Source of the DNA: Dehalococcoidia bacterium
GTDB lineage: Bacteria > Chloroflexota > Dehalococcoidia > Bin125
Assembly (NCBI GenBank): GCA_965203165.1
Contig: OZ241849.1
Span: forward strand, 2,093,786-2,157,785
Direction: 5' to 3'
Length of the DNA: 64,000 nucleotides
In this document: positions 1 through 64,000 of the stretch, in pieces
Layout of the letters: each line of letters opens with the position of its first letter
Position numbering within the stretch: position 1 is the stretch's first letter
Program-made: the position numbers and the translations under genes
Notes under the pieces: generated by a model
The model's database searches: none
Told to the model about the DNA's origin: nothing
What the model saw: the letters and a program-made list of their open reading frames with translations, nothing else

Positions 1-542
1 AAGCGGGTCGCATTGCGCCGATCGTCCTCGATCCCCGCCTCCGCGATGTGCGCGTTGTGGATCGCCGCCGCACGCCGCGGGCCGATCGCCGCCGCGCCCG
101 CGCCGCGCTCCATCACCTGCTCCACCGCTTCCGCCGTCGAGAGCGTCGCCTCCGTGCGCACATTCGGAAAGCGACGCTGCAAATAGAGATGGCACTGCGC
201 CAGCGGCTGCGGGTGCGAAATGATCACCTCAATCTCCGCCGCCGGAGCGGCCGAGGGCAGAATCAGGCAGTGCTCGATCGGCAGCACCAACTCCCCCCGG
301 ATGCGCAGATTCAGGTGGTGAATGATCAGATCGTGCGTCTCGCCGATCGCTCCCGCGATCGAATTCTCGAACGGCACAATCGCCCAGTCCGCCTCGCCCT
401 GCACTGGCGCTTCCGCCGCCGTCGTAATCGTCGGGCGCTCAACCAACTCCGCCTGCGGCGCATAGAGCGCCGCCGCGTGCTCCGAGAAGGTGCCGCGCGG
501 ACCGAGATAGGCGACTCGCAGCTGCGGCTCATCCACGCTCAT
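1..542 (-). CDS. pheA: prephenate dehydratase (N-terminal part; the C-terminus runs off the window edge)
   Basis: Reverse-strand translation from ATG at 542 gives MSVDEPQLRVAYLGPRGTFSEHAAALYAP...NSIAG...ISHPQPLAQC, the PDT catalytic-domain hallmarks. It is not in the ORF track because it runs off the window. Its start overlaps the upstream stop (TGATG). Confidence 0.8.
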   Translation of the reverse strand, partial: MSVDEPQLRVAYLGPRGTFSEHAAALYAPQAELVERPTITTAAEAPVQGEADWAIVPFENSIAGAIGETHDLIIHHLNLRIRGELVLPIEHCLILPSAAPAAEIEVIISHPQPLAQCHLYLQRRFPNVRTEATLSTAEAVEQVMERGAGAAAIGPRRAAAIHNAHIAEAGIEDDRRNATR

Positions 543-1204
543 CACTCCGCCCCCGTCAGCAGTCTACGCAGCCGCTCCTCCTGCTCCGGTTCGGTCACCG
601 CCAGCACCATCGCCTGCGGCTCCAGCACCGAATCGGGACCGGGCACCTCCGGCCGCCCGCCGGGCGGCAAAATCAGCGTCAGCACCGTGCCCGGCGGCAG
701 ACCCAACTGGCGCACCGGCCGCCCCGCCACCGGCGCGTCCGGCGGCACCACCACCTCCACCAACTCGAAACCCGTCCCGCTCAGCTCCAGCAGACGCAGC
801 ATGTTCGCGTCCACCTCATGCTCAATGCTCGAGAGGATCGAACGGGTTGCGGAGATGATCGTCGAAATGCCCACCGCGCGGAAGATCGCCTCGTTGCCCG
901 GATCGTTGATCCGCGCGATCACCCGCTCCGCCCCGAAGCGCTGCTGAGCTACCTGGCAGACGGCCAGATTGGCCTGATCCCGACCCGTCGCGGCCACCAC
1001 CACATCGACCCGATTCATCCCCGCCGCCCGCTGCACGCGCACCTCCGTGCCGTCGCCCAGCAGCGCCACATCCCCCAGCTCGTTGTTGATCGTCCAGGCC
1101 GTCTGCGGCTCGCGCTCGATCACGCACACCTCGTGATCGGCCGCGATCAGATCCTGCGCCGCGCCGCGCCCCACTTTTCCACCGCCCACGATGATGATGT
1201 ACAT
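542..1204 (-). CDS. trkA: TrkA-family K+ transport regulatory protein (TrkA_N NAD-binding + TrkA_C domains)
   Basis: IIVGGGKVG Rossmann motif, then a C-terminal TrkA_C-like region. High GC3. Confidence 0.8.
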   Translation of the reverse strand: MYIIIVGGGKVGRGAAQDLIAADHEVCVIEREPQTAWTINNELGDVALLGDGTEVRVQRAAGMNRVDVVVAATGRDQANLAVCQVAQQRFGAERVIARINDPGNEAIFRAVGISTIISATRSILSSIEHEVDANMLRLLELSGTGFELVEVVVPPDAPVAGRPVRQLGLPPGTVLTLILPPGGRPEVPGPDSVLEPQAMVLAVTEPEQEERLRRLLTGAE

Positions 1205-1222
1205 GCTGCCTCCGCGCGCCGC

Positions 1223-1624
1223 TCAGGCCTCGAACGCCGCCTCGCGCACCAGCGCCTCCAACGCCGTGGTCGGATTGACCACCCGGATGCCCAGCTCGCG
1301 GTAAATCTCCGCGCGTTCCGGATCAAAGATGCGGGCGACCACGCGCGCCGCCCCGTGGATGTGCATCGCCACCTGCGCCGCCATCGCGTTGCGGTTGTCT
1401 CCGTTGGCCAGCGCCAGAAAGATATCCGCCTGCGGCGCGCCCGCCCGGGCCTGCACCGCGGCATCCTCGCCCGCGCCCAGCACCGTCTCTCCCCCGAAGC
1501 CGTCCGGCAGCCAGTTGAACGCCGATTCGTCGTGATCGATCACCGTCACCCGGTGCCCTTCCGCGTCGAGTTCGGCCGCGATCGTCGAGCCCAGCCGGCC
1601 GCAGCCCATAATCACCACGTGCAT
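1223..1624 (-). CDS. TrkA_N-domain-only NAD-binding protein (KtrA/TrkA-like)
   Basis: VIMGCGRLG Rossmann motif. 133 aa, in tandem with the trkA-like gene. Confidence 0.75.
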   Translation of the reverse strand: MHVVIMGCGRLGSTIAAELDAEGHRVTVIDHDESAFNWLPDGFGGETVLGAGEDAAVQARAGAPQADIFLALANGDNRNAMAAQVAMHIHGAARVVARIFDPERAEIYRELGIRVVNPTTALEALVREAAFEA

Positions 1625-1626
1625 CG

Positions 1627-2124
1627 CTACTGCCCCAGCTCGGCGGTCGACGACTCGCGCTCGCGCACCACAATCACCTCGCAGGGCGCATGGCTCAGCA
1701 CATAGTCCGCCGTGCGGCCCAGATCCACCGCGCCCGGAGCCTTGCGCACATGCGCCGTCTGCGTCTCCCCGCGGTCCCCGATCGTAGTCGCCCGCCCCAC
1801 CCCGATCACCACCAGATCGACCGCGGTGGTGACCGCCTCTTCAACGATGCCCGGCCCCGCGTCGCGTGCCTGAAGCAGCCAGCCCTCGCATTTGATCTTG
1901 GCCTGCTTCGCCTCCGCCTCCGCCTCCGCCAGCGCCGCCTCCCCCTCCGCCGCTAGGTTGGGCACATAAGCGTCCAGCGCCAGCGCGCGATCCACCTCCA
2001 CCACATAGACCGGGTGAATGATCGACTTGCGCCGCTCAACCCCGGCCAGGCGCAGCGCCACCCCCAGCCCCCGGCGGCTGGCCGTAGAGCGATCAAAAGG
2101 CACCAGAACGCGAATCCCGGCCAC
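1627..2124 (-). CDS. universal stress protein (UspA family)
   Basis: The ...VDLVVIG...G..A..VLSHAPCEVIVVR C-terminal motif is typical of UspA. The start is trimmed to the GTG at 2124, because the longer ORF would run into the intergenic repeat element. Confidence 0.7.
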   Translation of the reverse strand: MAGIRVLVPFDRSTASRRGLGVALRLAGVERRKSIIHPVYVVEVDRALALDAYVPNLAAEGEAALAEAEAEAKQAKIKCEGWLLQARDAGPGIVEEAVTTAVDLVVIGVGRATTIGDRGETQTAHVRKAPGAVDLGRTADYVLSHAPCEVIVVRERESSTAELGQ

Positions 2125-2191
2125 AGGCGCCCCAGGCGCCGGCAGAGTAGCGAGTAGGCCGGCGCAAGGATCCAGAATACTCGCGCAACAG

Positions 2192-2282
2192 CCCCGCCAC
2201 ACCCGCGCCCCCCTCCGTCATTCCCACACCCTCTCCGTCACCCCCTGCGCCCCCTTCCGTCATTCCTGCGCAGGCAGGAACC
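2192..2282. repeat. GC-rich REP-like intergenic element, about 1.5 copies, ending in the hairpin TTCCTGC-GCAG-GCAGGAA
   Basis: CCGCCACaCCCGCGCCCCCCTCCGTCATTCC...CCTGCGCCCCCTTCCGTCATTCCTGCGCAGGCAGGAAC. Nearly the same 45-mer recurs at 14229-14276, and related CGCCACCCCCGCGC cores at 2440-2458 and 58487-58560. Confidence 0.7.
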
Positions 2283-2374
2283 TAAGCGCCCTCGCGAACC
2301 CTTGACAGAGCTGCAGATCCCACCCCACACCATCACCTCAGCCCAACCTCATCCCCTCCTCCCAAAAATTCATC

Positions 2375-2397
2375 CCTCCCCCCTGGAAGGGGGGAGG
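2375..2397 (-). terminator. intrinsic terminator (9-bp G/C stem CCTCCCCCC-TGGAA-GGGGGGAGG followed by a U5 tract on the minus-strand RNA)
   Basis: Perfect inverted repeat about 60 nt downstream of the 2458..3033(-) gene. The minus-strand read continues GAUGAAUUUUUGGG. Confidence 0.6.
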
Positions 2398-2457
2398 TTA
2401 GGTGGGGGGTGGAAGGCAGCGAGCGGGCACCAATCGCGCTACGCCACCCCCGCGCCC

Positions 2458-3033
2458 CTAGTACACGTACTTCGGCTGCTCGCGAATCAGGTGCGTCCCC
2501 TGCTCGTCGATCTGCTCCAGCCAGGCGTGCAGCCTGCCCTGCTCGATCTCCAGGAAGCCCAGCGTCCCCATCCGGGTGTCGAGATTGCGCGGATACATCG
2601 GGCTGCCGGGGTTCACCAGCAGCACCCCGCGGATCGTCTCAACCGAGGCCACATGCGTGTCGCCGTGCACCACCACATGCTGGGGACCGCCGAAATAGCG
2701 CTGCATCATCGTCTCGACCGTGCGGTAGGGCGGCCACTCCGGCAGCGCCATGTCATGGGTCAGCCCGACCCGGAAGCCCTCGATTTCGAGAGTCCAGGCC
2801 TCGCGTAGGCGCGGATCCTCCGGCTGCACGGGGCGCCCGCCGCTGCCGTCGTCGCCGTTGCCGCGCGCCACATAAATCGGCGCGACCTGTTCGAGACGAT
2901 CGATCAGCGCGATGTCGTGGATGTCCCCTCCGTGCAGCAGCAGATCCACGCCGGCCAGACGGGCGTAGACTTGCGGCCAGAGCTCATCGCCGGCTTCAGG
3001 CACGTGAGTGTCGGAGATCAACCCAATCAACAT
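2458..3033 (-). CDS. metallophosphoesterase (YfcE/MJ0936-like phosphodiesterase)
   Basis: Begins MLIGLISDTHVP and contains GDIHD, GNGD and HGDTH, the calcineurin-like phosphoesterase motifs. Confidence 0.8.
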   Translation of the reverse strand: MLIGLISDTHVPEAGDELWPQVYARLAGVDLLLHGGDIHDIALIDRLEQVAPIYVARGNGDDGSGGRPVQPEDPRLREAWTLEIEGFRVGLTHDMALPEWPPYRTVETMMQRYFGGPQHVVVHGDTHVASVETIRGVLLVNPGSPMYPRNLDTRMGTLGFLEIEQGRLHAWLEQIDEQGTHLIREQPKYVY

Positions 3034-3087
3034 CGTCAGCTAGCCTACACTGTGCGTCTAACGACGAGACTGCGAGGGGAGGCGCAG

Positions 3088-4137
3088 GTGAACGTGAGCG
3101 GAGTGCTGGTCAGCATTGCCGGGCATTGGCGCGGACTCGCCTTTCTGGCGGTCGTCGCGCTGACCATGTTCGCGGCCTACCTGTGCCGCGTTGATGAGAT
3201 TGTCCGCACCCAGGGCCAGACCGCCGCGCTGCCCCAGATCGACCTGCGGATCGCCATGATCACCCACGGCGGCATCGGCGACCCCTTCTGGGACCAGGTC
3301 GCCGCCGGCGCGCAGGCCGCACAGCGCGAGTTCGGCGTCGAACTCCGCTACGACGGCGACGGCGACATCAACGCCCAGGTGCGGCTGGTCGATAACGCCA
3401 TCGCCTCGGGCTACGACGTCCTGATCGTCTCGCTCGCCGACCCCGACGCCCTGGAAAACTCGGTGCGCGCCGCGGTCGAGGCCGGGCTGATGGTCCTCTC
3501 GATCAACTCCGGCGAAGAGCGCGGCCGCGAATTCGGCGCGACCACCCACTTCGGCCAGCCCGACCAGGTCGCCGGCCTGGCCGCCGGCGAGCGCATGGCC
3601 GCCGCCGGCGTCAGCCGCATGCTCTGCATCATCCACGAGCAGGGCAACATCGGCCTGCTGCACCGCTGCAACGAGGCCGGCCTCTCGATGAACCTGGCCG
3701 GCGGCGAATTCCAGACCATGTTCGTCACCGGCACCTCCAACATCCGCGAGACCACCAACGAAATCGCCTCCGTGCTGCTCGCCAACCCGAGCATCGACGG
3801 CGTGCTCGCGCTCAACTCCGAAATCGCCGAGCTCGCCCAGCGCGCAATCAGCGAGGTCGCCGCCAACTCCGTGCTCGCCACCTTCGACATCTCCTCCGAA
3901 GTGCTGCAAGACATCGAGCGCGGCTCCATGCTCTTCGCGGTCGACCAGCAGGCCTATCTGCAGGGCTTCCTGCCGATCGCCTTCGCCTACGTCGCCAGCG
4001 TGGAAGCGGATCTGGAAACCTCTCAGCTGCTGCGCGCGCTGAAGCGCTGGAGCGCCTCCGGGCGGCTCCTGACCGGACCCGGCTTCGTCGACGCCAGCAA
4101 CGTGCGGCGCTACCCCGAAATCAGAGGCCCGGAATGA
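3088..4137 (+). CDS. sugar ABC transporter substrate-binding protein (PBP type I / CUT2-like), paralog 1
   Basis: Homologous along its whole length to the next two ORFs. N-terminal hydrophobic signal/anchor. Start set at GTG 3088 after GGAGG. The ATG at 2917 would overlap the divergent gene. Confidence 0.75.
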   Translation: MNVSGVLVSIAGHWRGLAFLAVVALTMFAAYLCRVDEIVRTQGQTAALPQIDLRIAMITHGGIGDPFWDQVAAGAQAAQREFGVELRYDGDGDINAQVRLVDNAIASGYDVLIVSLADPDALENSVRAAVEAGLMVLSINSGEERGREFGATTHFGQPDQVAGLAAGERMAAAGVSRMLCIIHEQGNIGLLHRCNEAGLSMNLAGGEFQTMFVTGTSNIRETTNEIASVLLANPSIDGVLALNSEIAELAQRAISEVAANSVLATFDISSEVLQDIERGSMLFAVDQQAYLQGFLPIAFAYVASVEADLETSQLLRALKRWSASGRLLTGPGFVDASNVRRYPEIRGPE

Positions 4138-5180
4138 CGCGCCGCCGCTCCCTGCGTCGTTTGCCGGCCGCGCTGTTCGGCGCGCTGTTGACCGCCGTGC
4201 TGGTCTCCACCGCCTGTGCCGACGCCGCCCTGGAGCGGCTCGGCCTGGCCACCGTGCAACCCCTCTCGATCTCCTTCGTCGTCCACGGCGAGCTTGACGA
4301 CCCCGTCTGGCAGGAGATCCGCGCCGGCGCCGAATCCGCCGGGCAGGCCTTCCACGCCAGCATCTCCTGGCAAGCCTCCGCCGACACCGACGAGCGCGTG
4401 CGCATGGTCGAAGACAGCATCTCCCAGGGCTTCGACGTGATCGTCGTCACCCTCTCGGACCCGCTCGGCATGGAGCGGGTCGTGCGCCAGGCAACCGTCG
4501 AGGGAACGATCGTCTACGTGATCAACGCCGGGGTGCAATACGCGCTCGGCTTCGGCGCCGACGCGTTCTTCGGCATGTCGGAGATCGTCGCCGGTCTGGC
4601 CGCCGGCGAGCGCCTCGCCGTCGCGGGCGCCACCAAACTGCTTTGCGTGCAGCCCGAAGAGAGCAACCAGGGCCTGTTCACCCGCTGCGAGCAAGCCGAA
4701 TTCCGGATCGGCGAGACGGTCCAAATCGTGGTCGATCCGCGGCAAGCCGCCAGCGTTGAGGCGCGCGTCGCCGAAGCACTCGCCGAACATCCCACCATCG
4801 ACGCCGTGATCACCAGCGACGGCTGGCGCCTCGCCGGACCCGCCCGCGCCGCCATCGATCGCGTCCGCGCCGATGGCCGCTCCATCCTCCATGTCGCTTT
4901 CGGCGTCGATGAGCCCGTCCTGCGCAGCATTGATGAGGGCGCAATCCTCTTCGCAGTCGACCAGCAGCCCTGGCTCCAAGGCTACCTGCCCGTCGCCTAC
5001 GCCCAGGTCAAGCGCTTCTCCGCGCGCACCCGCGGCGACGAGGTCGCCCGCGTGCTGCTTCAGTGGGCCGAGGGCGGCGGCATTCTGCTCGGCCCCGGCT
5101 TTGTCGACCAACGCAACGTCCAGCAGGTGCGCGCCTCCGGCGCGGTCGCCGACGGTCCGTGGTGGGTGGACGAACCATGA
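4134..5180 (+). CDS. sugar ABC transporter substrate-binding lipoprotein, paralog 2
   Basis: Signal peptide with lipobox-like VSTAC. Conserved blocks shared with paralogs 1 and 3 (FAVDQQPWLQGYLPVAYA, ILLGPGFVD). ATGA overlap with the upstream gene. Confidence 0.85.
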   Translation: MTRRRSLRRLPAALFGALLTAVLVSTACADAALERLGLATVQPLSISFVVHGELDDPVWQEIRAGAESAGQAFHASISWQASADTDERVRMVEDSISQGFDVIVVTLSDPLGMERVVRQATVEGTIVYVINAGVQYALGFGADAFFGMSEIVAGLAAGERLAVAGATKLLCVQPEESNQGLFTRCEQAEFRIGETVQIVVDPRQAASVEARVAEALAEHPTIDAVITSDGWRLAGPARAAIDRVRADGRSILHVAFGVDEPVLRSIDEGAILFAVDQQPWLQGYLPVAYAQVKRFSARTRGDEVARVLLQWAEGGGILLGPGFVDQRNVQQVRASGAVADGPWWVDEP

Positions 5181-6232
5181 TCCGCACGCTCAACCGCCCG
5201 CCCAAACGCCCACTCGGCCTCTTCCTGGCCATTCTGCTCGGCGCCGCGCTGCTCAGCGCGGCCTGCGCCGAAGCCGCCCTCGAGCGGCTCGGCCTGGCCG
5301 ACGCCAACCCCCTCTCGATCGCCTTCGTCGTCCACGGCACGGAAGAGGATCCCTTCTGGCACGAAGTCCGCGCCGGCGCCGACGCAGCCGGCCAGGCCTT
5401 CGACGTCAGCGTCTCCTGGTCGGCCTCGCCCGACACCGAAGAGCGCGTGCGGCTGGTCAGCGAGGCGATCGATCAGGGCTTCGAGGTGGTCGTCGTCACC
5501 CTCTCCGACCATCTCGGCATGGAGCGGATCGTGCGCGACGCGGTCGTGCAGGGCGTGACAATCTACGTGATCAACGCCGGCGTGCAGCATGCGATCGGCT
5601 TCGGCGCGGCCGCATTCTTCGGCATGGTCGAGACCGTCTCCGGCCTGGCCGCCGGCGAGCGGCTCGCCGCCGCCGGCGTCTCCAAGCTGCTCTGCGTAAT
5701 GCACGAGACCAACAACGAAGCCCTCACCACCCGCTGCGAGCAGGCCGAATTCCGCATCGGCGAGATGATCCGCCTGTTCGTCGACCCCCAGCAGCCCGAC
5801 CAGATCGAGGCGCGGGTCTATGAGGCGCTGCGGCAGGACCCGGAAATCAACGGGCTGATGACGCACGACGGCTGGCTGGTTGCGGAGCCGGCGCAAACCG
5901 CCCTGGACAGAATGACGGCCGAGCAGGGGCGCGCAATGCCCCATGCCGTCTACGGCGTCGACGAACCGACCCTGCGCGCGATTGAGGACGGCCGCGTGCT
6001 CTTTGCGGTCGACCAGCAGCCCTGGCTCCAGGGCTACCTGCCCGTCGCCTACGCCCAGCTGCGCAACTACTCCGATCGGATTCGCGGCGACGAGCTGGCT
6101 AGCGTGCTCGTGCAATGGGCCCAGGGCGGCGGCATCATCCTTGGACCGGGCTTCATCGACGGCAACAACTTGGACGAAGTGCGCGCGTCGGGCGCGGTTG
6201 GAGAGGGGCAATGGTGGCTGACCGAGCAATGA
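5178..6232 (+). CDS. sugar ABC transporter substrate-binding lipoprotein, paralog 3
   Basis: MIRTLNRPPKRPLGLFLAILLGAALLSAACAEA signal/lipobox. About 70% identical to paralog 2 by eye. ATGA overlap. Confidence 0.85.
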
Positions 6233-7254
6233 CCCTGATGCAGCTCTGGCAGCGCTGGTCCGAGCGCATCATGCAGCGGCCCGAAGTCGGCTCGGTCGTC
6301 GCGGCCGCGCTGCTCTTCATCTTCTTCAGCATCGCCTCCCGCGGCGCAATGGTCGAAGGCTCCACCCTCGCCCGAATCTTCGACACCGCCTGGCCCTACG
6401 GCATCATGGCCATCGCCGTCGGCCTGCTCATGATCGGCGGCGAGTTCGACCTCTCAGCCGGCGTCATGGTCGCCACCGCCGGCACCGCGCTCGGCATCAT
6501 GGCCGTCGAGTGGGGCATCAACCTCTGGCTGGCCGCCTTCCTCTCCTTGCTGATCTGCCTCGCCCTGGGTGCCTGGAACGGCATCATGGTCGTCCGCACC
6601 GGGCTCGCCTCCTTCATCATCACCCTCGGCACCTTCTTCGGCTTACGCGGCGCAAATGTGGCGCTCTCCAAATACTTCACCGGAGACGCCCTGATCGAGC
6701 GGCTCGACGAAGCCGCGGGCTTCGACTCGCTCCACGCCGTACTGGCCACCGCCTTCGGCACCCCGCCCGAAGACTTCCGCGTCTCCCTCTTCTGGTGGGC
6801 CGGCTTCACCGTGATCGCCAGCTGGGTGCTCTGGCGCACCCGCCTCGGCAACTGGATCTTCGCCGCCGGCGGCGACCCCGGCGCCGCACGCGCCAACGGC
6901 GTGCCCGTCTCCGCCGTCAAAATCGGCCTCTTCATGCTCACCGCCTCCGCCGCCTGGTTCGTCGGCGTCAGCAACGCCATCCGCTACACCAGCGTCCAGG
7001 CCGGACAGGGCGTCGGCGACGAATTCTTCTTCATCATCGCCGCCGTCGTCGGCGGCTGCCGCATGGCCGGCGGCTACGGCTCCATCGTCGGACCCGCCAT
7101 CGGCGCACTGATCTGGGGCATCGCCTTCATCGGCATCCCCCAGGCCGGCTGGAACTCCGACTGGCGCTGGGCCTTCCTCGGAGTACTCTTGCTGGTGGCC
7201 ACCCTGATCAACCACTTCGTGGGGCAACGCGCCCCCTCGGAGCACGGAGACTGA
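6211..7254 (+). CDS. ABC transporter permease (RbsC/FrcC-like, branched-chain/sugar type)
   Basis: Multi-TM hydrophobic protein with glycine-rich segments. The start could instead be ATG 6229, overlapping the upstream stop. Confidence 0.8.
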   Translation: MVADRAMTLMQLWQRWSERIMQRPEVGSVVAAALLFIFFSIASRGAMVEGSTLARIFDTAWPYGIMAIAVGLLMIGGEFDLSAGVMVATAGTALGIMAVEWGINLWLAAFLSLLICLALGAWNGIMVVRTGLASFIITLGTFFGLRGANVALSKYFTGDALIERLDEAAGFDSLHAVLATAFGTPPEDFRVSLFWWAGFTVIASWVLWRTRLGNWIFAAGGDPGAARANGVPVSAVKIGLFMLTASAAWFVGVSNAIRYTSVQAGQGVGDEFFFIIAAVVGGCRMAGGYGSIVGPAIGALIWGIAFIGIPQAGWNSDWRWAFLGVLLLVATLINHFVGQRAPSEHGD

Positions 7255-7258
7255 CCCC

Positions 7259-8086
7259 ATGACCGACGAAATCGACATCCCCGACGCGCCCCAAATCGAC
7301 CATTCGGACATGAACCCGATCATCGAGGTCGAAGACCTCGGCGTGCGCTTCGAGCAGGTCATCGCCCTCGAACACGTCACGGTCGACCTCTACCCCGGCG
7401 AAGTCACCTGCGTCGTCGGACACAACGGCGCAGGCAAATCCGTCTTCATCAAGGCCCTCTGCGGCCTCAACCATCCCAGCAGCGGCCAGATCAGGCTCGA
7501 CGGCAAGCCCGTCGACCTCGCCTCCGCGCGACGCGCTCGCTCGCTCGGCATCTTCGCCGTCCACCAGGACTTCGCGCTCGTCCCCCTGCTCTCCCTCTGG
7601 CGCAACTTCTTCCTCGGCGCTGAGCCCGTCCACGGTTGGGGCGTGTTCAGCCAGTTCGATATCGGCTACGCCCGCGCCACGCTCCTCGCCGAAATGGAGA
7701 AGCTGGGCATCGACATCGGCGACCCCGACCGCACCGCCCGCACCCTTTCCGGCGGCGAGCGCCAGGCCGTCGCCATCGCCCGCGCTCTTTACCACGGCGC
7801 TCGCGTGCTGGTGCTCGACGAACCCACCACCGCGCTCGGCGCTCGGCAGGCCGGCACCGTGCTGCGCCTGATCCGCCGCACCGCCGAACGCGGCACCGCC
7901 GTTCTGCTCGTCTCCCCCCGCCTCGAACACACCTACCCCGTCGGCGACCGCTTCCTCGTCTTCCAGCGCGGCCACCTCGCCGCCGACCTGCGCAAGTCCG
8001 ACGTGACCCAGGACGATCTGAGCGACATGCTCTCCGGCGGCAGCGAACGGCATCAAATCGAAGCCGCCCTGCTCAGCGACGAATAA
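7259..8086 (+). CDS. ABC transporter ATP-binding protein (single NBD, FrcA-like)
   Basis: Walker A GHNGAGKS, signature LSGGERQ, Walker B VLVLDEPT. Confidence 0.9.
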   Translation: MTDEIDIPDAPQIDHSDMNPIIEVEDLGVRFEQVIALEHVTVDLYPGEVTCVVGHNGAGKSVFIKALCGLNHPSSGQIRLDGKPVDLASARRARSLGIFAVHQDFALVPLLSLWRNFFLGAEPVHGWGVFSQFDIGYARATLLAEMEKLGIDIGDPDRTARTLSGGERQAVAIARALYHGARVLVLDEPTTALGARQAGTVLRLIRRTAERGTAVLLVSPRLEHTYPVGDRFLVFQRGHLAADLRKSDVTQDDLSDMLSGGSERHQIEAALLSDE

Positions 8087-8169
8087 ACCCCTGCCGCCCG
8101 CCCCACACCAGACCTCTTGGCAGCCGCTACACTGGGAGCGGGTCCCACAACCCGTAAGGAGGCGACGGA

Positions 8170-9057
8170 ATGGTCGTTGAGACCGCGACTCAGACGGTCA
8201 AGGCCGGGCTGGCCCAGATGCTCAAGGGCGGCGTGATCATGGACGTCGTCACGCCCGAGCACGCGCAGATCGCCCAGGAAGCCGGAGCCTGCTCGGTGAT
8301 GGCCCTCGAACGGGTGCCCGCCGACATCCGCAAGACCGGCGGCGTCGCGCGAATGAGCGATCCCTCGCTGATTCGCGGAATCATCTCCGCCGTCTCGATC
8401 CCGGTCATGGCCAAAGTGCGAATCGGCCACTTCGTCGAAGCCTCCATCCTCCAGTCGCTCGGCGTCGACTACATCGACGAGTCCGAGGTGCTCACCCCCG
8501 CCGATGAGCGCCTCCACATCAACAAGCACGACTTCGGCGTCCCCTTCGTCTGCGGCTGCCGCGATCTGGGCGAAGCCCTGCGCCGAATCGCCGAGGGCGC
8601 AGCCATGATCCGCACCAAAGGCGAAGCCGGCACCGGCAACATCGTCGAGGCCGTGCGCCACATGCGCGCCGTGCAGGGCGAAATCCAGCGCCTCCAGGGC
8701 ATGGGCGACGAGGAGCTCGTCTCCTACGCCCGCGACATCGGCGCGCCGGTCGAGCTGGTCCGCGAGACGCGCGAGCGCGGCCGCCTGCCCGTCGTCAACT
8801 TCGCCGCCGGCGGCGTCGCCACCCCGGCCGACGCCGCGCTGATGATGCGCCTCGGCGCAGACGGCGTATTCGTCGGCAGCGGCATCTTCAAGTCGCAGGA
8901 ACCGGCGCGCATGGCCGAAGCCATCGTGCGCGCGGTGACCCACTACGAGGACGACGAGATTCTGGCCGAAGTCTCAACCAATCTGCCCCAGGCGATGCCC
9001 GGCCTCGAGCTCTCCGAAATTCCCGAACCTGAGCGGCTCGCCCCGAGAGGCTGGTGA
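8170..9057 (+). CDS. pdxS: pyridoxal 5'-phosphate synthase lyase subunit PdxS
   Basis: GGVIMDV...[16 protein letters not shown]...GEAGTGN, which is textbook PdxS. Strong RBS AAGGAGG. Confidence 0.95.
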
Positions 9058-9067
9058 CGCCGCCCGC

Positions 9068-9703
9068 ATGAGCAGCGAGGGGAGCGCTCCGGTCGTGGGC
9101 GTGCTCGCCCTACAGGGCGACTTCGCCGAGCACGCCCGCAGCCTCACGCGCGCCGGCGCGCAGCCCCGCGAAGTGCGCCGCGCCGCGCAGCTGGCCGAGG
9201 TCGACGGGTTGATCATCCCCGGTGGCGAGAGCACCACCATCGCCCGCCTGCTGCTGCAATACGACCTCCGCGAGCCGATCATCGAAGCGGCAGAACGCGG
9301 CCTGCCGATCTGGGGCACCTGCGCCGGCGCGATCCTGCTCGCCACAGAGATCGAATGGCTCGACCGCCCCGCCCTGCACCTGATCCCGATGACCATCGAG
9401 CGCAACGCCTACGGACGCCAAATCGACTCCTTCGAGGCGGAGCTGGAGCCCGGACAGCTGAACGGTCAGCCGGTCCACGCGATCTTCATCCGCGCGCCGC
9501 GCATCCGCGAGGTGCAGCCCGATGTCTCCGTGCTGCTCAGCCTCGAGCAGGAGCCCGTGGCCGTGGAATACGGCCACCTGGCGGCGAGCACATTCCACCC
9601 GGAGCTGACCGAAGACCTGCGTCTGCACCGCCGCTTCGTAGAACGCTGCCAACGCGCGCGGCTGCAAGAGGCCGCGCCGGGAAGCGAATTCAACCATGCC
9701 TGA
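9068..9703 (+). CDS. pdxT: pyridoxal 5'-phosphate synthase glutaminase subunit PdxT
   Basis: VGVLALQGDF, GLIIPGGESTT, GTCAG...L..., FHPEL. Confidence 0.95.
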   Translation: MSSEGSAPVVGVLALQGDFAEHARSLTRAGAQPREVRRAAQLAEVDGLIIPGGESTTIARLLLQYDLREPIIEAAERGLPIWGTCAGAILLATEIEWLDRPALHLIPMTIERNAYGRQIDSFEAELEPGQLNGQPVHAIFIRAPRIREVQPDVSVLLSLEQEPVAVEYGHLAASTFHPELTEDLRLHRRFVERCQRARLQEAAPGSEFNHA

Positions 9704-11327
9704 CCAAATCGCCGCCGAACCGATCGAGCAGCTTGAGCCGCCGAACACGCAGAGCGGCGATGTGGACGCGCTGCTGGAGACCCTGCCCGCGGCGATCCGG
9801 CGGGCCATCGAGGCCGAAGACGACTTCGACTCCCTGCTCGAGATCGTGCTCGACCTCGGCCGCCGGCCCAGCGCGCGCTACCGCGAGCGCGAACTCGAAC
9901 TGACCGACTCCGAAATCACCACCGCCGAACTGGAAGAAGTCGTCCGCCACCTGGGCGAGTTCGGCGACGACAACCGCGCCGGCATCGCCCGAACCCTGCA
10001 CCGCATCTCCTGCCTCCGCAACCGACAGCGCAAAATCGTCGGCCTCACCATGCGCGTCGGCCGCGCCGTCACCGGCTCGGTCGCGCTGATCGAGGACCTG
10101 ATCGCCGCCGGCGCGAGCATCCTCCTGCTGGGACGCCCCGGCGTGGGCAAAACGACCCTCCTGCGCGAGGCCGCCCGCGTGCTGGCCGAGCAGGGCAAGC
10201 GCGTCGTGATCGTCGACACCTCCAACGAAATCGCCGGCGACGGCGATATCCCCCACGCCGGCATCGGGCGCGCCCGCCGCATGCAGGTCGAAACCCCCGA
10301 GCGGCAGCACGCCGTCATGGTCGAGGCGGTGGAAAACCACATGCCCGAAGTGATCGTGATCGACGAAATCGGCACCGAGCTGGAAGCCCTGGCCGCACGC
10401 ACGATCGCCGAGCGCGGCGTCCAACTGGTCGCCACCGCGCACGGCAACACGCTCGCCAACCTGATGCTCAATCCCACCCTCGCGGACCTGATCGGCGGAA
10501 TTCAGACCGTAACCCTCTCCGACGAGGAGGCGCGCCGGCGCGGCACCCGCAAATCCGTGCTCGAGCGCAAAGCCCCGCCGACCTTCAACGCGCTGGTCGA
10601 AATCCAGTCGTTCACCCGCGTCGCCCTGCAGAGCGACGTCGGCTCCACGGTCGACGCGCTGCTGCACGGCGAGCCGGCCGAGCCCGAAATCCGCGAGGTT
10701 GATGAGCAGGGTGAGGTGCACAGCAGCCCCGGCGCGCAGCCGGAGGCCGCGCTCCCGGGCTTCTTCGCGGTGGACGCGCCCCGACACACCGGAGTCCGCA
10801 ACGGCGGACGCGACGCGCACCTGCGCCGGCGCGACCGCCGCCGCGCGCCCGAGCCGCCGACCGGTCCGCACCGCCGCATCTACCCACTGGGCATATCGGC
10901 GGCGCGCCTGCGCGAGGCCATTCGCGAAAACGGCGCCAACGCCTCGCTGGTCGAACGAATCGAAGACGCCGACATCGTGATGACCCTCCGCTCGGCCTTC
11001 CGCCGCCGTCCGCCCGAACTGCGCGAGGCCGAAGCCAAGCGGCTGCCGATCGTCGTGCTGAAGCACAACACCGTAATGCAAATGCAGCAAAGCCTCCGCG
11101 CCCTCTCGCAGGGCCGCGGCGGCGGGGACGACGAGCTGACCTCCGCGCTGGCCGAAGCGGAAGACGCAATCCAGGCGATCTACAGCGGAATGCGAGACCA
11201 CGTGGAACTCGCCCCGCGCGGCCCCTACATCCGCAAACTCCAGCACGAAATGGCCAGCCGCCAATCCCTCACCTCAGCCAGCCACGGCCAGGAACCCCAC
11301 CGAAGAGTGCGCATCCAGGCGCGCTGA
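9696..11327 (+). CDS. AAA+ ATPase of the Ycf45 / SpoIIIAA-like family with a C-terminal nucleic-acid-binding (R3H-like) region
   Basis: Walker A LLGRPGVGKTT and Walker B VIVIDEIG. ...LVATAHGNTL is conserved in the Ycf45/SpoIIIAA family. Overlaps the pdxT stop. Confidence 0.75.
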   Translation: MPDQIAAEPIEQLEPPNTQSGDVDALLETLPAAIRRAIEAEDDFDSLLEIVLDLGRRPSARYRERELELTDSEITTAELEEVVRHLGEFGDDNRAGIARTLHRISCLRNRQRKIVGLTMRVGRAVTGSVALIEDLIAAGASILLLGRPGVGKTTLLREAARVLAEQGKRVVIVDTSNEIAGDGDIPHAGIGRARRMQVETPERQHAVMVEAVENHMPEVIVIDEIGTELEALAARTIAERGVQLVATAHGNTLANLMLNPTLADLIGGIQTVTLSDEEARRRGTRKSVLERKAPPTFNALVEIQSFTRVALQSDVGSTVDALLHGEPAEPEIREVDEQGEVHSSPGAQPEAALPGFFAVDAPRHTGVRNGGRDAHLRRRDRRRAPEPPTGPHRRIYPLGISAARLREAIRENGANASLVERIEDADIVMTLRSAFRRRPPELREAEAKRLPIVVLKHNTVMQMQQSLRALSQGRGGGDDELTSALAEAEDAIQAIYSGMRDHVELAPRGPYIRKLQHEMASRQSLTSASHGQEPHRRVRIQAR

Positions 11328-11380
11328 GGTGCAAAGCGGGCGGACGAAGCAGCGAGATGGGCGGGAAGAGGGCGGCGCGC

Positions 11381-12010
11381 ATGCTGATCACGGTGGAAGG
11401 CGGGGACGGCGCGGGCAAAACCACCCTGGTGCGCGCGCTGGTGCGGCGCTGGGAGGACGCGGGCGCGGCGCTCCAGACAACGCTCGAACCAGGCGGCACG
11501 GAAATCGGGCGGGGCCTGCGCGACCTGGTCCTGCACACCAGCGCGCCGTTGGAACCGTGGGCCGAAACGTTTCTCTTTCTGACCGACCGCAGCGCCGATG
11601 TCTCCCAGATCATCCGCCCGGCGCTGGAGCGCGGACAGATCGTGCTCTGCGACCGCTACGCCGACTCGACCCTGGCCTATCAGGGCTACGGGCGGGGACT
11701 GGATCTTGATCTAATCCGACGGCTGAACGAGGCGGCGACGGGCGGCCTGGAGGCCGACCTCACGCTGCTGCTCGATATCGGCGCAGAGCAGGGAATCGCG
11801 CGCGGGCGCGGCGACGGCGGCGATCGGATCGCCGACGCGGCGCTGGAGTTTCATCGGCAGGTGAACGACGGCTTCCGCAAAATCGCGGCGCAGTCCCCCG
11901 AACGGGTAGTCGTGCTGGACGCGGCCCAGCCTGCGGCGCAGGTGCTCGACCAGGCGCTGGTCGCGGCAGAGCCGCGCCTGCGCGCCGCGGGCCTGCTGCC
12001 GACGGCGTGA
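11381..12010 (+). CDS. tmk: thymidylate kinase
   Basis: MLITVEGGDGAGKTT P-loop and DRY motif (LCDRYADS). The ATG at 11381 is preferred over the upstream ATG at 11357. Confidence 0.9.
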   Translation: MLITVEGGDGAGKTTLVRALVRRWEDAGAALQTTLEPGGTEIGRGLRDLVLHTSAPLEPWAETFLFLTDRSADVSQIIRPALERGQIVLCDRYADSTLAYQGYGRGLDLDLIRRLNEAATGGLEADLTLLLDIGAEQGIARGRGDGGDRIADAALEFHRQVNDGFRKIAAQSPERVVVLDAAQPAAQVLDQALVAAEPRLRAAGLLPTA

Positions 12011-12125
12011 CGATGGAGTCAGCGCGAACCGCGCCATAGACTGAGCCGCCAGGAGGACCAGAAAGCGATTGGCGCACCGAGAGAGGGCGGCGGTGGACGA
12101 TTCCCAGAATTCGGACGGCCAGGTC

Positions 12126-12995
12126 GTGGTGCGGGTGCCGGCGTCGTCGGCGAATCTCGGCACCGGCTTCGACGCCGTAGGCGTGGCGTTGCAGCTCTAC
12201 GCCGAGATCACGGTGGCGGTCGACGCGCCGCTTGAGAGCGCCCGCTCGCCGATGACCAAGCACGTGCGGCAAGGCTTCAGGGCGGCCTACAAAGCGGCCG
12301 GGAGGGAAGCGCCCAAGCGAAAGCGGATCAACGTGGCGGTCGACGCGAGCTTCCCGCTCGGGCGCGGGCTGGGCGCGAGCGCCGCCAGCCGCGCCGCGGG
12401 GCTGGTCGCCGCCAATGCGCTGCTGGGCGATCCGCTCGACGATCGGCAGCTGCTCGAGTTGGGCGCGTCGCTGGAGGGCCACGCGGACAACATCGCGCCG
12501 GCGCTTTTCGGCGGCTGCCAGATCGTGGCGATGGACGGACCGCAGGTCAGCCGCGTGCCGCTGCCCGTCGCGCCCGGACTGCGCTTCGTGGGCTTCACCC
12601 CGTCGTTCGGAATGTCCACCAAGCGCGGTCGCGCGCTGCTGCCGGAGCAGCTCTCGCGGGCCGACGCGGTGCACAACTCCTGCCGCTCGGCGCTGCTCAC
12701 CGCCGCGCTGGCGACCGGCGCCTGGGACGCCCTGGGTGCCGCGGTGGACGATCGGCTGCACCAGCGCCCGCGCAGCCAGATGTTCCCCGCGATGTTTGAT
12801 TTTTTCGAGGCCGTGACCGCCGCGGGCGCGTATGCCGCCTATCTGTCGGGCGGCGGCTCGACGCTGATGGCGCTGACCGACGCGGACGCGGCGCAGGCAA
12901 CCCAGGCCGCGTTCGCCGCCGCCGCCGCCGAGCGCGGCATTGAGGGGACCGGTTTCGTGACGGAAATCGACCTGTCCGGGGCAACCGTCCTGTGA
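12126..12995 (+). CDS. thrB: homoserine kinase
   Basis: VPASSANLGTGFD and PLGRGLGASAA (GHMP kinase). The start is uncertain (GTG 12126 or upstream TTG 12069). Confidence 0.85.
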   Translation: MVRVPASSANLGTGFDAVGVALQLYAEITVAVDAPLESARSPMTKHVRQGFRAAYKAAGREAPKRKRINVAVDASFPLGRGLGASAASRAAGLVAANALLGDPLDDRQLLELGASLEGHADNIAPALFGGCQIVAMDGPQVSRVPLPVAPGLRFVGFTPSFGMSTKRGRALLPEQLSRADAVHNSCRSALLTAALATGAWDALGAAVDDRLHQRPRSQMFPAMFDFFEAVTAAGAYAAYLSGGGSTLMALTDADAAQATQAAFAAAAAERGIEGTGFVTEIDLSGATVL

Positions 12996-14215
12996 CCGTC
13001 GTGCAGAAATACGGTGGCACCAGCGTCGGCTCAGTCGAGCGCTTGCAGGCCGTCGCCGAACGGATCGCGCAACGCGCCGCGGCAGGCCAGCCGATGGCGG
13101 TAGTGGTCTCCGCGATGGGCAAAACGACCGACGATCTGATCGCCCTGGCGCAGGCGATCAGCGCCCGCCCGCCGCGCCGGGAGATGGACATGCTGCTCGC
13201 GACGGGCGAGATGGTCAGCAGCGCCCTGCTGGCCATGGCCGTGCGCGAGCGGGGGCATGGCGCGGTCGCGCTGACCGGCGCGCAGGCCGGCGTCTTCACC
13301 GACGACACCTTTGGCCGCGCCCGCATCCGCGACATCGACACCGAGCGGATCGAGCGCGAGTTCGCCGCGGGCAACGCCGTGATCATCGCCGGCTTCCAGG
13401 GCACCAGCGGCGCGGCCGATTTCACCACTCTGGGCCGCGGCGGCTCCGACACCTCGGCGGTCGCGCTGGGCGCGGTGCTGAACGCGCAGCAGGTCGAGAT
13501 CTACACCGATGTGGACGGCGTCTACACCACCGATCCGCGCATCGAGCCCGACGCGCGGCGGCTGGCCGACATCGCCGCCGAAGAGATGCTCGAGGCCGCC
13601 GCGCAGGGCGCGGCGGTAATGCACCCCCGCGCCGTGGAATTGGGGCTGCTCTACGACATCCCCATCGTCGTCGCCTCGTCCTTCGCCGCCGGCGGCGCGG
13701 ACGGCACCATCATTCGCAAGGAGGTCCAAGTGGAACCCGAAGACCGCGTCCGAACCATCGCCCTCGACCGCGATGTCGCCTCGCTCACGCTGCGCCACGT
13801 GCCCGATCGCCCGGGCATCGCCGCCCAACTCTTCGGCCCGCTCGCCGACGCCGGAATCTCCGTCGACACGATCGTGCAAAACGCCAGCGAGGAGCGACTC
13901 ACCGACCTGACCTTCACGGTGACGCGCAGCGATCTCGAGCAGGCCTACGAGGCGGCCTCCCCGCTGGCCGACGAGCTGGGCGCGAAGGCGCTGCTGCGCG
14001 ACGACGACCTGGTCAAGGTCAGCCTGATCGGCACCGGCATGCAATCCGCGCCCGGCTACGCCGCGCTGATGTTCCGTACCCTCTCCGAAGCCGGCGTCAA
14101 CATTGAGCTGATCACAACCAGCGAAATCCGCATCACCGTCCTGGTCCGCTCCGAGCACGGCGAGCAAGCCGTGCGCCTGCTCCACCGCGCCTTCGCCCTC
14201 GACCAACCGCTCTAA
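12992..14215 (+). CDS. lysC: aspartate kinase
   Basis: VVQKYGGTSVG, VVVSAMGKTTDDL, two C-terminal ACT domains. GTGA overlap with thrB. Confidence 0.95.
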   Translation: MTVVQKYGGTSVGSVERLQAVAERIAQRAAAGQPMAVVVSAMGKTTDDLIALAQAISARPPRREMDMLLATGEMVSSALLAMAVRERGHGAVALTGAQAGVFTDDTFGRARIRDIDTERIEREFAAGNAVIIAGFQGTSGAADFTTLGRGGSDTSAVALGAVLNAQQVEIYTDVDGVYTTDPRIEPDARRLADIAAEEMLEAAAQGAAVMHPRAVELGLLYDIPIVVASSFAAGGADGTIIRKEVQVEPEDRVRTIALDRDVASLTLRHVPDRPGIAAQLFGPLADAGISVDTIVQNASEERLTDLTFTVTRSDLEQAYEAASPLADELGAKALLRDDDLVKVSLIGTGMQSAPGYAALMFRTLSEAGVNIELITTSEIRITVLVRSEHGEQAVRLLHRAFALDQPL

Positions 14216-14228
14216 AGCCCGTCCCCAC

Positions 14229-14276
14229 TTCCGCCACCCCCGCGCCCCCTCCCGTCATTCCTGCGCAGGCAGGAAC
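14229..14276. repeat. second copy of the REP-like element CCGCCACCCCCGCGCCCCCTCCCGTCATTCCTGCGCAGGCAGGAAC
   Basis: Near-identical to 2237-2282, including the 7-bp-stem hairpin. Intergenic between lysC and dnaE. Confidence 0.75.
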
Positions 14277-14374
14277 CCGCGCACCCCGCACCCCACCCAC
14301 ATCCCGCACCTTGACATAGAAACACCTATGACCACCCGCTAATCTCGCGTAGCGTCGCTCAAGGAAAGCCGCCC

Positions 14375-17300
14375 ATGTTCGCCCACCTGCACACCCACAC
14401 CGAATACAGCGAACTCGACGGCCTCGGGCGGATCGACGCGCTGGTTGAGCGCGCGAAAGCGCTCGGCCAGCAAGCGCTGGCGATCACCGACCACGGCAAC
14501 CTCTACGGCGCGATCGACTTCTACCAGGCGGCCCGCGGGGCGGGCATCCAGCCGCTGCTCGGCATGGAGGCCTACGTCGCGCCGGGCGACCGCCGCGATC
14601 GCGAGGCGCGCAGCGCCTCCCAGGCCGCCTACCACCTCGTGCTGCTCGCGCAGAACGCGCAAGGCTGGCGCAACCTGATCCAGCTCGCCACCCGCGCCCA
14701 CCTCGAGGGTTTCTACTACCGCCCGCGCGTCGACCGCGAGCTGCTGTCGCAGTACAGCGAGGGCGTAATCGTGCTCTCCGGCTGCCCCTCGGGCGAGCTG
14801 CACCGCGCGCTCGAGGCCGACGATCTGGTCGAGGCGCAGCGGGTGATCCAGTGGTACCGCGAGACATTTAGCGACCGCTATTACCTCGAAGTCCAGCGGC
14901 ACGACGAACTGACCCGCTACGAGCCGGTGCTGCAGCGCACCGTCCAGCTGTCGCGCGACCTGGACATTCCGCTGGTCGCCACACAGGACGCGCACTACTG
15001 CGAGCCGGGCGACCACGACGCACACGACCTGCTGCTCTGCATCGGCACCAACGCGACCCGCGATGAGGAGAAACGCTTCCGCTTCGAAGGGCAGGACTAC
15101 TACCTGACCGACGAGGCCTACATGCTGGAGAAATACGCGGATCTGCCCGAGGCGGTGACCAACACCCAACTGCTGGCCGAGCGCTGCGGCGTGGAGCTCG
15201 AGTTCGGCCGACTGCAACTGCCCGAACCGGATGTGCCGCCCGGCACATCCCCGATCGAGCACCTCGCCGATGTCGCCCGCGCCGGCCTGCAGCAGCGCTA
15301 CGCGCATCCCACCGAGCGGCATGTCGAGCGGCTCAACTACGAGCTCGAAGTGGTCCGCGAGACGGGCTTTGCCGAGTACTTCCTGATCGTCGCCGATTTT
15401 GCCCGCTTCGCGCGAGAGCGGAACATTCCCCAGACCGTGCGCGGCAGCGCCGCCGGCAGCCTGATCCTCTACTGCCTCGGCATCACCGACATCGACCCGC
15501 TCGAATACGGACTCGTCTTCGAGCGCTTCCTCAACCCCGAACGCCGCGAAATGCCAGACATCGACATGGATTTCGCCGACAACCGCCGCGACGAGGTGAT
15601 CCGCTACGTGGCCGAAAAATACGGGCGCGAGCGGGTCGCGCAGATCATCACCTTCGGCACGCTGGGCGCAAAGGCGGCAGTGCGCGACACCGGGCGCGCG
15701 CTGGGCATGAATCTGAACGAGATCGACCGGATCGCGCGGATGATCCCCAACGTGCTCAACATCACGCTGCAGGAAGCAATCGATCAGTCCGCGGAACTGC
15801 GCGACGCAGGGCGCGGCGATCCCGAAGTGCGCGAGCTGCTGCATCAGGCGCAGCGGCTCAACGGGGTCGTGCGCCACGCCAGCACGCACGCCGCCGCCGT
15901 CGTCATCTCCCGCGATCCGCTCAGCGAAAACGTGCCTCTGCGCCGACCGGCCAACCAGGGCGACGACGACAAGTCGATTCCGATGACCCAGTGGGCGATG
16001 GATCAGTGCGCAGCGGTCGGTCTGCTGAAGATGGACTTCCTGGGCCTCTCCAACCTGACCATTCTGCACGAGGCGGTCGAGCTGATCCGCGAATACGAGG
16101 GCGTGGAAATCGACCCGCTGACGCTGCCCGAAACGGGCGAGCAGGCCGAAAAGGCCTTTGCGATGCTGGAAACCGGCGACACGTTCGGCGTGTTCCAACT
16201 CGAGTCCGGCGGAATGCGCAACACGGTCGCCGACCTGAAACCGAGCTCGATCCCGGACTTGGCCGCGCTCGTTGCCCTTTACCGGCCCGGGCCTATGGAA
16301 CACATCCCGCGCTTCATCGACGGCAAGCACGGACTCGCGCCGATCGCCTACCCGCACGACGATCTCGCGGAAATCCTGGACGAGACCTACGGAGTGATCG
16401 TCTACCAGGACCAGGTGCTCCAGATCGCGCGCAAGTTCGCCGGCTACACCCTCGGCCAGGCCGATGTGATGCGCAAAGCGATGGGCAAGAAAATCCCGCA
16501 GGTGATGCGCGCCGAGCGGGACAACTTCCTGCGGGGAGCGGCGGAGCGCGGCTACTCGCAACGCGACGCCCAGACCATCTTCGAGCTCATCGAGCCGTTC
16601 GCCGGCTACGCCTTCAACAAGGCGCACGCCGTCTGCTACGGCGCGATCGCCTACCAGACCGCCTGGTTCAAAGCCAACTACTCCGCGCCCTACATGGCCG
16701 CGGTGCTGCGCGCCGCGGCCGGCAACTCGGACCGCATCCGCGCCGCCGCCGCCGAGTGCGCCCGGCTCAAAATCAAGCTGCTGCCGCCCGACGCGAACAA
16801 CTCCGAAGCCAGCTTCAGCCTCGAACGCTTCGCCGACGGCCGCAGCGCGATCCGCTTCGGCCTGGCCACGGTCAAAAACGTCGGCCGCGCCGCGGTGGAG
16901 CCGCTGATCGCGGAGCGTGAGGCCAACGGACCATTTGAGTCGATCGACGATCTGAGCGAACGAATCGACGCGCGCGCGCTGAACCGCCGCGCTCTCGAGT
17001 CGCTGGCCAAGGCGGGCGCGTTCGACTCGCTGCCGCGCTCAAACGGCTCGGCCGAGCCCATGTCGCGCGGCGAGATTGTCGCGGGCGCGGAAGACATCTC
17101 GCGCCGCGCGCGCCGCGCGCAGGAACTGCGCGAAAGCGGTCAGACCTCGATGTTCGACCTGTTCGGCAACGAGGTCGCCACGCCCAAACCGCTGATCAAC
17201 ACACAGGAAGAGACCGTGGAAGTGACCGCCTCGGAGCAGCTGAACTGGGAGCGCGAGCTGCTGGGCGCGTACGTTTCGCGCCACCCGCTGCAAGCGGCGG

Positions 17301-18010
17301 CGGTCGAGCTGCAGTCGCAGGTCAGCCATTCGCTGGCCGAAATCAACGAAGACCTGCTGGGCGAGCCGCTGACCGTCGCCGGGCTAGTCAACAACATCCG
17401 CCAGCTGACGACTAGGCGCGGCGATCAGTTTGCCGCGGTCGAGATCGAGGACCTCTCCGGGGCGCAGGAACTGACTGTCTGGCCCGAGCAGTGGCAGCAA
17501 ACCCGCGAGATGTGGAATCCCAACCAGATCATCGTGGCCGATGTTGTGGTCCGCTCGCGGGGTAATGATCAACTGTCGCTGGCGGTCAACGCGGCGCGGC
17601 GTTGGTCGGAGGCGGCTGAAGGCGGGGAGGCCTTGGAAAATAGGGCGGCGCGCGCGCCCAGGCCGCAGGTGGTGCCACCGCCTCCCCCGGAGCCGGTGCG
17701 GCGGCGCGCGGCGCCGATCGGCGGCAGCAGCGGCTCGGCGCTCTGGATCACGCTGCGCGACGACGGTGATCGGGCCGCCGGCCAGGATTTGCTGCGACGG
17801 ATGGGCGATCTGATCCAGGGCATGCCGGGCGACGATCCGGTGTTTCTGCGCATTGAGGGCCCCTCGGGCGGGACGCTGCTGGCGTTGCCGGAGCAGTGGA
17901 GGACGGCGGCCAACTTTGCGATGGTGACGGTGCTGAACGGCCTGCTGGCGAAGCAGGGCGAGGCGGAGTTGGCCGCGCCACTGAAAAACGCCGCCGCCGC
18001 GGGCCGCTGA
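14375..18010 (+). CDS. dnaE: DNA polymerase III alpha subunit
   Basis: N-terminal PHP domain HLHTHTEYS...ITDHGNLYG; polymerase core; 1211 aa. Confidence 0.97.
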   Translation: MFAHLHTHTEYSELDGLGRIDALVERAKALGQQALAITDHGNLYGAIDFYQAARGAGIQPLLGMEAYVAPGDRRDREARSASQAAYHLVLLAQNAQGWRNLIQLATRAHLEGFYYRPRVDRELLSQYSEGVIVLSGCPSGELHRALEADDLVEAQRVIQWYRETFSDRYYLEVQRHDELTRYEPVLQRTVQLSRDLDIPLVATQDAHYCEPGDHDAHDLLLCIGTNATRDEEKRFRFEGQDYYLTDEAYMLEKYADLPEAVTNTQLLAERCGVELEFGRLQLPEPDVPPGTSPIEHLADVARAGLQQRYAHPTERHVERLNYELEVVRETGFAEYFLIVADFARFARERNIPQTVRGSAAGSLILYCLGITDIDPLEYGLVFERFLNPERREMPDIDMDFADNRRDEVIRYVAEKYGRERVAQIITFGTLGAKAAVRDTGRALGMNLNEIDRIARMIPNVLNITLQEAIDQSAELRDAGRGDPEVRELLHQAQRLNGVVRHASTHAAAVVISRDPLSENVPLRRPANQGDDDKSIPMTQWAMDQCAAVGLLKMDFLGLSNLTILHEAVELIREYEGVEIDPLTLPETGEQAEKAFAMLETGDTFGVFQLESGGMRNTVADLKPSSIPDLAALVALYRPGPMEHIPRFIDGKHGLAPIAYPHDDLAEILDETYGVIVYQDQVLQIARKFAGYTLGQADVMRKAMGKKIPQVMRAERDNFLRGAAERGYSQRDAQTIFELIEPFAGYAFNKAHAVCYGAIAYQTAWFKANYSAPYMAAVLRAAAGNSDRIRAAAAECARLKIKLLPPDANNSEASFSLERFADGRSAIRFGLATVKNVGRAAVEPLIAEREANGPFESIDDLSERIDARALNRRALESLAKAGAFDSLPRSNGSAEPMSRGEIVAGAEDISRRARRAQELRESGQTSMFDLFGNEVATPKPLINTQEETVEVTASEQLNWERELLGAYVSRHPLQAAAVELQSQVSHSLAEINEDLLGEPLTVAGLVNNIRQLTTRRGDQFAAVEIEDLSGAQELTVWPEQWQQTREMWNPNQIIVADVVVRSRGNDQLSLAVNAARRWSEAAEGGEALENRAARAPRPQVVPPPPPEPVRRRAAPIGGSSGSALWITLRDDGDRAAGQDLLRRMGDLIQGMPGDDPVFLRIEGPSGGTLLALPEQWRTAANFAMVTVLNGLLAKQGEAELAAPLKNAAAAGR

Positions 18011-18247
18011 GCAGGCAAATGACGAACGAGCGTCCTGTTATCGTGATGGCGCGGCACGGCCGCCCCCGGGTGGAAAGGGCGCAGCGGGGGCGACAGAAGC
18101 GCTGTTCCGACGCGACAGCGGCGATTATTGTGGTGGACAGCCGACGACAGCGTGGATGCATAATGTCTTATCGCATGTCCAGGCTGCACCAGCACAGCCG
18201 CCGCCGCAGACTACGCAACGGCGGCGCGCTCTAGGAAGAGATGCGTC

Positions 18248-18802
18248 ATGAAGGTCGTGTTTTTCGAAGAGGTTGAGGGCACCGCGCAGGTCGGTGAGGT
18301 GAAGGAGGTGAAGAATGGTTTTGCCCGCAATTACCTCCTGCCGCGCGGTCTGGCTGGTGCGCCGACGCGCAATAACTTGGCCCACGCCGAGCGACTGGCG
18401 AAGGCCGACGCGATTCGGCAGGCCAAGCTGGACGGCGACGCCGCGCCGATCGCGGCAGCGATCGATGGGCAGGAATTCACCTTCCGTGCGCGCGTGGGCG
18501 AGCAGGGGCGGCTGTTCGGCTCGGTCACCGCGCGGGACATCGCCGAGCGGCTCTCGGAGCGGGCTGGTGGGGCAATCGAGCACCGCCAGGTGCAGCTGGC
18601 GCAGGCAATCCGCCAGCTGGGCAGCGAAGAAGTCCGCGTGCGGCTCACTCGCAACGTGTTCGCCAGCGTCACGGTTGTTGTCGAACCGGACGAGGAGAGC
18701 TTTGAGCCAACCATCGATGAGGTGGTTGAGGAGCTCGACGCCGAGGAAGCAGCGGCTGACGCCGCTGAACAGCAGAGCGAAGCCGCGGCCGTAGAGGCCT
18801 AA
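18248..18802 (+). CDS. rplI: 50S ribosomal protein L9, with an acidic C-terminal tail
   Basis: MKVVFFEEVEG...G..V..V.NGFARNYLLP. The tail is EELDAEEAAADAAEQQSEAAAVEA. Confidence 0.9.
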   Translation: MKVVFFEEVEGTAQVGEVKEVKNGFARNYLLPRGLAGAPTRNNLAHAERLAKADAIRQAKLDGDAAPIAAAIDGQEFTFRARVGEQGRLFGSVTARDIAERLSERAGGAIEHRQVQLAQAIRQLGSEEVRVRLTRNVFASVTVVVEPDEESFEPTIDEVVEELDAEEAAADAAEQQSEAAAVEA

Positions 18803-18834
18803 GCCGGGGGTGGGCGCCGCCCCCGGAAACGGGG

Positions 18835-20352
18835 GTGGTCATGGTCACGAGCGAACCCCGCGCGGCCCCAGGCGTGCATAGCGGCCTGCCGCAGGATGTG
18901 GCCGCGGAGCGCGCCGTGATCGGCGCGATCCTGGCCGAAGAAGGCGTGCTCCAGCGGATCACTCCGATTCTGCTGCCCGCCGATTTCATCGATCCGCGGC
19001 ATCGGCTGCTCTACACCGCGTCGCTCGATCTGTGGGATCGGGGTGAAGCGGTCGATTCGGTCACGGTGGCGGCCGAGACGGCCCGCAAGGGCTGGATCGA
19101 CGAAGTCGGCGGGCAGCCCTACATCACGCAGCTGGTCGCCGAGCTGCCCACCACCGTTGGCGCGGAGCATTACGCGCGGGTAGTGCAGCGCACGGCGACC
19201 TACCGCGACATGCTGCGCGCGGCGGGAGACATCGGCGAACTGGCCTACCGCGCCGATCCGAATGTTGACGCCTCGCTGAACGAGGCAGTGGAGAAGCTCT
19301 ACTCAGTGCGCGGCGCGGAGCAGCGGCGCGATTTCTCGATGCTCCAGGACCTGCTGGTCGATGTGCTGCAGGACGCGGAAGATCCTGCGGGGAGCGCAGC
19401 GGAGCCGACCCGCACCGGTTTCGGCGATCTCGATCGGCTGCTCAACGGCGGCATCCACGCTTCCGATCTACTGGTCTTGGCGGCGCGCCCTGCCGTGGGC
19501 AAGTCGGCGCTGGCGCTGACGATCGCGCGCAACGCCGCGTTGGGCCAGGGCGTGTCGGTGGCGATGTTCAGTCTGGAAATGTCGGCCGAGCAGGTGGCGG
19601 CGCGGCTCGTCTCGGCCGAATCGGGCGTGGAAAACAGCCGCCTGCGGGTGGGCCGCCACACCGACGAGCAGCAAGCCGACATTTCGCGGGCGATCGGCCT
19701 GCTGAGTCGGGCGGAGCTCTACATTGACGACACGGCCGGCCAAACGCTGGCGGAGATTCGCGCCAAGTCGCGCAATCTGCACAAGCGGCTAATCGATCAG
19801 CGCGGGCGGCAAGCTGCGGAAGGCGCGGAGCCGCGCGGATTGGGGCTGATCATCGTCGATCACATTCAGCTGGTGCATGCCTGGTCGCGGACGCCGGTCG
19901 AGACCAACCGGGTGGCGGAGTTGAGCGTGATTTCGCGCACGCTGAAGGAGATTGCGCGCGAGCTGCGGGTGCCGGTGCTGGCGATTTCGCAGCTCTCTCG
20001 CGCAGTTGAGCGCCGCCGTCCCCCGGTGCCGATGCTGAGCGATCTGCGCGAGAGCGGCTCGATCGAGCAGGATGCCGATGTGGTCGTCTTTATCTACCGT
20101 GCCGACATGTACAAGCGCGACGAATACGAGGACGAGGTGATCGCCGATCCGATGCAGGAAGCGGCAGGGCAGGGGCAGGTCGCGCAGCTGCTGATCGCCA
20201 AGCACCGGCACGGGGCGGTGGGCGCAGTGGATGTGCGCTTCGTGCCGCAGGTGGCCCGCTTCGAGGATTTCTTTATGCAAGAGGAACCGCCGCCCAACGC
20301 GGGCTGGAGCGAGCCGCCCGGCGGCGCTGCGGACGGAAACGGACATGGCTGA
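18835..20352 (+). CDS. dnaB: replicative DNA helicase DnaB
   Basis: ERAVIGAIL N-terminal domain, Walker A ARPAVGKSALAL, LIIVDHIQL, SQLSRAVE. Confidence 0.95.
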   Translation: MVMVTSEPRAAPGVHSGLPQDVAAERAVIGAILAEEGVLQRITPILLPADFIDPRHRLLYTASLDLWDRGEAVDSVTVAAETARKGWIDEVGGQPYITQLVAELPTTVGAEHYARVVQRTATYRDMLRAAGDIGELAYRADPNVDASLNEAVEKLYSVRGAEQRRDFSMLQDLLVDVLQDAEDPAGSAAEPTRTGFGDLDRLLNGGIHASDLLVLAARPAVGKSALALTIARNAALGQGVSVAMFSLEMSAEQVAARLVSAESGVENSRLRVGRHTDEQQADISRAIGLLSRAELYIDDTAGQTLAEIRAKSRNLHKRLIDQRGRQAAEGAEPRGLGLIIVDHIQLVHAWSRTPVETNRVAELSVISRTLKEIARELRVPVLAISQLSRAVERRRPPVPMLSDLRESGSIEQDADVVVFIYRADMYKRDEYEDEVIADPMQEAAGQGQVAQLLIAKHRHGAVGAVDVRFVPQVARFEDFFMQEEPPPNAGWSEPPGGAADGNGHG

Positions 20353-21046
20353 GCTGTCCGATGCCCAAAAACCGCGCTTCGGCGGCTTCTCCGCAGCCGC
20401 GCCAGCTATCCCGATTCCGACGGCGCTGCTGCACGAAATCGCGCCGCAGATGACTGATCCGGCGGAGCTGCTGACGACGCTCTACGCAGTGGCGGCGCTC
20501 CAGCGCGTGCGGCGTTTTCCTCGCCTGCTGTCGGTCGCGGATCTGCGCGCAGAGCGGGCGCTGGTGGATGCGCTCGGCTCGATGGTCCCGGAGCGCAGCG
20601 TGGACCAAGCGCTGGAGGACGGTCTGGCCGCCGCGGCGGCGCGGGGCACGCTGCTCCGCTCGGCCGCGCCGCAGGACTGGATTGCGCTGAACAGCGCCGA
20701 TGGGCGGCGGGCGATGGCGCATTGGGCGCATCGGCCGGCGCCCCCGTCGACGCCGGCGCCGGCCCCGCGTGGCGAGCCGATCATCGCGCTCTACGAGGAC
20801 GCGATCGGGCCGCTGCCGCCCTCGCTGGCCGCAGAACTGCATGAGGTGGCTGCGGCCTACCCGCCGAACTGGATCGCCGATGCGTTTGCGGAGGCGGTGG
20901 AGATGAATGTCCGCAACTGGCGCTACGTGCGCAGCATTCTGCAGCGATGGCAGCAAGAGGGGCGTGAGTATGCGTCGGATCGATCAACTGATGGGCGATC
21001 CGGGCGATCCGGACCATCCCGCTATGACCACCTCATCCAGCGTTGA
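20346..21046 (+). CDS. DnaD-like replication initiation/primosome protein (DDBH2 C-terminal domain)
   Basis: The C-terminal YPPNWIADAFAEAVEMNVRNWRYVRSILQRW matches the DnaD/DnaB(Bsu) DDBH2 pattern (Y...I...W, NW.YV..IL..W). Its ATG sits inside the dnaB stop context (ATGGCTGA). Confidence 0.7.
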
Positions 21047-22367
21047 GCGCGGCCGCGAGCGGTTCTGGCGTCCGGCGGGGCCCGACGCCGAATGCCCGCG
21101 GTGCGGCGGGACGGGCTATGTGCGGCGGCGAGTGCCCGTGGGCCACGAGCTGTTCGGCCGCGCGACGCCCTGCGAGTGCGCGGAGCGGCTGGCCGCGCAG
21201 CGGCTGGCCGCGCAGCTGCAACGGCTGAGCAACCTCGGCCCTCTGACCGAACTGCGCCTGCCGACGGAGGAAATCGAGCAGTCGGACGACTTGGCGGCGG
21301 CCTGCGAGTTCGCCGACGAGACGGCGGTTGAGCGCTGGTTGGTGGTGGTCGGCAAGCCCAACTCGGGGCGCACGCAGCTGGCGGCGGAATTGGCCAATCG
21401 ACGGCTGGAGCGAGGGCGCTCGGCGCTTTATTTCGTGGCCGCTGACCTACTCGACCGGCTGCGCGCGGCCTATCGGCAGGATGCGGAGCTGGCCTATCCG
21501 GTGCTGTTCGAGCATGCGCGAGAGGCGGAGTTCCTGGTCATCGACGATGTGGACATGGCCAATCCAACCGAGTGGGCGCGGGAAAAGCTGTTTCAGCTGC
21601 TCAATCACCGGCGCAACGCAGGGCTGCGGACCGTGCTGATCGCCGGCGAGCATATGAATAACGGTCTCGACCTCGCCCGCTGGCTGTCGGTGGGGCCGGG
21701 CGCGCTGCGGATCGCGCTGGGCGCGGGGCGGGCGGTCCGCTACCGGCAAGTGGGCGAGCTGCGGCGCGAGCTGCTGGCGCGCTACACGTTCGACAACTTC
21801 CGCGTGCATTCCGGGGACGGCCCGCCGCCGGACTCTTTGAACCTCAAGCTGGTCAAGTGCATCGTGGAAGACTGGGCAGCCGAGCCGCGCGGCTCGCTGA
21901 CGCTGATCGGCGGCACCGGCACCGGCAAGACGCACCTCGCGGCCGCCGCGGCGAATGCCGCGCTGGAGCGCGGCGAGAGTGTGTGGTTCGCGGTCGTGCC
22001 CGACCTGCTCGACATGCTGCGGCGCACCTACCAGGCGGATGCGGAGCAGAGCTACGACGAGCTGTCCGCGTCGCTGCGCGACGCGGGTTTGCTGGTGCTG
22101 GACGATTTCGGCGCACACTCGCCGACAGCCTGGGCAGAAGAGAAGCTCTACCAACTCTGCGCGGCGCGGTATGTGGCGGAGCGCCCGACGATGTTCACGA
22201 CCAACCTGCAACCAGACAACCTTGATGCGCGGATCGCATCGCGGCTGTCGGACAAGGAGACCGGGAAGCTGTTGGAGATCAAAGCGCCGGATTACCGCAC
22301 CGGTCTGCGCCCGCAGCCGACCGGGGATTCGCCGCGCGGCCGCCGCCGCAACGGCGGGCGCGCGTAG
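21024..22367 (+). CDS. DnaC/DnaI-like helicase loader with two tandem AAA+ modules and an N-terminal Cys4 zinc-binding region
   Basis: CPRCGG...CEC; module 1 VVVGKPNSGRT ... FLVIDDVD; module 2 LIGGTGTGKTHLA ... LLVLDDFG ... TTNL. The start is uncertain (ATG 21024 or 20970). It overlaps the upstream stop. Confidence 0.75.
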   Translation: MTTSSSVERGRERFWRPAGPDAECPRCGGTGYVRRRVPVGHELFGRATPCECAERLAAQRLAAQLQRLSNLGPLTELRLPTEEIEQSDDLAAACEFADETAVERWLVVVGKPNSGRTQLAAELANRRLERGRSALYFVAADLLDRLRAAYRQDAELAYPVLFEHAREAEFLVIDDVDMANPTEWAREKLFQLLNHRRNAGLRTVLIAGEHMNNGLDLARWLSVGPGALRIALGAGRAVRYRQVGELRRELLARYTFDNFRVHSGDGPPPDSLNLKLVKCIVEDWAAEPRGSLTLIGGTGTGKTHLAAAAANAALERGESVWFAVVPDLLDMLRRTYQADAEQSYDELSASLRDAGLLVLDDFGAHSPTAWAEEKLYQLCAARYVAERPTMFTTNLQPDNLDARIASRLSDKETGKLLEIKAPDYRTGLRPQPTGDSPRGRRRNGGRA

Positions 22368-22385
22368 AGCTTCCGAGGGCGGCAT

Positions 22386-23087
22386 TCAGAGCGGATCGGC
22401 CAGCTCGACGGTCGGAGCAAGACTCCCCTCAATCCACTCCTCCCCGTCCGACCACACCTCTTTCTTCCAAATCGGCACCACCGCCTTCAGCCGATCAATC
22501 CCGTAGCGGCACGCATCAGTCGCCTCCGCCCGATGCGCCGAAGAAACAGCCACCCCCACACTCGCCTCCCCGATCTCCAAACGCCCCACGCGGTGCTGCA
22601 TCGCGATCTCCACAACATCCCACCGCTCCCGGATCTCATCCGCAATCCGCCGCATAATCCGCGCCGCCATCTCCGGGTAGGCGTCGTATTCGAGGTAATC
22701 AACCTCGCGCCCCAGGTTGTTGTCGCGCACCACGCCGAGAAAGACGGCCACCGCGCCCGCTTCGGGCCGCAGCACCAGCTCATGCAGCGCATCGGCGCTG
22801 ATCCGCTCCTCCACGATCCGAAAGCGCGCGTCTCCCTCCTCACCGCCGCTCACGGGCGGAATCAGCGCGATCTGGTCGCGGCTGGTGACGACGTAATCGG
22901 CCGGCACATATTCGGCGTTGACCGCGTACATCACGGAGTCCCGCATCGCCGCGGCCTGCGGGAAGCGATCGAAGAGCGCCTCCCCAACCGCCCCGGCCGT
23001 GGCCGGTTCCGGCAACCCGCTGAGCGTCAGTTCGCGCGCCCCCACGGTCTCGGCGAGCGATGCGAAGAGCCGTACGCTGATCTGCAT
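22386..23087 (-). CDS. molybdopterin synthase MoaD-MoaE fusion protein
   Basis: The N-terminal ~83 aa form a ThiS/MoaD fold ending ...IALIPPVSGG. The MoaE domain follows (FLGVVRD...YEAY..MA...EIAMQHRVGRLEIGE.SV..AVSSAHR..A). Confidence 0.85.
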   Translation of the reverse strand: MQISVRLFASLAETVGARELTLSGLPEPATAGAVGEALFDRFPQAAAMRDSVMYAVNAEYVPADYVVTSRDQIALIPPVSGGEEGDARFRIVEERISADALHELVLRPEAGAVAVFLGVVRDNNLGREVDYLEYDAYPEMAARIMRRIADEIRERWDVVEIAMQHRVGRLEIGEASVGVAVSSAHRAEATDACRYGIDRLKAVVPIWKKEVWSDGEEWIEGSLAPTVELADPL

Positions 23088-23817
23088 GTCGGCAGTCTAC
23101 CGAGTGCGGCGCTGGGGTTCGCGGCTCGCCCGCGCGGGCTCGCTGGCGCTCGACCTGACCCTGCCCCCGACCTGCGCCTCGTGCGGCGCCGTGGGTCAAA
23201 TCCTCTGCGAGCGCTGCCGCGCGCGGCTGGAGCGCGCCGAAGGGCCGCGCTGCCCGCGCTGCTGGCTGCGCGCCGAGGGCGTCTGCCGCGCCTGCATGGA
23301 GCGCCCGCCCGCCCTGCGCCAGCTGCGCGCGCCCTTTCGCTACGACGGCGTGGCGCGTCAACTGGTGCTCACCCTCAAGTACTCCGGCGTGCGCCGCGCC
23401 GCCGCGCCGCTCGTCGAAGAAGCGCACGGCCCGCTGGTGCGCCGCGACATCGAACTGATCGCGCCCATTCCCATGACCGGCTGGCGACGCCGCACGCGGG
23501 GCGGAAACCACGCCGCGCACCTGGCCGCCGCGCTCGCTGCGCAGCACGGAATCAAGCTGGACGACACGCTGCTCGCCCGCCGCGGCCGGCGCTCCAAACA
23601 GCAAGCCCGCATGTCCGACATCCGCCAGCGGCGCGCCAATATGCAGGACGCGTTTCACGTCGTCGATCCGCAGCGCGTGCAGGGCCGCGCGGTGCTGCTG
23701 GTCGACGACGTAGCCACGACGATGGCGACGCTCGAATCGGCCGCCGCGGCGCTGCTCGCGGCCGGCGCGGCAACGGTCGACGGCTGGGCCGCGACGCGCG
23801 AGGACCTGCGTGACTGA
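23086..23817 (+). CDS. comF: ComF-family protein (ComFC-like, phosphoribosyltransferase domain with N-terminal Cys-rich region)
   Basis: CASCG...C.RC...C.RC then the PRTase motif VLLVDDVATTMATL. Its ATG overlaps the divergent moaDE start by 2 nt. Confidence 0.8.
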   Translation: MSAVYRVRRWGSRLARAGSLALDLTLPPTCASCGAVGQILCERCRARLERAEGPRCPRCWLRAEGVCRACMERPPALRQLRAPFRYDGVARQLVLTLKYSGVRRAAAPLVEEAHGPLVRRDIELIAPIPMTGWRRRTRGGNHAAHLAAALAAQHGIKLDDTLLARRGRRSKQQARMSDIRQRRANMQDAFHVVDPQRVQGRAVLLVDDVATTMATLESAAAALLAAGAATVDGWAATREDLRD

Positions 23818-24931
23818 GGCAAAATTCCTGCTCTGCCTGCGCCCCGCCCCCGCCGCGTCGGAGGCCGAGCAAATGCTGGAAGAAGCGCGCGCCGCCGTAC
23901 TGCTCGACACCGCCGCCTGCGCTCAGGCGGCCGGCTTCGGCAAAATCGAAATCCACACCACCGCGCCTGAGCTGTTCGCGCAGGCCGGAGCTGTCGTGCG
24001 CCGGACGGACCCTCGCGCATCAATCGGCGCGGTGGTCGCAGCCGCCGCCGGCGCAGGCCCGCTCTGCTACGCCGGCGCGGGAATGCCGGCGATGACCACC
24101 AACGACTGGCGCAGCCTGCGCGAGCGGATCGAGGCCGGCCAGTCGCTCGCCAACAACATCCACTCCTGCGATCTGCTCGCCCTCGCCGACCCCGCGCCGC
24201 TCGCCGCGCTGGCCGGCGAAACAAGCGACAACGCCTTCGCCCGCCGCCTGCGCGACGACCTGGGGCTGGAAATCGCGCAGCTGGAGCGCTCCGCGGCGAC
24301 CCTGCTCGACCTCGACACGCCGACCGATCTCGCCCTGCTCGACCTGGCCCAGGAAAACGGCGTGCTCGAGCTCGGCCCGCGCCTCTCCGAGGCGCTGCAA
24401 CGCTGGACCGCGCGCCTCGCGCCCTGCCGCGAGCGACTCGCCGCGGCGCTCGACGCGCTCACCGAGCGCGAGCGGCAGGTCATGGCAATCGGCCGCGTCA
24501 GCGCCGCGATCTGGTCCGCGCTCGACCGCGACACCGCAGCGCGAATCCGGGTGATCTCCGAAGAGCGCGGCCTGCGCAGTCGCGCCGCTACGGCGGCACC
24601 CCCTCGCTCGCTGCTCGGATTGCACGGCGAGGCCGTAGGCGCAGCCGCGCTGATCGCCGGCCTGGCCGAACTCGCCGACGCAGTGATCTTCGACGCCCGC
24701 CCGCTGCTCGCCCACCTCGGCTGGGGCCGATCGCGCGCCGATCGCTTCGCCGCCGACCTGGGCGAAGCAGCCGCGATCGCAGAGCCGCCCCTGCGCGAAC
24801 TCGTCGAGGCCGTCGCCGCCGCTCCGATCCCGATCGCGCTGGGCGGCCACTCGCTCGTCTCGGGCGGCTTGCTGGCCGGCATCGACATCGCCTGGACGCG
24901 CCGCGAACAGCGCGATCTGTGCAAGCGATAA
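23810..24931 (+). CDS. hypothetical protein (possible MobA/CofC-like nucleotidyltransferase fold: LDLDTPTDL motif)
   Basis: High GC3 coding signal; 373 aa. The D-x-D-T-P-x-D-L motif resembles the C-terminal signature of MobA/CofC-type NTP transferases. No other motif recognised. Confidence 0.5.
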   Translation: MTEAKFLLCLRPAPAASEAEQMLEEARAAVLLDTAACAQAAGFGKIEIHTTAPELFAQAGAVVRRTDPRASIGAVVAAAAGAGPLCYAGAGMPAMTTNDWRSLRERIEAGQSLANNIHSCDLLALADPAPLAALAGETSDNAFARRLRDDLGLEIAQLERSAATLLDLDTPTDLALLDLAQENGVLELGPRLSEALQRWTARLAPCRERLAAALDALTERERQVMAIGRVSAAIWSALDRDTAARIRVISEERGLRSRAATAAPPRSLLGLHGEAVGAAALIAGLAELADAVIFDARPLLAHLGWGRSRADRFAADLGEAAAIAEPPLRELVEAVAAAPIPIALGGHSLVSGGLLAGIDIAWTRREQRDLCKR

Positions 24932-25065
24932 AGAGAACCGCGTTGACCGTCGCGCAATGCCGTGCGTAAGCTAACCAGACGCCCACCCACCGTTCGCGCG
25001 CTGCCCGGGCGGCAGCGGCCTGTGGCACCACCGCAGGCCTCCACGACGCGAAGGACGCCCCACGT

Positions 25066-26337
25066 ATGACCCTGACCCTCTCTGCTCGCGCGATCGGCGA
25101 CGCCGACCCCGAAATCGCCGACGCAATCGAGCGTGAAGCCCGCCGACAGCACGACGGCCTCGAACTGATCGCCTCCGAAAACTACCCCAGCGAGCCCGTG
25201 CTCGCCGCCATGGGCTCGATCCTCACCAACAAGTACGCCGAGGGCTACCCCGGCCGCCGCTACTACGGCGGCTGCGAGTTCGTCGACGTCGTCGAAACCC
25301 TGGCAATCGACCGCGCCAAGTCTCTCTTCGGCGCGCAGCACGCCAACGTCCAGCCACACTCCGGCTCCCAGGCCAACATCGCCGCCTACTACGCCCTGCT
25401 CGAACCGGGCGACACCGCCATGGGCCTCGAGCTCAACCACGGCGGGCACCTCTCGCACGGACTCTCCGTCAACATTTCCGGCCGCTGGTTCCAGTTCGTC
25501 TCCTACGGCGTGGACCGCGAGACCGAGCGAATCGACTACGACGCAATGGCCGCGGCCGCGCGCGAGCACCGCCCGAAAGTGATCGTGGTCGGCGCGACCG
25601 CCTACCCCCGCCACTACGACTTCCCCCGCGCCGCCGAAATCGCCGAGGACGTCGGCGCAACCCTGATGGTCGACATGGCCCACTTCGCCGGCCTCGTGGC
25701 GGGCGGCGTCCACCCTTCTCCAGTGCCCTACGCCCCGGTCGTCACCACCACGACGCACAAGACGCTGCGCGGCCCCCGCTCCGCGCTGATCCTGACCAAC
25801 GAAGAGCTGGCGCGCGAGATCGACCGCGCCGTCTTCCCGGGCACCTCCGGCGGCCCCCACATGCACACCATCGCGGCCAAAGCCGTCGCCCTGCGCGAGG
25901 CCGCGGCGCCCGAGTTCCAGGCCTATTCCGCCCAGATCGTCGCCAACGCCAAAGCCCTTGCCGAAGGCCTCCAGCTGGAGGGCCTGCGGCTCGTCTCCGG
26001 CGGCACCGACAACCACCTCGTGCTGGTCGACGTGGGCGTCAAAGGTCTGACCGGCAAAGCCGCCGAAGCCGCGCTCGACGCCGCCGGCATCACCGCCAAC
26101 AAGAACACGATCCCTTACGACGAGCAGCGCCCGACGGTGACCAGCGGCGTGCGAATCGGCACCCCGGCGCTCACCACGCGAGGCATGCGCGAGCCGGAGA
26201 TGGCCGCGGTCGCGCGGCTGATTGGCCGCGTGCTCGACGCGATCGACGACGAATCCGTGCGTGCGGCAGTGCGCGGCGATGTGCGGGAGCTGGCCGCGGC
26301 CTTCCCCATCCCGGGAATCGCCGCGGCGGACGCATAA
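25066..26337 (+). CDS. glyA: serine hydroxymethyltransferase
   Basis: [24 protein letters not shown], and the PLP-lysine motif [12 protein letters not shown]. Confidence 0.97.
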
Positions 26338-26374
26338 ACGAACCCAAACGAGCAGAGGGCAAGCAGGAGGCGGC

Positions 26375-26668
26375 ATGGCGCGCGAATACGAAATCATGGT
26401 GGTGCTGCACCCCGATGTGGCGGGCGAGCTGGTCGACCAGCGAATCGCCCAGCTGCGCGATCTGCTCAGCGAGCACGGCAACTCCGTGTCCGAGATAATC
26501 GATTGGGGCCGCCGCCGCCTGGCCTACCCCATCGAGCAGGCCTTCGAGGGCCACTACCTCATCGCCCACTACTCCTCCGCAACCGGTGCCGGACAGATCG
26601 CCCTCGAGCGCGCGCTCGCAATCGACGATCAGGTGCTGCGCCACCTCATCGTGCGCCGCGACGATTAG
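26375..26668 (+). CDS. rpsF: 30S ribosomal protein S6
   Basis: MAREYEIMVVLHPDV.. with RBS AGGAGG. 97 aa. Confidence 0.9.
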   Translation: MAREYEIMVVLHPDVAGELVDQRIAQLRDLLSEHGNSVSEIIDWGRRRLAYPIEQAFEGHYLIAHYSSATGAGQIALERALAIDDQVLRHLIVRRDD

Positions 26669-26712
26669 CTAGGATCGCCTCAATGTACGCGCGAGGGAGC
26701 TGGAGCTGAGCC

Positions 26713-27162
26713 GTGGCGAGCCTGAACAAAGTCCAAATCATCGGCAATCTGGGCGGGGATCCGGAGATGCGGTTCACCGCCAACGGGCGCTCCGTCGCCA
26801 ACTTCAATGTCGCCTGTAGCCGTCGCTACACGACGCGCGATGGGGAGCAGCGCGACGACACCGAGTGGGTGCGCGTGGTCTGCTGGGAGCGGCTCGCCGA
26901 GTTGGCTGGCCAATATCTGAGCAAGGGGCGTCAGGTCTACGTTGAAGGTCGCCTACAGACGCGCGAGTGGGAAGACCGCGACGGCAACCGACGCTGGACG
27001 ACCGAAGTGGTCGCCAACGACATTCAGTTTCTCAGCGGGCGCGGCGGCGGGGGAGACGACGATTGGGGCGGCGGCGGTCGCAGTGGTGGGGGCGGCGGAG
27101 GCTATGAGCGCGGCGGCCCGCCGCCGGCCGGCATGGACGCCGACGACCTGCCCTTCGAGTAA
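26713..27162 (+). CDS. ssb: single-stranded DNA-binding protein
   Basis: [14 protein letters not shown]...G..VA.F..A, Gly-rich linker, acidic C-terminal tip DDLPFE (from window numbering this starts at a GTG). Confidence 0.95.
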
Positions 27163-27218
27163 GACGCAACGGCCGACTGCGCAGTCGGCTCTACAGCAGT
27201 GAATCCGAGGAGGACGCG

Positions 27219-28244
27219 ATGACGACAGAACCAGAAGCACCGGCGCCCGCTGCCGAAACGGCTGAAACGGCTGTCGAGCCGCAGCCGACTGAGCAGCCTC
27301 CGGCCGCTGCGGTTCCCGCCGTTGAGCCGGAGCCGGCCGCGCCGGTGCCAGCGCCGCAGCGGGTGACGCCCGGACCCACGACATCCGCCGGGGAGCGTGG
27401 ACCGCAAGTAGTTGAGCGTGCGCGGCGGCGCACGCGGCGGCGGCGCGCGCCGGTCTTTACGCCCCGCGAAGTCGAGAACATCGACTACAAGGACGTCGAC
27501 AAGCTGAAGAAGCTGATCTCCGATCGGGGCAAGATCGAGCCGCGCCGCAAGACGGGGCTCACGGCGAAAGATCAGAAGAAGCTGGCGCGGGAGATCAAGC
27601 GGGCGCGGTACATGGCGCTGCTGCCGTACACAGCGGATCACATGCGGCAGACGAGCCGCTACCGAATTGCGACGCGGGCGGCGGAGCGCGCCGCGCGCTA
27701 CGCAGAGGCGGAACCGCGCCCGGTTGAGGCTGCGCCTGCCGTTGCTGCACCGCCTGCGGACGCGCCCACCGCGGAAGCTGCCGCCGCTGCGCCGCCCGCC
27801 GCCGCTCCCGCGCCTGATGCCGCGCCCGAACCGGCGGCGGCTCCGGCCGAGCCTGTTGCGGAAGCCGCGCCGGCGGTGCCGGAGGCTGCCCCCGCAGCGG
27901 AAGCCGTACCTGCCGTTGCAGCGCCGCCTGCCGCTGCGCCCGAACCGGCGGCGGCTCCGGCCGAGCCTGTTGCGGAAGCCGCGCCGGCGGTGCCGGAGGC
28001 TGCCCCCGCAGCGGAAGCCGTACCTGCCGTTGCAGCGCCGCCTGCCGCTGCGCCCGAACCGGCGGCGGCTCCGGCCGAGCCTGTTGCGGAAGCCGCGCCG
28101 GCGGTGCCGGAGGCTGCCCCCGCAGCGGAAGCCGTACCTGCCGTTGCAGCACCGCCTGCCGCTGCGCCCGAGCTGGCGGCGGCTCCGGCCGAGCCTGTTG
28201 CGGAAGCCGCGCCGGCTGCGCAGCCGGACTCCGATCCGGCATGA
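27219..28244 (+). CDS. rpsR: 30S ribosomal protein S18 with long Pro/Ala-rich N- and C-terminal extensions (341 aa)
   Basis: Canonical S18 core [58 protein letters not shown] at aa 80-137. A single ORF with RBS GAGGAGG. The C-terminal 200 aa are encoded by 114-bp tandem repeats. ATGA overlap with hom. Confidence 0.75.
27822..28240 (+). repeat. tandem repeat, period 114 bp, about 3.7 near-identical copies, inside the rpsR coding region
   Basis: The unit GCGCCCGAACCGGCGGCGGCTCCGGCCGAGCCTGTTGCGGAAGCCGCGCCGGCGGTGCCGGAGGCTGCCCCCGCAGCGGAAGCCGTACCTGCCGTTGCAGCGCCGCCTGCCGCT recurs at 27822, 27936, 28050 and 28164 (partial). Confidence 0.9.
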
Positions 28245-29578
28245 GCGGGCGCGCCGATGTTGGCGTGGGCCTGCTCGGCCTCGGCGTCGTGGGCGGGCGC
28301 GTGTTCGACGAGCTGCGCCGCAACGGGGCGTCGTTCGCGCAGCGCGCTGGACGCAACCTCTCCGTCCGCGCCGTTGCAGTCCGCGATGTCGAGCGGCGGC
28401 GAGAGCAAATCGACGGCTGCGCGGCGCTGATCGACGATCCGCTCGCTGTCTGTACGCGCGGCGATGTGGATCTGGTGGTTGAGCTGATGGGCGGGGAACA
28501 ACCCGCAGCGGAGTGCATCGCGGCGGCGATCGGGGCCGGCAAATCGGTGGTCACTGCGAACAAGGAAGTGATGGCCAAGCACGGGCCGCGGCTGCTCGAT
28601 CTGGCCCGCGAGCGAGGCGTCGAGTTGCGCTACGAGGCGAGCGTGGGCGGCGGCATCCCGATCATTGGCGTGCTGCAACGCGAGTTGCGCGCCAATGAAG
28701 TGCGCTGCGTGCGCGCAATCATCAACGGCACGACCAACTACATGATCACGGAGATGTCGCAGCACGGCGCCTCGTATGAAGATGCCTTGGCGCAGGCGCA
28801 GGCGCAGGGCTACGCGGAGGCGGATCCGACCAACGATGTGGAAGGAATCGACGCGGCCTACAAGCTGGCGATCCTGGCGTCGCTGGCGTTTCACGCGCGG
28901 ATCGCGCCGGAGCAGGTGCACCGCGAGGGCATCCGCGCGCTCAGCGCGCGCGACTTCCGGCATGCCGCGAATTTGGGCTACACGATTCGGATGCTGGCGA
29001 CAGCGCGGCGCACGCCGCGCGGCATCGACCTGCGCGTCCACCCCACGCTGATTCCGACGCACGATCCGATGGCGCGGGTCGATGGCGTGCTGAACGCAGT
29101 GGCGGTCGAAGGCGATTTGCTGGGCACGGTGGTGCTCGAGGGCGAGGGCGCAGGGGCGGGGGCGACGGCCAGCGCGGTGCTCGCGGATGTGCTGGATGTC
29201 ATCGGCGCGGGTTCGGCAGGAGCGCCGCGCGCCCCGGCAGCGCAGGCGGGAACGGCGGCGCTGCTGCCGCTCGCGGAAGTCTGTCTGCCGACCTACCTCC
29301 GCCTGGCGGTGCCGGATCGCGCGGGGGTGCTCGCCGAATTGGGCCAGGCCTTTGCCGAGCAGGGGGTGAGCATCGCCTCTGTGCTGCAAACGCCGCGCCC
29401 GGACGCAGCAGAGAGCGAGCCGCCGGCGGCGGAACTGATCATCACGACCCACGCCGGACCGGACGACGCGATGGATCGGGTGCTGGCCTCGCTGGCAGAC
29501 TCCGACAGCGTGCTTGAGCTGGGCGTGCGGCTGCGGATCGAGGACGAGCGCGACGCAGGAATGGCGGGGGCGTGGTGA
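28241..29578 (+). CDS. hom: homoserine dehydrogenase
   Basis: [15 protein letters not shown]-binding motif, catalytic core, C-terminal ACT domain. Confidence 0.95.
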
Positions 29579-30585
29579 CCACGGCGCAGCGCCCCGAGGG
29601 GGTGGACGGCTGGGTTTCGGTCTTCGAGGAAGACTTGGCAGGGCAGCGCGCGCGCCTTACCGAGCTGCTGCAGTCGGCGGAGCGCGACCGACGCGAGCTG
29701 GCGGCCACGCAGGAGCGGCTGCGGGAGACCGAAGCGCTGGCCCTGCGCGCAGTTTCGCAGGCCGCCGCGATGTCGACGCGGCTGGACGAAATCCAGACGC
29801 TGCGCGAGCGCTTGGGCCGCGCCCAGTCGGCGATCGACGAGCAGGGCGAGCGGCTCGATATGTCGCTGCGGCAGATCCGGCATGAGGTTGATGTGGAGCG
29901 GGAGGCGCTGGCGCAGACGGTGCGCCGCCTCGACGCGGCGGAACACGCGACAGGGGATGCGGTGGAACGGCTCTCGGCGGTGGATGAGGCGCTCCAGCGG
30001 CTGGGCGATACGGACGACGACCTTTCGCAGCGAATCGCACAGGCGGAGTCGCATGTGGAGGCGGGCGCGGCGCGGATTGCGGCCAACGCGGAGGCGATTC
30101 GGCGGGCCCACGCCGATCAGCGCGCGGCCGATGCCCGCGAGGAAATCCACGATCGGCGGCTGACGGAGCTGACCGATCGCTTCAATGCGGCGCAGCAGTC
30201 GCTGTTGCGCGTCCGCGAGACAGCCGATCAATGGGAAGATTTGACCGCGGCGGTGGAGACAATGCGAGCGCGGTCGGACGACGCGCGCCGGATGCTCGAC
30301 GAGGCGACGGCCAGCGCGGCCAGCGTGCGCCGCGCGTTTGAGACGATCGAGGAGCGGATCGGCGATGTAGAGCGCGGGGCGGAGCAGTTGCGCAGCCGAG
30401 ACAGCCACCGCGAGCGGGCGTTGACCTCGCTGAACGACGAGCTGGAGCGCTTGCAGGGCGAGGCGAGCCGCGAACAGCAGCGCTTCGTGGCGCTGCAGGA
30501 GCAGATCCGGCGGCGCCAGATTAATGACCTGGAACAGGAGATCCGGGAACTCAAAGCCTATGTGCGGGTGCAGGCCGATGACTGA
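29572..30585 (+). CDS. hypothetical coiled-coil protein (337 aa, very R/E/A/L/Q-rich, no TM)
   Basis: Strong GC3 periodicity. The GTG start overlaps the hom stop, and its own stop overlaps the thrC ATG (GATGACTGA). Confidence 0.65.
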   Translation: MVTTAQRPEGVDGWVSVFEEDLAGQRARLTELLQSAERDRRELAATQERLRETEALALRAVSQAAAMSTRLDEIQTLRERLGRAQSAIDEQGERLDMSLRQIRHEVDVEREALAQTVRRLDAAEHATGDAVERLSAVDEALQRLGDTDDDLSQRIAQAESHVEAGAARIAANAEAIRRAHADQRAADAREEIHDRRLTELTDRFNAAQQSLLRVRETADQWEDLTAAVETMRARSDDARRMLDEATASAASVRRAFETIEERIGDVERGAEQLRSRDSHRERALTSLNDELERLQGEASREQQRFVALQEQIRRRQINDLEQEIRELKAYVRVQADD

Positions 30586-31645
30586 TCCGCGCGGTGCCGG
30601 CGGTGTGCTTGAGCGGTACGCCGAATGGCTGCCGATTACGCAGGCGACGCCGCGGATCAGCCTGGGCGAGGGCGGCACGCCGCTGGTGCGCGCCGAAGCG
30701 CTCGAACGGCGCACGGGCGCGGCGGAAGTCCAACTCAAGCTCGAACTGTGCAATCCCACCGCGTCGTTCAAGGACCGCGGAATGGTGGTGGCCGTGGCGA
30801 AGGCGATCGAGCAGGGAGCCACGGCGGTGCTCTGCGCGTCAACCGGCAACACCAGCGCCTCCGCCGCGGCCTACGCCGCGCACTGCGGATTGCGCGCGTT
30901 CGTGCTTGTGCCGGGCGCGAAAGTCGCCCAGGGCAAACTGGCGCAGGCGATCGTCCATGGTGCGCGGGTGCTGGCTGTGGAGGGCAGCTTTGACGACGCG
31001 CTGCGGCTGGCGCGCAACGCGACCGAGGATCTGCCCGTGGCGCTGGTCAACTCCGTCAATCCCTACCGCATCGCGGGGCAGAAGACGGCCGCGATGGAGA
31101 TTGTCGACGCGCTCGGCGACGCGCCGGATTTGCACTGCCTGCCTGTCGGCAACGCGGGCAACATCACGGCCTACTGGCAGGGCTACCGGGAGTATGCGCG
31201 CGCCGAGCGCGTCAGCCGCCTGCCGCGTATCCTGGGCGTGCAGGCAGCCGGGGCCGCCCCGCTCGTGTCGGGCAAGGTCGTCGAGCGGCCCGACACCGTA
31301 GCGACGGCGATTCGAATCGGCAACCCAGCCTCATGGGAGGGAGCGATCGCCGCGCGCGACGAGTCGGGCGGGGCGATCGTGGCGGTCGACGACGCCCAAA
31401 TTCTGGATGCCTGGCAAATGCTGGCGAGCGAAGCGGGGATTTTCTGCGAGCCCGCCTCGGCCGCTGCGGTGGCCGGGCTGCTCGCGGCCGATCACAGCGG
31501 GGTGGCCGGGCGGCGGGTCGTCTGCACCATCACCGGGCACGGCTTGAAAGACGCGGACCTGGTCGGGCAGCTGCAGAGCGACATCGTGCCCCTCCCTGCC
31601 GATTACCGCGCGGTGGCGGCGGCGATTGCAGAGCGGCTCTCGTGA
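30578..31645 (+). CDS. thrC: threonine synthase
   Basis: PLP-lysine motif NPTASFKDRG; GNTSAS...; typical short-form ThrC. Confidence 0.95.
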   Translation: MTDPRGAGGVLERYAEWLPITQATPRISLGEGGTPLVRAEALERRTGAAEVQLKLELCNPTASFKDRGMVVAVAKAIEQGATAVLCASTGNTSASAAAYAAHCGLRAFVLVPGAKVAQGKLAQAIVHGARVLAVEGSFDDALRLARNATEDLPVALVNSVNPYRIAGQKTAAMEIVDALGDAPDLHCLPVGNAGNITAYWQGYREYARAERVSRLPRILGVQAAGAAPLVSGKVVERPDTVATAIRIGNPASWEGAIAARDESGGAIVAVDDAQILDAWQMLASEAGIFCEPASAAAVAGLLAADHSGVAGRRVVCTITGHGLKDADLVGQLQSDIVPLPADYRAVAAAIAERLS

Positions 31646-32214
31646 GCGGGCAGGTTGATCTGGCCCGAGCGGAGGCTGCCGTGCGCGAGCTGCTGCTTTC
31701 GCTGGGCGAGGACCCGGAGCGGGAGGGCCTGCGCGAGACGCCGCGCCGCGTGGCGGCGGCCTTTGCGGAGCTGCTGGGCGGGCGTGAGATCGACGCGGAA
31801 GCGCTGCTCCAGGTGGGCTTTAACGAAGGCCACGACGAGATGGTGATTCTGCGTGACATTCCCTTCTTCTCGATTTGCGAACACCACCTGATCCCGTTCC
31901 GCGGCGCGGCGCATGTGGCGTATGTCCCGCGCGGGCGCGTGGTGGGCATTTCCAAGCTGGCCCGGCTGGTCGACGCCGTGGCCCGCCGCCCCCAACTGCA
32001 GGAGCGGCTCACCGCGCAGATCGCCGACATCATGATGGATGCGCTGGAGCCCGACGGCGCGGCGGTAGCAGTGGAGGCGGAGCACCTCTGCATGACGATG
32101 CGCGGGATTAAGAAACCGGGTTCGCGGATGGTCACCTCGGCGATGCGGGGTACTTTTCAAAGCCAGAATGACACGCGCGCGGAGTTCCTCGCGCTGGTGC
32201 GGGCGCGCGAATGA
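31642..32214 (+). CDS. folE: GTP cyclohydrolase I
   Basis: ICEHHLIPF, ISKLARLV, HLCMTMRG. The GTG start overlaps the thrC stop. Confidence 0.95.
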   Translation: MSGQVDLARAEAAVRELLLSLGEDPEREGLRETPRRVAAAFAELLGGREIDAEALLQVGFNEGHDEMVILRDIPFFSICEHHLIPFRGAAHVAYVPRGRVVGISKLARLVDAVARRPQLQERLTAQIADIMMDALEPDGAAVAVEAEHLCMTMRGIKKPGSRMVTSAMRGTFQSQNDTRAEFLALVRARE

Positions 32215-33206
32215 CGGGCGCGCTGACAAGCACTGCCGGCTGGGACGAGTTTGCGCCGCGCTGGCGCGCGCTGGTCGCGGAGACGCGCCCGGCCGCGGCG
32301 CCGTTCGTCGCGCCCGAGTTCGCCCGCGCCTGGTGGTCCGTATTCGGCGGCGCGTCGGAACTCGAGCTGGAGATCGTCCCGATCGAGCAGGGCGGCGCGC
32401 TGATCGGCGTGGCGCCGCTGGCCCGCAACGGCGTTTCGGCCGCCTGGATCGGCAACCACGAAGTAGCCGACTACATGGGCGCAGTGGCCGCACAGGGGCG
32501 CGAGGAGGCCGTAGCGGAGGCATTGTTGGAGCATCTGGAGCAGAGCGGACTGCGCTCGCTCGATCTGCGTGGCCTGGATGCCGGCGCGCCGCTGGCCAGC
32601 CTGCTCGAAGCGGCGGCGCGGCGGCGCGGCTGGCGAACTTCAAGCGGGCAAGAAGCCGTCTGCCCCGTCGTAGACTTGGAGGGCGGCTGGGAGGCGTATC
32701 TGGATCGCCTTCGCTCGCGCGACCGGCGCGAGGTGCGGCGCAAGCTCCGTCCCCTGCGCCAGCTGGGCTCCGCCGTGCGGTTTGATGTGCTACAGGGCGC
32801 GGACGCCGCGGCCGAACTGCCGCTGCTGCTGGAGATGATGAGCGGCTCGCGGGGCGATAAGGCTGCTTTCCTCACCGAGCCGATGGAGCGCTTCTTCCTC
32901 ACGCTGGGCGAAGCGATGGCGGCGCACGGCTGGCTGCGCCTGCACCGCCTGCACATCTCCGACGAGCCCGCCGCGATGGTGCTCTGCTGGGAAACGCAGG
33001 ATGAGTTGCTGCTTTACAACAGCGGCTTCGACGCGCGCTTCCGCGAGCTCAACGCCGGCCTCGCCTCAAAAGTGCTCTGCCTGCGCGAGGCTGCCGAGCG
33101 CGGCGTGCGCTACGTCAACTTCCTGCGCGGCGAAGAGCCCTATAAGTTTGAACTGGGTGGCCGGCCGCGCGCCGTCCAACGACTCCAGATTCAGCGAACC
33201 GACTGA
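32211..33206 (+). CDS. FemAB-like / BioF2-like (CelD-type) GNAT-fold N-acyltransferase
   Basis: About 330 aa with a C-terminal ...YNSGFD...YVNFLRGEEPYKFELGG... pattern typical of the Acetyltransf_6 (FemAB-like) family. Overlaps the folE stop. Confidence 0.6.
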   Translation: MTGALTSTAGWDEFAPRWRALVAETRPAAAPFVAPEFARAWWSVFGGASELELEIVPIEQGGALIGVAPLARNGVSAAWIGNHEVADYMGAVAAQGREEAVAEALLEHLEQSGLRSLDLRGLDAGAPLASLLEAAARRRGWRTSSGQEAVCPVVDLEGGWEAYLDRLRSRDRREVRRKLRPLRQLGSAVRFDVLQGADAAAELPLLLEMMSGSRGDKAAFLTEPMERFFLTLGEAMAAHGWLRLHRLHISDEPAAMVLCWETQDELLLYNSGFDARFRELNAGLASKVLCLREAAERGVRYVNFLRGEEPYKFELGGRPRAVQRLQIQRTD

Positions 33207-33208
33207 TC

Positions 33209-34522
33209 ATGCCGCATCACCTCCGACGCCTCGCCGTAGTTTCGACGCACACCTCGCCGCTGGCGCGTCCGGGCACGACCAAGGCCGGCGGGATGAATGT
33301 CTACGTGGCCGAGCTGGCCAAGCAGCTGGCGGCGCGCGAGCGAATTGTCGACATCTACACCCGTCGCGACCGCCCGGACCTGCCCGACGTAGTCGAGCTC
33401 GCCCCGGGCGCGCAGGTGGTGCATGTTGATGTCGGCCCGCCGACGGCGCTGTCGCCGATCGAGGTGGCGGCGCACATCGACGCCTTCACCGCCCGAGCCG
33501 ATCAGATTGCGCGCGAACGGGGCTGGTCCTACGAGCTGCTCCATTCGCACTACTGGGTCTCCGGGCTCAGCGGCATCTCCCTGGCGCAGCGCTGGGGCTG
33601 TCCGCACGCGGCGACATTCCACACGCTGGGCGAGATCAAGAATCGCCACTACCGCGGCGCAGGGCCGCCCGAACCGGCGCTGCGCATCGCCGGCGAGCAC
33701 CACGTCGCCTCGTGCGCGGACCTGCTGATTCCGTGGACCGACCACGAGCGCGATTTTCTGGTCGATTTCTACCGCGCGGATGCAGAGCGGATTCGGATTG
33801 TGCCGGGCGGCGTCGATCTTGATCGCTTCCATCCTGGCGATCAGCGAGCAGCTCGCGCCGCGCTGCGCCGCACCATGCCCGATCTGCATGTCGATGATGC
33901 GCCGGCGATTCTGTTTGTCGGGCGACTCGAACCGCTCAAGGGCGCGGACCTGCTGGTCGAGGCGCTGGCGCAACTGGAGACGTCGGCCGGCGCGCCGCAG
34001 CCCCGGCTTTGGATTGTGGGCGGCGACGAGCGCGACGCGACGGAGCGGGCCCGTCTGCGGGCGATCGCCGCCGCGGCGGGCGTGACCGAGCGAGTCTCGA
34101 TGCAAGACGCCGCGCCGCACCACCTGCTGCCCGACCTGCACCGCGCCGCCGATGTCTGCGCGATGCCCTCGGCCTATGAGAGTTTCGGCCTGGCGGCGGT
34201 CGAGGCGATGGCCTGCGGCAGGCCGGTGGTCGCCTCGCGCGTCGGCGGACTGCTGACCACGATCGCCGACGGCCAAACCGGCTATCTGGCGCCCGAGCGC
34301 AGCGCAGCGGCGTTTGCGCAGCGCCTGGCGCGGGTGCTCAACGCGCCCGACGGCGGCGCGGCCATGGGCCGCCGCGCCGCGGCGTCGATGCGCCGCTACG
34401 CCTGGCCCGCAGTAGCGCAGCGCATGCTGGCGCTCTACGAGTCGGTGATCGCGGAGCCGGAGCGTGATCCGTCGCCCTGCGCTGAGGCGGCCGAGACGCT
34501 GCTGGCCAGCGCGGGGCTGTAG
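33209..34522 (+). CDS. GT4 retaining glycosyltransferase of the MshA/BshA type (N-acetylglucosaminyl transferase)
   Basis: N-terminal VVSTHTSPLARPGTTKAGGMNVYV signature of MshA/BshA. C-terminal GT4 E-x7-E region (SAYESFGLAAVEAMACGRPVVAS.VGG). Confidence 0.85.
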   Translation: MPHHLRRLAVVSTHTSPLARPGTTKAGGMNVYVAELAKQLAARERIVDIYTRRDRPDLPDVVELAPGAQVVHVDVGPPTALSPIEVAAHIDAFTARADQIARERGWSYELLHSHYWVSGLSGISLAQRWGCPHAATFHTLGEIKNRHYRGAGPPEPALRIAGEHHVASCADLLIPWTDHERDFLVDFYRADAERIRIVPGGVDLDRFHPGDQRAARAALRRTMPDLHVDDAPAILFVGRLEPLKGADLLVEALAQLETSAGAPQPRLWIVGGDERDATERARLRAIAAAAGVTERVSMQDAAPHHLLPDLHRAADVCAMPSAYESFGLAAVEAMACGRPVVASRVGGLLTTIADGQTGYLAPERSAAAFAQRLARVLNAPDGGAAMGRRAAASMRRYAWPAVAQRMLALYESVIAEPERDPSPCAEAAETLLASAGL

Positions 34523-34537
34523 GCGAGGAGCCTGGGC

Positions 34538-35368
34538 ATGACCGAATCGGGCGAACGGCGCGCGCTGATCGTGATGGCGCACCCCGACGACATCGAATTC
34601 ACCTGCGGCGGCACAGTCGCCTCGCTGGCCGACGACGGCTGGGACGTGACCTTCTGCCTCGTGACCAGCGGAGACAAGGGCAGCAAGGATCCCGATCTCT
34701 CGCCGGCGGATCTGGCGGCGCTGCGCGAAGCCGAGCAGGAAGCCGCCGCTGTCGAACTGGGCGTGCGCCGCTGCATCTTTCTGCGCTGGCCGGACGGGTT
34801 TGTCGAGGACGGGCCGGAACTGCGCGGGGCGCTGGTGCGGGTGGTGCGCGAGGTGCGGCCGGAGCTGCTGATCACCTGGGACGGCTACCGCGGCTTCAAT
34901 CACCGCGACCACCGCACGGTGGGTATCGCGGCGCTCGATGCGGTGTTTCCGCTTTCTCGCAATCCCAACACCTACGCGGAGCAGGTCAGCGCCGGACTGG
35001 AGCCGCACCGGGTCAACACCGTACTGCTGGCTGGCGCGCGCGAGCCGGATTACTGGGTGGATGTGAGCGCCCAATTGGAGCGGCGCATCGACGCCCTCTT
35101 TCGCCACGCGACGCAGGTGCAGGCGGTGAAACGCGAGGAGATGGCCAAGCGGATGGCTGAGCGCCAGCGGCGCGCGGCGGCCCAAGGCCGAGTGCCGTGG
35201 GCCGAGGCGTTTCGCCGGTTGACGTTCGGGGAAGTCAGCTCGCCGCGCCGCGCCGCGGCGCTGGCGGCGGAGCGCAAAGCCCGCGAGTCGGAGGCTGAGG
35301 CGGCTGCCGAACAGCCCGCCCAGTCAGACGCAAAACCGGGCGCTGCGCAGGCCGTCGCTTCGGCGTAA
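34538..35368 (+). CDS. PIG-L/LmbE-family N-acetylglucosaminyl deacetylase (MshB/BshB-like)
   Basis: LIVMAHPDDIEF...D......LVTSGDKG...HRDH, the zinc-binding motifs of LmbE-like deacetylases. Confidence 0.85.
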   Translation: MTESGERRALIVMAHPDDIEFTCGGTVASLADDGWDVTFCLVTSGDKGSKDPDLSPADLAALREAEQEAAAVELGVRRCIFLRWPDGFVEDGPELRGALVRVVREVRPELLITWDGYRGFNHRDHRTVGIAALDAVFPLSRNPNTYAEQVSAGLEPHRVNTVLLAGAREPDYWVDVSAQLERRIDALFRHATQVQAVKREEMAKRMAERQRRAAAQGRVPWAEAFRRLTFGEVSSPRRAAALAAERKARESEAEAAAEQPAQSDAKPGAAQAVASA

Positions 35369-35395
35369 TCTGAGCCGCGAAGGGAGCGCGCGCCG

Positions 35396-36307
35396 ATGGC
35401 CGAGAGCGCACTCTTTCTGCTTTGGGCGAGCTTTGCCGCTGCGATCGTCGCGGCTGCGGCTGCGATCGCCTACGCCGTCCAGCCGCGCCTCGCGGCCGTC
35501 TTCGCTGGCCGCCCGGTCGTCGCCACCGAGCCGGGCGTGCCGATCCGATCCGGGCCGATTGCGCGCTCCGCGACGCTCGGCGGAATCGCCACGCTGAGCA
35601 CCTGGGCCGCCGCATTGATCGGGCTGGTGGGGCTTGTGCTGCGCGGCCTGGCGCTGAACCACGCGCCCTACAGCAACCTCTTTGAGTTCTCGATGGCCTT
35701 CGGGATCGCGATTGTGCTGTGCTATGCGATCTTCGAGTTCCGCTCCGGCACCCGGCTGGCGGGGGCGTTTGTGCTGCCGGTCGCCTGCGGGCTCTACGCC
35801 AGCGCGCTGGCCTTCCCCAGTGAGGGGCAGGAAGTGCTGGTGCCGGCGCTGCAAAGCCCCACGCTGCTGACGATCCATGTCGCGCTGATGATCCTCTCCT
35901 ACGCGGTGCTGGCGGTGGCCTTCGGCGGTGCGGCGATGCACATTACGCAGGCGATGCGGCATACGGACCGCGAAGGGCGCTTCGCGTTTCTGCCCTCGCC
36001 GCAGCGCTGCGACGAGCTGACTTACCGCGCCGTCCTGGTCGGTTTCCCGCTGCTCGCGGCGGGAATTGCACTGGGCGCATTCTGGGCGAACGACGCCTGG
36101 GGCCGCTATTGGGGCTGGGACCCGAAGGAGACGGCGGCGCTGGTGACTTGGCTGATCTTCGCCGTCTACATCCATGCCCGCGGGCTGCGCGGGCTGCGCG
36201 GCGCGCGCAGCGCCTGGATCGTGGTGTTGGGCTTCGCGGCCGTGCTCTTCACCTACCTCGTCGTGAACCTCGTGATCTCGGGACTGCATTCCTACGCCGG
36301 CGTCTGA
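35396..36307 (+). CDS. ccsA: cytochrome c-type biogenesis protein CcsA (ResC-like haem handling)
   Basis: WWD-domain motif WGRYWGWDPKE and conserved His residues. Polytopic membrane protein. Confidence 0.85.
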   Translation: MAESALFLLWASFAAAIVAAAAAIAYAVQPRLAAVFAGRPVVATEPGVPIRSGPIARSATLGGIATLSTWAAALIGLVGLVLRGLALNHAPYSNLFEFSMAFGIAIVLCYAIFEFRSGTRLAGAFVLPVACGLYASALAFPSEGQEVLVPALQSPTLLTIHVALMILSYAVLAVAFGGAAMHITQAMRHTDREGRFAFLPSPQRCDELTYRAVLVGFPLLAAGIALGAFWANDAWGRYWGWDPKETAALVTWLIFAVYIHARGLRGLRGARSAWIVVLGFAAVLFTYLVVNLVISGLHSYAGV

Positions 36308-36356
36308 TACCCAGGTAACAGAGGACGCGCGAAAATCCACAGTTCTGGCACGGCGG

Positions 36357-36386
36357 TTGTCAGTGGCGCGTAGACGCGGCTATGAT
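36357..36386 (+). promoter_or_regulatory. sigma-70-type promoter candidate for the str operon (TTGTCA-N18-TATGAT)
   Basis: -35 TTGTCA at 36357-36362 and -10 TATGAT at 36381-36386, about 70 nt upstream of rpsL. A GC hairpin lies in the leader (GTGCCGCC-CCC-GGCGGCGCAC). Confidence 0.45.
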
Positions 36387-36456
36387 GAGGTTTCCGCGCC
36401 CTACCTGGGCGTCCTCCTGTGCCGCCCCCGGCGGCGCACACTGAGTAGGCGACACA

Positions 36457-36894
<438 letters not shown>

Positions 36895-36952
36895 CGGGTG
36901 GCCTTCATCCTGCCGCCCCGCGCGGGCGGCGTTCGCCGAAAGCCCACGTCAC

Positions 36953-37423
36953 ATGCCGCGCCGCCGACGCCCCGAACGCCACCAAATTCGCCCCGACGCC
37001 CGCTACGACAGCGTGCCGGTGCAGATGGTGATCAACCGGATCATGCTGAGCGGCAAAAAGAGCGTGGCGGAGAAAATCATGTACCAGGCGCTTGACGTGA
37101 TCCGCGACCGCATGCGCCAGGATCCGCTTGAGGTCTTCCTACAGGCCCTGGACAACATCACGCCGGAGATGGAAGTCCGCCCGCGCCGCGTGGGCGGCGC
37201 GACCTACCAGGTGCCGGTCGAGATTCGCCACGATCGCCGCAACGCGCTGGGCATCCGCTGGTTGGTCACGGCCGCGCGCAGCCGCAAGGGACGCCCGGCC
37301 TACCTCTCGCTGGCGGATGAACTGCTGGACGCCTACAACCACACGGGCGCCGCCGTGCGCCGCCGCGAAGACACCCACCGCATGGCCGAAGCGAACCGCG
37401 CCTTCGCCCACTACCGCTGGTAA
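36953..37423 (+). CDS. rpsG: 30S ribosomal protein S7
   Basis: MPRRR...D.RY.S..V...IN.IM..GKKS.AEKI.Y.AL. Confidence 0.95.
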
Positions 37424-37445
37424 ACCCCGCCAAGGACGACCCAAA

Positions 37446-39503
37446 ATGGCCTCCGAACAGCCCATTCAGTATGTCCGCAACATCGGCGTGATCGCGCATA
37501 TTGACGCGGGCAAAACGACCGTGACCGAGCGCATCCTCTACTTCACCGGCCGCACCTACAAGATCGGCGAGGTGCACGACGGCACAGCGGTGATGGACTA
37601 CATGGACCAGGAGCGCGAGCGCGGCATCACGATCACCGCCGCGGCGACCAGCGCGGAGTGGAACGATCACCTGATCAACATCATCGACACGCCGGGGCAC
37701 GTCGATTTCACCGTGGAAGTCGAGCGCAGCCTGCGCGTGCTGGACGGCGGCGTGGTCGTGTTCGACGCCGTGGCCGGCGTCGAGCCGCAGTCCGAGACCG
37801 TCTGGCGGCAGGCCGACCGCTACGCCGTGCCCCGAATCTGTTTCGTCAACAAAATGGACCGCATCGGCGCGGACTACTGGCGGACGATGGAGATGATCCG
37901 CGATCGTTTGGGCGCGGTACCCGTGCCGGTGCAGATTCCGATTGGCAGCGAAGACCAATTTGAGGGCGTGATCGACCTGATTCGGATGCGCGCTTGGTTC
38001 TTCAGCGAGGATCGCGACGATCCGCCGCGCGAGGGCGAAATCCCTGAGCGCTGCGTCTCCGACGCCGGGCGCTGGCGCGAGACGATGATCGAGCGGATCG
38101 CGGAGAACGACGAGCAGGTGATGATCTCCTACCTCGAGGGCCACGAGCTGACCGAGGACGAGATTCGCAAGGCGGTGCGGCGCGGCGCGGTGGCCAACCT
38201 CTTCACCCCGGTGCTCTGCGGCAGCGCGCTGAAGAACGTCGGCGTGCAGCGCCTGCTCGATGCGATCGTCGATTACCTGCCCGCGCCCGACGAGGTGCCG
38301 CCGGTGCGCGGCATCAACGCGGACGGCGTGGAGGTCGAGCGGCGCGCCGATTCCGGCGAGCCGCTCACCGCGCTGGCGTTCAAGATTGTCACCGATCCCT
38401 TCGTGGGGCGGATCGCCTATGTGCGGGTCTACTCGGGCACGCTCGAGGCCGGCGCGAGCGTCTACAACTCGACGCGCCAACGGGTCGAGCGGGCCGGCCG
38501 CCTGCTGCGCATGCACGCCGACTCGCGGGAAGACATCAAGCGGGTGACCGCGGGCGACATCGCGGCATTCGTAGGGCCCAAAGAAACGTTTACCGGCGAC
38601 ACGCTCTGCTCGCGCGACGCGCCGCTGCTGCTCGACGAAATCCGCTTCCCCGAACCGGTCGTCTCCGTCGCCATCGAGGCGAAAAGCAAGGACGACCAGG
38701 ATCGCCTGGGCACGGCGCTGCGCAAGCTGGTCGAAGAAGACCCCACATTCCGCGTCGAATTCAACGACGAGACCGGCCAGACGGTGATTTCGGGGATGGG
38801 CGAGTTGCACCTCGAGGTGATCGCGGATCGGCTGCGGCGCGAATTCAACGTGGCCTGCACGGTGGGGCGCCCGCAGGTGGCCTACCGCGAGACGATTCAA
38901 CGCTCGTCCGAGGCGGAAGGGCGCTTTGTGCGGCAGACGGGCGGGCGCGGGCAGTACGGACACGTCGTGCTGCAGATCGAGCCGAACGAGGCCGGCGCGG
39001 GCTTCGAGTTTGAGGACAAGAGCGTAGGCGGCGTGGTGCCGCAGCACTTTGTCCCGTCCGTCAAGCGCGGCGTTGAGCAGGCGATGCGCAACGGCATTGT
39101 GGGCGGCTTCCCCGTGGTTGATGTGAAGGTTGCGCTGGTCGACGGCAGCTACCACCAGGTCGACTCCAACGAGTTGGCGTTCGCTACGGCGGGGGGCATG
39201 GCCTTCCGCGAGGCGATGCGCCGAGCCGAGCCGGTCCAGCTGGAGCCGATGATGCGCGCCGAGCTGGCCACGCCTGACGAGTTTTTCGGCGATGTGCTGG
39301 GCGATGTGAGCGGGCGCCGCGGGCATGTGACGGGCACGGAAATGCGCGGCACCCTGCAGCTGATTCGCGCCCACATTCCGCTTGCGGAATTGTTCGGTTA
39401 CACCACCACGCTGCGTTCGATGACGCAGGGGCGGGCGACGGCGAGCATTGAGTTCGATCACTACGCGGTGATTCCGCAAGGAGTGTTGGCCGCGGCGCGA
39501 TAG
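37446..39503 (+). CDS. fusA: elongation factor G
   Basis: [27 protein letters not shown]. The true ATG at 37446 lies inside the longer track ORF 37128..39503. Confidence 0.97.
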
Positions 39504-39530
39504 CGCCGTGCGCGGAAAGGGAGCGAAGCG

Positions 39531-40733
<1,203 letters not shown>

Positions 40734-40748
40734 GGACGGAACAGCGGC

Positions 40749-41060
40749 ATGGCGGTTCCCCAGAAAATTCGCATCCGGCTCAAGGCCTACGATCATCGCG
40801 TTCTCGATGAGAGTGCGCGGGAGATCGTCAATATCGCCGAGACGACCGGCGCGAGCGTGGCCGGACCCATCCCGCTGCCGACCGAAATCCGCAAGTACAC
40901 CGTGATTCGCTCGCCGTTTGTCCACAAAGACGGCCGCGAGCAGTTCGAAATGCGGACGCACAAGCGGATCATTGACATCATCGAGCCGACCGGGCGTACG
41001 CTGGACTCGTTGGGACGCCTCCAACTTTCCAGCGGCGTCGATGTGTTCATCAAGCTGTAG
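40749..41060 (+). CDS. rpsJ: 30S ribosomal protein S10
   Basis: [16 protein letters not shown]...GPIPLPT. Confidence 0.97.
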
Positions 41061-41067
41061 GCGCGAC

Positions 41068-41721
41068 ATGCCCGTACCCGGTCTCCTCGGCAAGAAGCTC
41101 GGCATGGTGCAGGTGATCCGCGACGACGGGAGCGTGGTCGGCTGCACGGTGCTCGAGGTCGGTCCCTGTCCCGTGACGCAGCTGAAGACGCCGGAGCGCG
41201 ACGGCTACGCTGCTGTGCAGCTGGGCTTTGGCGCGGTGCCGGACTGGCGGGTGTCAAAGCCCGAGCGAGGGCACACAGGCAGCAACGGCGCGCTGCGCAC
41301 ACTGAGCGAATTCCGCGTGGAACCGGAGCAACTGGACGATGTTGAACTCGGCGCGCTGCTCCAGGCCAGCGAGATATTCAGTGTCGGCGACCGCGTTGAT
41401 GTGCAAGGCTTGTCCAAGGGCAAAGGGTTCGCTGGCGTGGTCAAGCGGCACGGTTTCCGCGGAGGGCCGCGGACGCACGGACAGAGCGATCGGCACCGCG
41501 CGCCCGGCTCGGTCGGCGCGGGCACCACGCCCGGGCGGGTGCTGAAGGGCACGCGGATGGCGGGGCGGATGGGCGGCCGGCGGCGCACTTCGATGAATTT
41601 GCGCGTCGTCGAAATTAATGTGGAGCGGAACCTCGTGTACGTTGAGGGCTCCGTGCCGGGCGCGACCAACGGCACGGTGCGCATTCGCCAGACCAAGCGG
41701 CGGGGCGGGAAGAAGCGATGA
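41068..41721 (+). CDS. rplC: 50S ribosomal protein L3
   Basis: LLGKKLGM.Q....G..V..TV.E. Internal ATG at 41068 of track ORF 40918..41721. Confidence 0.95.
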   Translation: MPVPGLLGKKLGMVQVIRDDGSVVGCTVLEVGPCPVTQLKTPERDGYAAVQLGFGAVPDWRVSKPERGHTGSNGALRTLSEFRVEPEQLDDVELGALLQASEIFSVGDRVDVQGLSKGKGFAGVVKRHGFRGGPRTHGQSDRHRAPGSVGAGTTPGRVLKGTRMAGRMGGRRRTSMNLRVVEINVERNLVYVEGSVPGATNGTVRIRQTKRRGGKKR

Positions 41722-42395
41722 AGCTGCCGGTACTGGACGCCGCGGGCGAGCAGGTCGGCGAGATCGACGCCGACGACAGCGTGTTCGGCATCGAGCCGAA
41801 CTTGGGCGTCGTGCATCAGGCCGTGCTGGCCTACCGGGCGAATCAGCGCCAGGGCACGCACAACACGTTGAACCGTTCGGATGTCCGCCAAGCCAACACC
41901 AAGTCGCGCCGCCAGAAGGGCGGCGGGCGCGCCCGCCTCGGCGGTCCCTCTTCGCCTACGCGGATCGGCGGAGCGGTGGCGCACGGCCCGCATCCGCGCT
42001 CCTACCGTCAGCGGATGCCGAAGCGCATGCGCCGCCTGGCGATTCGCTCAATGCTCTCGCAGCGCGCAGCGGAGGGCGGGATTGTGGTAACCGCGCCCGA
42101 TCTGGCCTTCGAGCCGCGCAGCGGGGCGATGAACAAGCTGTGCCGCGCGCTGGGCGTGGAGCGAAACGCGTTGCTGGTCAGCGACGGGCTGGACGAAAAT
42201 CTCGTGCGCGGCACCCGCAACCTCCAACACATCAGTGCCAGCTTGGCTGACACGCTCAACACCTACCTGCTGATCACGCACGACCGGCTGATCATGACCG
42301 AAGCCGCCGTGCGGCGGGTCGAATCGCTGTGGGCGCTGCCCGCAGGCGGCCCGGCGGATGATCCTGAGTCGGCAAGCGACGGCGAGGGCGGCTGA
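41718..42395 (+). CDS. rplD: 50S ribosomal protein L4, acidic C-terminal tail
   Basis: QAVLAYRANQRQGTH.T..RS.V....K..RQKGTGRAR. Confidence 0.95.
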   Translation: MKLPVLDAAGEQVGEIDADDSVFGIEPNLGVVHQAVLAYRANQRQGTHNTLNRSDVRQANTKSRRQKGGGRARLGGPSSPTRIGGAVAHGPHPRSYRQRMPKRMRRLAIRSMLSQRAAEGGIVVTAPDLAFEPRSGAMNKLCRALGVERNALLVSDGLDENLVRGTRNLQHISASLADTLNTYLLITHDRLIMTEAAVRRVESLWALPAGGPADDPESASDGEGG

Positions 42396-42396
42396 G

Positions 42397-42696
42397 ATGC
42401 CCAAAGAGATTCACCCCTACGCCGTGCTGCGGCGGCCGATCATCACCGAGAAGAGCACGGAACTGAGCGAACAGCGCAAGTACGTCTTCGAGGTGGACCC
42501 GCGCGCGAACAAGATGCAGATTAAGGAAGCTGTGGAGATCGCGTTCGGCGTGAGAGTGCGCAAGGTGAACGTGATCAACGTGCGGGGCAAGGAGCGCCGC
42601 GTCGGGCGCTCCCGGCCCGGCCGCGAGCGCGACTGGAAGAAGGCGATCATCTCGCTCAGCGAGGGCTACGAGATCCGCCTGTTCGAGGGGGTCTGA
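42397..42696 (+). CDS. rplW: 50S ribosomal protein L23
   Basis: [14 protein letters not shown]...KYVFEVD..ANK..IK.AVE. Internal ATG 42397. Confidence 0.93.
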
Positions 42697-42697
42697 G

Positions 42698-43540
42698 ATG
42701 CCGCTGCGAAACTTCAAACCCACCTCGCCCGGGCGCCGCAACGCCTCCGGCCACACGTTCGAGGAGATCACCAAGAAGAAGCCGGAGAAGAGCCTGCTCG
42801 CGCCGCTGAAGAAGAAGTCCGGGCGCAACCAGCAGGGCCGGATCACCGTGCGCCACCGCGGCGGCGGCCACAAGCGCCGCTATCGAATCATCGACTGGAA
42901 GCGCCGCGACCGAATCGGCGTGGAAGGCCGCGTCGCGGCGATCGAATACGACCCCAACCGCAGCGCGCGGATTGCGCTGGTCGTCTACAGCGACGGAGTG
43001 AAGCGCTACATCCTCGCGCCCGTCGGGCTGAGTGTGGACGATCGCGTGGCGACCGGCCCCGAAGCGCCGATTCGCACCGGCAGCGCGCTGCCGATGAGCG
43101 CGATTCCCAACGGCACGCAAGTGCATAACGTCGAACTGACCGAGGGGAAGGGCGCACAGATCGTGCGCTCCGCGGGCGCGAGCGCGCAGATCATGGCGAA
43201 AGAGGGCAGCTACGTACTGCTGCGCCTGCCCTCCGGCGAGATGCGCCGCATCCGCGCCGCCTGCTACGCGACGATCGGCCAGGTCGGCAACGTCGAGCAC
43301 AGCAACATCAAGCTCGGCAAGGCCGGCCGCAGCCGCCACCGCCGCCGCCGCCCCACGGTGCGCGGCTCCGTGATGAACCCCGTCGATCACCCCCACGGCG
43401 GCGGCGAGGGCAAAGCCCCCATCGGCCTGCCCGGACCCAAGTCCCCCTGGGGTTGGTATACGCTGGGCCGTCGGACGCGCGGTAAGAAACCTTCCGACAA
43501 ATACATCGTGCGCCGCCGCCGGCGCGGCCGGCGGCGCTAG
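42698..43540 (+). CDS. rplB: 50S ribosomal protein L2
   Basis: [17 protein letters not shown]; [15 protein letters not shown]. Confidence 0.97.
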
Positions 43541-43551
43541 GGGGACGAGCG

Positions 43552-43836
43552 ATGTCGCGATCGACGAAAAAAGGTCCGTTCGTGGACTACAAGCTGCTCC
43601 GCAAGGTGCAGCGTGTCCGCGCGGCCGGCGCGCGCACAGTGATCACCACTTGGTCGCGGGCCTCGACGATCGTCCCCGAGATGGTCGGGCTGACCATCGC
43701 AGTACACGACGGCCGCCGCCATATTCCCGTCTTCATCACGGAGAACATGGTCGGCCACAAGCTGGGCGAGTTTGCGCCGACGCGCACCTTCCGGGGGCAT
43801 GTCGGCCGCTCGGACCGCTCAACGCGGGTGAGGTGA
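43552..43836 (+). CDS. rpsS: 30S ribosomal protein S19
   Basis: [14 protein letters not shown]; [14 protein letters not shown]. Confidence 0.97.
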
Positions 43837-43837
43837 G

Positions 43838-44176
43838 ATGCAAGTCCAGGCCTCAGCCAAGTTCGTACGCGGTTCGCCCCGCAAGGTGCGCCTGGTCATG
43901 CAGGGCATCCGCGGTCTGCCAGTCGACGACGCGCTGTTGCAGCTGCGCTTCACGCCCAAACCGATCGCCCGCGAAGTGGCCAAAGTGCTCGAATCGGCCG
44001 TGGCCAATGCCGAGAACAACTACGCGCTGGATCGGGATGGGCTGACTGTGCATTCGATCTACGCCGGCGATGGGCGGACGCTGCGCCGCTTCCGCGCCAA
44101 GGCGCGCGGGCGGGTCGGGCGAATCCTGCGGCGCACCAGCCACATCACCGTCGTCGTGACGGACGAAGGGAGCTGA
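43838..44176 (+). CDS. rplV: 50S ribosomal protein L22
   Basis: Conserved L22 core; position between rpsS and rpsC. Confidence 0.93.
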   Translation: MQVQASAKFVRGSPRKVRLVMQGIRGLPVDDALLQLRFTPKPIAREVAKVLESAVANAENNYALDRDGLTVHSIYAGDGRTLRRFRAKARGRVGRILRRTSHITVVVTDEGS

Positions 44177-44178
44177 GC

Positions 44179-44928
44179 GTGGGCCAGAAAGTACACCCGA
44201 CCAGTTTCCGCATCCCGACCATCTACGGCTGGCGCAGCCAGTGGTACGCCGGCAAGGATTACGCGAAGCTCGTGCAGGAAGACATCGAGCTGCGCAAGTT
44301 CATCAATGGGCGGCTCGATGACGCCTCGATTTCGCGGATCGATATCCAGCGCAGCGCCGGCCAACTGCGGATCACGCTGCACACCGCGAAGCCGGGCATC
44401 GTGATCGGCCGCGGCGGGCAAAATGTGGACGAGCTGCGTCGCGTGCTGGGCGCCCGCACAGGGCGGCGCACCAACGTGGATGTCGAGGAAATCCGCACGC
44501 CGGAGCTCGATGCCAACCTCGTCGCGCGCAGCGTGGCGGAGCAGCTGGAACGGCGAATCGCCTTCCGGCGGGCGATTAAGCAGGCAGTGCAGCGGACGAT
44601 GCAGCGGGGTGCGGAGGGCGCGAAGATCATCATCAGCGGGCGGCTGGGCGGCGCGGAAATGTCGCGCAGCGCCAAAGAGATGGACGGCCGCGTGCCGCTG
44701 CACACGCTGCGCGCGGACATTGACTACGGCTTTGCCGAGGCGCGCACCGTGTTCGGGCGGATCGGCGTCAAAGTCTGGATTTACAAGGGCGAAATCCTGC
44801 CCTTCGAGCCGGAGGACCGCCCGGAGCAGGCGAGCGGTCCGGCCCAGGGCGTGCCCCCCCCGACTGGCTCGCCCTCGACCAGCTCGCCCCTGGCCGAGCG
44901 CGGCGACACCGAGGGAAGGAACGCCTGA
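44179..44928 (+). CDS. rpsC: 30S ribosomal protein S3, with a Pro-rich C-terminal tail
   Basis: GQKVHPT.FRI...W.S.WYA; KH domain. Confidence 0.96.
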
Positions 44929-45347
44929 TGCTCCAGCCTCGCCGCGTCAAATGGCGTAAGCATCACCGCGGCCGCCGCCGCGGCCTCGCCCACTCGGGCA
45001 GCACGATCGCATTCGGCGAGATCGGCCTACAGTCGCTCGACGCGGCATGGGTCGACGGCCGCCAGATTGAGGCGGCGCGGCGCGCGATCACGCATTACGT
45101 GCGGCGCGGTGGCAAGGTCTGGATCCGCGTCTTCCCGGACAAGTCGGTGACGCAGAAGCCGGCCGAGACGCGGATGGGCAAGGGCAAGGGCGCGCCCGAG
45201 AAGTGGGTGGCGGTGGTGAAACCCGGGCGGGTGCTCTTCGAGATCGGCGGAATCGCGGAGGCCGACGCGCGCGAAGCGCTGCGCCGCGCGAGCCACAAGC
45301 TGCCCGTGCGCACGCGCGTGGTGGTGCGCGAGACGGAGGTCGTCTAG
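44928..45347 (+). CDS. rplP: 50S ribosomal protein L16
   Basis: MLQP.R.K.RK.H.GR; ATGA-type overlap with rpsC. Confidence 0.96.
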
Positions 45348-45349
45348 CG

Positions 45350-45823
45350 ATGCCCAACCCACTCGCCGATGAAGCGCGCGCACTCTCCGATCTGGAACTG
45401 GGCGAGGCGATCAACGAGGCCTACCGCGAAATGTTCAATCTCCAGTTCCAGCGCGGCACGCGTCAGCTGCAAAACCCGATGGCGATTCGCGCCGCGCGGC
45501 GGCAGATCGCGCGTCTGCGCACGATCTACCGCGAGCGCCAGCAGGGCGAGGCGGGCGGCGTGCCGCTGGCCCGTCCCACCGCTCCCGCTGTCCCGCCGCC
45601 CAGCGCGGACGCGCCGGCTGAGGAGGACGCTTCGGTGGCCGAGGCCGAGGCCGAGCCGGTGGAGGGCGACGCAGAACCGACCGCAGCGGCCGACCCGTCC
45701 GCGGCCGACACAGCGCTGCCCAGCGAGGACGCGTCGGCTGAGGAGGGCGCTTCGGCGGCCGAGGCTGAGCCGGTGGAGAGCGACGCAGAGCCGACCGCAG
45801 CGCAGACGAGCAAGGACGAGTAA
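45350..45823 (+). CDS. rpmC: 50S ribosomal protein L29 with a ~90-aa acidic Ala/Glu/Asp-rich repeat tail
   Basis: L29 core L..LEL.EA.NEAYREMFNLQFQ in the first 65 aa. The tail carries two ~25-aa repeats (DASVAEAEAEPVEGDAEPTAA / GASAAEAEPVESDAEPTAA). Confidence 0.85.
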   Translation: MPNPLADEARALSDLELGEAINEAYREMFNLQFQRGTRQLQNPMAIRAARRQIARLRTIYRERQQGEAGGVPLARPTAPAVPPPSADAPAEEDASVAEAEAEPVEGDAEPTAAADPSAADTALPSEDASAEEGASAAEAEPVESDAEPTAAQTSKDE

Positions 45824-45826
45824 AGC

Positions 45827-46234
45827 ATGGCCCGCAAACAACGAGTCGGGTTCGCCGCGGCCGATGCCGCCCAGAAAACGGTGGTGGTGCGTGTGGAACG
45901 CACCGTGCGGCACCCGCTATACAAAAAGACCATCCGCCGCCGCAAGCGCTACCTGGCGCACGATGAAGGTAACAACTGCCGCAACGGCGATCGCGTGCTG
46001 ATCGAGGAGTGCCGCCCGCTCTCGCGCCGCAAGACCTGGCGCGTGGTGGAAATCTTGGAACGGCGCGAGCTGGCCGAAATTCAGCCCGGCGAGATCGCCG
46101 CGCCGGCGATTGAGCCGGATGAGCCGCCCGCTCCCCCGGACGAGGCTGAGGCTGCACCGCAGGCCGCCGCGGCCGACGAGACCAAGGCGGGCGACGATGT
46201 GGGCGGCGCGGCGGAGAGCGAGGCGTCGGCATGA
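45827..46234 (+). CDS. rpsQ: 30S ribosomal protein S17, acidic C-terminal tail
   Basis: [24 protein letters not shown]...C..GD.V.I.E.RPLS..K.W.VVEI. Confidence 0.93.
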
Positions 46235-46602
46235 TCCAGCAGGAATCCTCGCTCCGCGTGGCCGACAACTCAGGCGCACGAGTGATCAAGTGCATTCGCG
46301 TCCTGGGAGGCACCAAGCGCCGCTACGCGAGCGTGGGCGATACGATTGTCGCCACGGTCAAACAGGCCGATCCGGGCCGCGACATCCGCTCCGGTCAGGT
46401 CGTGCGCGCCGTCGTGGTGCGCGTCGCCAAGCAATACCGCCGACCGGACGGATCGTATATCCGCTTCGACGACAACGCCGCAGTCATTCTGGCCGGCGAC
46501 CAGCAAAATCCGACAGGAACGCGCATCTTCGGGCCGGTCGCGCGCGAACTGCGGGAAAAGAACTTCATGCGCATCGTCTCGCTTGCCCCGGAGGTGGTCT
46601 GA
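46231..46602 (+). CDS. rplN: 50S ribosomal protein L14
   Basis: [15 protein letters not shown]...CI.VLGG...YA.VGD. Confidence 0.97.
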
Positions 46603-46916
46603 TGCGTCGAATTCAGCGCGACGACTTGGTCGAGGTGCGCAGCGGCAAAAACAAAGGCGCGCGCGGGCAGGTGCGACAGGTGCTGCCCAAGCGCGACCGC
46701 GTGATTGTCCAGGGCGTCAACATGGTCAAGCGACACATGCGGCCGACCCAGATGGGAACGCCGGCCGGGATCATCGAGCGCGAAGCGCCGCTGCACCTCA
46801 GCAACGTGGCGGTAGTTTGCCCCTCATGCGACCGACCCGCGCGGGTCGGTTACAAGAAGCGCGCCGACGGACTCAAAGTCCGCGTCTGCAAGCGCTGTGA
46901 AGCGGATATCGACTGA
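46602..46916 (+). CDS. rplX: 50S ribosomal protein L24 (KOW domain) with a C-terminal CxxC...CxxC zinc-ribbon-like tail
   Basis: I.RDDLVEV.SGK.KGARGQV; tail VVCPSCDRPARVGYKKRADGLKVRVCKRCEADID. Internal ATG 46602 overlaps the L14 stop. Confidence 0.88.
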   Translation: MRRIQRDDLVEVRSGKNKGARGQVRQVLPKRDRVIVQGVNMVKRHMRPTQMGTPAGIIEREAPLHLSNVAVVCPSCDRPARVGYKKRADGLKVRVCKRCEADID

Positions 46917-47503
46917 TGGCGGATTCTCAGAACGACAGCAACGGCGCGCTGACCGAACCGCCTCGCCTCCTGCGGCGCTACCGCGACGAGGTTGCGCCGC
47001 GCATGATCGAGGAGTTCTCGTTCGGCAACCCGATGCAGGCGCCGCGGCTGACCAAAATCGTGGTCAACTCGGGCGTCGGCGAGGCCATCTCCGAAGCGAA
47101 GGCGCTCGACGAGGTGACGGCCGACCTCACCGCAATTTGCGGCCAGCGCCCGGTGATTACCCGCGCGCGCAAGTCGATCGCCAACTTCAAGCTGCGCGAG
47201 GGCAACGCGATCGGCGTCACCTGCACGATTCGAGGGCGGCGCATGTGGGAGTTCTTGGACCGCACAATCAACGCCGCACTGCCGCGCATCCGCGACTTTC
47301 AGGGCGTCTCCCGCACCGCGTTCGACGGGCGCGGCAACTACAGCCTGGGCATCCGCGAGCAGATCGTCTACCCGGAGGTTGACTACGGCGCGGTGGGCGC
47401 GGTGCGGGGGCTGCAAGTGAACATCATCAGCACGGCGCGCAACGACGCCGAAGGCCGCCGGCTGCTGGAACTGCTCGGAATGCCCTTCGAGCGGGCGCAG
47501 TAG
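46916..47503 (+). CDS. rplE: 50S ribosomal protein L5
   Basis: Conserved L5 core (PRL.KIVVN.GVGEA..., GRGNYSLGI.EQ..YPE). Confidence 0.96.
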   Translation: MADSQNDSNGALTEPPRLLRRYRDEVAPRMIEEFSFGNPMQAPRLTKIVVNSGVGEAISEAKALDEVTADLTAICGQRPVITRARKSIANFKLREGNAIGVTCTIRGRRMWEFLDRTINAALPRIRDFQGVSRTAFDGRGNYSLGIREQIVYPEVDYGAVGAVRGLQVNIISTARNDAEGRRLLELLGMPFERAQ

Positions 47504-47529
47504 CAGAAAGCGAAAGGCGCAGCCGACCG

Positions 47530-47934
47530 ATGCCAGTTACCGATCCCATCGCCGACATGCTCACGCGCCTGCGCAACGCGATTCAGGCCGGCCATCCGCG
47601 CGTCGCGATTCCCTCATCACAGCTCAAGGTCGCCATCGCCCAGGTGCTGGCCGACGAGGGCTTCATCAAGGAGTTTGATGTGCGCGATCGCGTCGGCGCA
47701 GCCGGACGCGAACTGCATGTCGAGCTGCTCTACCGCGAGGACGGCAGCTCGGTGCTCAGCGGACTCAAGCGCGTCAGCCGCCCCGGGCTGCGGGTCTACG
47801 TGCAGCGGCGAGAAATCCCCCGCCCCTACGGCGGACTCGGCGTCGCCATTCTCACCACCCCGCGCGGCGTGATGACCGGTCACCGCGCGCGGCAGGAAAA
47901 TCTCGGCGGAGAAGTCCTGTGCTTCGTCTGGTAG
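47530..47934 (+). CDS. rpsH: 30S ribosomal protein S8
   Basis: DPIADMLTR.RNA; ...TTPRGVMT...AR...LGGEVLC.VW. Confidence 0.97.
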   Translation: MPVTDPIADMLTRLRNAIQAGHPRVAIPSSQLKVAIAQVLADEGFIKEFDVRDRVGAAGRELHVELLYREDGSSVLSGLKRVSRPGLRVYVQRREIPRPYGGLGVAILTTPRGVMTGHRARQENLGGEVLCFVW

Positions 47935-47968
47935 TCCACCGCACGCCCACATGGGCGCAAGGGAAGGC

Positions 47969-48514
47969 GGCGCTGCGATGAGTCGTGTCGGACGCAAGCC
48001 CGTGCCCGTGCCCGCGGGCGTGACGATCGAAATCTCCGGACCGCTGGTGCGCGTCTCCGGGCCCAAAGGCGAGCTGCAACAGACGATCCACCCCGATCTC
48101 CACATCGTGCAGGACGACAACGAGCTGATCGTCACCCGCCCCTCGGACCGACGCGCGCACCGCGCGCACCACGGCCTGGCCCGCTCGTTGATCAACAACA
48201 TGGTCGTCGGCGTCTCCGACGGCTTCACCAAGTCGCTCGAAATTCAGGGCACGGGCTATCGCGCCGAGCTCGACGGTCAAACACTGGTGCTGCGCGTCGG
48301 CTTCTCGCACCTCGTCCGCATCGACCCGCCGGAAGGCATCGCCTTCGAGGTGGAAGGGCAACTCGTCCATGTGCGTGGCGCCGACAAGCAGGCTGTCGGG
48401 CAGCAGGCGGCCGAAATCCGCGCCGTGCGACCGCCCGAGCCCTACAAGGGCAAAGGCATTCGCTACCGCGGCGAGTGGGTGCGGCGCAAGCAGGGCAAGG
48501 GCGCGATCGCCTAG
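47969..48514 (+). CDS. rplF: 50S ribosomal protein L6
   Basis: [12 protein letters not shown]...I; two L6 alpha-beta domains. Confidence 0.95.
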
Positions 48515-48542
48515 GGCGATCGCACGACAGGGAGCGCAGCAG

Positions 48543-48902
48543 ATGCCGATTCGACGCAAACGCCGCACCACCCGCGCCGCGCGCAAGCGGCGGCACGCGC
48601 GCGTCCGCAAGCGCGTCCACGGCACGCCTCAGCGCCCGCGCCTCTCTGTCTTCCGCTCGCTCAATCACATCTATGGGCAAATCATCGACGACGACAGCGG
48701 TGCCACGCTGGCCTCCGCTTCGGACCTCAGCGGCGTCGACGGCAGCAAGACGGAGCGCGCCGCGGCCGTCGGCCGGCGACTCGCCGATGCGGCGCAGGCC
48801 GCCGGCGTGTCCGCCGTCGTGTTCGACCGCGGCGGCTACCGATACCACGGGCGCGTGCGCGCGCTCGCCGAAGCCGCCCGCGAGGGCGGCCTCGATTTCT
48901 GA
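48543..48902 (+). CDS. rplR: 50S ribosomal protein L18
   Basis: Basic N-terminus; [21 protein letters not shown]; [26 protein letters not shown]. Internal ATG of a longer track ORF. Confidence 0.95.
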
Positions 48903-48929
48903 GCAGCGCACGGGGGACGGAGCAGTTCC

Positions 48930-49556
48930 ATGCAGCAGCGTTCGACACAGCAGCGGGACGGCGGCCGCGGCGGCCGCTTCCGCCGCGATGCGCCGCAGGA
49001 CGATTACATCGAGAAGGTCGTCGACATCAACCGCGTCGCCAAAGTGGTCAAGGGCGGGCGACGCTTCAGCTTCACCGCCGTCGTGGTCGTGGGCGACGGC
49101 GACGGGCGCGTCGGTGTGGGCATCGGGCGGGCCAACGAAGTGCCCGACGCGATCCGCAAAGGCGCGACGATCGCCCGCCGCGAGATGGTCGAAGTTCCGA
49201 TCCACAACGGCACAATCCCGCATCCGGTCACGGCGCGCTTCTGCGCTTCGCAGGTGCTGCTCAAGCCGGCCGCAGCGGGTACCGGCGTAATCGCGGGCGG
49301 CGGCGTGCGAGCCGTGCTCGAAGCCGTCGGACTGCGCAACGTGCTCAGCAAGTCGCTCGGCTCCAACAATGTCGTGAACGTGGTGCAAGCCACCATTCAG
49401 GGCTTGCAGGAACTGCGTGATCCGGTCGAGGCGCGCCGCGAGCGCCTGCGCCTGGCGGGGCGCCTCCCCGCCGAAATCGAAGCGCCGGCGCCGCCTCTCG
49501 AAGACGCGGCCGAGGCGGCCCCCGAGCCGCCCGCCGCCGCCGCAACCAGCGAGTAA
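48930..49556 (+). CDS. rpsE: 30S ribosomal protein S5, Pro/Ala-rich C-terminal tail
   Basis: [34 protein letters not shown]. Confidence 0.96.
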
Positions 49557-49562
49557 CGGACC

Positions 49563-49748
49563 ATGGCCGAACTCGAAGTCACCTGGGTCAAAAGCGCGAT
49601 CGGCTATCGCAGCGACCAGGCCCAAACCATCAAATCCCTCGGCCTGCGCCGCCTCGGCCAGACCGTCCGCAAGCCCGACACCCCCGATGTGCGTGGTATG
49701 CTCGTCAAAGTCGCCCATCTGGTCAGCGTCGTTGAGGTGGAGGGGTAG
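49563..49748 (+). CDS. rpmD: 50S ribosomal protein L30
   Basis: 61 aa; L.VT.V.S.IG....Q...L.SLGLRR...TV. Confidence 0.9.
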
Positions 49749-49750
49749 CG

Positions 49751-50242
49751 ATGCCGCTGCGGTTGCACGACCTGCGCCCCAATCCGGGCGCGCGCAAGAA
49801 GCGTAAGCGTGTCGGACGCGGCAACGCCTCCGGTAAGGGCACCTACTCCGGGCGCGGGTTGAAAGGTCAGCGCTCGCGCGCCGGCCGCGATTACAATGCC
49901 GTCTTCGAAGGCGGCGCAATGTCGATGATGCGCACACTCCCGCGCCGTCGCGGCTTCAAACACCGCGGACGCATCGAGTACCTGGCGATCAACGTGGTCG
50001 AGTTGGCTCGCCGCTTTGCGCCGGGCGACGCGGTCGACGCGGAGGCGTTGGTCGAAGCGCGGCTGCTGCGCCGCGCAAGCCAGCCCTACAAAATTCTCGC
50101 CGGGGGTCCGATCGAACACGCGCTGCACGTGCGCGCCGAGCGCGTCTCCCCCGCCGCGCGCGCGAAAATCGAAGCCGCAGGCGGCTCCGTTGAGGTGATC
50201 AATGCAACGAGCGCAGACAGCAGCGGGCCCGACCAGGCCTAA
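49751..50242 (+). CDS. rplO: 50S ribosomal protein L15
   Basis: L..L.P.PGA.K.RKRVGRG..SG.GKT.GRG.KGQ. Confidence 0.95.
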   Translation: MPLRLHDLRPNPGARKKRKRVGRGNASGKGTYSGRGLKGQRSRAGRDYNAVFEGGAMSMMRTLPRRRGFKHRGRIEYLAINVVELARRFAPGDAVDAEALVEARLLRRASQPYKILAGGPIEHALHVRAERVSPAARAKIEAAGGSVEVINATSADSSGPDQA

Positions 50243-51950
50243 GCTGCTGCAAGCGCTGGTCGACGCCTGGCGCCAGCCGGACGTCCGCCAGAAGCTGGCC
50301 TTCACCCTCGCCATGCTGGTGGTTTTCCGGCTCGTCGCGCACGTGCCGATCCCCGACATCAACAAAACCCAGCTCGAAAACGCGCTCGACAACAACCCCG
50401 TCCTCGGCTTCCTCAACCTCTTCTCCGGCGGCGGGCTGGACAACCTCTCGATCGTCGCGCTCGGCGTCTACCCCTACATCACCGCCTCGATCGTGATGAA
50501 CCTGCTCCAGCCGATGATCCCCAAGCTCCAGGCCCTCGCCCAGGAAGGCGAGACCGGGCGCAACCGCATCCAGCTCTACACCTACTGGCTCGCCATCCCG
50601 ATGTCGATCGTCCAGGGCTACGGCCAGCTGATCCTGCTCGAAAACGCGCGCGCGATCACCGGCATCGGCTTCGGCCCCGATGAGTGGCTGCCCACCGTCT
50701 CCGCGATCATCACCATGACCGCGGGCACCATGTTCCTGATCTGGCTGGGCGAGCTGATCACCGAAAAAGGCGTCGGCAACGGCATCTCCCTGATCATCTT
50801 CGCCGGCATCATCGCCAGCTTCCCGACGCTGTTCAACTCCGTCGGCCAGAGCGACATCGGCTGGTCCGGCATCGCCGTCGTGATCGCCATCGCCATCGCG
50901 CTCGTCGCCCTGATCGTTTTCTTCCAGGAAGCGCAGCGGCGCATCCCCGTCCAATACGCCCGCAGCGTCTTCAGAGGCGGGCGCATGTACCGCCAGAGCG
51001 GGCAGAGCTACATCCCCCTGCGCGTCAACAGCGCCGGCATGATCCCGCTGATCTTCGCCTTCTCGATCATCATCTTCCCCTCCGTGCTGGCCGGCTGGAT
51101 TACCGGCGCGGCGGGCGAAGAGAGCCAGACCCGCGCCGCCGTCGAGGTCCCCTTCGCCTCGCTCGACTCCGACGAGCGGCTCAACACGCTGCTCCCCGAG
51201 CTCGCCGCGAGCGGCCTCTTCCTCGTCAACGAGGCCGAAATCTCCTGGAACGCGGAGGCGGACACGTTCGACGACGTACTCGAGCGGATCAACCAGGCCA
51301 GCGACGCGAACGTGCTGACCCGCGTCGAGACCCGCTCCGACCCGACGGGCGGCGAGCCGCTCACCACCTGGCGAATCGACAACAACGCGATCGGCACCGA
51401 GCCGATCACGCTGCAGGACCTCGAGGGCAACTTCATCGCGCTCACCGACATCCCCACGCACGAAGAAGAGCCCGACAACCCGCTCACGCCCGACTTCGCC
51501 GAAGGCCAGACGCTCGGCGAGCGCCCCGGCTGGGTCGTCCGCGTCGCCGACTGGGTGCAGATCAACTTCTCGCCCGGCCGCCCGCTCTACTGGGCGCTCT
51601 CCTTCGTGCTCGTCGTCGCCTTCACCTTCTTCTACACTTTCGTCACGTTCCAGCAGCAGAATCTGGCGGAGAACCTCCAGAAGCAGGGCGGCTTCATCCC
51701 CGGCATCCGACCCGGACGCCCCACGCAGGACTACATCAACCGCGTCCTCTCCCGAATCACCTGGGCCGGCGCGCTCTTCCTCGGCTTCGTCGCCGTCGTC
51801 CCCTTCCTCGCCACCGAGTTCATCCCCGACAGCACCGCTCTCACCATCTCCAGCACCGGCCTGCTGATCGTCGTGGGCGTCGCGCTCGACACCATGCGCC
51901 AGATCGAGGCCCAACTGCTCATGCGCAACTACGAGGGATTCATCCGATGA
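50202..51950 (+). CDS. secY: preprotein translocase SecY, carrying a ~155-aa insertion in the TM7-TM8 loop (582 aa)
   Basis: Canonical SecY blocks (GGLDNLSIVALGVYPYITASIVMNLL; IPLRVNSAGMIPLIFAFSII; ENLQKQGGFIPGIRPGRPT). Between them, aa ~302-458, sits an acidic soluble segment with no counterpart in standard SecY. Confidence 0.9.
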   Translation: MQRAQTAAGPTRPKLLQALVDAWRQPDVRQKLAFTLAMLVVFRLVAHVPIPDINKTQLENALDNNPVLGFLNLFSGGGLDNLSIVALGVYPYITASIVMNLLQPMIPKLQALAQEGETGRNRIQLYTYWLAIPMSIVQGYGQLILLENARAITGIGFGPDEWLPTVSAIITMTAGTMFLIWLGELITEKGVGNGISLIIFAGIIASFPTLFNSVGQSDIGWSGIAVVIAIAIALVALIVFFQEAQRRIPVQYARSVFRGGRMYRQSGQSYIPLRVNSAGMIPLIFAFSIIIFPSVLAGWITGAAGEESQTRAAVEVPFASLDSDERLNTLLPELAASGLFLVNEAEISWNAEADTFDDVLERINQASDANVLTRVETRSDPTGGEPLTTWRIDNNAIGTEPITLQDLEGNFIALTDIPTHEEEPDNPLTPDFAEGQTLGERPGWVVRVADWVQINFSPGRPLYWALSFVLVVAFTFFYTFVTFQQQNLAENLQKQGGFIPGIRPGRPTQDYINRVLSRITWAGALFLGFVAVVPFLATEFIPDSTALTISSTGLLIVVGVALDTMRQIEAQLLMRNYEGFIR

Positions 51951-52594
51951 GCACTTACGTCATCCTGCTCGGCCCGCCCGGCGCGGGTAAAGGCACCCAG
52001 GCCGTCAACCTCGCCGAGCGCACCGGACTGCTCCACCTCGCCACCGGCGACATGTTCCGCGAAAACGTGCGCAACCAGACGGAGCTGGGGATGGAAGCGC
52101 AGCGCTATATGGAGCGCGGCGAGCTGGTGCCGGACGAGCTGACGATCTCGATGCTGCTGGATCGGCTCAACCGCGAAGACGCGCAACTCGGCAGCCTGCT
52201 CGACGGCTTCCCGCGCACCACCGAACAGGCCGAGGCGCTTGACGCCGCCCTGGCGGAACAGGACGCCGAAATCGCCGCCGCGCTGCTGATCGAGGTCGCC
52301 AACGACGAAGTCCTCCGTCGCCTCGGCGGGCGCTGGAGCTGCCCCGATTGCGGCGCGGTGTTCCACGCGGTCTTCTCGCCGCCGCAGGTCGAGGGCACCT
52401 GCGACCGCTGCCCGGGCGCGCTGATCCAGCGCGACGACGACCAGCCGGAGGCGATCCGCCGACGGCTCGATGTCTACGCTCAGCAGACCGCCCCGCTGAT
52501 CGACTATTACGAGCGCAGCGGCAAGCTGCGCCGGGTCAACGGCGCGCGCGAGCCCGACGCCGTGGGCGCGGACCTCCTGGCCGCGCTCGAATAG
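51947..52594 (+). CDS. adk: adenylate kinase (long lid with Cys4 zinc knuckle)
   Basis: ILLGPPGAGKGTQA; CPDCG...CDRCPG lid. ATGA overlap with secY. Confidence 0.97.
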   Translation: MSTYVILLGPPGAGKGTQAVNLAERTGLLHLATGDMFRENVRNQTELGMEAQRYMERGELVPDELTISMLLDRLNREDAQLGSLLDGFPRTTEQAEALDAALAEQDAEIAAALLIEVANDEVLRRLGGRWSCPDCGAVFHAVFSPPQVEGTCDRCPGALIQRDDDQPEAIRRRLDVYAQQTAPLIDYYERSGKLRRVNGAREPDAVGADLLAALE

Positions 52595-52619
52595 ACCCGC
52601 TAGAACGCGAACGTAACGC

Positions 52620-53396
52620 ATGGCCCTCGACGCCCAACCCCGCCAGGTCATTCTGAAGACTGCTGCGCAGATCGCGGAGATGCGCGTGCCCGGGCAGCTG
52701 GTCGGCGAGACGCTGGTCGAACTGCGCCAGATGGCCCGGCCGGGGATGACGCTGGCCGAACTGGACCGCTACGTGCTGGACAAATTCGAGCGGCTCGGCG
52801 CAACCCCCACATTCCTGGGCTACCACGGCTTCCCTCACACGATCTGCGCCTCGGTCAACGAACAGATCGTGCACGGCTTCGCCACCGAGCGCCGCCTCTG
52901 CGAGGGCGACATCCTCTCCATCGACCTGGGTGCCACGATCGACGGCTGGGTGGGAGATTCCGCCGTCACCTTCGGCATCGGCGGCATCAGCGCCGAGGCG
53001 GAGCGGCTGCTGCAAGTAACCAAAGAGTCGCTCCAGGCGGGCATCGACGCCTCGCGTGTCCCAGTTCGCAAAGGCGACATCGGCGCAGCGATCCAGGAGG
53101 TGATAGAATCAGCGGGCTATGGCGTGGTGCGCGGCTACGTCGGACACGGCGTGGGCCGCGATATGCACGAAGCGCCGAACATGCCCAACCACGGACGACG
53201 CGGAGCGGGCATGAGGATGCGGCCCGGTATGGTGCTGGCGCTGGAGCCGATGGCCACCCTCGGCGACCCGGCCACCACCGTGCTGGACGACGGCTGGACG
53301 GTGTCTACGAAGGACGGCAGCCTCTCTGCCCACTTCGAGCACACCATCGCAATCCGCGAGTCCGGCCCGGCCGAAATCCTGACGCTCGCCGACTGA
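52620..53396 (+). CDS. map: methionine aminopeptidase type I
   Basis: D.L.ID.GA..DGW.GDSA.TF..G; HGVG...HE.P; metal-ligand pattern. Confidence 0.95.
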   Translation: MALDAQPRQVILKTAAQIAEMRVPGQLVGETLVELRQMARPGMTLAELDRYVLDKFERLGATPTFLGYHGFPHTICASVNEQIVHGFATERRLCEGDILSIDLGATIDGWVGDSAVTFGIGGISAEAERLLQVTKESLQAGIDASRVPVRKGDIGAAIQEVIESAGYGVVRGYVGHGVGRDMHEAPNMPNHGRRGAGMRMRPGMVLALEPMATLGDPATTVLDDGWTVSTKDGSLSAHFEHTIAIRESGPAEILTLAD

Positions 53397-53426
53397 CCAC
53401 ACAGGCGGTCGGCAGAGAGGAGTCGC

Positions 53427-53705
53427 GTGGCGAGAAAGAGTTCCGGCAACCGCCGCGGTCAACGCGCCCCGCGCCCCGCGCCTGTGCCCAAGCAGGAAAA
53501 AATCGAGGTGGAGGGCGTCGTCCGCGAACCGCTGCCGAACGCTACCTTCCGCGTCCAACTGCCCAACGGGCACGAGGTGCTCGCTCACCTCGCCGGCAAA
53601 ATGCGGCAGAACCACATCCGCGTACTGCGCGGCGACCGCGTCTTGGTCGAACTCTCCGAATACGACCTCACCCGTGGGCGCGTCGTCTACCGCTTTAAGA
53701 ACTGA
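53427..53705 (+). CDS. infA: translation initiation factor IF-1, with a ~20-aa basic N-terminal extension
   Basis: [45 protein letters not shown]. Confidence 0.88.
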
Positions 53706-53721
53706 ACGGAGGAGCAGCGAA

Positions 53722-54102
53722 ATGGCCCGAATCTCCGGCGTGGATGTGCCCGACGACAAGCGGCTGCCCTACGCGCTGCGCTACATCTACGGCGTGGGAC
53801 CCACCCGCGCCAACGAAATCATCCACAAGGCGCAACTCGATCCGCAGCGTCGCATGCGCGAGCTGACCGACGGCGAACTCTCGCTCCTGCGCGAGATCAT
53901 CGACCGCGACTACCTCGTCGAGGGCGACCTGCGCCGCATCGTGCGCCAGAACGTGCAGCGCCTGATCGACATCAACTGCTACCGCGGGCAGCGCCATCGC
54001 CGCAACCTACCGATGCGCGGCCAACGCACCCGCACCAACGCCCGCACCCGCCGCGGCGCCAAAAAGACCGTCGCCGGCCGCCGCCGCGCCGTCAAGCGCT
54101 AG
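53722..54102 (+). CDS. rpsM: 30S ribosomal protein S13
   Basis: ARI.GVD.P..KR...AL..IYG.G. Internal ATG 53722. Confidence 0.96.
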
Positions 54103-54122
54103 TCCCGAAAGGACCCACAACC

Positions 54123-54524
54123 ATGGTCACCCAACGAGGCGGGCAGCGCCGCGGCCGCCGCCGCGAACGCAAAAATATCCCCCACGGACGCGCCTACATC
54201 CAGTCCACCTTCAACAACACCATCATCACCATGACCGACCTCAACGGTGACACCGTCGCCTGGAGCAGCGCCGGCTCCACCGGCGGCACCCGCGGCTCAC
54301 GCAAAGGCACACCCTTCGCCGCACAGCTGGCGGCCGAAGACGCCGCCCAGAAAGCCATGGCCAACGGCATGCGCGAGGTTGATGTCTATGTCAAAGGCCC
54401 GGGCAGCGGGCGCGAGTCCGCCGTCCGCGCGCTCCAGGCCGCCGGCCTGGTGCTGCTCTCGATCCGCGATGTCACGCCCATTCCGCACAACGGCTGCCGC
54501 CCGCGCAAGCGACGGCGCGCCTGA
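54123..54524 (+). CDS. rpsK: 30S ribosomal protein S11
   Basis: [17 protein letters not shown]....WSSAG...F.GSRK.TPFAAQ. Confidence 0.97.
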
Positions 54525-54550
54525 GCCGAACCCGAACAGGAGACGAGCCA

Positions 54551-55177
54551 ATGGCGCGATACACCGGTCCGGTCTGCCGCATCTGCCGCCGCGCAGGCGA
54601 AAAGCTCTTCCTCAAGGGCGAGCGCTGCAACACGCCCAAGTGCGCCATCGACCGGCGCAACCAGCCGCCCGGACAGCGCTCCCCGCGCCGCCGCAAGGTC
54701 TCCGACTACGGCATCCAGGTCAAGGAAAAACAGAAGGTCCGTAAGACCTACGGCGTGCTCGAACGCCAGTTCCGCAAGATGTTCCGCGAGGCCAACCGAC
54801 GTCCCGGCGCCACGGGCGACAACCTGCTGCGCATGCTCGAGCTGCGCCTCGACAACGTCGTCTACCGACTCGGCATTGCGGAGTCGCGCGCGCAGGCTCG
54901 ACAACTGGTCCGCCACGGGCACATTACGCTCAACGGGCGGCGAGCCGACATTCCCTCGATCGAGACGAAGGTCGGCGACAAAATCGGCTGGACCGAGCGT
55001 GGGCGCAAGTCGAAGTTCTACGAAATGTCGCGCGAATGGCAGGGCGGCCGCGAGCGCCCCGGCTGGCTGCACTTCGACCCCGGCCAGCTCGAGGGCCAAC
55101 TGACCGCCGTGCCGATGCGCGAAGACATCGACATGCGCGTTGATGAAAACGCGATCGTCGAGTACTACTCGCGCTAA
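54551..55177 (+). CDS. rpsD: 30S ribosomal protein S4 (with N-terminal Cys4 zinc-finger)
   Basis: ARYTGP.CR.CRR.G.KLFLKGERC...KCA; S4 RNA-binding domain. Confidence 0.96.
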   Translation: MARYTGPVCRICRRAGEKLFLKGERCNTPKCAIDRRNQPPGQRSPRRRKVSDYGIQVKEKQKVRKTYGVLERQFRKMFREANRRPGATGDNLLRMLELRLDNVVYRLGIAESRAQARQLVRHGHITLNGRRADIPSIETKVGDKIGWTERGRKSKFYEMSREWQGGRERPGWLHFDPGQLEGQLTAVPMREDIDMRVDENAIVEYYSR

Positions 55178-55242
55178 CGCGCGACTGGCACGCCGCCCCG
55201 TCGCACGCGCGGCGGGGCCGACCAAGGAGGGCTCAGGCCACA

Positions 55243-56394
55243 GTGGTTTCGCAGCACGACACCCCGAAGATCAACATCGAGGAAGCCGGCGCCGCCTACG
55301 CGCGCATCACCGCCGCCCCGCTGGCGCGTGGCTTCGCGCACACGCTCGGCAACGCCATCCGCCGCGTGCTGCTCTCCGCCATCCGCGGCGCGGCCGTCAC
55401 CTCTGTGCGGATCGACCAGGCTCAGCACGAGTTCTCCACCATCCCCGCGATGAAGGAAGATACCACCGAGTTCCTGCTCAACCTGCGCAGCATCCGGCTC
55501 CGCGCCTTGGCCGACCGCCCGGCCGAAATGACGCTCATCGCCAGCGGACAGCGCGAGATCACAGCGTCCGACATCGAAGTGCCGGCCGACTACGAGATCG
55601 TCAACCCCGACCTCTACTTGGCCACGCTCGATGCGCCCGACGCTGAACTCAGCGTGCGCATGAATGTGCAGACCGGCTACGGCTTCCAGCGCTCGGAGAT
55701 GAACCCGAACGGCGAATCGCTGATCGGCGTGATCCCGCTCGACGCCGTTTTTACCCCCGTTCGCCGCGTCTCCTACGAAGTCCATCCGGCCGGTGGCGGC
55801 CAGAGCGAAGGCGCCGGACTCGAACAGATGACGCTCGAAGTCTGGACCGACGGCAGCATCACCGGCAAAGATGCGATCAAGTCCGCCGCCCAGCTGCTCC
55901 AGGATGAGCTGGCCATGTTCGCCACGCTGGGCGACCCGCTCGCGCCCCGCCAGATCGAGCCCAACGAGCGGCTGGGCATCTCGACCGAGGACTACAACCG
56001 CTCGATCGACGACCTGCAGCTCTCCGTCCGCGCGCACAACTGCCTCAAGCGCAGCGGTCTGCTGATCGTGGGCCAAATCCTCGAGAAATCCGAAGACGAT
56101 CTGCTCACCCTGCGCAACTTCGGCGAGAAATCCTACGTCGAGCTGGTCGAGCGGTTGTTTGAGATGGGTCTGATCGACGAGCTCGACCCGCGCCTGCGTC
56201 GCGCCCGCGAGGGCGTGTTCGTGCCGACCGACGACGAGCCGCTCACGGAACTGCCGCCGCTGCCCGACGACTCGGATGCCGAGGCGGAGCGAATCATCAC
56301 CGATGCGCCGCCGCTCGACGGCGAAGAAGAGCCGGCCAGCCCGCTCGGCGCAGCCCTGCTCGAGGCGCTGCGCAAAGCCCAGCCCAGCGAATAG
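55243..56394 (+). CDS. rpoA: DNA-directed RNA polymerase alpha subunit, acidic C-terminal extension
   Basis: alpha-NTD (GFAHTLGNAIRRVLLS), alpha-CTD (DLQLSVRAHNCLKRSGLLIVGQIL). GTG start. Confidence 0.95.
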   Translation: MVSQHDTPKINIEEAGAAYARITAAPLARGFAHTLGNAIRRVLLSAIRGAAVTSVRIDQAQHEFSTIPAMKEDTTEFLLNLRSIRLRALADRPAEMTLIASGQREITASDIEVPADYEIVNPDLYLATLDAPDAELSVRMNVQTGYGFQRSEMNPNGESLIGVIPLDAVFTPVRRVSYEVHPAGGGQSEGAGLEQMTLEVWTDGSITGKDAIKSAAQLLQDELAMFATLGDPLAPRQIEPNERLGISTEDYNRSIDDLQLSVRAHNCLKRSGLLIVGQILEKSEDDLLTLRNFGEKSYVELVERLFEMGLIDELDPRLRRAREGVFVPTDDEPLTELPPLPDDSDAEAERIITDAPPLDGEEEPASPLGAALLEALRKAQPSE

Positions 56395-56406
56395 AAAGGC
56401 TCCGCC

Positions 56407-56829
56407 ATGCGCCACCGTAAAGCCGGCCGCGCCCTCAGCCGCAGCCGTTCGCACCGCGCCGCACTCGTCCGCAACCAGGTCACCGACCTCCTCCGCCACG
56501 AAGCCATCGTCACCACCGAGGCCAAGGCCAAGTCGATCCGCCCCGTCGCCGAGCGCATGATCACCCTCGGCAAGCGCGGCACACTCCACGCCCGCCGCCA
56601 GGCCGCCGCCGTGCTGACCGACAAAAAAATCGTGCGGCGCCTCTTCGACGAAGTCGCCCCACGCTTCGAAGACCGCCCCGGCGGCTACACCCGCATCATC
56701 AAGCTGGGCCCGCGCCGCGGCGACGGCGCGGCCATGGCCCACATCGAGCTCGTCGAGCGCGCCGCCTCCGAACCGGCCGCAGCAGACACCGACGACGAAG
56801 CTGAAGCGAGCGAGCAGTCCCCCGCGTGA
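56407..56829 (+). CDS. rplQ: 50S ribosomal protein L17
   Basis: [11 protein letters not shown]...HR.AL.RN. Confidence 0.95.
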
Positions 56830-57635
56830 CCGCAACCCACCGCCTCGCCCTGCTGCTGGAGTACGACGGCTCGGCCTTCGCCGGCTCGCAGTGGCAGCCC
56901 GGCCTGCCCACCGTGCAGGGCGCCCTGCGCGAAGCCGTGGAACAGCTCACCCGCGAGCAACGCCCCGTATCGCTCGCCGGCCGCACCGATGCCGGCGTGC
57001 ACGCCCTCGGGCAGGTCGCCTCCTTCGAGGCCGCGCGCGAGCTGCCGCCACGCCGCTGGCTGCACGGACTCAACCACTTCCTGCCCGCCGCGCTGGCCGT
57101 GCGGGCCGTCCAATGCGTCGCGCCCGATTTCGACCCGCGCCGCTGCGCCCGCGAGCGCGAATACCGCTACGAGCTGCTGGTCGCTCCACAGCGCCGCCCG
57201 CTCGGCGAGCAGCGCGCCTGGCGCGTGCCGCCCCCGTTCTCGCTCGAAGCAGCCCGCGCCGCGCTGCGACTGCTGCACGGCCGGCGCGACTTCGCCGCCT
57301 TCACCACCACCGACCAGCAGCGCCCCACCGTGCGCCGCATGCGCCGTACCGCTATTGACGCTATCGACGCAAGCGGCGAACGCTATACGCTGACCTTCGC
57401 GGCCGACGCCTTCCTCCAACACCAGGTGCGGCGGATGGTCGGCGCGATCGTCGAGACAGCCTGCGGGCGCGCCTCCCTGGATGCGTTCCGCGCAACGCTC
57501 AACGCGGCGATCCCCGGCTCCGCCGCGCCCACCGCCCCCGCGAAGGGTTTGACCTTGGCCGCCGTTCGCTACGATCAAGCGACGCTGCCCGAATGGAAGA
57601 CTGCCCATGTCGACAACTGTCCTCAACCCGCGTGA
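56826..57635 (+). CDS. truA: tRNA pseudouridine(38-40) synthase TruA
   Basis: YDGS.F.G.Q.Q....TVQG.L..A......[11 protein letters not shown]. Overlaps rplQ and rplM. Confidence 0.9.
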
Positions 57636-58038
57636 TGTCGAGCGCCGCTGGCACGTGATCGACGCCGCCGAGCGCCCGCTCGGACGCCTCGCCACACAAA
57701 TCGCCACCCTGCTGCGCGGCAAACACAAGCCCGCCTTCCACCCCTCCCAGGATGTCGGCGACTACGTCGTCGTCGTCAACGCCGCCAAAGTCGCCGTCAC
57801 CGGCCGCAAGCTCGAGCAGAAAATCTACTACCGACACTCCGGACACCTCGGCAGCCTGCGCGAAACCACGCTCAAGGAAATGCTCGAAAAGCGCCCCGAG
57901 CGCGTCATCGAGCACGCCGTGCGCGGCATGCTGCCCAAAAACAAGCTCGGCCGCCGACAATACCGCCACCTGCGCGTCTACCCCGGCGCCGAGCACCCCC
58001 ACGCCGGCCAGACAGCCGACCAGACCGACGCCAACTGA
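57607..58038 (+). CDS. rplM: 50S ribosomal protein L13
   Basis: W.V.DA....LGRLA..IA..L.GKHKP.F.P..D.GD.VVV.NA. Confidence 0.95.
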
Positions 58039-58054
58039 CGAAGCGGAGCAGCCC

Positions 58055-58456
58055 ATGACCACCATGACCGGCCACTATCACTACGGCCTCGGCCGGCGCA
58101 AAAACTCGATCGCTCGCGTCCGGCTCTACGCCGGCGACGGCACAATCATCATCAACGGCAAGCCCGCCGAGGAGTGGTTCTCGCGCGAGGAGCAGCGCCG
58201 CCTGATCAAAGAGCCCCTCTTCCACACTGGCATGCAAAACAGCTTCAGCGCGCAGGTCAAGTGCAGCGGCGGCGGCCGCACCGGCTGGGCCGGCGCCATC
58301 CGCCTCGGCATCGCCCGCGCGCTGCTCGCCTCCGACGAAAACCTCCGCCGCCCCCTCCGCCAGGCCGGCATGCTCACCCGCGACCCCAGAGCCAAGGAGC
58401 GCAAAAAGCCCGGCCTGAAGCGCGCCCGCAAAGCCCCCCAGTACACCAAGCGCTAA
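58055..58456 (+). CDS. rpsI: 30S ribosomal protein S9
   Basis: Y.GLGRRK.S.ARV.L..G.G.I.ING; C-terminal ...KKPGLKRARKAPQYTKR. Confidence 0.96.
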   Translation: MTTMTGHYHYGLGRRKNSIARVRLYAGDGTIIINGKPAEEWFSREEQRRLIKEPLFHTGMQNSFSAQVKCSGGGRTGWAGAIRLGIARALLASDENLRRPLRQAGMLTRDPRAKERKKPGLKRARKAPQYTKR

Positions 58457-58473
58457 CCCGCGCCCACACTTCA

Positions 58474-58660
58474 GAGCTCCGCCACCCCCGCGCATCTACC
58501 CCCCCCCAAGCAGCTCCACCACCCCCGCGCAGCTAGCTCCGCCACCCCCGCTCAAGCAGCTCCGTCCCCCCGCGCGAGCAGCTCCGTCATACCCGCGCGA
58601 GTAGATCCGTCATATCCGCGCAACCAGCTCCGTCATACCCGCGCTTGCCGCGGGTATCTC
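58474..58660. repeat. degenerate tandem repeat array (units ~22-26 nt, AGCTCCGYCAYACCCGCGC...), ending in a perfect 9-bp hairpin, in the convergent rpsI/metK intergenic region
   Basis: Seven successive units, each beginning (C)AGCTCC / ATCCGTCA with a CCCCGCGC or ACCCGCGC core. The terminal ATACCCGCG-CTTGC-CGCGGGTAT lies at 58635-58657. Confidence 0.7.
58635..58657. terminator. candidate bidirectional terminator hairpin (perfect 9-bp stem, 5-nt loop) between convergent rpsI and metK; no U tract
   Basis: ATACCCGCG CTTGC CGCGGGTAT. Confidence 0.4.
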
Positions 58661-58671
58661 GCCGAAACCCC

Positions 58672-59892
58672 CTACAGCCCCACCCCCGCCCGCAACCCCC
58701 CGACCTCCCCCGTCGCCTCCCACGGCAGATCCAGATCCGCGCGCCCGAAGTGGCCGTAGGCCGCCGTCGGCTCGTACATCGGGCGCAGCAAATCCAGCTG
58801 CTCGATGATCGCCAGCGGGCGCAGGTCAAAGTGCTCCCGCACCAACCGCTCCAACTCCGCTTCCGCAATGTGCGCCGTGCCAAACGTCAGCAGCGTCAGC
58901 GAGGTCGGCTCCGGCCGCCCGATCGCATAGGAAAGCTGCACCTCGGCGCGGTCGGCGAGTTCGGCCGCCACGATGTTCTTCGCCACCCAGCGCGCCGCGT
59001 ATGCCCCGGAGCGATCCACCTTTGACGGATCCTTCCCCGAAAACGCCCCGCCGCCGTGCCGCGCGATCCCGCCGTACGTATCCACGATGATCTTCCGCCC
59101 CGTCAGCCCCGCGTCCGCCGCCGGCCCGCCCACGATGAAATTCCCCGCCGGGTTGATGAAATACTGCGTCTCGGCGTCCAGCAACTGCGGCGGAATCGTC
59201 GGCGCGATCACCTCATCCCGCATCGCGTGTTCGATCTGGCTGTGGCTCACAGCGGCCGTGTGCTGGGTGGAGACGACGACGGCCGACACGCGGTGCGGCC
59301 GACCCTCCGCGTATTCCACCGTCACCTGCGCCTTGCCGTCCGGGCGCAGCCAGGGCAGCTCGCCGCTCTTGCGCACCTGCGCCAGCCGCCGCGTCAGGCC
59401 GTCGGCCAGCCACAGCGGCGCGGGCATCAACGTCTCCGTCTCGTCGCACGCGAAGCCGATCATCATTCCCTGATCACCCGCGCCCTGTAGGTCGTAGGGA
59501 TCGTCCGAGTCCCCCGTCCGCGCCGCGCGCCGCAGACCCTCCGCGATATCCGGCGACTGCTGCTTCACCCGCACCACCACCTCGCACGACTCCGCGTCGA
59601 ACCCGATCGCCGGATCCGTGTACCCAATCCGACGCAGCACTCCGCGCGCAATCGCGTCGAAATCAATCTCCGCCTGCGTTGTGATCTCGCCGAAGATCAG
59701 TACGAAATCCGAAGACACCGCGACCTCGCAGGCCACATGCGAATCCCGATCCTGCGCCAGGCAGGCGTCCAGCACTGCGTCCGAAATCTGATCGCAGACC
59801 TTGTCCGGGTGCCCCTCCGTGACCGACTCCGAGGTCCAGCGGTCGCCGGGGAACCCGCTCGCTCCGCGCTGCGTCGTCTGCCGATCGGTCAT
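58672..59892 (-). CDS. metK: S-adenosylmethionine synthetase
   Basis: ESV.EGHPDK.CDQISDA.LDA; GAGDQG.M.G.A.DET..LMP; D.YGG...[10 protein letters not shown]. The ATG at 59892 overlaps the ahcY stop (ATGA). Confidence 0.97.
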
Positions 59893-61151
59893 GTGCCCGC
59901 ATCCCACGAGCGCAGGTAGCGCTCCTGCTCCGGCGTGAGCCGATCCAGCTGCACGCCCATCGCCGCCAGCTTAAGCGCTGCGACCTGTTCATCAATCTCC
60001 GCGGGCACATCCCAGACGCCCGCCGCCGGGCGCGGCTCCGTCCGCGCCAGATACTCAATCGCCAGCGCCTGATTTGCGAAGCTCATATCCATCACGCTGG
60101 CCGGGTGCCCCTCCGCTGCGGAGAGATTGACCAGCCGCCCCTCGGCGAGCAGGAGCAGTTCGCGCCCGTCGGTCGTGCGGTGCGCCGTCACGTAGGGCCG
60201 CGCCTCTCGCCGCTCCTCCGTCATCGCCTCCAGCGCATCCAAATTCACCTCGTGGTTGAAGTGCCCGGCATTCGCCAGAATCGCCCCCGACCGCATCCGC
60301 TCCAGGTGCGGCGCGTCGATCACGTGGATGTCTCCCGTCGTCGTCACAAACACATCCCCCACCCCGGCCGCCGCCTCCATCGTCTCCACCCGAAAGCCGT
60401 CCATCACCGCTTCCAGCGCTCGCAGCGGCGCGACCTCCGTCACGATCACCTGCGCGCCCAGCCCCCGCGCCCGCGACGCCACGCCACGCCCGCACCAGCC
60501 GTAGCCCGCCACTACCACCACCTTCCCCGCCAGCAGCAGATTCGTCGCCCGAATGATCCCGTCCAGCGCGCTCTGCCCCGTCCCGTAGCGATTGTCGAAC
60601 ATGTGCTTCGTCGCCGCGTCGTTCACCGCGATGATCGGATACCGCAGCGCGCCCTCCGCCGCCATCGCCCGCAGCCGAATCACCCCCGTCGTCGTCTCCT
60701 CGCAGCCCCCAATCACATCGCCCAGCAACTCTTGCCGCTCTCCGTGCAGCGTCGAAACCAGATCCGCCCCGTCGTCCACCGTGATCTGCGGAGCCGCATC
60801 CAGCGCCCGCCCGATGTGCTCGTAGTACTGCTCGTTGCTCTCTCCCTTGATCGCGAACACCGCCATCCCCGCGCGCTCCACCAGCGCCGCCGCCACCTCG
60901 TCCTGCGTCGAAAGCGGATTGCTCGCGCACAGCGTCACCTCCGCGCCGCCCTGCTGCAGCGCCAGCGCGAGATTGGCCGTCTCGGAGGTGACGTGCAGGC
61001 AGGCGCCGATGCGCAGACCGTCCAGCGGGCGCTCTCGCGCAAACCGCTCCCCGATCTGCGCGATCACCGGCATCTCCCGCGCCGCCCAGGCAATCCGCTG
61101 CTCGCCGGCGTCGGCCAGCCGACGCTCTCGAATGTCCGACTCCACGCTCAC
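59889..61151 (-). CDS. ahcY: adenosylhomocysteinase
   Basis: NAD-binding [12 protein letters not shown]; CEETTTGV; GHFN.E. Confidence 0.97.
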
Positions 61152-62029
61152 CGCAGCACGATTTCGTTCTCGCCGCCGCCGCGCCGCCGCGCCAGCCAGC
61201 GCCGCGCCCAGGTTTGCATTCCGCCCGCCCGACGGCTCGCGCTTGCTTCCACAATTCGCCCCATCTGCTCGTAGCCCAGCCGCTCGTAGGCGCGCACCGC
61301 CGGCTCGTTCAGCGGATCAACCGACAGTACTACCTCGTCGGTTTCGCGCAGCAACGCCGCTGTCACCGCGCTGGTCGCCGCCTTGCCGTGGCCGAAGCCG
61401 CGCCGACTGGGATGCGTGAACACATTGCCCAGCACCGCGATGCCGTAGCTGTGGCTGATCGAGTGCGTGCCCGCCACCGCGACCAGCCGGCCCTCCTCCA
61501 GCACGCCGTGGTAGCAGCCGTCCTCGATGTGCTGGCGCGCGTAGCGCGTCGGTCTCCCCTCGGAGCTGTAGAGCCGGTTGATGGTCTGCGTATGGCGGCC
61601 GAGCAGTTCCAGCGTTTCGCCCTCCCAGGGGCGGAAGGTCTGCGGCGTGACCAGCATCCGCAGCATTTGGCGGCAAGACGGCAGCGTGTGCGCGGTCTCC
61701 AGCGCGGGGACGTGCCGCGGCTCGCAGATCGCAAACGTTCGCGGCGGTCCGGGGTGCAGGCTGAGAATCTGCGCCGCCCCTTCGGGCGGGCCCAGCAGCG
61801 TCGTCGCCTCGCCCAGCCCGGCGTGCGAGTGGCAGACAATCGCCTCCGCGCCCCCCACGCGGCACGACCACCACTCCGAACGCTCCCACGCATCCCCCTC
61901 CAGCTGCGCCAGCGCATAGGCCGCGATGTAGCGCTGCGGATACAGCTGCGCGGCCAACTCCTGCGGATTATGCCGCCGCACAATCGCAATCCGCTCCCGC
62001 GCCTGCCCCAGCCGCAGCGACAACGCCAT
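61148..62029 (-). CDS. GNAT-family N-acetyltransferase (C-terminal GNAT fold; N-terminal ~150 aa of unknown function)
   Basis: C-terminal Q/R-x-x-G-x-G/A motif (RRGFGHGKA) and ...AYERLGY. Overlapping stop/start with both neighbours. Confidence 0.7.
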
Positions 62030-62944
62030 TTACGCGCCCCGCTCTTCCGCAGTGACCGTTGCCAGACGCTCTCGCACCCCCGCCTCCGTCGCGCGCAGCA
62101 GCCCCTCAATGCCGAACGCCTCGATCGCGAACGAGGCCACCGCGCAGCCCCAGCGCGCCGCCTCGACCAGATCCGCGCCGCCCGCCATCGCGCTCAGCAG
62201 CGCCGCGGTAAACGAATCGCCCGCCCCGGTCGGGTCCACCGCATTGACGTTGGGCACGGCGGAAACGCGCACGCTGCGCTCGGGCTCAAAAATGTCCACG
62301 CCGCGCGAGCCCTGCTTGATCAGGATCGTCTGCGGCCCCAACTGCATCAGCCGCTCTGCCGCCGCGGCCGGCAGCGCCGCGTCCTCCTCCGAGCCCGCCC
62401 AGCCGATCAGCAGCGCCGCCTCATGCGCGTTGATCGAAATCAGCTGCGACCGCCGCACAATCCCCATCAGCCCCTCCCGATGCGTTTCGATCTCCCGCTC
62501 GATCGTGTCCACCGCGATCAGGCGCGGATTGCGCAGACGCGCCAGCGCCCGCTCATTCTGCTGCGGATTGCCCGCCGTCAGAAACAGATACGGCGCATCG
62601 AGCAGCCCCGGGTGGAGCTCCACGATCTGCGACTCGTAGACGCCCGGCTCGGTGTAGAGCGTCTCGCGCCGATCGCCGCTGGAGTCGTAGCGGCAGGCCC
62701 AGCGAAAGGTGCGGCCCGGCGCGCGCTCGATGCCGTTGAGCGCAATGCCCGCCTCGCGCAGCGGCGCGAGCAGGGCGCAATCGAAATCATCCCCCACCAT
62801 CGAGACGGGCGCCGCCAGCGCCGCAAACCGCGCGCCCAGCGCCGCGTACACGCAGGAGCCGCCCAGCAGATCCTCGACGCCGCCCGCCGCGCTGTGAATC
62901 TCGTCGTAGGCCACCGCGCCCACGATCACCAGATCGACGCTCAC
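62030..62944 (-). CDS. PfkB-family carbohydrate/nucleoside kinase (adenosine-kinase-like by context)
   Basis: N-terminal GG motif and the C-terminal DPTGAGDSF anion hole of the ribokinase/PfkB family. Confidence 0.8.
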   Translation of the reverse strand: MSVDLVIVGAVAYDEIHSAAGGVEDLLGGSCVYAALGARFAALAAPVSMVGDDFDCALLAPLREAGIALNGIERAPGRTFRWACRYDSSGDRRETLYTEPGVYESQIVELHPGLLDAPYLFLTAGNPQQNERALARLRNPRLIAVDTIEREIETHREGLMGIVRRSQLISINAHEAALLIGWAGSEEDAALPAAAAERLMQLGPQTILIKQGSRGVDIFEPERSVRVSAVPNVNAVDPTGAGDSFTAALLSAMAGGADLVEAARWGCAVASFAIEAFGIEGLLRATEAGVRERLATVTAEERGA

Positions 62945-63812
62945 GGCAGATACCCCTCAAGCAGCAGCGCGTAGCGCTCGCGCGCCTCCGCCGGAATCCG
63001 CGCCGGATCCGTCATGATCGCCCCCCGCAGCGCGCCCGCCGCCGTCGAACTCCAATCCGCCGGCAGCCCCCGCGCGACCTCCCGCACAATCGCCTGCGCC
63101 GACGCCACATTCTCCTGCACCACCGCCGCCACCGCTTCCGCCGTCACATCTTCCCCCCCTCCCGCCACACGTCGTAATCCGTCGCCGTCGCCAGCATCGC
63201 GTAGGCGATCTCCGCCTCCCGCGCCAGTTTCGCCTCGGGGATCGCCGTCATCCCGATGATCGCCGCGCCCCACGACCGATGCAGCGCCGACTCCGCCCGC
63301 GTGCTGAACGCCGGCCCCTCCATGCAGACATACGCCCCGCCGCGGTGCGCCCGCTTGTCCAACGCCTCCGCCGCATCGCCCAACCGCTCGCTCAAATCCG
63401 CGCAGAACGGATCCGCAAACCCCACATGCGCCGCAATCCCGCCCTCGAAGAACGAGCGCACCCGGTCGCCCTTCGTCCGGTCGATGATCTGATCCGGAAT
63501 CACCATGTCGCCCCGCGCGATCTCCTCGCGCAGCGAGCCCACTGCCGACACCGCGATGATCCCCTGCACGCCCAACGCTTTGAGCGCCCAGATATTCGCC
63601 CGCACCGGAATCTCGTGCGGCAGCAGCACATGCCCCCGCCCGTGCCGCGGCAGAAACGCGACCCGCCGCCCTTCAAGCGAACCAATCGCCAGCTCGTCGC
63701 TCGCCGCGCCGAACGGCGTCTCCGGCGTCCACGTTTCCAGCGACTCCAGGCCGGGCATCCGGTAGAAACCCGAGCCGCCGATCACCGCCAGAGACGCGCG
63801 TGGTTGAGCCAT
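62941..63812 (-). pseudogene. mtnP: S-methyl-5'-thioadenosine phosphorylase (MTAP), split into two reading frames at a C7/G7 homopolymer
   Basis: ORF 63144..63812(-) carries the N-terminal 222 aa (IGGSGFY, Phosphorylase-I fold, ...ATDYDVWREGGKM*). ORF 62941..63273(-), in another frame, continues ...GGEDVTAEAVAAVVQENV... One extra G in the G7 run at 63153-63159 would splice them into one ~290-aa MTAP. Confidence 0.7.
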
Positions 63813-63815
63813 TGG

Positions 63816-64000
63816 TCAGAACCGAACCAGCGCATCGAACGGCAGGCCACGCAGCCGCTCGCGTCCGTTGAGCTCAACCAGCTCGATCAGCACCACGATG
63901 CTCATCACTTCCGCCCCCGCGTCGCTCAGCAGGCCGGCCGCCGCCTCCAGCGTCCCGCCCGTCGCCAGCAGATCGTCCACCAGCGCCACCCGCTGCCCGG
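63816..64000 (-). CDS. apt: adenine phosphoribosyltransferase (C-terminal part; the N-terminus is outside the window)
   Basis: The reverse strand reads ...[29 protein letters not shown], the PRPP-binding motif of APRT. Stop at 63816-63818. Confidence 0.75.

Follow-up and report, generated by a model that had tools for sequence, protein, structure and literature searches.

The locus lies in a 64,000-nucleotide stretch of a Dehalococcoidia bacterium contig (OZ241849.1), which is called the window here. It carries the following features, numbered from the first position of the window.

14375-18010, plus strand: dnaE, whose product we take to be the DNA polymerase III α subunit from reading the ORF translation by eye; directly upstream of the rplI-dnaB block
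18248-18802, plus strand: rplI, ribosomal protein L9 (Pfam Ribosomal_L9_N and Ribosomal_L9_C), opening the conserved rplI-dnaB block
18835-20352, plus strand: dnaB, replicative DNA helicase (TIGR00665; Pfam DnaB, DnaB_C)
20345-21046, plus strand: gene for a DnaD-type protein of 233 aa (PF07261, TIGR01446)
20915-20950, plus strand: DDBH2 signature NWRYVRSILQRW (Y194-x3-I198-x3-W202), a YxxxIxxxW motif
20970 (probable start)-22367, plus strand: gene for a tandem-AAA+ helicase loader of the DnaC/DnaI family (Pfam IstB_IS21, match to 6qel)
21093-21179, plus strand: Cys4 zinc ribbon of the loader, CPRC-x22-CEC (conserved Cys, AF2 model)
21321-21752, plus strand: loader AAA+ module 1, very likely a pseudo-ATPase in the source lineage (motif states)
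21774-22313, plus strand: loader AAA+ module 2, catalytically complete as judged by alignment to E. coli DnaC

The helicase gene starts at GTG 18835, with an alternative ATG at 18841, and its product passes the TIGR00665 DnaB equivalog cut-off (423 bits, cut-off 385) and matches Pfam DnaB (7.8e-26) and DnaB_C (7.8e-83). Its score against the phage_DnaB model, 347 bits, is under the cut-off of 499. The dnaB stop and the start of the DnaD-type gene overlap by 8 nt (ATGGCTGA, 20345-20352). The initial annotation had read dnaB, a DnaD/DDBH2 protein and a DnaC/DnaI-family loader as three overlapping genes; this order is present in the sequence and by domain searches, and the ATG of the DnaD-type gene is at 20345 and not at 20346. 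The surroundings in the window are of a housekeeping kind (dnaE, tmk, aspartate kinase, glyA, hom), the GC content is even across the region, and no transposase or phage genes are found among the neighbours of the loader in the window. Homologues of dnaE with 57-68% identity occupy the same upstream position in the related loci L002, L003 and L007.

The reading frame of the loader runs from 20907 to 22367 uninterrupted by any internal stop. A start at 21024 with a 23-nt overlap had been proposed; the arithmetic is right, but the start is probably wrong. We prefer ATG 20970 (MRRIDQLMGD...), which probably is the true start and makes the protein 465 aa long and the overlap with the DnaD-type gene 77 nt, because it restores a conserved N-terminal motif: M-x-[RS]-[LI]-[GD]-[DE]-[IL]-L lies upstream of the zinc ribbon, in open frame, in most of 79 related loci. 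A purine-rich AGAGGGG stands just 5' of this ATG. The public annotation starts at 20991 (458 aa, P0001), while P0183, from the same 90% cluster, carries a gene call of 465 aa.

The DnaD-type protein

The protein encoded between dnaB and the loader has an N-terminal winged-helix-like domain and a C-terminal DDBH2 domain. It scores above the curated cut-offs of both PF07261 (27.1 bits, cut-off 22) and TIGR01446 DnaD_dom (28.4 bits, cut-off 24.95), and the DDBH2 motif which had been noticed at its end is found as NWRYVRSILQRW, in agreement with the YxxxIxxxW definition of PMC2978336. The six most-conserved residues of the DnaD C-domain (A166, A170, Y180, I184, L185 and W188; PMC2978336) have counterparts at identical spacing in 6/6 cases, namely A180, A184, Y194, I198, L199 and W202. 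Among 37 homologues, W192, Y194 and L199 never vary, and conservation reaches 90% or more at I198 and W202.

Structural comparisons agree with this assignment. The family profile matches B. subtilis DnaD 8ojj (5e-8), 2zc2 (2e-7) and 2i5u (3e-6), and the AF2 model (pLDDT 83.5) finds as its best Foldseek match a full-length DnaD model, 9a5c_B (E=9.8e-4), and superimposes on 2zc2 with a TMt of 0.73 and an rmsd of 1.8 Å.

Two AAA+ modules and a zinc ribbon in one loader chain

The highest-scoring Pfam family of the loader is IstB_IS21 (PF01695, 85.7 bits, in two stretches), and its closest PDB sequence is E. coli DnaC 6qel (2.5e-13). By the curated NCBIfam cut-offs it is an equivalog neither of DnaC (103 vs 357 bits) nor of DnaI (72 vs 228). 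The AF2 model has a pLDDT of 89 and a pTM of 0.65.

At the N-terminus a short conserved helix is followed by a Ser/Thr-rich tail and then by the zinc ribbon, in which C50 is invariant among 98 homologues and conservation at C24, C27 and C52 is 90% or more; the AF2 model forms a β-hairpin (32-49) and then a long helix (51-68). The zinc region gives a weak DnaJ-type CxxCxGxG match. A Cys4 module like that of DnaI had been suggested: the four cysteines are present, but Pfam DnaI_N has no match in the loader even at E<=10, and the likeness is one of analogy only. From its position, the zinc ribbon is presumed to be the helicase-binding module.

Each half of the loader, taken alone, matches the DnaC, IstB and DnaI models, so the two P-loop modules read initially from the letters are recovered independently of each other as well as in the two IstB_IS21 stretches. 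As single modules they find DnaI 2w58 (TMt 0.73, the best) and DnaC 6qem_G (TMt 0.67) by Foldseek, and also DnaA and IstB. The modules are homologous to one another (BLASTP, 41% identity over 119 aa, E=8e-22) and separated by a short linker of about 14-20 residues, from the sensor-II 'YR' to the next 'TFDNF'. By sequence comparison they derive from one ancient internal duplication: the nearest neighbour of a module 1 is another module 1 in 192/192 cases, and that of a module 2 another module 2 in 185/192.

That a frameshift from sequencing or assembly, or an overlooked stop, has joined two genes here is so improbable as to be negligible. The frame has no internal stop between 20907 and 22367, the same two-module frame is shared by more than 190 distinct homologues, mostly of 410-490 aa, that come from independent assemblies, and a four-module relative, P0395, is identical in two independent samples. 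Two separate genes split by an unrecognised stop had been named beforehand as an outcome that would count against two modules; the uninterrupted frame and the independent homologues do not support it.

The motif states of both modules were mapped through the E. coli DnaC residues of PMC8213410. In module 2, Walker A reads GGTGTGKT (21909-21932) and Walker B LVLDDF (22092-22109); the sensor-I and sensor-II residues are N394 and R425, and R403 and R407 are the Arg coupler and the Arg finger. The module holds counterparts of DnaC K112, N203, R216, R220 and R237, with Asp where DnaC has E170. The intact Walker A and B reported for it at the outset are confirmed, and by its motifs against DnaC it is catalytically complete. 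Throughout the family, K302, W370 and R407 occur in 192/192 sequences and R403 in 171/192. The R-x3-R coupler/finger pair is described as essentially invariant in DnaC/DnaI, with no clear homologue in IstB (PMC8213410).

Module 1, on the other hand, carries GKPNSGRT (21351-21374) as Walker A, with Arg at the position of DnaC K112, and keeps its Walker B (LVIDDV, 21534-21551); it has no sensor-I Asn at the N203 position and no alignable Arg coupler and finger. The degenerate P-loop first seen by eye is thereby upheld, and the same substitution in DnaC, K112R, abolishes ATPase activity and yet leaves DnaB loading at wild-type level (PMC8213410). Module 1 of the source lineage is very likely a pseudo-ATPase, judged by these motifs, and the Arg may still permit nucleotide binding. 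An Arg at residue 219 (LARWLS) lies near the expected alignment position of the module 1 finger, so that complete loss of the finger in the source subclade is not certain.

Both modules hold an ssDNA tetrad, R333/Y336/T368/W370 in module 2 and, retained, R147/Y150/T182/W184 in module 1, where all of 98 sequences share R147 and W184. Alignments indicate that module 1 is not decaying and is nearly as conserved as module 2, with 15 against 19 invariant columns in the 98 sequences and 76% and 71% against 83% and 80% identity to the closest relatives. Distant members of the family have two intact modules, and there are members whose last module is the one that has degenerated; the degeneration of module 1 is lineage-specific. 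The idea of an internally asymmetric loader holds, then, for the source lineage but not for the family as a whole.

Conservation of the operon

The tandem loader is matched in at least 590 species-level genomes, spanning Dehalococcoidia, Anaerolineae, Ardenticatenales, Caldilineaceae and Chloroflexia. Its gene neighbourhood recurs with it: a DnaD-like gene lies directly 5' of the loader on the same strand in 77/79 species-level loci, and dnaB is found upstream in all but one where the DNA is available. By best alignment, dnaB lies within 1.3 kb of the loader in 63/70 loci; in the remaining 7/70 it is split by an insert (4), further upstream (2) or not in range (1, L053). An L9 homologue stands 5' of dnaB in 57 of the 68 related loci with enough upstream DNA. 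A duplicated-ATPase loader linked to dnaB was initially called non-standard. The design of two modules in a single chain does differ from the textbook, but by its synteny the arrangement is a conserved one in Chloroflexota and common in the phylum.

The number of modules varies. One-, four- and six-module loaders exist, with four in P0311, P0360 and P0395 and six in P0340, and the four- and six-module forms are found at the syntenic position, downstream of dnaB, that the two-module loader has.

Phage replication modules in Firmicutes typically contain a trio of DnaD-like, DnaC-like and DnaB-like genes, and the best Pfam family of the loader is IstB_IS21. The loader might on this account be an accessory ATPase of a mobile element or phage, either an IS21 IstB-type helper or part of a prophage replication module, placed by chance beside dnaB; bacterial dna[CI] genes have indeed been proposed to be domesticated from phage (PMC5109545). 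We regard this as very improbable, given that no transposase or phage genes lie nearby, GC is uniform, the order beside rplI-dnaB recurs in 77/79 species-level loci of several classes, the IS21 helper model reaches 121 bits against a cut-off of 200, the helicase is above the cut-off for cellular DnaB and below that for phage_DnaB, and module 2 has the Arg coupler, to which nothing in IstB clearly corresponds. The loader is now a fixed chromosomal gene, and may have had a phage origin in the distant past.

Discussion

The observed homology, motif states, internal duplication, conservation and synteny are probably best explained if the region is the core operon for helicase loading on the chromosome of a Chloroflexota bacterium, with a loader that belongs to the DnaC/DnaI family and has tandem AAA+ modules. 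The binding and catalytic roles that we infer are as follows. Overlapping stop and start codons would couple translation of rplI, dnaB, the DnaD-type adaptor and the loader. The loader, with both AAA+ modules of the initiator clade, would dock on DnaB through its N-terminal part and contact ssDNA with both modules via the conserved tetrad. As in DnaC, loading and release would be switched by ATP binding and hydrolysis in module 2, while module 1 of the source lineage, having lost catalysis, would be a scaffold that binds ssDNA and does not hydrolyse ATP. The DnaD-type protein, with its winged helix and DDBH2, would be the adaptor, as in Bacillus, delivering the helicase-loader complex to origin DNA opened by DnaA or to restart sites.

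On stoichiometry and module packing, which we likewise infer, the pattern of motifs favours one model and the variation in module number another. It is plausible, if short of probable, that both modules of one chain lie side by side in a single DnaC-like spiral, three chains supplying six modules per DnaB hexamer with live and dead sites alternating; this corresponds to the internally asymmetric loader suggested at the outset. For a protomer that normally assembles head to tail, the simplest product of tandem duplication is a covalently linked oligomer, the linker is short (about 14-20 residues), the pTM of 0.65 suggests partly defined domain packing, and among the four-module (P0311, P0360, P0395) and six-module (P0340) variants, six would make a complete DnaC-type hexamer. 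Four modules, however, fit unevenly into six. In an alternating spiral, moreover, each module 2 ATP site would take its Arg finger from a module 1, and no aligned module 1 finger is present in 74/74 sequences with the module 1 Walker-A Arg, whereas module 2 keeps Lys and finger in 192/192; the Arg-type clade would have no catalytically complete site, and the module 2 finger would face a dead one. As an argument against side-by-side packing this co-loss is weak, as it may represent one or two evolutionary events only.

Somewhat more doubtful is a homotypic or tiered arrangement, in which module 2 of six chains would form the DnaC-like spiral under DnaB. Module 1 would make either a layer of its own or a spacer that sets the zinc domain off from module 2, and would bind ssDNA or the DnaD-type protein. 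Module 1 has lost Walker-A Lys, sensor-I Asn, Arg coupler and finger together and module 2 keeps all four, as expected if composite ATP sites pair like modules with like. That each chain has a single helicase-binding domain also fits the 6:6 contacts of the DnaB-DnaC complex (PMC8213410). Against it, the matches to stacked p97/Cdc48 have an rmsd of 12-20 Å, the predicted monomer being dissimilar, and the four- and six-module variants would mean four or six tiers, which seems unlikely. It also counts against this model that AAA+ proteins of the initiator clade are not known to us to stack in tiers.

Comparison with known systems

With E. coli DnaC (6QEL, 6QEM) the loader shares the initiator/loader-type AAA+ fold and a helicase-binding region, presumed in the loader, before the ATPase; module 2 aligns to DnaC residues 47-220 (2.5e-13) and its tetrad matches the DnaC ssDNA tetrad K143/F146/S177/Y179. 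It differs in that each chain has a second AAA+ module, module 1 being naturally 'K112R-like', in that a Cys4 zinc ribbon stands where DnaC has a helical helicase-binding domain, in having DD instead of DE in Walker B, and in the linkage of its gene to dnaB and a DnaD-type gene.

As in Bacillus/Geobacillus DnaI (4M4W, 2W58), a zinc-binding N-terminal domain precedes a DnaC-type AAA+ region, and the accompanying DDBH1-DDBH2 protein is similar in size to Bacillus DnaD (8OJJ; 233 vs 232 aa). Unlike DnaI, the loader has no sequence match to Pfam DnaI_N, its AAA+ modules are in tandem, and its zinc ligands are CxxC...CxC, those of DnaI being reported as C67, C70 and H84 (PMC1636449). Unlike in Bacillus, helicase, DnaD-type and loader genes form one overlapping operon; between dnaB and the loader, the source operon has no DnaB(Bsu)-type protein (DDBH1 and two DDBH2).

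The IS21 helper IstB (5BQ5, 8Q3W) has the same AAA+ subfamily fold and gives the best Pfam match (PF01695), but the loader has no IstA partner, falls below the IS21 equivalog model (121 vs 200 bits), has the Arg coupler in module 2 and is syntenic with dnaB on the chromosome. Type II tandem AAA+ proteins (p97/Cdc48, NSF, ClpB) also have two modules per chain, one often catalytically weak, and Foldseek aligns both loader modules with them in order (rmsd 12-20 Å). They belong to the classic clade, however, and the loader to the initiator clade; the relative placement of the modules differs, and nothing beyond the AAA+ core is common.

The tandem loader very probably belongs to the same family as the Chloroflexi dna[CI] gene of Brézellec et al. 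2016 (PMC5109545). Among the entries for cultured Chloroflexi covered here, Anaerolinea, Chloroflexus, Roseiflexus, Dehalococcoides, Dehalogenimonas, Sphaerobacter and Thermomicrobium are listed with one dna[CI] and no dciA, and Herpetosiphon with three dna[CI]. The words 'tandem' and 'duplicat' do not occur in the main text, and the study presents the gene without the two-module architecture, the pseudo-ATPase module, the DnaD-type partner or the operon; we found no description of a tandem-module loader in the searchable literature. The dna[CI] gene in Chloroflexi is already published, and what appears to be new here is the tandem architecture.

Organization of the helicase operon

The dnaB gene of the window lies in a series of forward-strand genes ending with that of the loader, a DnaC/DnaI-family protein with two AAA+ modules in tandem (modules 1 and 2, from N- to C-terminus):

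14375-18010, + strand, dnaE
18248-18802, + strand, rplI
18835-20352, + strand, dnaB
20345-21046, + strand, DnaD-type gene (233 aa)
20907-22367, + strand, open frame of the loader, overlapping the 233-aa gene

The stretch ATGGCTGA at 20345-20352 is common to the dnaB stop and to the start of the DnaD-type gene; the overlap reported in the initial annotation is thus present, one base away from where it had been placed (the actual position is 20345). A scan of 17900-22600, which assumes σ70-type promoters, found no σ70-like promoter and no intrinsic terminator inside the block, and this absence is weakly consistent with a single transcription unit. No Rfam family was matched in 14000-24000, and G+C is even throughout the window at about 69%. 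The dnaE gene is directly 5' of rplI-dnaB, as it is in the related loci L002, L003 and L007, and the main polymerase, the helicase, the adaptor and the loader therefore fall within 8 kb.

The flanking genes have housekeeping functions (pdxS, tmk, GHMP kinase, aspartate kinase, a convergent moaD-moaE fusion, a ComF-type phosphoribosyltransferase, glyA and hom), with no transposase or phage genes among them. The MoaD(ThiS)-MoaE fusion gene (22386-23087, - strand) converges with the loader gene; their stop codons are 18 nt apart, no terminator-like hairpin was detected between them, and the same convergent neighbour is found in several related loci (L002, L003, L006). Two further open reading frames, 23810-24931 (373 aa) and 27667-28482 (271 aa), have high third-position GC and no Pfam match at E≤1e-4. 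In a 543-aa protein encoded upstream of tmk (9696-11327), a SpoIIIAA-like P-loop ATPase is joined to a phosphotyrosine-phosphatase-like domain (PF25516) and an R3H domain.

The dnaB product passes the TIGR00665 equivalog cut-off (423 vs 385 bits), is matched by both the N- and C-terminal DnaB domains (PF00772, PF03796) and stays under the cut-off of the phage-DnaB model. An insert of about 500 bp splits dnaB in four related loci (L011, L064, L071 and L078; dnaB at about 2200-4240), and the DnaB product of L080 (608 aa; 1959-3785) carries Pfam Intein_splicing. DnaB inteins seem to be recurrent in the phylum; the dnaB of the window has none.

The middle protein is of DnaD type

The protein encoded between dnaB and the loader gene scores above both curated cut-offs for DDBH2 (PF07261, 27.1 vs 22; TIGR01446, 28.4 vs 24.95), and a profile built from 37 homologues matches B. 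subtilis DnaD 8ojj (5e-8) together with the DnaD-like domains 2zc2 and 2i5u. The motif YxxxIxxxW, by which DDBH2 is defined, is present as NWRYVRSILQRW (Y194-x3-I198-x3-W202). All six of the most-conserved C-domain residues of B. subtilis DnaD (PMC2978336, also the source of the motif) are matched at identical spacing, with A180, A184 and L199 spaced as A166, A170 and L185 in B. subtilis DnaD. The conserved Thr/Ser described seven residues past the motif (PMC2978336) is not present, W202+7 being Tyr209, and of the residues after the motif, the Gly at +4 (G206) alone is invariant.

In the AF2 model (pLDDT 83.5), a helical N-terminal domain bearing a β-wing (helices 26-100, β-wing 103-115, trailing helix 118-128) is followed by a C-terminal helical bundle. 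The best Foldseek match of the model is a full-length DnaD model, 9a5c_B (E=9.8e-4); 2zc2 superposes at 1.8 Å (TMt 0.73), and the winged-helix proteins PadR, MarR and TubR match weakly. Profile and Pfam searches found no sequence-level match to the DnaD N-domain. From the domain matches, the motif, the model and its Foldseek matches, the middle protein is best described as a DnaD-sized protein with a predicted DDBH1-like domain, assigned by fold only, followed by DDBH2.

The loader gene probably starts upstream of its annotated start

Upstream of the zinc ribbon, the open frame of most of the 79 related loci encodes the motif M-x-[RS]-[LI]-[GD]-[DE]-[IL]-L, with instances such as MESLGDILRR, MKRLDEIL and MRRLDQLA. 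In the window, the corresponding MRRIDQLMGD begins at ATG 20970, with AGAGGGG just 5' of it, and on the strength of both we place the start there. The loader would thus probably have 465 aa and overlap the DnaD-type gene by 77 nt; a 465-aa gene call is present in its own cluster. The start at 21024 proposed in the initial annotation gives way to the more probable ATG 20970, which restores the conserved N-terminal motif, and the public annotation (P0001) starts at 20991. The start codon of these loaders is often annotated too far downstream, and the proteins are currently annotated only as 'ATP-binding protein' or 'DnaC'. The N-terminal motif is followed, within 20970-21092, by a patch rich in Ser and Thr (TTSSS, consensus 'TSS'), which is conserved family-wide and predicted to be disordered (pLDDT below 50); it might serve for docking, as a peptide, or for phosphorylation.

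Two AAA+ modules of the DnaC/DnaA/IstB type in one chain

No stop interrupts the frame 20907-22367 and domain searches find two modules, as the initial annotation had read from the single ORF. A frameshift, or two separate genes, is rejected by the open frame and by more than 190 homologues with the same architecture. Pfam IstB_IS21 matches the loader in two stretches (85.7 vs a cut-off of 24.1 bits), each half on its own matches DnaC, IstB, DnaI and DnaA models, and the two halves share 41% identity over 119 aa (E=8e-22). The broad IstB_IS21 cut-off is the only one that the loader passes: the curated equivalogs DnaC NF005931 (103 vs 357 bits) and DnaI NF006505 (72 vs 228 bits) are not reached, and the best model, PRK08116, is below its cut-off (175 vs 189 bits). 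Among PDB sequences, the loader matches E. coli DnaC best (2.5e-13), through module 2 only.

The AF2 model of the loader (pLDDT 89, pTM 0.65) consists of a four-Cys β-hairpin, a long helix and two α/β modules. Single modules match DnaI, DnaC, DnaA and IstB by Foldseek, and the same search against the PDB returned no solved tandem DnaC-type structure. The DnaI_N search suggested in the initial annotation as a check of the zinc module was negative, with no Pfam match in the N-terminal 110 aa at E≤10; this segment has a weak DnaJ_CXXCXGXG match (E=0.0079). The conserved Cys4 zinc ribbon occupies a position equivalent to the helicase-binding domain of DnaI.

Based on the residue map of E. coli DnaC (PMC8213410) and an alignment of the loader with DnaC, we assigned the motifs of both modules.

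Table. Motif residues of E. coli DnaC and of the two loader modules
Walker A: DnaC K112; module 2 K302; module 1 R116
Walker B: DnaC E170; module 2 D360/D361; module 1 D174/D175
Sensor I: DnaC N203; module 2 N394; module 1 without Asn
Arg coupler: DnaC R216; module 2 R403; module 1 none alignable
Arg finger: DnaC R220; module 2 R407; module 1 none alignable, R219 nearby
Sensor II: DnaC R237; module 2 R425; module 1 'YR' at the equivalent position
ssDNA tetrad: DnaC K143/F146/S177/Y179; module 2 R333/Y336/T368/W370; module 1 R147/Y150/T182/W184

Module 2 has the full initiator-clade set (Walker A, Walker B, sensor I, Arg finger and sensor II), and module 1 departs from it at Walker A, where it has Arg, and at sensor I. 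The Arg coupler, one helical turn ahead of the Arg finger, is essentially invariant in DnaC/DnaI and has no clear IstB homologue (PMC8213410). In module 2 the pair is R403-x3-R407, with R403 found in 171 and R407 in all of 192 family sequences. The corresponding change at Walker A in E. coli DnaC, K112R, abolishes the ATPase and leaves loading at the wild-type level (PMC8213410).

Residues R147, R333, W184 and W370 are invariant among 98 sequences, in which module 1 has 15 invariant columns and module 2 has 19. Identity to the nearest relatives is 76% and 71% for module 1 and 83% and 80% for module 2. As judged from these comparisons, module 1 is under constraint.

Conservation of the operon and origin of the module pair

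The best 120 matches of a whole-protein search are two-module relatives only, of about 410-490 aa, and the named ones are 'ATP-binding protein' or 'DnaC' entries of Chloroflexi, Chloroflexota or Dehalococcoidia. A species-level scan (one genome per species) gave at least 590 matches, from which 79 loci were kept, in Dehalococcoidia, Anaerolineae, Ardenticatenales, Caldilineaceae and Chloroflexia; the closest is from a Dehalococcoidia MAG (L001, 74% identity). The MAGs of two loci, L023 and L063, bear the labels Acidimicrobiia and Proteobacteria, probably through mis-binning or mislabelling.

Conservation of the gene triad, proposed as a check in the initial annotation, is borne out: the DnaD-like gene is immediately 5' on the same strand in 77 of the 79 loci, and by best alignment dnaB lies at most 1.3 kb upstream in 63 of 70. 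In the remaining seven, dnaB is interrupted by an insert (four), lies farther upstream (two) or is not found within the fetched DNA (one). The rplI gene is ahead of dnaB in 57/68 loci. No DnaD-like gene was detected between dnaB and the loader gene in L063 (gap of 170 nt; 4828-5001) and L068 (500 nt; 4500-5001), and a Caldilineaceae locus, L053, has the DnaD-like gene and no dnaB within 5 kb.

Two other identities for the loader were considered and rejected. An IS21 IstB protein is opposed by the model score (NF038214, 121 vs 200 bits), by the neighbours (dnaB, the DnaD-like gene, moaD/E, dnaE and rplI) and by synteny; a prophage replication module is likewise opposed by the neighbouring genes, the curated cut-offs and synteny.

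The nearest neighbour of a module 1 is another module 1 in 192/192 cases, and that of a module 2 is a module 2 in 185/192. Since each module type is most similar to its own type, the comparison points to a single ancient duplication as the source of the pair. The Walker-A Lys and the Arg finger of module 2 are present in all 192 sequences. At Walker A, module 1 has Lys in 118 and Arg in 74, and all of these 74 are also without an aligned Arg finger. As a strict test, we further asked whether a module keeps four residues: the Lys of Walker A, the second Asp of Walker B, the Asn of sensor I and the Arg finger. Both modules are intact in 8 of the 192, only module 2 in 115 and neither in 46; in 23, module 1 is intact and module 2 fails, mostly at sensor I. 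Degeneration is therefore lineage-specific and has occurred in either direction. The internally asymmetric loader suggested in the initial annotation thus holds for the lineage of the window, in which module 1 is degenerate, but not for the family as a whole.

Variants with one, four or six modules

A search with the N-terminal 110 aa gave 439 representatives. Among them, the single-module relatives P0212 and P0331 have the common N-terminal helix and zinc ribbon, separated by a low-complexity (Pro/Ala/Gln-rich) insert of 200-430 aa; P0224, P0230 and P0259 are further one-module relatives. Three proteins have four modules (P0311, P0360 and P0395) and one, P0340 (1224 aa), has six. The multi-module genes are located as follows:

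L080, 4518-8192
L081, 4001-6538
L082, 1644-4181
L083, 4001-6520

On the contigs fetched, the genes of P0340, P0360 and P0395 are directly 3' of dnaB, and also 3' of a DnaD-like gene where one is called; P0395 is identical in two independent samples. In these chains the expanded modules belong to the module-1 type in its intact form; the one that has degenerated is the last.

Interpretation and comparison with known helicase loaders

Homology, motifs and synteny together allow us to assign the block, with high confidence, to a chromosomal helicase-loading operon. The roles of its individual parts we infer from DnaC, DnaI and DnaD. By domain homology and operon position, the DnaD-type protein would bind DnaA and DNA and recruit the helicase-loading proteins; the loader, encoded in an overlapping operon with dnaB and in conserved synteny, would bind the helicase and load it on ssDNA.

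How the modules pack can be read in two ways. The joint loss of site elements in module 1, with module 2 fully retained, favours a homotypic or tiered arrangement, in which module 2 contacts module 2. A side-by-side concatenation, with modules 1 and 2 alternating in one spiral, is favoured instead by the short linkers and by the variation in module number. The co-loss argument for module 2 to module 2 contacts is weakened by the four- and six-module variants, and also because the co-loss may be a single evolutionary event.

We put forward, tentatively and with rather less than even confidence, that helicase loading in Chloroflexota may rely on a DnaC-type spiral whose modules are covalently concatenated, evolution having tuned the number of modules per chain (two as a rule, four or six in some lineages) and of live ATP sites. 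Every second module would be a dead, ssDNA-binding pseudo-ATPase in the lineage of the window, the last module would be dead in others, and the six-module protein would amount to a hexameric loader in one chain, with only one domain for binding the helicase. In that case, the family would form a natural series from which to read the numbers of helicase contacts and of active ATP sites that a ring loader really requires, and would have a loading geometry not seen in the DnaC, DnaI and DciA systems.

A domesticated dna[CI] gene in Chloroflexi was described by Brézellec et al. 2016 (PMC5109545), whose main text contains no reference to tandem or duplicated forms; its supplement gives one dna[CI] per cultured Chloroflexi species retrieved (three in Herpetosiphon) and no dciA. 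Our searches of the open-access and bioRxiv literature, for helicase loaders with tandem AAA+ modules and for DnaD or DnaI in Chloroflexi, did not find the architecture. The presence of dna[CI] in Chloroflexi has thus already been reported, and the tandem architecture appears to be new within that literature.

What is understood of helicase loading in bacteria comes from E. coli DnaC and from the Bacillus system of DnaI, DnaD and DnaB(Bsu), two models in which each helicase hexamer is served by six separate loaders of one module. Throughout the phylum considered here, the loader instead has two fused modules, and its gene shares a fixed operon with those of the helicase and of a DnaD-type adaptor; such an adaptor is thus a standard replication component outside Firmicutes too. 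The family holds natural analogues of hand-built mutants (a module with Walker-A Lys→Arg, chains in which just one of the modules lacks sensor I or the Arg finger, and chains of 1, 2, 4 or 6 modules), and these make it testable how many ATP sites and helicase contacts are needed and whether asymmetry within the loader matters. DnaC/DnaI-type loaders have one AAA+ module per chain, whereas the loader of the window has two in one ORF. It also differs from type II tandem AAA+ proteins (p97, NSF, ClpB), in which classic-clade D1 and D2 are stacked as two rings: both of its modules are of the DnaC/DnaA/IstB type, and Foldseek superposition of its model on p97-type tandem ATPases, including p97/Cdc48 chains, gives an rmsd of 12-20 Å.

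Follow-up and report, generated by a model that had tools for sequence, protein, structure and literature searches.

Gene content and architecture of the locus

The DNA analyzed here, a stretch of 64,000 nucleotides referred to as the window, carries rpsF (bS6, 97 aa; positions 26375 to 26668), ssb (26713 to 27162), rpsR (27219 to 28244, plus strand), and hom (28241 to 29578, plus strand). ssb was recognized by an SSB Pfam match and rpsF, upstream of rpsR, by a PF01250 match on the equivalent gene of contig L094; hom encodes a 445-aa homoserine dehydrogenase with Pfam Homoserine_dh, NAD_binding_3, and ACT domains. The arrangement rpsF-ssb-rpsR is the usual operon setting of bS18, and the gene 3′ of rpsR is hom, not rplI. 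In the open reading frame (ORF) list, rpsR begins with ATG and encodes 341 aa, which we annotate as a bS18 with extensions at both ends from the ORF list, Pfam PF01084, and 86 extended homologues.

The Pfam Ribosomal_S18 model (PF01084) matched aa 85 to 135 at model positions 2 to 52 of 52, scoring 81.2 bits (cutoff, 21). Seventy-two distinct Protein Data Bank (PDB) sequences matched the protein. Solved bS18 chains (52 to 103 aa) align with it over aa ~66 to 143 only; the best match was Bacillus subtilis bS18 (E = 1.8e-19; query aa 69 to 139 versus chain residues 7 to 77 of 79). The canonical core, aa 66 to 139 (27414 to 27635, plus strand), consists of a basic RRRTRRRR N-arm and then the S18 fold up to LLPYTA; it aligns with the bS18 chains of B. 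subtilis, Escherichia coli, and Thermus thermophilus, and invariant columns were identified among relatives. The full Pfam model and the aligned chains thus bear out the intact S18 core described in a first-pass annotation of this DNA, which had, however, understated the size of the protein as tripled: usual bS18 has ~75 residues, and 341 aa is ~4.5 times that length. The ORF at 27219 to 28244 is the genuine rpsR of a soil-type, high-G+C Chloroflexota bacterium whose nearest named relatives are "Dehalococcoidia bacterium" metagenome-assembled genomes (MAGs).

The added length comprises ~65 aa at the N terminus and ~200 aa at the C terminus. A Shine-Dalgarno (SD) site, GAGGAGG (27207 to 27213, plus strand), was read in the sequence 5 nt upstream of the ATG, and (A/G)GGAGG stands at the same spacing before rpsR in relatives L001, L002, and L056 to L058. 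The MTTEPE start and the SD site are conserved in all relatives examined, so the upstream start with a strong ribosome-binding site that was proposed earlier stands. The N-terminal extension, aa 1 to 65 (27219 to 27413, plus strand), was delimited by the PDB alignment, in which bS18 chains align from aa ~66. Its first ~45 aa are rich in Pro, Ala, Glu, and Thr, are predicted to be coil (AF2 pLDDT 43 to 55), and are followed by a clade-conserved 15-residue motif; the net charge is −7. Tandem Repeats Finder (TRF) detected within it 2.1 copies of a 9-bp mini-repeat, GAAACGGCT, encoding AETAET (27255 to 27273, plus strand). Strain-level contig L097 has one copy fewer, and its protein reads AAETAVEP there.

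Directly after the core, aa 140 to 163 (27636 to 27707, plus strand) form a predicted clade-specific, Arg-rich alpha-helix, assigned from the AF2 helix and Arg conservation. It includes the best pLDDT block of the AF2 model (86), and six of its residues (R143, R147, R149, R153, R157, and R160) show conservation of at least 90% among relatives and fall in a 160-degree arc of the helical wheel. The PDB search returned no solved counterpart, since a helix-only query hit just the LLPYT motif (best E = 0.52 beyond it). Outside aa 66 to 143 the terminal extensions occur in all 86 retrieved homologues and are predicted to be coil save for this one helix, which agrees with the lineage-specific disordered ribosomal-protein extensions described for Actinobacteria.

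A 114-bp tandem array encodes the C-terminal tail

The C-terminal tail begins with a degenerate Pro/Ala-rich lead-in, aa 164 to 197 (27708 to 27810, plus strand), which has TRF periods of 9 to 18 bp. It is related to the repeat unit but older and diverged, with 64 of 114 positions differing from copy 1 and a 10-residue stretch common to both. TRF and copy-by-copy comparison then delineate, on the plus strand, three full 114-bp (38-aa) copies (27811 to 27924, 27925 to 28038, and 28039 to 28152) and a partial fourth copy of 64 bp (28153 to 28216), in which GAGCTG (E-L) replaces GAACCG (E-P). A unique end, ..AAQPDSDPA plus the TGA stop (28217 to 28244, plus strand), closes the gene, with the stop overlapping the hom start in ATGA (28241 to 28244).

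Over the array (27811 to 28216), TRF reported a period of 114, 3.6 copies, 97% matches, no indels, and a score of 770, in good accord with the ~3.7 near-identical copies of a 38-aa unit counted in the first pass. Copies 2 and 3 differ by a single synonymous base, copies 1 and 2 by three bases, all at the left edge of copy 1, and the partial copy has two differing bases. The longest exact self-match at offset 114 is 215 bp, against a chance expectation that we estimate at ~18 bp in 64 kb of 70% G+C DNA. The periodicity is not due to chance. Near-identical copies lie head to tail and the unit length is a multiple of 3, as in a coding variable-number tandem repeat (VNTR), and each 38-aa unit is itself built from three diverged ~13-aa subunits (39-bp TRF period). 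The earlier statement that the tails are encoded by 114-bp repeats holds for the C-terminal tail but not for the N-terminal extension, which contains no such repeat.

The tail has a net charge of −23 and lacks both Lys and aromatic residues. Its single Arg is directly followed by Pro; with no Lys and no other Arg, the tail is invisible to tryptic proteomics, as trypsin would leave Y161 to A341, ~181 aa, in one C-terminal peptide. AF2 modeled both tails as coil with pLDDT below 55, a low confidence score that is not proof of disorder, and we infer that the C-terminal tail is probably disordered.

Translation of the tail and its junction with hom

An open frame over the array proves nothing on its own, because other frames are open there too in 80% G+C DNA: ORFs of 271 aa (27667 to 28482, plus strand), 327 aa (27595 to 28578, minus strand), and 584 aa (27698 to 29452, minus strand) overlap it. 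We rejected these as products of high G+C content, as they encode Arg-rich or Gly/Ala/Ser-rich nonsense and overlap hom. Codon-position G+C in the tail (0.99/0.77/0.64) follows the pattern expected for GCN and CCN codons in the rpsR frame, although the third-position value of 0.64, well under that of neighboring genes (0.81 to 0.90), counts against a coding reading. Across eight rpsR genes, all 40 tandem-repeat periods detected by TRF are multiples of 3.

The junction with hom points the same way. In the window the rpsR stop (TGA, 28242 to 28244) overlaps the hom ATG at 28241, and apart from this ATGA overlap hom has no recognizable SD site of its own. Stop and hom start also overlap in 7 of 7 relatives checked, among them L001, L002, and L056 to L058 (a ..PA*/ATGA junction) and L059 (a TGATG overlap), and some relatives have an SD site for hom within the last codons of the tail (..EEG.., ..NEE..). 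The gene order glyA-rpsF-ssb-rpsR-hom-X-thrC-folE is likewise conserved in relatives. Together, the conserved start and SD site, the in-frame tails, the hom overlap, and the uniform multiples of 3 support the proposal, already made in the first-pass annotation, that the extension is translated to its end in the rpsR frame. The overlap at 28241 to 28244 and the lack of a separate SD site before hom in the window also support the accompanying suggestion that hom is translationally coupled to rpsR through ATGA. The full-length 341-aa bS18 would presumably be incorporated in ribosomes.

Distribution of the extension among relatives

All 86 retrieved homologues are extended (187 to 358 aa) and have Pro/Ala/Glu-rich tails in the same frame, although the search used a Pro/Ala-rich query and was biased to long-tailed relatives; L002 encodes a bS18 of just 161 aa, with a short tail and the same hom junction. 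The homologues, from Dehalococcoidia-type MAGs that include multi-megabase and circular-labeled contigs, have in common the MTTEPE start and the Arg-rich helix that follows the core; their acidic Pro/Ala tails are hypervariable, and their stops overlap the hom start. Tails are anywhere from ~20 to ~180 aa long. Tail sequence is unconserved beyond composition, which across the clade is uniformly acidic and without Lys, and different species have unrelated in-frame units of 15 to 114 bp that always encode Pro, Ala, and Glu. Since the relatives lie on contigs of 2.3 to 3.7 Mb, of which the inspected ones have long-read-style names and two are labeled circular, the extension is not a short-read artifact. 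Closed-looking multi-megabase MAG contigs include OZ251529 and those that carry P0001 and P0003. Comparison with rpsR in related genomes, suggested in the first pass as a check, thus indicates that the extension characterizes the clade and is not peculiar to the window genome.

At 341 aa, the window protein was the longest bS18 found among ~5,000 family representatives (1.8 billion clusters), except for P0078 (358 aa), whose start looks miscalled. Exact look-ups of the window S18, hom, and S6 proteins returned no matches, and the 303-aa and 265-aa S18 alleles described below were absent from the clustered protein collection; strain-level contigs were located through exact matches to SSB, a 337-aa unknown protein, and FolE. 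In the metagenome_contigs scan, a 32-nt piece of the repeat unit had no match, and the protein-based scan gave no close relative (best, 63%). Our literature search turned up neither an extended bacterial bS18 nor ribosomal-protein tails in Chloroflexota.

Acidic low-complexity C-terminal tails also occur elsewhere in the window, on uL29 (157 aa), uS17 (135 aa), uS5, uS3, bL17, uL4, and RpoA; homologues of uL29 range from 91 to 178 aa. A scan for at least 60% Pro plus Ala in 40 aa found S18 as the sole match in the window, at a threshold too strict for the shorter acidic tails. bS18 is the extreme case of acidic tails on several ribosomal proteins in the window.

Copy-number variation between strains

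Assemblies of near-identical strains differ in the length of the array. The window has 3.6 copies (341 aa), L100 and L094 have 2.6 (two full units; 303 aa), and L095 and L102 have 1.6 (one full unit; 265/266 aa), with flanks in these four contigs that are 97 to 99.9% identical to the window. L100 (ERZ25070167) is a 198-kb contig with a long-read-style name and units identical to those of the window, and L094 has its own SNP pattern. Among the strain-level length variants only L100 appears to derive from long reads, and collapse may account for the 1.6-copy alleles. In sister clades, P0005, P0011, and P0016 have 100% identical cores and indels of 11, 12, or 23 aa, plus a 14-aa difference at the N terminus; P0003 versus P0235 and P0036 versus P0236 likewise differ by whole-unit indels around identical cores. 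Copy number thus differs within the species (3.6, 2.6, and 1.6 copies), which, together with the unit indels of sister clades, supports the view of the rpsR array as a VNTR, with short-read collapse possible for some alleles. The first-pass reading of recent expansion or contraction gains accordingly.

Interpretation and alternatives

The most probable reading, in which we have fairly high confidence, is that the locus is a genuine extended rpsR encoding a solvent-exposed polyanionic tail that is constrained in composition and reading frame and whose length drifts by repeat slippage. The bS18 of this clade has gained three parts: an N-terminal extension of ~65 aa, the conserved Arg-rich helix, and a long, acidic, Lys-free Pro/Ala tail. 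The helix may contact rRNA at an additional point next to bS6 on the 30S platform, and the tail might stand out into solvent as a polyanionic bristle close to the platform's mRNA-exit/anti-SD side, one of several such tails on the ribosomal proteins of the organism; any function of the tail is conjectural. Translation would proceed to the very end of the tail, where the stop/start overlap would hand ribosomes to hom. Hardly constrained in sequence or length, the tail would evolve as its in-frame tandem units slip or recombine unequally, and the 114-bp unit appears to have been amplified very recently in the window species, with copy number varying between strains.

Two alternatives concern whether the array is what it seems. 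If the copy-number differences, and possibly the 3.6 copies of the window too, were assembly artifacts, the tail would be real but the polymorphism would not. The 215-bp exact self-match exceeds common short-read k-mer sizes, the short-read contigs L096, L103, and L106 break inside the array, and the 1.6-copy alleles are what short-read collapse of a 3.6-copy array would give; L095 is exactly such a collapsed path, in which copy 1 supplies the left edge and copy 3 the right. We nevertheless consider this explanation unlikely. L100 (2.6 copies) is named in the same form as circular 3.2-Mb contigs, the SNP patterns of L094 and L102 are not those of simple collapses of the window array, and whole-unit indels also separate sister-clade proteins on multi-megabase contigs. 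The window itself was probably assembled from long reads, since its exact SSB, uL29, and FolE also occur on a contig of more than 1 Mb. That the array is mainly an RNA or DNA element (a structured hom leader or a regulatory repeat) that is open in the rpsR frame by accident might be suggested by its G+C content (0.78 to 0.81) and by a perfect periodic repeat directly upstream of hom, but we regard this as exceedingly improbable. The RNA-structure reading was rejected on folding (minimum free energy z = +0.27; 62 of 100 shuffles fold at least as well), Rfam and tRNA scans of the window gave no hits, and a promoter and terminator scan found nothing within rpsF-hom. Furthermore, the repeat units of relatives are unrelated to one another, yet always in frame and always Pro/Ala/Glu.

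The other alternatives accept the tail and differ over what it does. It may be absent from the mature ribosome, either proteolyzed or serving as a translated spacer that delivers ribosomes to hom and sets hom/thrC expression. Hypervariable as the tails are, every relative keeps the hom overlap, hom in the window has no SD site of its own, and the last tail codons encode one in some relatives. Coupling, however, requires only the overlap and not 180 extra codons, and L002 makes the same junction with a short tail; the acidic Pro/Ala-rich composition is held across the clade, and other tailed ribosomal proteins have no such coupled genes after them, so we judge this idea very unlikely. Somewhat less doubtful, although still unlikely, is a role of the extensions in translation initiation, in which the helix would sit in the bS6/bS18 groove by the 16S 3′ end, while the tail, at the mRNA exit, would mimic nucleic acid or serve as a shield. 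Tail length would then tune SD-anti-SD access, bS1/bS21 binding, or ribosome hibernation, and the polymorphism would be adaptive, not neutral. Along with uS7, uS11, and bS21, bS18 is one of the proteins that line the mRNA exit site (PMC6133939), and in Flavobacterium a groove between bS18 and a C-terminal bS6 helix particular to the lineage houses the 16S 3′ end (PMC7797042). In the window bS6 has just 97 aa and lacks a Flavobacterium-like C-terminal region, the bS18 helix with its Arg face is kept across the clade, and the tails are uniformly acidic and Lys-free. Against this role, tail sequence is unconserved beyond composition over lengths of ~20 to ~180 aa, and similar tails occur on proteins far from the platform (uL29, bL17, uL4, and RpoA), which argues for a generic property.

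Comparison with known extensions and significance

Chloroplast bS18c has an N-terminal extension with a 7-aa motif in 1 to 7 copies by lineage (bioRxiv 10.64898/2026.07.03.736309). It is the same protein with a terminal, poorly ordered repeat extension whose copy number varies between lineages; that extension projects at the 30S platform/mRNA-exit side, is basic/aromatic and 19 to 55 aa long, and has been proposed to bind mRNA (bioRxiv 10.64898/2026.07.03.736309). The array described here, in contrast, encodes a C-terminal, acidic Pro/Ala tail of ~180 aa with a 38-aa unit, in a free-living bacterium and with strain-level variation; lacking an N-terminal 7-aa basic/aromatic motif, it is an analogue and not a member of the chloroplast type. 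Plastid rps18 genes also contain tandem-repeat insertions (1,308 and 927 bp in Cereus; 15 bp × 4 in Medicago), and there too in-frame repeats enlarge an essential gene whose size differs between close species. However, those insertions are internal, lie in AT-rich genomes, and were discussed by their authors as a possible intron, with neither a Pro/Ala-rich acidic tail nor strain-level data.

Among Actinobacteria, Cutibacterium acnes has extensions of uL4 (+100 aa, disordered) and bS16 (+65 aa), and also of uS5, uS17, and uL22, and Mycobacterium smegmatis bS18 has an N-terminal extension of 10 aa. Common to both cases are high G+C content and terminal extensions on several ribosomal proteins, many of them solvent exposed and invisible in cryo-EM maps. 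Actinobacterial bS18 is barely extended (10 aa), whereas here the extension is 3.5 times the core protein, and the literature that we found reports no tandem-repeat architecture or copy-number polymorphism for actinobacterial extensions. E. coli bS6, which adjoins bS18, has an acidic C-terminal tail that RimK lengthens with Glu, and Ala/Pro-rich flexible linkers are familiar from the bL12 hinge, E2 lipoyl-domain linkers, and engineered PAS polypeptides. Like the tail described here, these are acidic or Pro/Ala-rich, nonfolding, and solvated, acting as spacers or entropic bristles, but they are short (4 to 40 aa) and do not arise from long DNA repeats, and we know of no copy-number variation in them. 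The Bacteroidetes pocket of bS6, bS18, and bS21 that sequesters the anti-SD (PMC7797042) offers a further parallel, with a phylum-specific helix on a platform protein at the bS6-bS18 groove near the 16S 3′ end, although that helix sits on bS6 and the present one on bS18. By this analogy the role of helix 140 to 163 could be comparable to that of the Bacteroidetes bS6 helix; SD use has evidently not been abandoned here, as rpsR of the window and of its relatives keeps strong SD sites.

Few bacterial ribosomal proteins are as small and as uniform as bS18, whose bacterial and chloroplast solved-structure matches are all 52 to 103 aa, compared to 341 aa here. No principle is overturned, since lineage-specific ribosomal-protein extensions and plastid rps18 repeats were already known, and the window bS18 is an extreme, fast-evolving example of this known habit of ribosomal proteins. 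As a practical matter, the array breaks or collapses short-read assemblies, which are no basis for fixing its copy number. Its copy-number polymorphism provides a natural allelic series for asking about the function and cost of disordered ribosomal-protein tails. In at least one uncultured Chloroflexota lineage, acidic low-complexity tails adorn RpoA as well as several ribosomal proteins. It is quite improbable, in our estimation, that strain-to-strain and possibly cell-to-cell variation in tail length is a contingency-type mechanism making functionally different ribosomes within a "hairy ribosome." If so, many ribosomal proteins of this lineage would bear acidic brushes, and the variation might alter, for example, SD dependence, mRNA selection, subunit association, or hibernation.

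An extended bS18 gene with a tandem array

The rpsR gene (27219 to 28244, + strand) starts with ATG five bases downstream of GAGGAGG and encodes a bS18 protein of 341 aa. The first-pass annotation had described an intact S18 core within a long open reading frame (ORF) with a ribosome-binding site, and we recovered the complete Pfam domain Ribosomal_S18 at aa 85 to 135 (81.2 bits; cutoff, 21). A total of 72 distinct bS18 sequences from solved ribosomes matched the protein. Those from bacteria and chloroplasts (52 to 103 aa) aligned to aa ~66 to 143 only, so that ~65 residues N-terminal and 200 residues C-terminal of the core are extra. The TGA stop (28242 to 28244) overlaps the ATG of hom (28241 to 29578, + strand; homoserine dehydrogenase with Homoserine_dh, NAD_binding_3, and ACT domains), as expected from the ATGA junction read earlier. 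By every testable character, rpsR is a bona fide bS18 gene, with lineage-specific additions and a termination site overlapping the start of hom.

Tandem Repeats Finder (TRF) placed an array with a 114-bp period at 27811 to 28216 (3.6 copies, 97% matches, zero indels). Copies 2 and 3 differ by a single synonymous base, copies 1 and 2 by three bases, all at the left edge of copy 1, and the fourth, partial copy has two base differences. The exact self-match of 215 bp at offset 114 is far beyond the ~18 bp estimated by chance for 64 kb of the same composition. The earlier description of a 38-aa unit repeated ~3.7 times in near-identical DNA stands but is refined, as the unit consists of three diverged subunits of ~13 aa each (39-bp TRF period), which indicates amplification in at least two rounds. 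The Pro/Ala tail (aa 166 to 341) contains 86 Ala, 46 Pro, 20 Glu, 15 Val, 4 Asp, 1 Arg, and 0 Lys residues (net charge, -23). Since the C-terminal tryptic peptide of S18 would be ~181 aa, the tail would escape tryptic proteomics.

Coding status of the extension

Three other long ORFs (271 to 584 aa) also cross the array, where the DNA is 80% G+C, so an open frame by itself means little. These ORFs, at 27667 to 28482 (+), 27595 to 28578 (-), and 27698 to 29452 (-), were rejected as Arg-rich or Gly/Ala/Ser-rich nonsense, by-products of the ~80% G+C content, although they could mislead automatic gene callers. For the putative coding status of the extension, it is comparative evidence that carries the weight.

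The first-pass annotation had proposed a comparison with rpsR of related genomes. A search of 5.8 billion proteins yielded 86 S18 homologues, every one extended (187 to 358 aa) and one of them labeled "Chloroflexi bacterium" in one source. The closest genome records were "Dehalococcoidia bacterium" metagenome-assembled genomes (MAGs; L001, L002, and L003). Several S18 relatives lie on contigs of 2.3 to 3.7 Mb, and two inspected contigs with long-read-style names were marked circular (e.g., ctg28372_19x_c). Common to the relatives are an MTTEPE N terminus, a 32-residue motif, the S18 core, and a conserved segment, HMRQTSR(Y/F)R..TRMA.RA.R; of the tail, only the composition is kept (Pro, Ala, Glu, Val, and Thr; essentially Lys-free). 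Relatives keep the gene order glyA-rpsF-ssb-rpsR-hom-X-thrC-folE, and in all those inspected the rpsR stop overlaps the hom start. Repeat units in eight rpsR genes vary by lineage (54, 57, 69/33, and 114 bp), with all 40 periods being multiples of three. The extended homologues, the repeat periods, and the retained hom overlap agree with the earlier proposal that the extension is translated. G+C at the codon positions of the window tail (0.99/0.77/0.64) is the pattern that GCN/CCN/GAR codons would give in the rpsR frame, and GC3 of the tail is below that of adjacent genes (0.81 to 0.90). The comparison shows a tail that is preserved in reading frame, constrained in composition, and unconstrained in length, and that evolves through in-frame tandem duplication and deletion.

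Copy-number alleles

Look-up of the exact window S18 protein found no record. Contigs 97 to 99.9% identical to the window were reached through exact matches to its SSB and to the 337-aa protein encoded downstream of hom; they have the same array at other lengths. Against the window allele (3.6 copies, 341 aa; probably a long-read assembly), the 198-kb contig L100, with a long-read-style name, has 2.6 copies of units identical to those of the window and an S18 of 303 aa. L094, a 41.7-kb short-read scaffold, also has 2.6 copies (303 aa) but SNPs of its own, so that simple collapse of the window array does not account for it. Two short-read alleles have 1.6 copies: that of L095 (= L101; 265 aa), which is exactly what a collapsed assembly graph would give, and that of L102 (266 aa), with its own SNP pattern. 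The array is cut off by the contig end in L096, L103, and L106, so the copy numbers of short-read alleles are lower bounds; the array splits or collapses in such assemblies. L097, from the same species, has one copy fewer of a 9-bp AET mini-repeat in the N-terminal extension.

Sister-clade proteins show comparable differences. The 118-aa core is the same (100% identity) in P0005, P0011, and P0016, yet the C-terminal tails are set apart by indels (11, 12, or 23 aa) of an APEPTPVAAAP unit and the N termini by two LMPPTEP units (14 aa). A 14-aa deletion in the tail separates P0003 from P0235, and one PPTES unit separates P0036 from P0236 (~2.34-Mb contigs). These indels lend independent support to length polymorphism. 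We conclude that polymorphism through whole-unit gain and loss is real in this S18 family, and copy-number polymorphism of the 114-bp array itself is very probably real, in line with the variable-number behavior first suggested. Overall, both the original observation and its interpretation hold, with refinements.

Acidic tails on other proteins

The main ribosomal-protein cluster (S12 to S9) lies at 36.4 to 58.5 kb, and low-complexity tails that are acidic and rich in Pro, Ala, Glu, and Asp are found at the C termini of several of its products as well. The uL29 protein (45350 to 45823, + strand; 157 aa) has a normal L29 core followed by an acidic tail of ~90 aa (..EEDASVAEAEAEPVEGDAEPTAA..EEGASAAEAEPVESDAEPTAA..) that includes a diverged two-fold repeat; E. 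coli uL29 is ~63 aa, and homologues in the clade span 91 to 178 aa. Acidic tails also occur on uS17 (45827 to 46234; 135 aa, tail ~55 aa), uS5 (48930 to 49556; 208 aa, ~30 aa), uS3 (44179 to 44928; 249 aa, ~40 aa), bL17 (56407 to 56829; 140 aa, ~24 aa), uL4 (41718 to 42395; 225 aa, ~19 aa), and RpoA (55243 to 56394; 383 aa, ~75 aa past the CTD). Ordinary sizes were found for S7, S10, S19, L22, L14, L16, L24, S8, L30, S9, S11, and S4.

Among 1.84 billion cluster representatives, a profile-free scan picked out about 5000 S18 representatives, ~15 of which had the extra helix of the clade; acidic tails of their own also occur on several unrelated CxxC-type S18s. None of the matches listed reached 341 aa, and over both searches only P0078 (358 aa), whose start appears miscalled, exceeds the window S18. 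Given the tails on other ribosomal proteins and on unrelated S18s, bS18 is the extreme of a ribosome-wide, partly lineage-independent habit. The six further tailed proteins besides uL29 suggest a lineage-wide "hairy ribosome" habit.

Predicted structure and possible function

An AlphaFold2 model built with a 73-sequence alignment has the usual S18 helices plus an additional predicted helix at aa 140 to 163, which includes the best-scoring block (pLDDT, 86); the N-terminal extension and residues 164 to 341 are predicted coil (pLDDT, ~45 to 55). The extra helix has six Arg residues with conservation of at least 90%, all of which lie inside a 160-degree arc on a helical wheel. No counterpart of this helix was found in any solved bS18. 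The protein lines the mRNA exit together with uS7, uS11, and bS21 (PMC6133939), and in Flavobacterium a groove of bS18 and a lineage-specific bS6 helix holds the 16S 3' end (PMC7797042); bS6 in the window is just 97 aa. The Arg-rich helix may form an extra rRNA contact on the 30S platform, and the Lys-free acidic tail would be an entropic polyanionic bristle reaching away from the rRNA into solvent. Tail length would then be close to neutral, so that slippage or unequal recombination could give strain-level alleles. In the window, the hom gene has no Shine-Dalgarno sequence of its own and might be translated by termination-reinitiation at the ATGA.

A specific, length-tuned role of the extension at the anti-Shine-Dalgarno/mRNA exit is attractive but doubtful: bS18 location, the conserved helix, and charge are what point that way, but the presence of such tails on uL29, bL17, uL4, and RpoA speaks for a generic property. 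That the copy-number differences come from assembly noise alone is somewhat less likely still, given the 2.6-copy array on the long-read-style L100, the allele-specific SNPs, and the sister-clade indels on multimegabase contigs. We consider it improbable that the tail is cleaved off or is a mere spacer for hom coupling, which is unnecessary since L002, with a 161-aa S18, retains an rpsR/hom junction like that of the window. That the array acts as an RNA or DNA element is hardly credible, as its fold z-score is +0.27 and repeat periods keep to multiples of three; no Rfam family matched, leaving an RNA-level role without support, and a scan found no terminator.

Gene neighborhood

At 25066 to 32214, rpsF-ssb-rpsR sits in a tightly packed, overlapping string with amino acid and cofactor genes: glyA precedes it, and hom, thrC, and folE follow. 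The position after rpsR, often occupied by rplI in other bacteria, lacks it here. Between hom and thrC, and overlapping both, is the gene for the 337-aa protein (29572 to 30585, + strand), which is rich in Glu, Arg, Ala, and Leu, has no Pfam match, and is probably a coiled coil; all relatives examined have an equivalent of 335 to 337 aa in this position. At 26700 to 27000, ssb is only 64 to 78% identical to that of L100 (SSB, 150 aa) and L102, whereas both flanks are ~99% identical, a mosaic suggesting allelic replacement by recombination just upstream of rpsR.

Two other repeats were observed. A degenerate 23-bp tandem repeat at 58498 to 58644 (about 6.4 copies, 81% match; consensus, ACCCCCGCGCAAGCAGCTCCGCC), with a period that is not a multiple of 3, is intergenic between rpsI (ending at 58456) and a convergent gene (58672 to 59907, - strand), and is followed by a short inverted repeat (ACCCGCGC..GCGGGT, ~58627 to 58650). 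A 36-bp imperfect repeat (23211 to 23304; 2.7 copies) in a ComF-like double-zinc-ribbon/phosphoribosyltransferase gene matches repeated CxxC..CxxC motifs and appears ordinary.

Comparison with known systems

The closest analogues are in plastids, where chloroplast bS18c has an N-terminal extension with 1 to 7 copies of a basic 7-aa motif (bioRxiv 10.64898/2026.07.03.736309) and plastid rps18 carries tandem-repeat insertions in Cereus (1308 and 927 bp) and Medicago, and among actinobacterial ribosomal proteins, with C. acnes uL4 (+100 aa, disordered) and bS16 (+65 aa) and a 10-aa N-terminal extension of M. smegmatis bS18. Unlike these, the window S18 comes from a free-living bacterium, and its extension is C-terminal, acidic, and Pro/Ala-rich, 3.5 times the size of the core, and variable in copy number between strains. 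We found no published description of an extended, repeat-tailed bS18, which, with literature coverage incomplete, is weak evidence of absence. A repeat-tailed S18 is no new principle. For an essential ribosomal protein, the S18 alleles are a striking allelic series of natural origin, and together with the other tails they hint at a "hairy ribosome" lineage.

Follow-up and report, generated by a model that had tools for sequence, protein, structure and literature searches.

A conserved gene trio in Dehalococcoidia that may encode the core of a pathway to an N-aminoacyl-glucosamine conjugate, possibly a thiol

Organization of the locus

The window, that is, the whole 64-kb stretch of Dehalococcoidia DNA that was analyzed, contains a trio of genes for a tandem-GNAT protein (AT6), a glycosyltransferase, and a deacetylase, embedded in the following context:

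28241-29578, + strand: hom (Pfam Homoserine_dh plus ACT); context, same co-directional string
29572-30585, + strand: coiled-coil ORF with weak SMC-like matches only; context, same co-directional string
30524-31645, + strand: thrC (Pfam PALP); context, same co-directional string
31642-32214, + strand: folE, GTP cyclohydrolase I (PF01227, E 3e-74; NCBIfam FolE); context gene
32211-33206, + strand: AT6 (Acetyltransf_6, PF13480), tandem-GNAT protein, 331 aa
33209-34522, + strand: MshA-like GT4 glycosyltransferase, 437 aa
34538-35368, + strand: PIG-L/LmbE-family zinc deacetylase, 276 aa
35396-36307, + strand: ccsB, cytochrome c biogenesis (TIGR03144, 228 bits, above cutoff); context gene

The first-pass annotation of this DNA had placed the trio at these positions, behind hom, the coiled-coil ORF, thrC, and folE, and both the coordinates and the order are correct. 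The junctions were read directly. The ATG of AT6 (32211-32213) and the TGA stop of folE (32212-32214) share the tetranucleotide ATGA, which agrees with the overlap described previously. The AT6 stop (33204-33206) is followed after 2 nt by the GT4 ATG at 33209, and the GT4 stop (34520-34522) is separated from the deacetylase ATG at 34538 by 15 nt containing GAGGAG; the gaps given earlier as 3 and 16 nt are thus corrected. The start of folE is most likely the GTG at 31642, overlapping the thrC stop. In all three trio genes GC3 is ~0.83-0.84 and GC2 ~0.52-0.54, a contrast typical of real genes in a genome of 70% GC. The coiled-coil ORF is retained in 13 close relatives. The sole sigma-70-like promoter match within 26000-37500 lies at 36357-36386, after ccsB and before rpsL. 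The ccsB gene itself, absent from the first-pass annotation, starts close behind the deacetylase gene, at a spacing of 27 nt (ATG 35396).

Glycosyltransferase and deacetylase

The domains predicted for the glycosyltransferase, Glycos_transf_1 (E 3e-37) and Glyco_trans_4 (E 2e-23), were both recovered by the Pfam scan. Its best NCBIfam match is MshA (TIGR03449), aligned at full length with 366.1 bits, below the equivalog cutoff of 462.5; a homologue from a related locus, L032, scores 338.7 bits with the same model. The BshA model (TIGR03999) covers the C-terminal half only, at 84.9 bits against a cutoff of 273.7. Thus, of the original assignment to the MshA/BshA type, the MshA part holds, at 366 bits and below the equivalog level, and the BshA part, at 85 bits, does not. 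In the comparison with proteins of known structure, MshA of C. glutamicum (3C48/3C4Q) leads with 268 bits, followed by sucrose-phosphate synthase (6KIH) with 211 bits.

The GGMNVYV motif quoted in the first-pass annotation is present and is accompanied by HSHYW. The equivalents of MshA residues Y110, H133, T134, and R154 are invariant in 69 of 69 GT4 family members. The equivalent of N25 is N in 43 members and S in 26, and the position of K78 is occupied by K in 43 members, by P in 12, and by L in 11; proline is the residue of the window's clade (P83 in the window). These are the residues which we take to be the inositol-phosphate (1L-Ins-1-P) ligands of MshA, a list reportedly drawn up by Vetting and co-workers in 2008. 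The UDP ligands R231 and E324 of MshA (PMC2628429) are also kept, as judged by pairwise alignment. The protein is predicted to transfer GlcNAc from its UDP donor to a phosphorylated acceptor that resembles inositol phosphate.

The deacetylase matches Pfam PIG-L (PF02585) with 113.2 bits (E 1.5e-32), well over the gathering score of 28.2, as expected, and carries the anticipated zinc and catalytic motifs, HPDD at residue 15 and HRDH (HxxH) at residue 122. All three relevant NCBIfam models score below their cutoffs: BshB1 (TIGR04001), the best match, at 96.4 bits (cutoff 182.5), BshB (TIGR04000) at 71 bits (cutoff 195), and MshB (TIGR03445) at 57 bits (cutoff 224). Among PDB entries, LnmX (5BMO) and archaeal diacetylchitobiose deacetylases match best, ahead of BshB and MshB. 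The final ~45 residues form an Ala/Glu-rich tail that is missing in homologues of 231-235 aa. The enzyme is predicted to strip the N-acetyl group from a GlcNAc conjugate.

A pair of this kind could also act on a membrane lipid. An acceptor with a phosphatidylinositol- or glycerolipid-type head group would yield an aminoacylated glucosaminyl lipid: the first half of the route would resemble PIG-A/PIG-L, and an aminoacylation of the MprF kind would come next and tune surface charge. We regard this as improbable. For the glycosyltransferase, soluble MshA is a full-length match and sucrose-phosphate synthase the next one, whereas the N-acetylglucosaminyl-phosphatidylglycerol synthase model reaches only 73 bits in the C-terminal half; a hydrophobic segment is found in none of the three trio proteins; and the accessory genes of related loci are of soluble thiol-pathway types.

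The tandem-GNAT protein

The only Pfam match of AT6 is PF13480 (E 4e-27); PF02388 (FemAB) and DUF2156 gave no match in the Pfam scan, and some homologues have a weak precomputed match to PF04339 (FemAB_like). A profile search of the PDB yielded no Fem protein and no detectable sequence similarity to FemX. The nearest structures to a high-confidence model of AT6, however, are the aminoacyl-tRNA-dependent transferases Fem, MprF, and Sbb17, which share the tandem-GNAT fold. The first-pass proposal that this ORF belongs to an acyl- or aminoacyl-transfer family is therefore supported by both the domain assignment and the model. The pair Y311-K312 is invariant in 71 AT6 sequences; within the C-terminal GNAT domain it falls in the helix formed by residues 310-314. 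It may correspond to Phe304-Lys305 of FemX, where the catalytic lysine also follows an aromatic residue. From the modeled fold and the gene context, AT6 is predicted to be an aminoacyl-tRNA-dependent transferase acylating the free amine of a glucosamine intermediate.

Known tandem-GNAT tRNA-dependent transferases include FemX, FemA, and MurM, the streptothricin-type enzymes Orf11, Sba18, and Sbb17, and the synthase domain of MprF. Of these, Orf11 attaches glycine from Gly-tRNA to the amine of an intermediate that is an amino sugar (PMC12945691). AT6 differs from the FemX/Orf11/MprF group in its Pfam family (PF13480 rather than PF02388), its partner genes, and its predicted acceptor, GlcN-X. 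Moreover, the setting of AT6 resembles that of a core gene of primary metabolism, whereas the Fem, MprF, and Orf11 enzymes serve cell-wall, lipid, or antibiotic biosynthesis. A few AT6 homologues are solitary, for instance in Tepidiforma.

Conservation of the trio and its genomic context

Adjacency was counted in the 69 species-level loci whose downstream flank reaches 3.5 kb or more. The GT4 gene directly follows AT6 in 63 of the 69, a PIG-L gene lies within 7 kb in 54, and 53 loci show both features. The hosts among the related loci include Dehalococcoidia, Desulfobacterales/Syntrophobacterales, and one Bacillota MAG, and further copies, one of them fragmented, occur on contigs of Syntrophobacterales and other deltaproteobacteria. 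Thus, the trio is a conserved linkage and not a chance neighbourhood, and the check for a conserved gene neighbourhood suggested in the first-pass annotation gives a positive result across phyla.

These counts bear directly on another explanation, an ordinary bshA/bshB or mshA/mshB pair with its ligase encoded elsewhere and AT6 as an unrelated neighbour, e.g., a CelD/BcsL-type polysaccharide modifier. JGI does give AT6 homologues the name 'CelD/BcsL family acetyltransferase involved in cellulose biosynthesis'. However, cellulose or exopolysaccharide genes were found neither in the window nor in the annotated neighbourhoods of related loci, and the glycosyltransferase and deacetylase fall under every Msh and Bsh equivalog cutoff. 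Since AT6 is conserved directly upstream of the glycosyltransferase and deacetylase genes across phyla, it is no accidental neighbour of a canonical pair, and we consider this explanation, contradicted by the conservation data, the least probable of all.

The upstream link has a different distribution. The gene folE precedes AT6 in 40 of 80 genome loci, down to ~31% AT6 identity, and in none of those titled Desulfobacterales, deltaproteobacteria, or Bacillota; ccsB follows the deacetylase gene in 18 of the 80. Glucosaminyl and GlcNAc pterins occur in nature, and both the persistence of folE and the overlap of its stop with the AT6 start would fit a pterin glycoside, an (aminoacyl-)glucosaminyl neopterin or biopterin like solfapterin or the Chlorobium N-acetylglucosaminyl pterins. 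Such a product is very unlikely, given that the trio occurs without folE in every locus bearing one of the three titles above, that hom-thrC-folE belongs to a conserved housekeeping block, and that the putative MshA-type acceptor residues Y110, H133, T134, and R154 are kept. The trio itself sits in the core, housekeeping part of the chromosome. Hence the string of genes proposed in the first-pass annotation as one unit with hom-thrC-folE does exist, but the link is confined to Dehalococcoidia/Chloroflexota, and the simplest account of it is lineage synteny across a housekeeping region rather than a functional coupling. Probably, folE lies outside the trio pathway.

Accessory genes and the identity of the amino acid

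Loci elsewhere in the family contain additional genes. In 25 loci a tandem GNAT is encoded for which MshD (TIGR03448) is the top NCBIfam model; the matches are full length at 93-106 bits and fall below the equivalog cutoff of 163 bits. A glyoxalase-II-like MBL hydrolase is found in 18 loci, and HAD phosphatase and DinB genes are present at related loci as well. Among deltaproteobacteria, L081 and six of the 80 genome loci, seven in all, have a gene for a ~417-aa protein directly upstream of AT6 and in operon with it. The protein combines an S51-like domain with PF23493, the anticodon-binding domain of CysRS, which matches above cutoff at 36.9 bits. Genuine CysRS aligns solely to the C-terminal part of this protein. 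The same gene stands upstream of AT6 in three of three extra members picked solely for long contigs, and in L089 this S51-CysS_C gene, AT6, GT4, and PIG-L are four overlapping genes. The S51-CysS_C protein appears to keep the Ser-His-Glu triad. Its CysRS anticodon-binding domain, encoded next to AT6, suggests tRNA(Cys) as a partner in deltaproteobacteria. Together, the MshD-like, glyoxalase-II-like, HAD, DinB, and CysRS-anticodon genes lend support to the route originally proposed from the window, namely GlcNAc transfer, deacetylation, and N-aminoacylation, with a low-molecular-weight thiol as one potential product.

All five types of accessory genes are absent from the window and its closest relatives (L001-L008), and therefore the argument for a thiol draws on distant loci; for the CysRS-domain protein the absence extends to every Dehalococcoidia locus, the window included. 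This bears on an explanation that keeps the chemistry and changes the amino acid, so that the product would not be a thiol and could be a compatible solute or the precursor of another cofactor. The amino acid specificity of AT6 is not readable from its sequence, and known Fem-type enzymes mostly take Gly, Ala, Ser, Leu, or Lys. We nevertheless hold this alternative to be unlikely, because the related loci carry accessory genes of the thiol-pathway type (MshD-like, glyoxalase-II-like, DinB) and the sole tRNA-related partner found bears a CysRS anticodon-binding domain.

Somewhat less likely still, AT6 could be an acyl-CoA-dependent N-acyltransferase that re-acylates the freed amine or acts in an MshD-like manner once a different enzyme has attached the amino acid. 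That enzyme would be S51-CysS_C in the deltaproteobacteria, whereas the Dehalococcoidia would need a ligase encoded away from the trio. Pfam and database names do put AT6 among GNAT 'acetyltransferases', tandem GNATs such as MshD use acetyl-CoA, and S51-CysS_C, with its apparent triad, could itself handle Cys-tRNA.

Proposed pathway and comparison with known thiol systems

Based on homology and gene context, the trio can be described as the core of a widespread, undescribed cytoplasmic pathway to an N-aminoacyl-glucosamine conjugate that follows the mycothiol/bacillithiol logic and may well yield a thiol; we assign this reading a probability of about 0.5. No published description of such a pathway was found in the literature. 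Three steps are envisaged. (i) With UDP-GlcNAc as donor, the MshA-like GT4 would add GlcNAc to an acceptor resembling 1L-myo-inositol-1-phosphate, either a polyol or a sugar in phosphorylated form. (ii) The PIG-L enzyme would then take off the acetyl group and bare the 2-amino group. (iii) AT6, as a FemX/MprF/Sbb17-type transferase, would place an aminoacyl group from aminoacyl-tRNA, most likely Cys-tRNA(Cys), on this amine, and so would do the work of MshC and BshC, which are ATP-dependent ligases. The MshD-like tandem GNAT clustered with the trio in many other lineages would afterwards N-acetylate the amino acid. In the source genome's clade the MshD-like gene is not adjacent to the trio, and thus the final compound may, like bacillithiol, retain its amine unmodified, or a gene elsewhere may supply the acetylation. 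An aminoacyl-GlcN conjugate built by a tRNA-dependent AT6 is the firmer part of the scheme and rather probable; that the amino acid is cysteine, making the product a thiol, has slightly less than an even chance. Among the possible products a low-molecular-weight thiol is the most likely.

Known ligases were also sought. No MshC-, BshC-, or MshD-like gene is present among the larger profile-scanned or annotated ORFs of the 64-kb window, in line with the earlier statement that an MshC/BshC-type ligase is lacking here. A tblastn search with CysRS gave no match in the window, and no MshC-like paralogue of the CysRS catalytic domain was seen in the window or in any of the 90 loci retrieved.

The mycothiol pathway of Actinomycetota proceeds through MshA, MshA2, MshB, MshC, and MshD (PMC2628429). 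The trio shares with it the order of chemical steps, a glycosyltransferase nearest to MshA (full-length, 366 bits, with the putative acceptor residues Y110, H133, T134, and R154 and the UDP ligands kept) and followed by a PIG-L gene, and, in 25 related loci, a tandem GNAT with MshD as best match; the HAD phosphatase of some loci could fill the MshA2 role. In contrast, MshC, a CysRS paralogue, was not found in the window or the related loci, and a FemX-fold protein stands in its position. The GT4, deacetylase, and MshD-like proteins all score below curated equivalog cutoffs, and MshB is a more distant match of the deacetylase than BshB, LnmX, and Dac are. The trio is also hosted by Chloroflexota and Desulfobacterota rather than by Actinomycetota, and the MshD-like gene is missing in the window's clade.

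The bacillithiol system (BshA, BshB, BshC) differs in that the glycosyltransferase reaches 85 bits with the BshA model but 366 with MshA, the deacetylase stays at 96 bits where BshB1 requires 182.5, and the third trio enzyme belongs to a fold class different from that of BshC, a family matched by no scanned ORF. The likeness lies in the overall design: GlcNAc transfer by a GT4 enzyme, deacetylation by a PIG-L enzyme, and a putative cysteine-adding enzyme, with no final acetylation, in the three-gene form seen in the window, the deacetylase having BshB1 as its best NCBIfam match.

Gene arrangement in the window

The window has a GC content of 67-72%. From 28.2 to 36.3 kb it carries a continuous plus-strand series consisting of hom, a coiled-coil ORF, thrC, folE, the three genes AT6 (acyltransferase-like), GT4 (glycosyltransferase) and PIG-L (deacetylase), here called the trio, and ccsB. 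Direct reading of the junctions gives the following arrangement.

Trio genes and junctions in the window
32211-33206, plus strand, AT6
33209-34522, plus strand, GT4
34538-35368, plus strand, PIG-L
32211-32214, plus strand, overlap of the folE stop and the AT6 ATG, reading ATGA
33206 (AT6 end) to 33209 (GT4 start), plus strand, 2-nt gap
34522 (GT4 end) to 34538 (PIG-L start), plus strand, 15-nt gap containing GAGGAG
27 nt 3' of the PIG-L end, plus strand, start of ccsB

The first-pass annotation had given the two gaps as 3 and 16 nt, each off by one; the rest of its description of the trio stands. Codon-position GC identifies all three as real genes. No promoter signal (sigma-70 scan) or terminator signal was found inside the gene string, whose co-transcription is putative.

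According to profile scans, the larger ORFs of the window are exclusively housekeeping genes, among them an ABC transporter, pdxS, thrB, aspartokinase, dnaE, rplI, dnaB, moaDE and glyA; rpsF-ssb-rpsR, rpsL-rpsG-fusA-tuf and ribosomal protein operons with secY, map, rpoA and truA; as well as ahcY and a PfkB-family kinase. Among these scanned ORFs no gene related to MshC, BshC (the ligation enzymes for mycothiol and bacillithiol, respectively) or MshD was found, in agreement with the initial remark that an MshC/BshC-type ligase is absent here. ARAGORN found no tRNA gene in the window.

Conservation and distribution of the trio

AT6 has many homologs, nearly all of them from Dehalococcoidia MAGs. 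One query yielded more than 5,600 sequence clusters, and the 240 listed homologs are from MAGs only, with no cultured host among them. When one genome for each GTDB species was screened with two AT6 motifs, at least 571 loci were confirmed. The best 80 of these were taken forward and searched with the proteins of the window; 69 of the 80 have at least 3.5 kb of downstream sequence. In this subset of the best 80, GT4 is located directly 3' of AT6 in 63 of the 69 loci, 54 of the 69 have PIG-L within 7 kb, and both features are combined in 53. The linkage persists down to approximately 31% AT6 identity and extends beyond Chloroflexota to genomes labelled Desulfobacterales, deltaproteobacteria and Bacillota; contigs from Syntrophobacterales and further deltaproteobacteria, examined independently, also carry the trio. 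The conserved neighborhood that the first-pass annotation had proposed to look for in relatives is thus present, also outside Chloroflexota.

The genes upstream of the trio are distributed differently. Among the best 80 of the at least 571 loci, folE is found 5' of AT6 in 40, and in none of those titled Desulfobacterales, deltaproteobacteria or Bacillota. The trio product could be a pterin glycoside linked to folE, a possibility opposed by these non-Chloroflexota loci, where the trio occurs without folE. A functional tie to threonine biosynthesis is rejected because hom and thrC are also absent from the non-Chloroflexota loci. In our reading, the hom-thrC-folE context reflects inherited synteny of a housekeeping region and not a functional link.

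Several loci depart from the common arrangement. A few AT6 homologs, from Tepidiforma, an Anaerolineaceae MAG and Ca. Amarobacter, have no trio partners. The AT6-GT4 pair is kept with no PIG-L within 7 kb in the homologous loci L003 (OZ241913.1), L008, L014, L025 and others, which include a close relative with 74% identical AT6; in L002, an insert of about 2 kb separates GT4 from PIG-L.

Glycosyltransferase and deacetylase

By far the best family match of GT4 is MshA (TIGR03449; full-length alignment, 366 bits, cutoff 462.5), with only 85 bits for BshA. Of the MshA/BshA-type assignment made initially, the MshA side is retained at a sub-cutoff score and the BshA side is not. Among solved structures, GT4 is closest to Corynebacterium glutamicum MshA (CgMshA; 268 bits) and a cyanobacterial sucrose-phosphate synthase (211 bits), so its nearest relatives glycosylate small phosphorylated acceptors. 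Aligning 69 family members with CgMshA shows invariant residues at the positions of Y110, H133, T134 and R154, N or S at that of N25, and, at that of K78, Lys in 43 of the 69 members and Pro in the clade of the window. We take these residues to be the inositol-phosphate ligands of MshA, a list that reportedly goes back to the 2008 MshA structure paper. The UDP ligands of MshA, R231 and E324 (PMC2628429), are kept in GT4 in a pairwise alignment; they are the only ligand residues named in PMC2628429 and PMC2988379.

The GT4 acceptor may instead be a lipid, given the existing MprF-like and PIG-A/PIG-L-like analogies and the membrane protein DUF502 encoded in some related loci; this reading is opposed by the proximity of GT4 to the soluble MshA and sucrose-phosphate synthase and by the lack of a hydrophobic segment in all three trio proteins.

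The third protein is a PIG-L deacetylase (PF02585, 113 bits) with HPDD and HRDH motifs, as predicted from its zinc motifs in the first pass. It scores below both pathway cutoffs (BshB, 96 versus 182.5 bits; MshB, 57 versus 224 bits), and the closest solved structures are LnmX and archaeal diacetylchitobiose deacetylases. The view that a canonical bshAB or mshAB pair is accidentally adjoined by an unrelated AT6 gene is contradicted by the conservation data and, given also the sub-cutoff scores, is rejected. The C-terminal tail of PIG-L (35230-35368), about 45 Ala/Glu-rich residues, is missing in homologs of 231-235 aa.

AT6 and the aminoacyl-tRNA-dependent transferases

AT6 (331 aa) has a single Pfam match, the anticipated Acetyltransf_6 (PF13480, residues 170-312), and matches no NCBIfam model; databases name it a "GNAT family N-acetyltransferase" or "CelD/BcsL cellulose" protein. 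A profile search against PDB sequences returned nothing meaningful (best E 0.09, an aminotransferase), and only the comparison of folds was informative. The AlphaFold2 model, built with 71 homologs (pLDDT 96.3, pTM 0.92), consists of two GNAT-like halves. Its top 21 Foldseek matches in PDB are Weissella FemX, Sbb17/Sba18, the MprF synthase domain, FemA and 2hqy, an unannotated Bacteroides protein; after one unannotated protein, the best CoA-dependent tandem GNAT scores 13.0, and MshD 12.1. Sbb17/Sba18 are aminoacyl-tRNA-dependent peptide synthases with structures determined in the presence of the amino sugar streptothrisamine. The amine of this biosynthetic intermediate is glycylated by Orf11 with Gly-tRNA as donor (reviewed in PMC12945691), which sets a direct precedent for the reaction suggested for AT6.

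The 26 invariant positions of AT6 include Tyr311-Lys312 close to the C-terminus. An aromatic-Lys pair with a catalytic Lys is formed by Phe304-Lys305 in FemX and Phe328-Lys329 in DhpH-C (PMC12945691); Tyr311-Lys312 may plausibly be its equivalent.

Partner and accessory genes in related loci

In deltaproteobacterial loci, the gene just 5' of AT6 encodes a protein of about 417 aa, here termed S51-CysS_C. Its conserved N-terminal domain is Peptidase_S51-like, with motifs AASAAA, PHWNN and LDEH that are consistent with an intact Ser-His-Glu triad. The C-terminus matches the CysRS anticodon-binding domain (PF23493, 36.9 bits, cutoff 23) and also positions 356-464 of NCBIfam cysS. When the genuine CysRS of locus L082 was compared with 90 loci and the window, it matched, apart from itself, only the C-terminal part of S51-CysS_C in seven loci, with no CysRS catalytic-domain paralog in any of the 90 loci or the window. 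The family comprises about 8,000 sequence clusters under the JGI name "peptidase E". Three further members (L087, L088 and L089) were picked for long contigs only; in all three, the gene is directly 5' of AT6 and PIG-L, with GT4 in between in L087 and L089, and in L089 the four genes overlap each other. S51-CysS_C adjoins the AT6/PIG-L cluster in every deltaproteobacterial contig examined. GT4 is missing only in L088, a fragmented copy where AT6 is a 128-aa fragment and the GT4 gene was not called.

Recurrent additional genes were identified by clustering all ORFs of the loci.

Partner and accessory genes in homologous loci
S51-CysS_C: L081 5810-7126; L089 8001-9314; L087 8001-9269; also L023, L047, L051, L058, L061, L077
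MshD-like tandem GNAT, best match MshD, below cutoff: L012 9177-10142, minus strand; L032 9231-10163, minus strand
Glyoxalase-II-like MBL hydrolase, GSH_gloB match: L073 7435-8076, minus strand; L032 10964-11677, minus strand

A tandem GNAT of about 315 aa is encoded on the opposite strand between GT4 and PIG-L in 25 of the best 80 of at least 571 loci; its best NCBIfam match is mycothiol synthase MshD, near full length (93-106 bits, cutoff 163). In 18 of the same 80, an MBL-fold protein flanks PIG-L, mostly just 3' of it and transcribed convergently, with hydroxyacylglutathione hydrolase (glyoxalase II) as best match (NCBIfam GSH_gloB, 96 bits). In L090, this gene directly follows GT4 and PIG-L is not adjacent. 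Some deltaproteobacterial S51-CysS_C loci also contain two GFO/IDH/MocA oxidoreductases, which may modify the sugar or cyclitol acceptor, along with a HAD phosphatase and a member of the DinB family. One or two oxidoreductase genes lie immediately 5' of AT6 in deltaproteobacterial L023 (4169-6899), L087 (9478-12187) and L084 (1-966), one being fused to a ThuA-like domain. In 16 Dehalococcoidia loci (L076, 9141-9986, and 15 others), an inserted DUF502 gene separates GT4 from the MshD-like or PIG-L genes. None of these additional genes, S51-CysS_C included, is found in the window or its closest relatives (L001-L008).

Proposed pathway and relation to known thiols

In the proposed pathway, GT4 would place GlcNAc onto an inositol-phosphate-like acceptor, the HAD phosphatase, where present, might remove the phosphate, and PIG-L would expose the amine. 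AT6 would then aminoacylate the freed amine from aminoacyl-tRNA, as suggested by its fold, its position in place of MshC/BshC and the tRNA(Cys) anticodon-binding domain of its partner. In loci that encode the MshD-like enzyme, this enzyme would acetylate the amino acid. Cysteine is the favored candidate, since the sole tRNA-related partner is CysRS-derived and MshD-like, glyoxalase-II-like and DinB genes co-occur. Genes of these three kinds are companions of thiol cofactors. The putative thiol assignment draws on loci from other lineages, and AT6 may add another amino acid. We give a probability of roughly 40% to the reading that the FemX-fold transferase delivers Cys from Cys-tRNA(Cys), as a third, mechanistically unrelated solution to Cys-GlcN ligation, assisted in deltaproteobacteria by the anticodon-binding-domain partner.

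The proposed system would follow the logic of mycothiol and bacillithiol synthesis, and the bare three-gene core of the window fits a bacillithiol-type three-step scheme. Its enzymes fall outside every curated membership test for those pathways, and the ligation step would belong to a different enzyme class. No description of the cluster was found in the literature on mycothiol, bacillithiol or thiols in Dehalococcoidia, Chloroflexota and Desulfobacterota, or on tRNA-dependent thiol synthesis, nor in the Aravind 2010 paper on aaRS-like ligases; the searched literature likewise held no report of such a thiol in Dehalococcoidia or Desulfobacterota. If correct, the proposed pathway would identify a redox-buffer or detoxification thiol for major uncultured groups, including the subsurface and marine Dehalococcoidia and the sulfate-reducing or syntrophic Desulfobacterota. 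A thiol cofactor of primary metabolism would for the first time be made in a tRNA-dependent way, and the pathway would assign a function to a large PF13480 "CelD/BcsL" subfamily with relatives in at least 571 species genomes.

Other features of the window

The coiled-coil ORF (29572-30585, 337 aa) is wedged between hom and thrC with overlaps of 7 and 62 nt; it has only weak SMC/Rad50-like matches and is kept in 13 close relatives. Two stop-to-stop frames, 23714-24931 (plus strand, 405 aa) and 4110-5189 (minus strand, 359 aa), have coding-like GC3 and no Pfam match at E ≤1e-5. The ribosomal protein S18 gene (27219-28244) has long Ala/Pro-rich extensions, the C-terminal one encoded by a 114-bp tandem repeat (27811-28216; 3.6 copies, 97% matches).

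Follow-up and report, generated by a model that had tools for sequence, protein, structure and literature searches.

A private one-base deletion in an MTA phosphorylase gene: assembly error or very recent knockout rather than a regulatory device

Is the MTA phosphorylase (MTAP) gene mtnP at this locus misread, newly broken or deliberately recoded? We addressed this question in a 64-kb window (the whole stretch of DNA analyzed here), in which mtnP has no single uninterrupted open reading frame (ORF). An initial annotation had placed a frameshift at a C7 tract within 63140-63170, with 222 N-terminal amino acids followed by a stop and the C-terminus in the minus-strand ORF 62941..63273; the tract does lie there, at 63153-63159, and the ORF list agrees with the division into two parts. 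Among the explanations offered at that time, a sequencing error or a genuine mutation together very probably cover the truth, whereas a slippage-prone or phase-variable tract is strongly argued against by its presence in 0 of 82 related loci, a weak heptamer and the lack of a significant downstream structure. The sequence comparisons below point to a private, non-programmed loss of one base in mtnP; this would be an artefact of assembly or a knockout of very recent origin, with no regulatory role.

The interrupted gene and its cluster

At the break, the minus strand of the window has the sequence ACG GAT TAC GAC GTG TGG CGG GAG GGG GGG AAG ATG TGA, and translation across the G7 run gives ...TDYDVWREGGKM followed by a stop. 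The upstream ORF of 222 amino acids ends in ...ATDYDVWREGGKM before the premature TGA at 63144-63146; its residues 1-219 are authentic MTAP, including the catalytic TDYD motif, and its terminal residues G-K-M are an out-of-frame reading. The remaining tail of about 68-70 residues lies in the -1 frame, in which the minus-strand ORF 62941..63273 contains ...GGEDVTAEAVAAVVQENVASAQAIVREVARGLP... and the coding sequence continues as ...EDVTAEAVAAVVQENVASAQAIVREVARGLP... to EGYLP and a stop, ending at 62941.

With one base added, the restored protein has 290 amino acids and matches family model NF005657 over positions 3-290 of 291, whereas the 222-amino-acid ORF as it stands matches positions 3-218 of 291 only; the 70-residue tail alone matches positions 222-290 (E=3e-10). 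Against TIGR01694, with an equivalog cut-off of 274.85, both the restored protein (310 bits) and the 222-amino-acid fragment (289.9 bits) score above the cut-off. Residues 5-285 of the restored protein align with residues 13-296 of PDB 4glf (E=2e-74) without a gap at the junction; the aligned structures 1v4n and 9vs8 show 2-residue gaps at the break site, between the TDYDVW segment and the C-terminal helix. By family models, and with the TDYD motif present, the mtnP product is predicted to be an ordinary MtnP/MTAP. The restored protein matches the equivalog models of this family (TIGR01694 and NF005657; Pfam PF01048; solved relatives 4glf RsfP, 1v4n, 1wta and human 1cb0) end to end and is 98% identical to full-length metagenomic proteins; unlike the family members, the ORF in the window is interrupted after codon 219 through the deletion of 1 nt.

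The gene is the second in a tightly packed cluster of SAM-cycle and salvage genes, apt, mtnP, pfkB, GNAT, ahcY and metK (Table 1), whose identities as initially annotated were borne out by profile matches. The cluster had also been described as coupled by overlapping stop and start codons, which applies to three of the five junctions: mtnP/pfkB (GTGA, in which the TGA of the mtnP 3' part overlaps the GTG start of pfkB), GNAT/ahcY (GTGA) and ahcY/metK (ATGA). At the other two, apt and mtnP are separated by a 3-nt spacer, and pfkB and GNAT abut (TAA ATG).

Table 1. Features at and around the interrupted mtnP gene, with the basis of each assignment
Feature	Position in window	Strand	Basis
apt (adenine phosphoribosyltransferase), 3' end, cut by window edge	63816..64000	-	PF00156
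mtnP (MTA phosphorylase) 5' part, 222 codons + premature TGA	63144..63812	-	ORF list, NCBIfam
G7 run (C7 on + strand), lesion marker	63153-63159	-	Window read; pairwise alignments to L001/L081/L082; codon table of 82 loci
GTGA overlap: premature TGA / in-frame GTG of 3' part, GGAGG 9 nt upstream	63141..63146	-	Sequence read
mtnP 3' part, -1 frame, E-D-V-T-A-E-A-V...EGYLP and stop, C-terminal 70 residues	62941..63152	-	NF005657 match
PfkB-family kinase	62030..62944	-	PF00294
GNAT acetyltransferase-domain protein	61148..62029	-	PF00583
ahcY (S-adenosylhomocysteine hydrolase)	59889..61151	-	PF05221 + PF00670
metK (SAM synthetase)	58672..59892	-	PF00438, PF02772, PF02773

The break site in related genes

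Relative to every relative read, the window lacks one base at this site; the deletion creates the G7 run, and the gene is otherwise perfectly preserved. At the protein level, a homologue search covered 5.8 billion proteins. Among the matches listed, all 120 homologues were full length (290-302 amino acids) with the C-terminal part present, which excludes the suggestion that MTAP of this lineage naturally ends at REGGKM. The closest matches were 93-98% identical to the restored MTAP, and the close homologues retrieved, to 85% identity, all read DVWRE(G/D)EEDV(T/S)A.

At the DNA level, we compared 82 loci, of which 80 came from a scan of species-representative genomes and two were metagenome scaffolds found by an exact-product look-up of the best protein. 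The closest relatives were a 3.4-Mb Dehalococcoidia MAG chromosome (L001), 97.0% identical over 5.3 kb with two gaps only, and the two scaffolds (L081 and L082), 96-97% identical to the window over the operon. All three read GAG GGG GAG GAG GAT (REGEEDV) where the window reads GAG GGG G-G GAA GAT; their intact state is GGGGGAGG, and the window is one A short. The most parsimonious account of the lesion is that codon 219 (GAG) has lost its A and that the codon after it has changed synonymously from GAG to GAA. Since loss of an A from GGGGGAGG fuses G5 and G2 into G7, the tract is a product of the deletion. The initial annotation had proposed an extra G (G8, giving REGGEDV) as the repair; such a repair is possible, but putting back the A is the more parsimonious choice and yields the very REGEEDV of all close relatives. 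It had also proposed to check the length of the C tract in relatives, and there the tract was absent from 82 of 82 loci rather than variable in length.

In the codon table, none of the 82 related loci had a G7, a G8 or a frameshift at the site, and all were in frame. More distant relatives read GGT GAG or TCG GAG there, with no homopolymer, and the closest ones (L001, L003-L006, L008, L081 and L082) keep the following GAT GTG ACG. As all of these loci are in frame and the homologues listed are all full length, mtnP is consistently selected for in the clade. After the break, the restored frame differs from that of L001 by two synonymous and no non-synonymous codon differences, and from those of L081 and L082 by 5-7 synonymous and one non-synonymous. 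By this measure, the 3' part is free of decay; purifying selection kept the frame until very recently or does so still. The mutated allele itself had no match in an exact search of JGI metagenome contigs, and the best protein matches in that source reached no more than 70% identity. Exact look-ups of the 222-amino-acid product, the neighboring PfkB kinase and the EF-Tu of the window gave no entry in the assembly collection.

A second private 1-nt indel lies at 62030-62035, where the window has TAAATG, with an extra A, and L001, L081 and L082 have TAATG. Both the pfkB and GNAT ORFs are unaffected by it, and the relatives have a one-base overlap there. Calls for L081 and L082 had hinted at further frameshifts in the operon (an absent pfkB call and a short GNAT call), which were ruled out as the effect of 100-N scaffold gaps inside the operon, at 5388-5487 in L081 and 2130-2229 in L082.

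The close match to L001 is confined in extent: the operon (58672-63812) is 97.1% identical to it, but in the adjoining rpsI-rplM-truA stretch (57057-58459) identity to L001 drops to 83.7%, and L002, at 86.6%, is slightly closer. Such a drop points to a recombination breakpoint between the two, in the convergent intergenic region at 58460-58670; the operon could belong to a recombined segment. Because identity falls so sharply beside the operon, the window and L001 should not be assumed to represent the same species. A C9 run (58499-58507) is located within the same intergenic region, at the mosaic boundary.

Consensus error or very recent mutation

We mapped reading frames across the 64-kb window using a GC3-based six-frame Viterbi model, joined translated segments across same-strand frame junctions and scanned them for Pfam domains. 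The positive control was detected, in that the PNP_UDP_1 domain runs across the MTAP junction (break at 212/213, domain at residues 2-236), and among genes with a Pfam domain that the map labels as coding, no other domain in the 64 kb spans a frame junction. The window contains 20 homopolymers of at least 6 nt, and only the mtnP G7 stands at a reading-frame break. Together these results make the mtnP break more than a chance finding. The MTAP lesion is isolated, and the consensus is generally sound, with about 60 genes free of any other frame-breaking indel. Oddities of the frame map at the C-terminus of EF-G (39365-39529), the C-terminus of Tmk (11897-12063) and the N-terminus of Usp (2078-2200) proved to be intact ORFs and were rejected as model noise.

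Other features of the window were recorded along the way. Its longest coding homopolymer is a plus-strand C8 run (44854-44861) in the ribosomal protein S3 gene, the frame of which is undisturbed. The ribosomal protein S18 ORF (27219-28244, plus strand) encodes 341 amino acids with an Ala/Pro/Glu-rich N-terminal extension, and in its C-terminal tail 3.6 near-perfect (97%) copies of a 114-nt (38-amino-acid) tandem repeat occupy 27811-28216. The L29 and S17 genes at 45345-46223 carry long acidic Ala/Glu/Pro-rich extensions, and SecY (50242-51945), of about 567 amino acids, contains a large insertion that divides its Pfam match into two stretches. Finally, three tandem paralogous genes for periplasmic sugar-binding proteins (Peripla_BP_4) lie at 3038-6228 on the plus strand, upstream of an ABC permease and ATPase.

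We somewhat favor a consensus error, in which one base was lost while the consensus was built across a G-rich purine stretch. In that case, the organism would have an intact MTA phosphorylase gene of 290 codons with ...WREGEEDV... at this point, or with REGGEDV if the true history was an A-to-G change and an under-called G8. L001, L081 and L082 are independent assemblies that all read GGGGGAGG. Over the shared operon stretch, each of them is separated from the window by two 1-nt indels, the same two in every case, and by no others. The gene is kept in frame at 82 of 82 loci across the clade, its 3' part shows no decay, and the mutated allele lacks a match in the JGI metagenome contigs. The lesion also falls within a low-complexity G/A stretch, a context in which long-read consensus indels concentrate, and the records of the relatives suggest long-read MAG projects. 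The inferred part of this explanation is that sequencing or assembly, and not a change in the DNA, accounts for the missing base. It deserves only a slight preference, for the window is otherwise clean, so that the assembly is not generally indel-prone, and the classic homopolymer-length miscall does not take the form of a dropped non-homopolymer base flanked by two G runs. In addition, a small percentage of genuine pseudogenes is typical of bacterial genomes, so a single true frameshift among 60 genes would not stand out.

A genuine, very recent inactivating deletion is a serious contender, although we consider it the less probable of the two. MTAP would then be cut after residue 219 and lose its C-terminal helix, and the gene would be a newly formed pseudogene, or else the MAG consensus would have caught a null allele that is still segregating. 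The accuracy of the consensus elsewhere, with this as the sole frameshift in 64 kb, fits such a mutation, as does the fact that the event is not a simple change of homopolymer length. The second private indel, at the selectively neutral pfkB/GNAT junction, looks like natural variation, and the absence of decay is compatible with a very young lesion. Conversely, all 82 relatives have an intact copy, and the gene stands second in a packed cluster, which suggests a cost to losing it; further lesions are absent from it; and the allele was not found in the other data sets searched.

Consensus error and null mutation jointly are very probable. In either case, the lesion belongs to a known, everyday class and is nothing new: like other frameshift pseudogenes and assembly indels, it consists of one private 1-nt indel with a premature stop three codons on and intact relatives, and nothing sets it apart from the genes that annotation pipelines label as frameshifted.

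Functional readings of the G7 tract

The readings in which the broken gene still serves a function are very unlikely, even taken together. Were the G7 real, some active MTAP might still be made from an adventitiously rescued frameshift, either by low-level -1 slippage or as a two-piece enzyme after re-initiation at the GTGA; we regard this as a slim chance. A tract that is read through would yield a product of about 31 kDa with a peptide spanning ...WREGGEDVTAEAV..., compared with a truncated form of about 24 kDa.

It is more doubtful still that the G7 is a recoding or contingency device, that is, a site of -1 ribosomal frameshifting, transcriptional slippage or phase variation that tunes MTAP. 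In the zero-frame register (GAG GGG GGG A), the run has the form of an X_XXZ_ZZN heptamer (G_GGG_GGG), at which a -1 shift would produce a full-length ...REGGEDV... protein. The mtnP tract therefore has features in common with dnaX, the -1 sites of the IS3/IS911 family and poly-G contingency loci, namely a run of seven G in X_XXZ_ZZN register at which a -1 shift restores the protein. However, unlike programmed -1 sites, it is unconserved, without a stimulator and a poor heptamer: the tract occurs in 0 of the 82 relatives, including the three at 96-97% operon identity, and was made by the deletion. In a systematic E. coli study of X_XXZ_ZZN heptamers (PMC4066793), heptamers of the class G_GG.G_GG.N ranked with the least efficient at -1 shifting; in the absence of a stimulator, G_GG.G_GG.U reached 0.018%, and the motifs above 0.1% included no member of the class. 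Stimulation of the SD type needs a spacing of 6-17 nt (PMC4066793), and the upstream GGAG directly adjoins the motif, too close for it. Folding of the 103 nt downstream gives -39.4 kcal/mol, which is not significantly different from shuffled sequences (-36.1 +/- 2.5 kcal/mol; z = -1.34; 17 of 200 shuffles at least as stable). Phase variation needs a tract that exists and varies among strains, and the relatives have no tract, in contrast to poly-G contingency loci, where it is variable in length. Both programmed frameshifting and phase variation are strongly argued against.

Equally implausible is a functional split gene, in which the 222-amino-acid N-fragment and a C-fragment of about 67 amino acids, made by coupled re-initiation at the GTG, would assemble into an active enzyme: the accidental GTGA overlap and its SD-like motif could in principle allow re-initiation of the C-fragment, and the break is placed where solved structures vary in length, after the TDYDVW segment and before the C-terminal helix, but the GTG (Val of D-V-T) and the purine-rich stretch (E-G-E-E) are ancestral coding bases rather than evolved signals, no relative is split, and we know of no evidence that MTAP tolerates fragmentation.

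The apparent slippery homopolymer is thus a by-product of the deletion, with no pre-existing tract, and this locus should not be counted as a candidate for recoding or phase variation. Beyond annotation hygiene, the importance of the lesion is slight. A real G7 would mean that the strain has only just lost its MTA phosphorylase, which would make for a small metabolic difference at strain level. In the case of an error, mtnP should be annotated as intact, and the genome would keep the full route of MTA salvage and adenine recycling beside its SAM-cycle genes.
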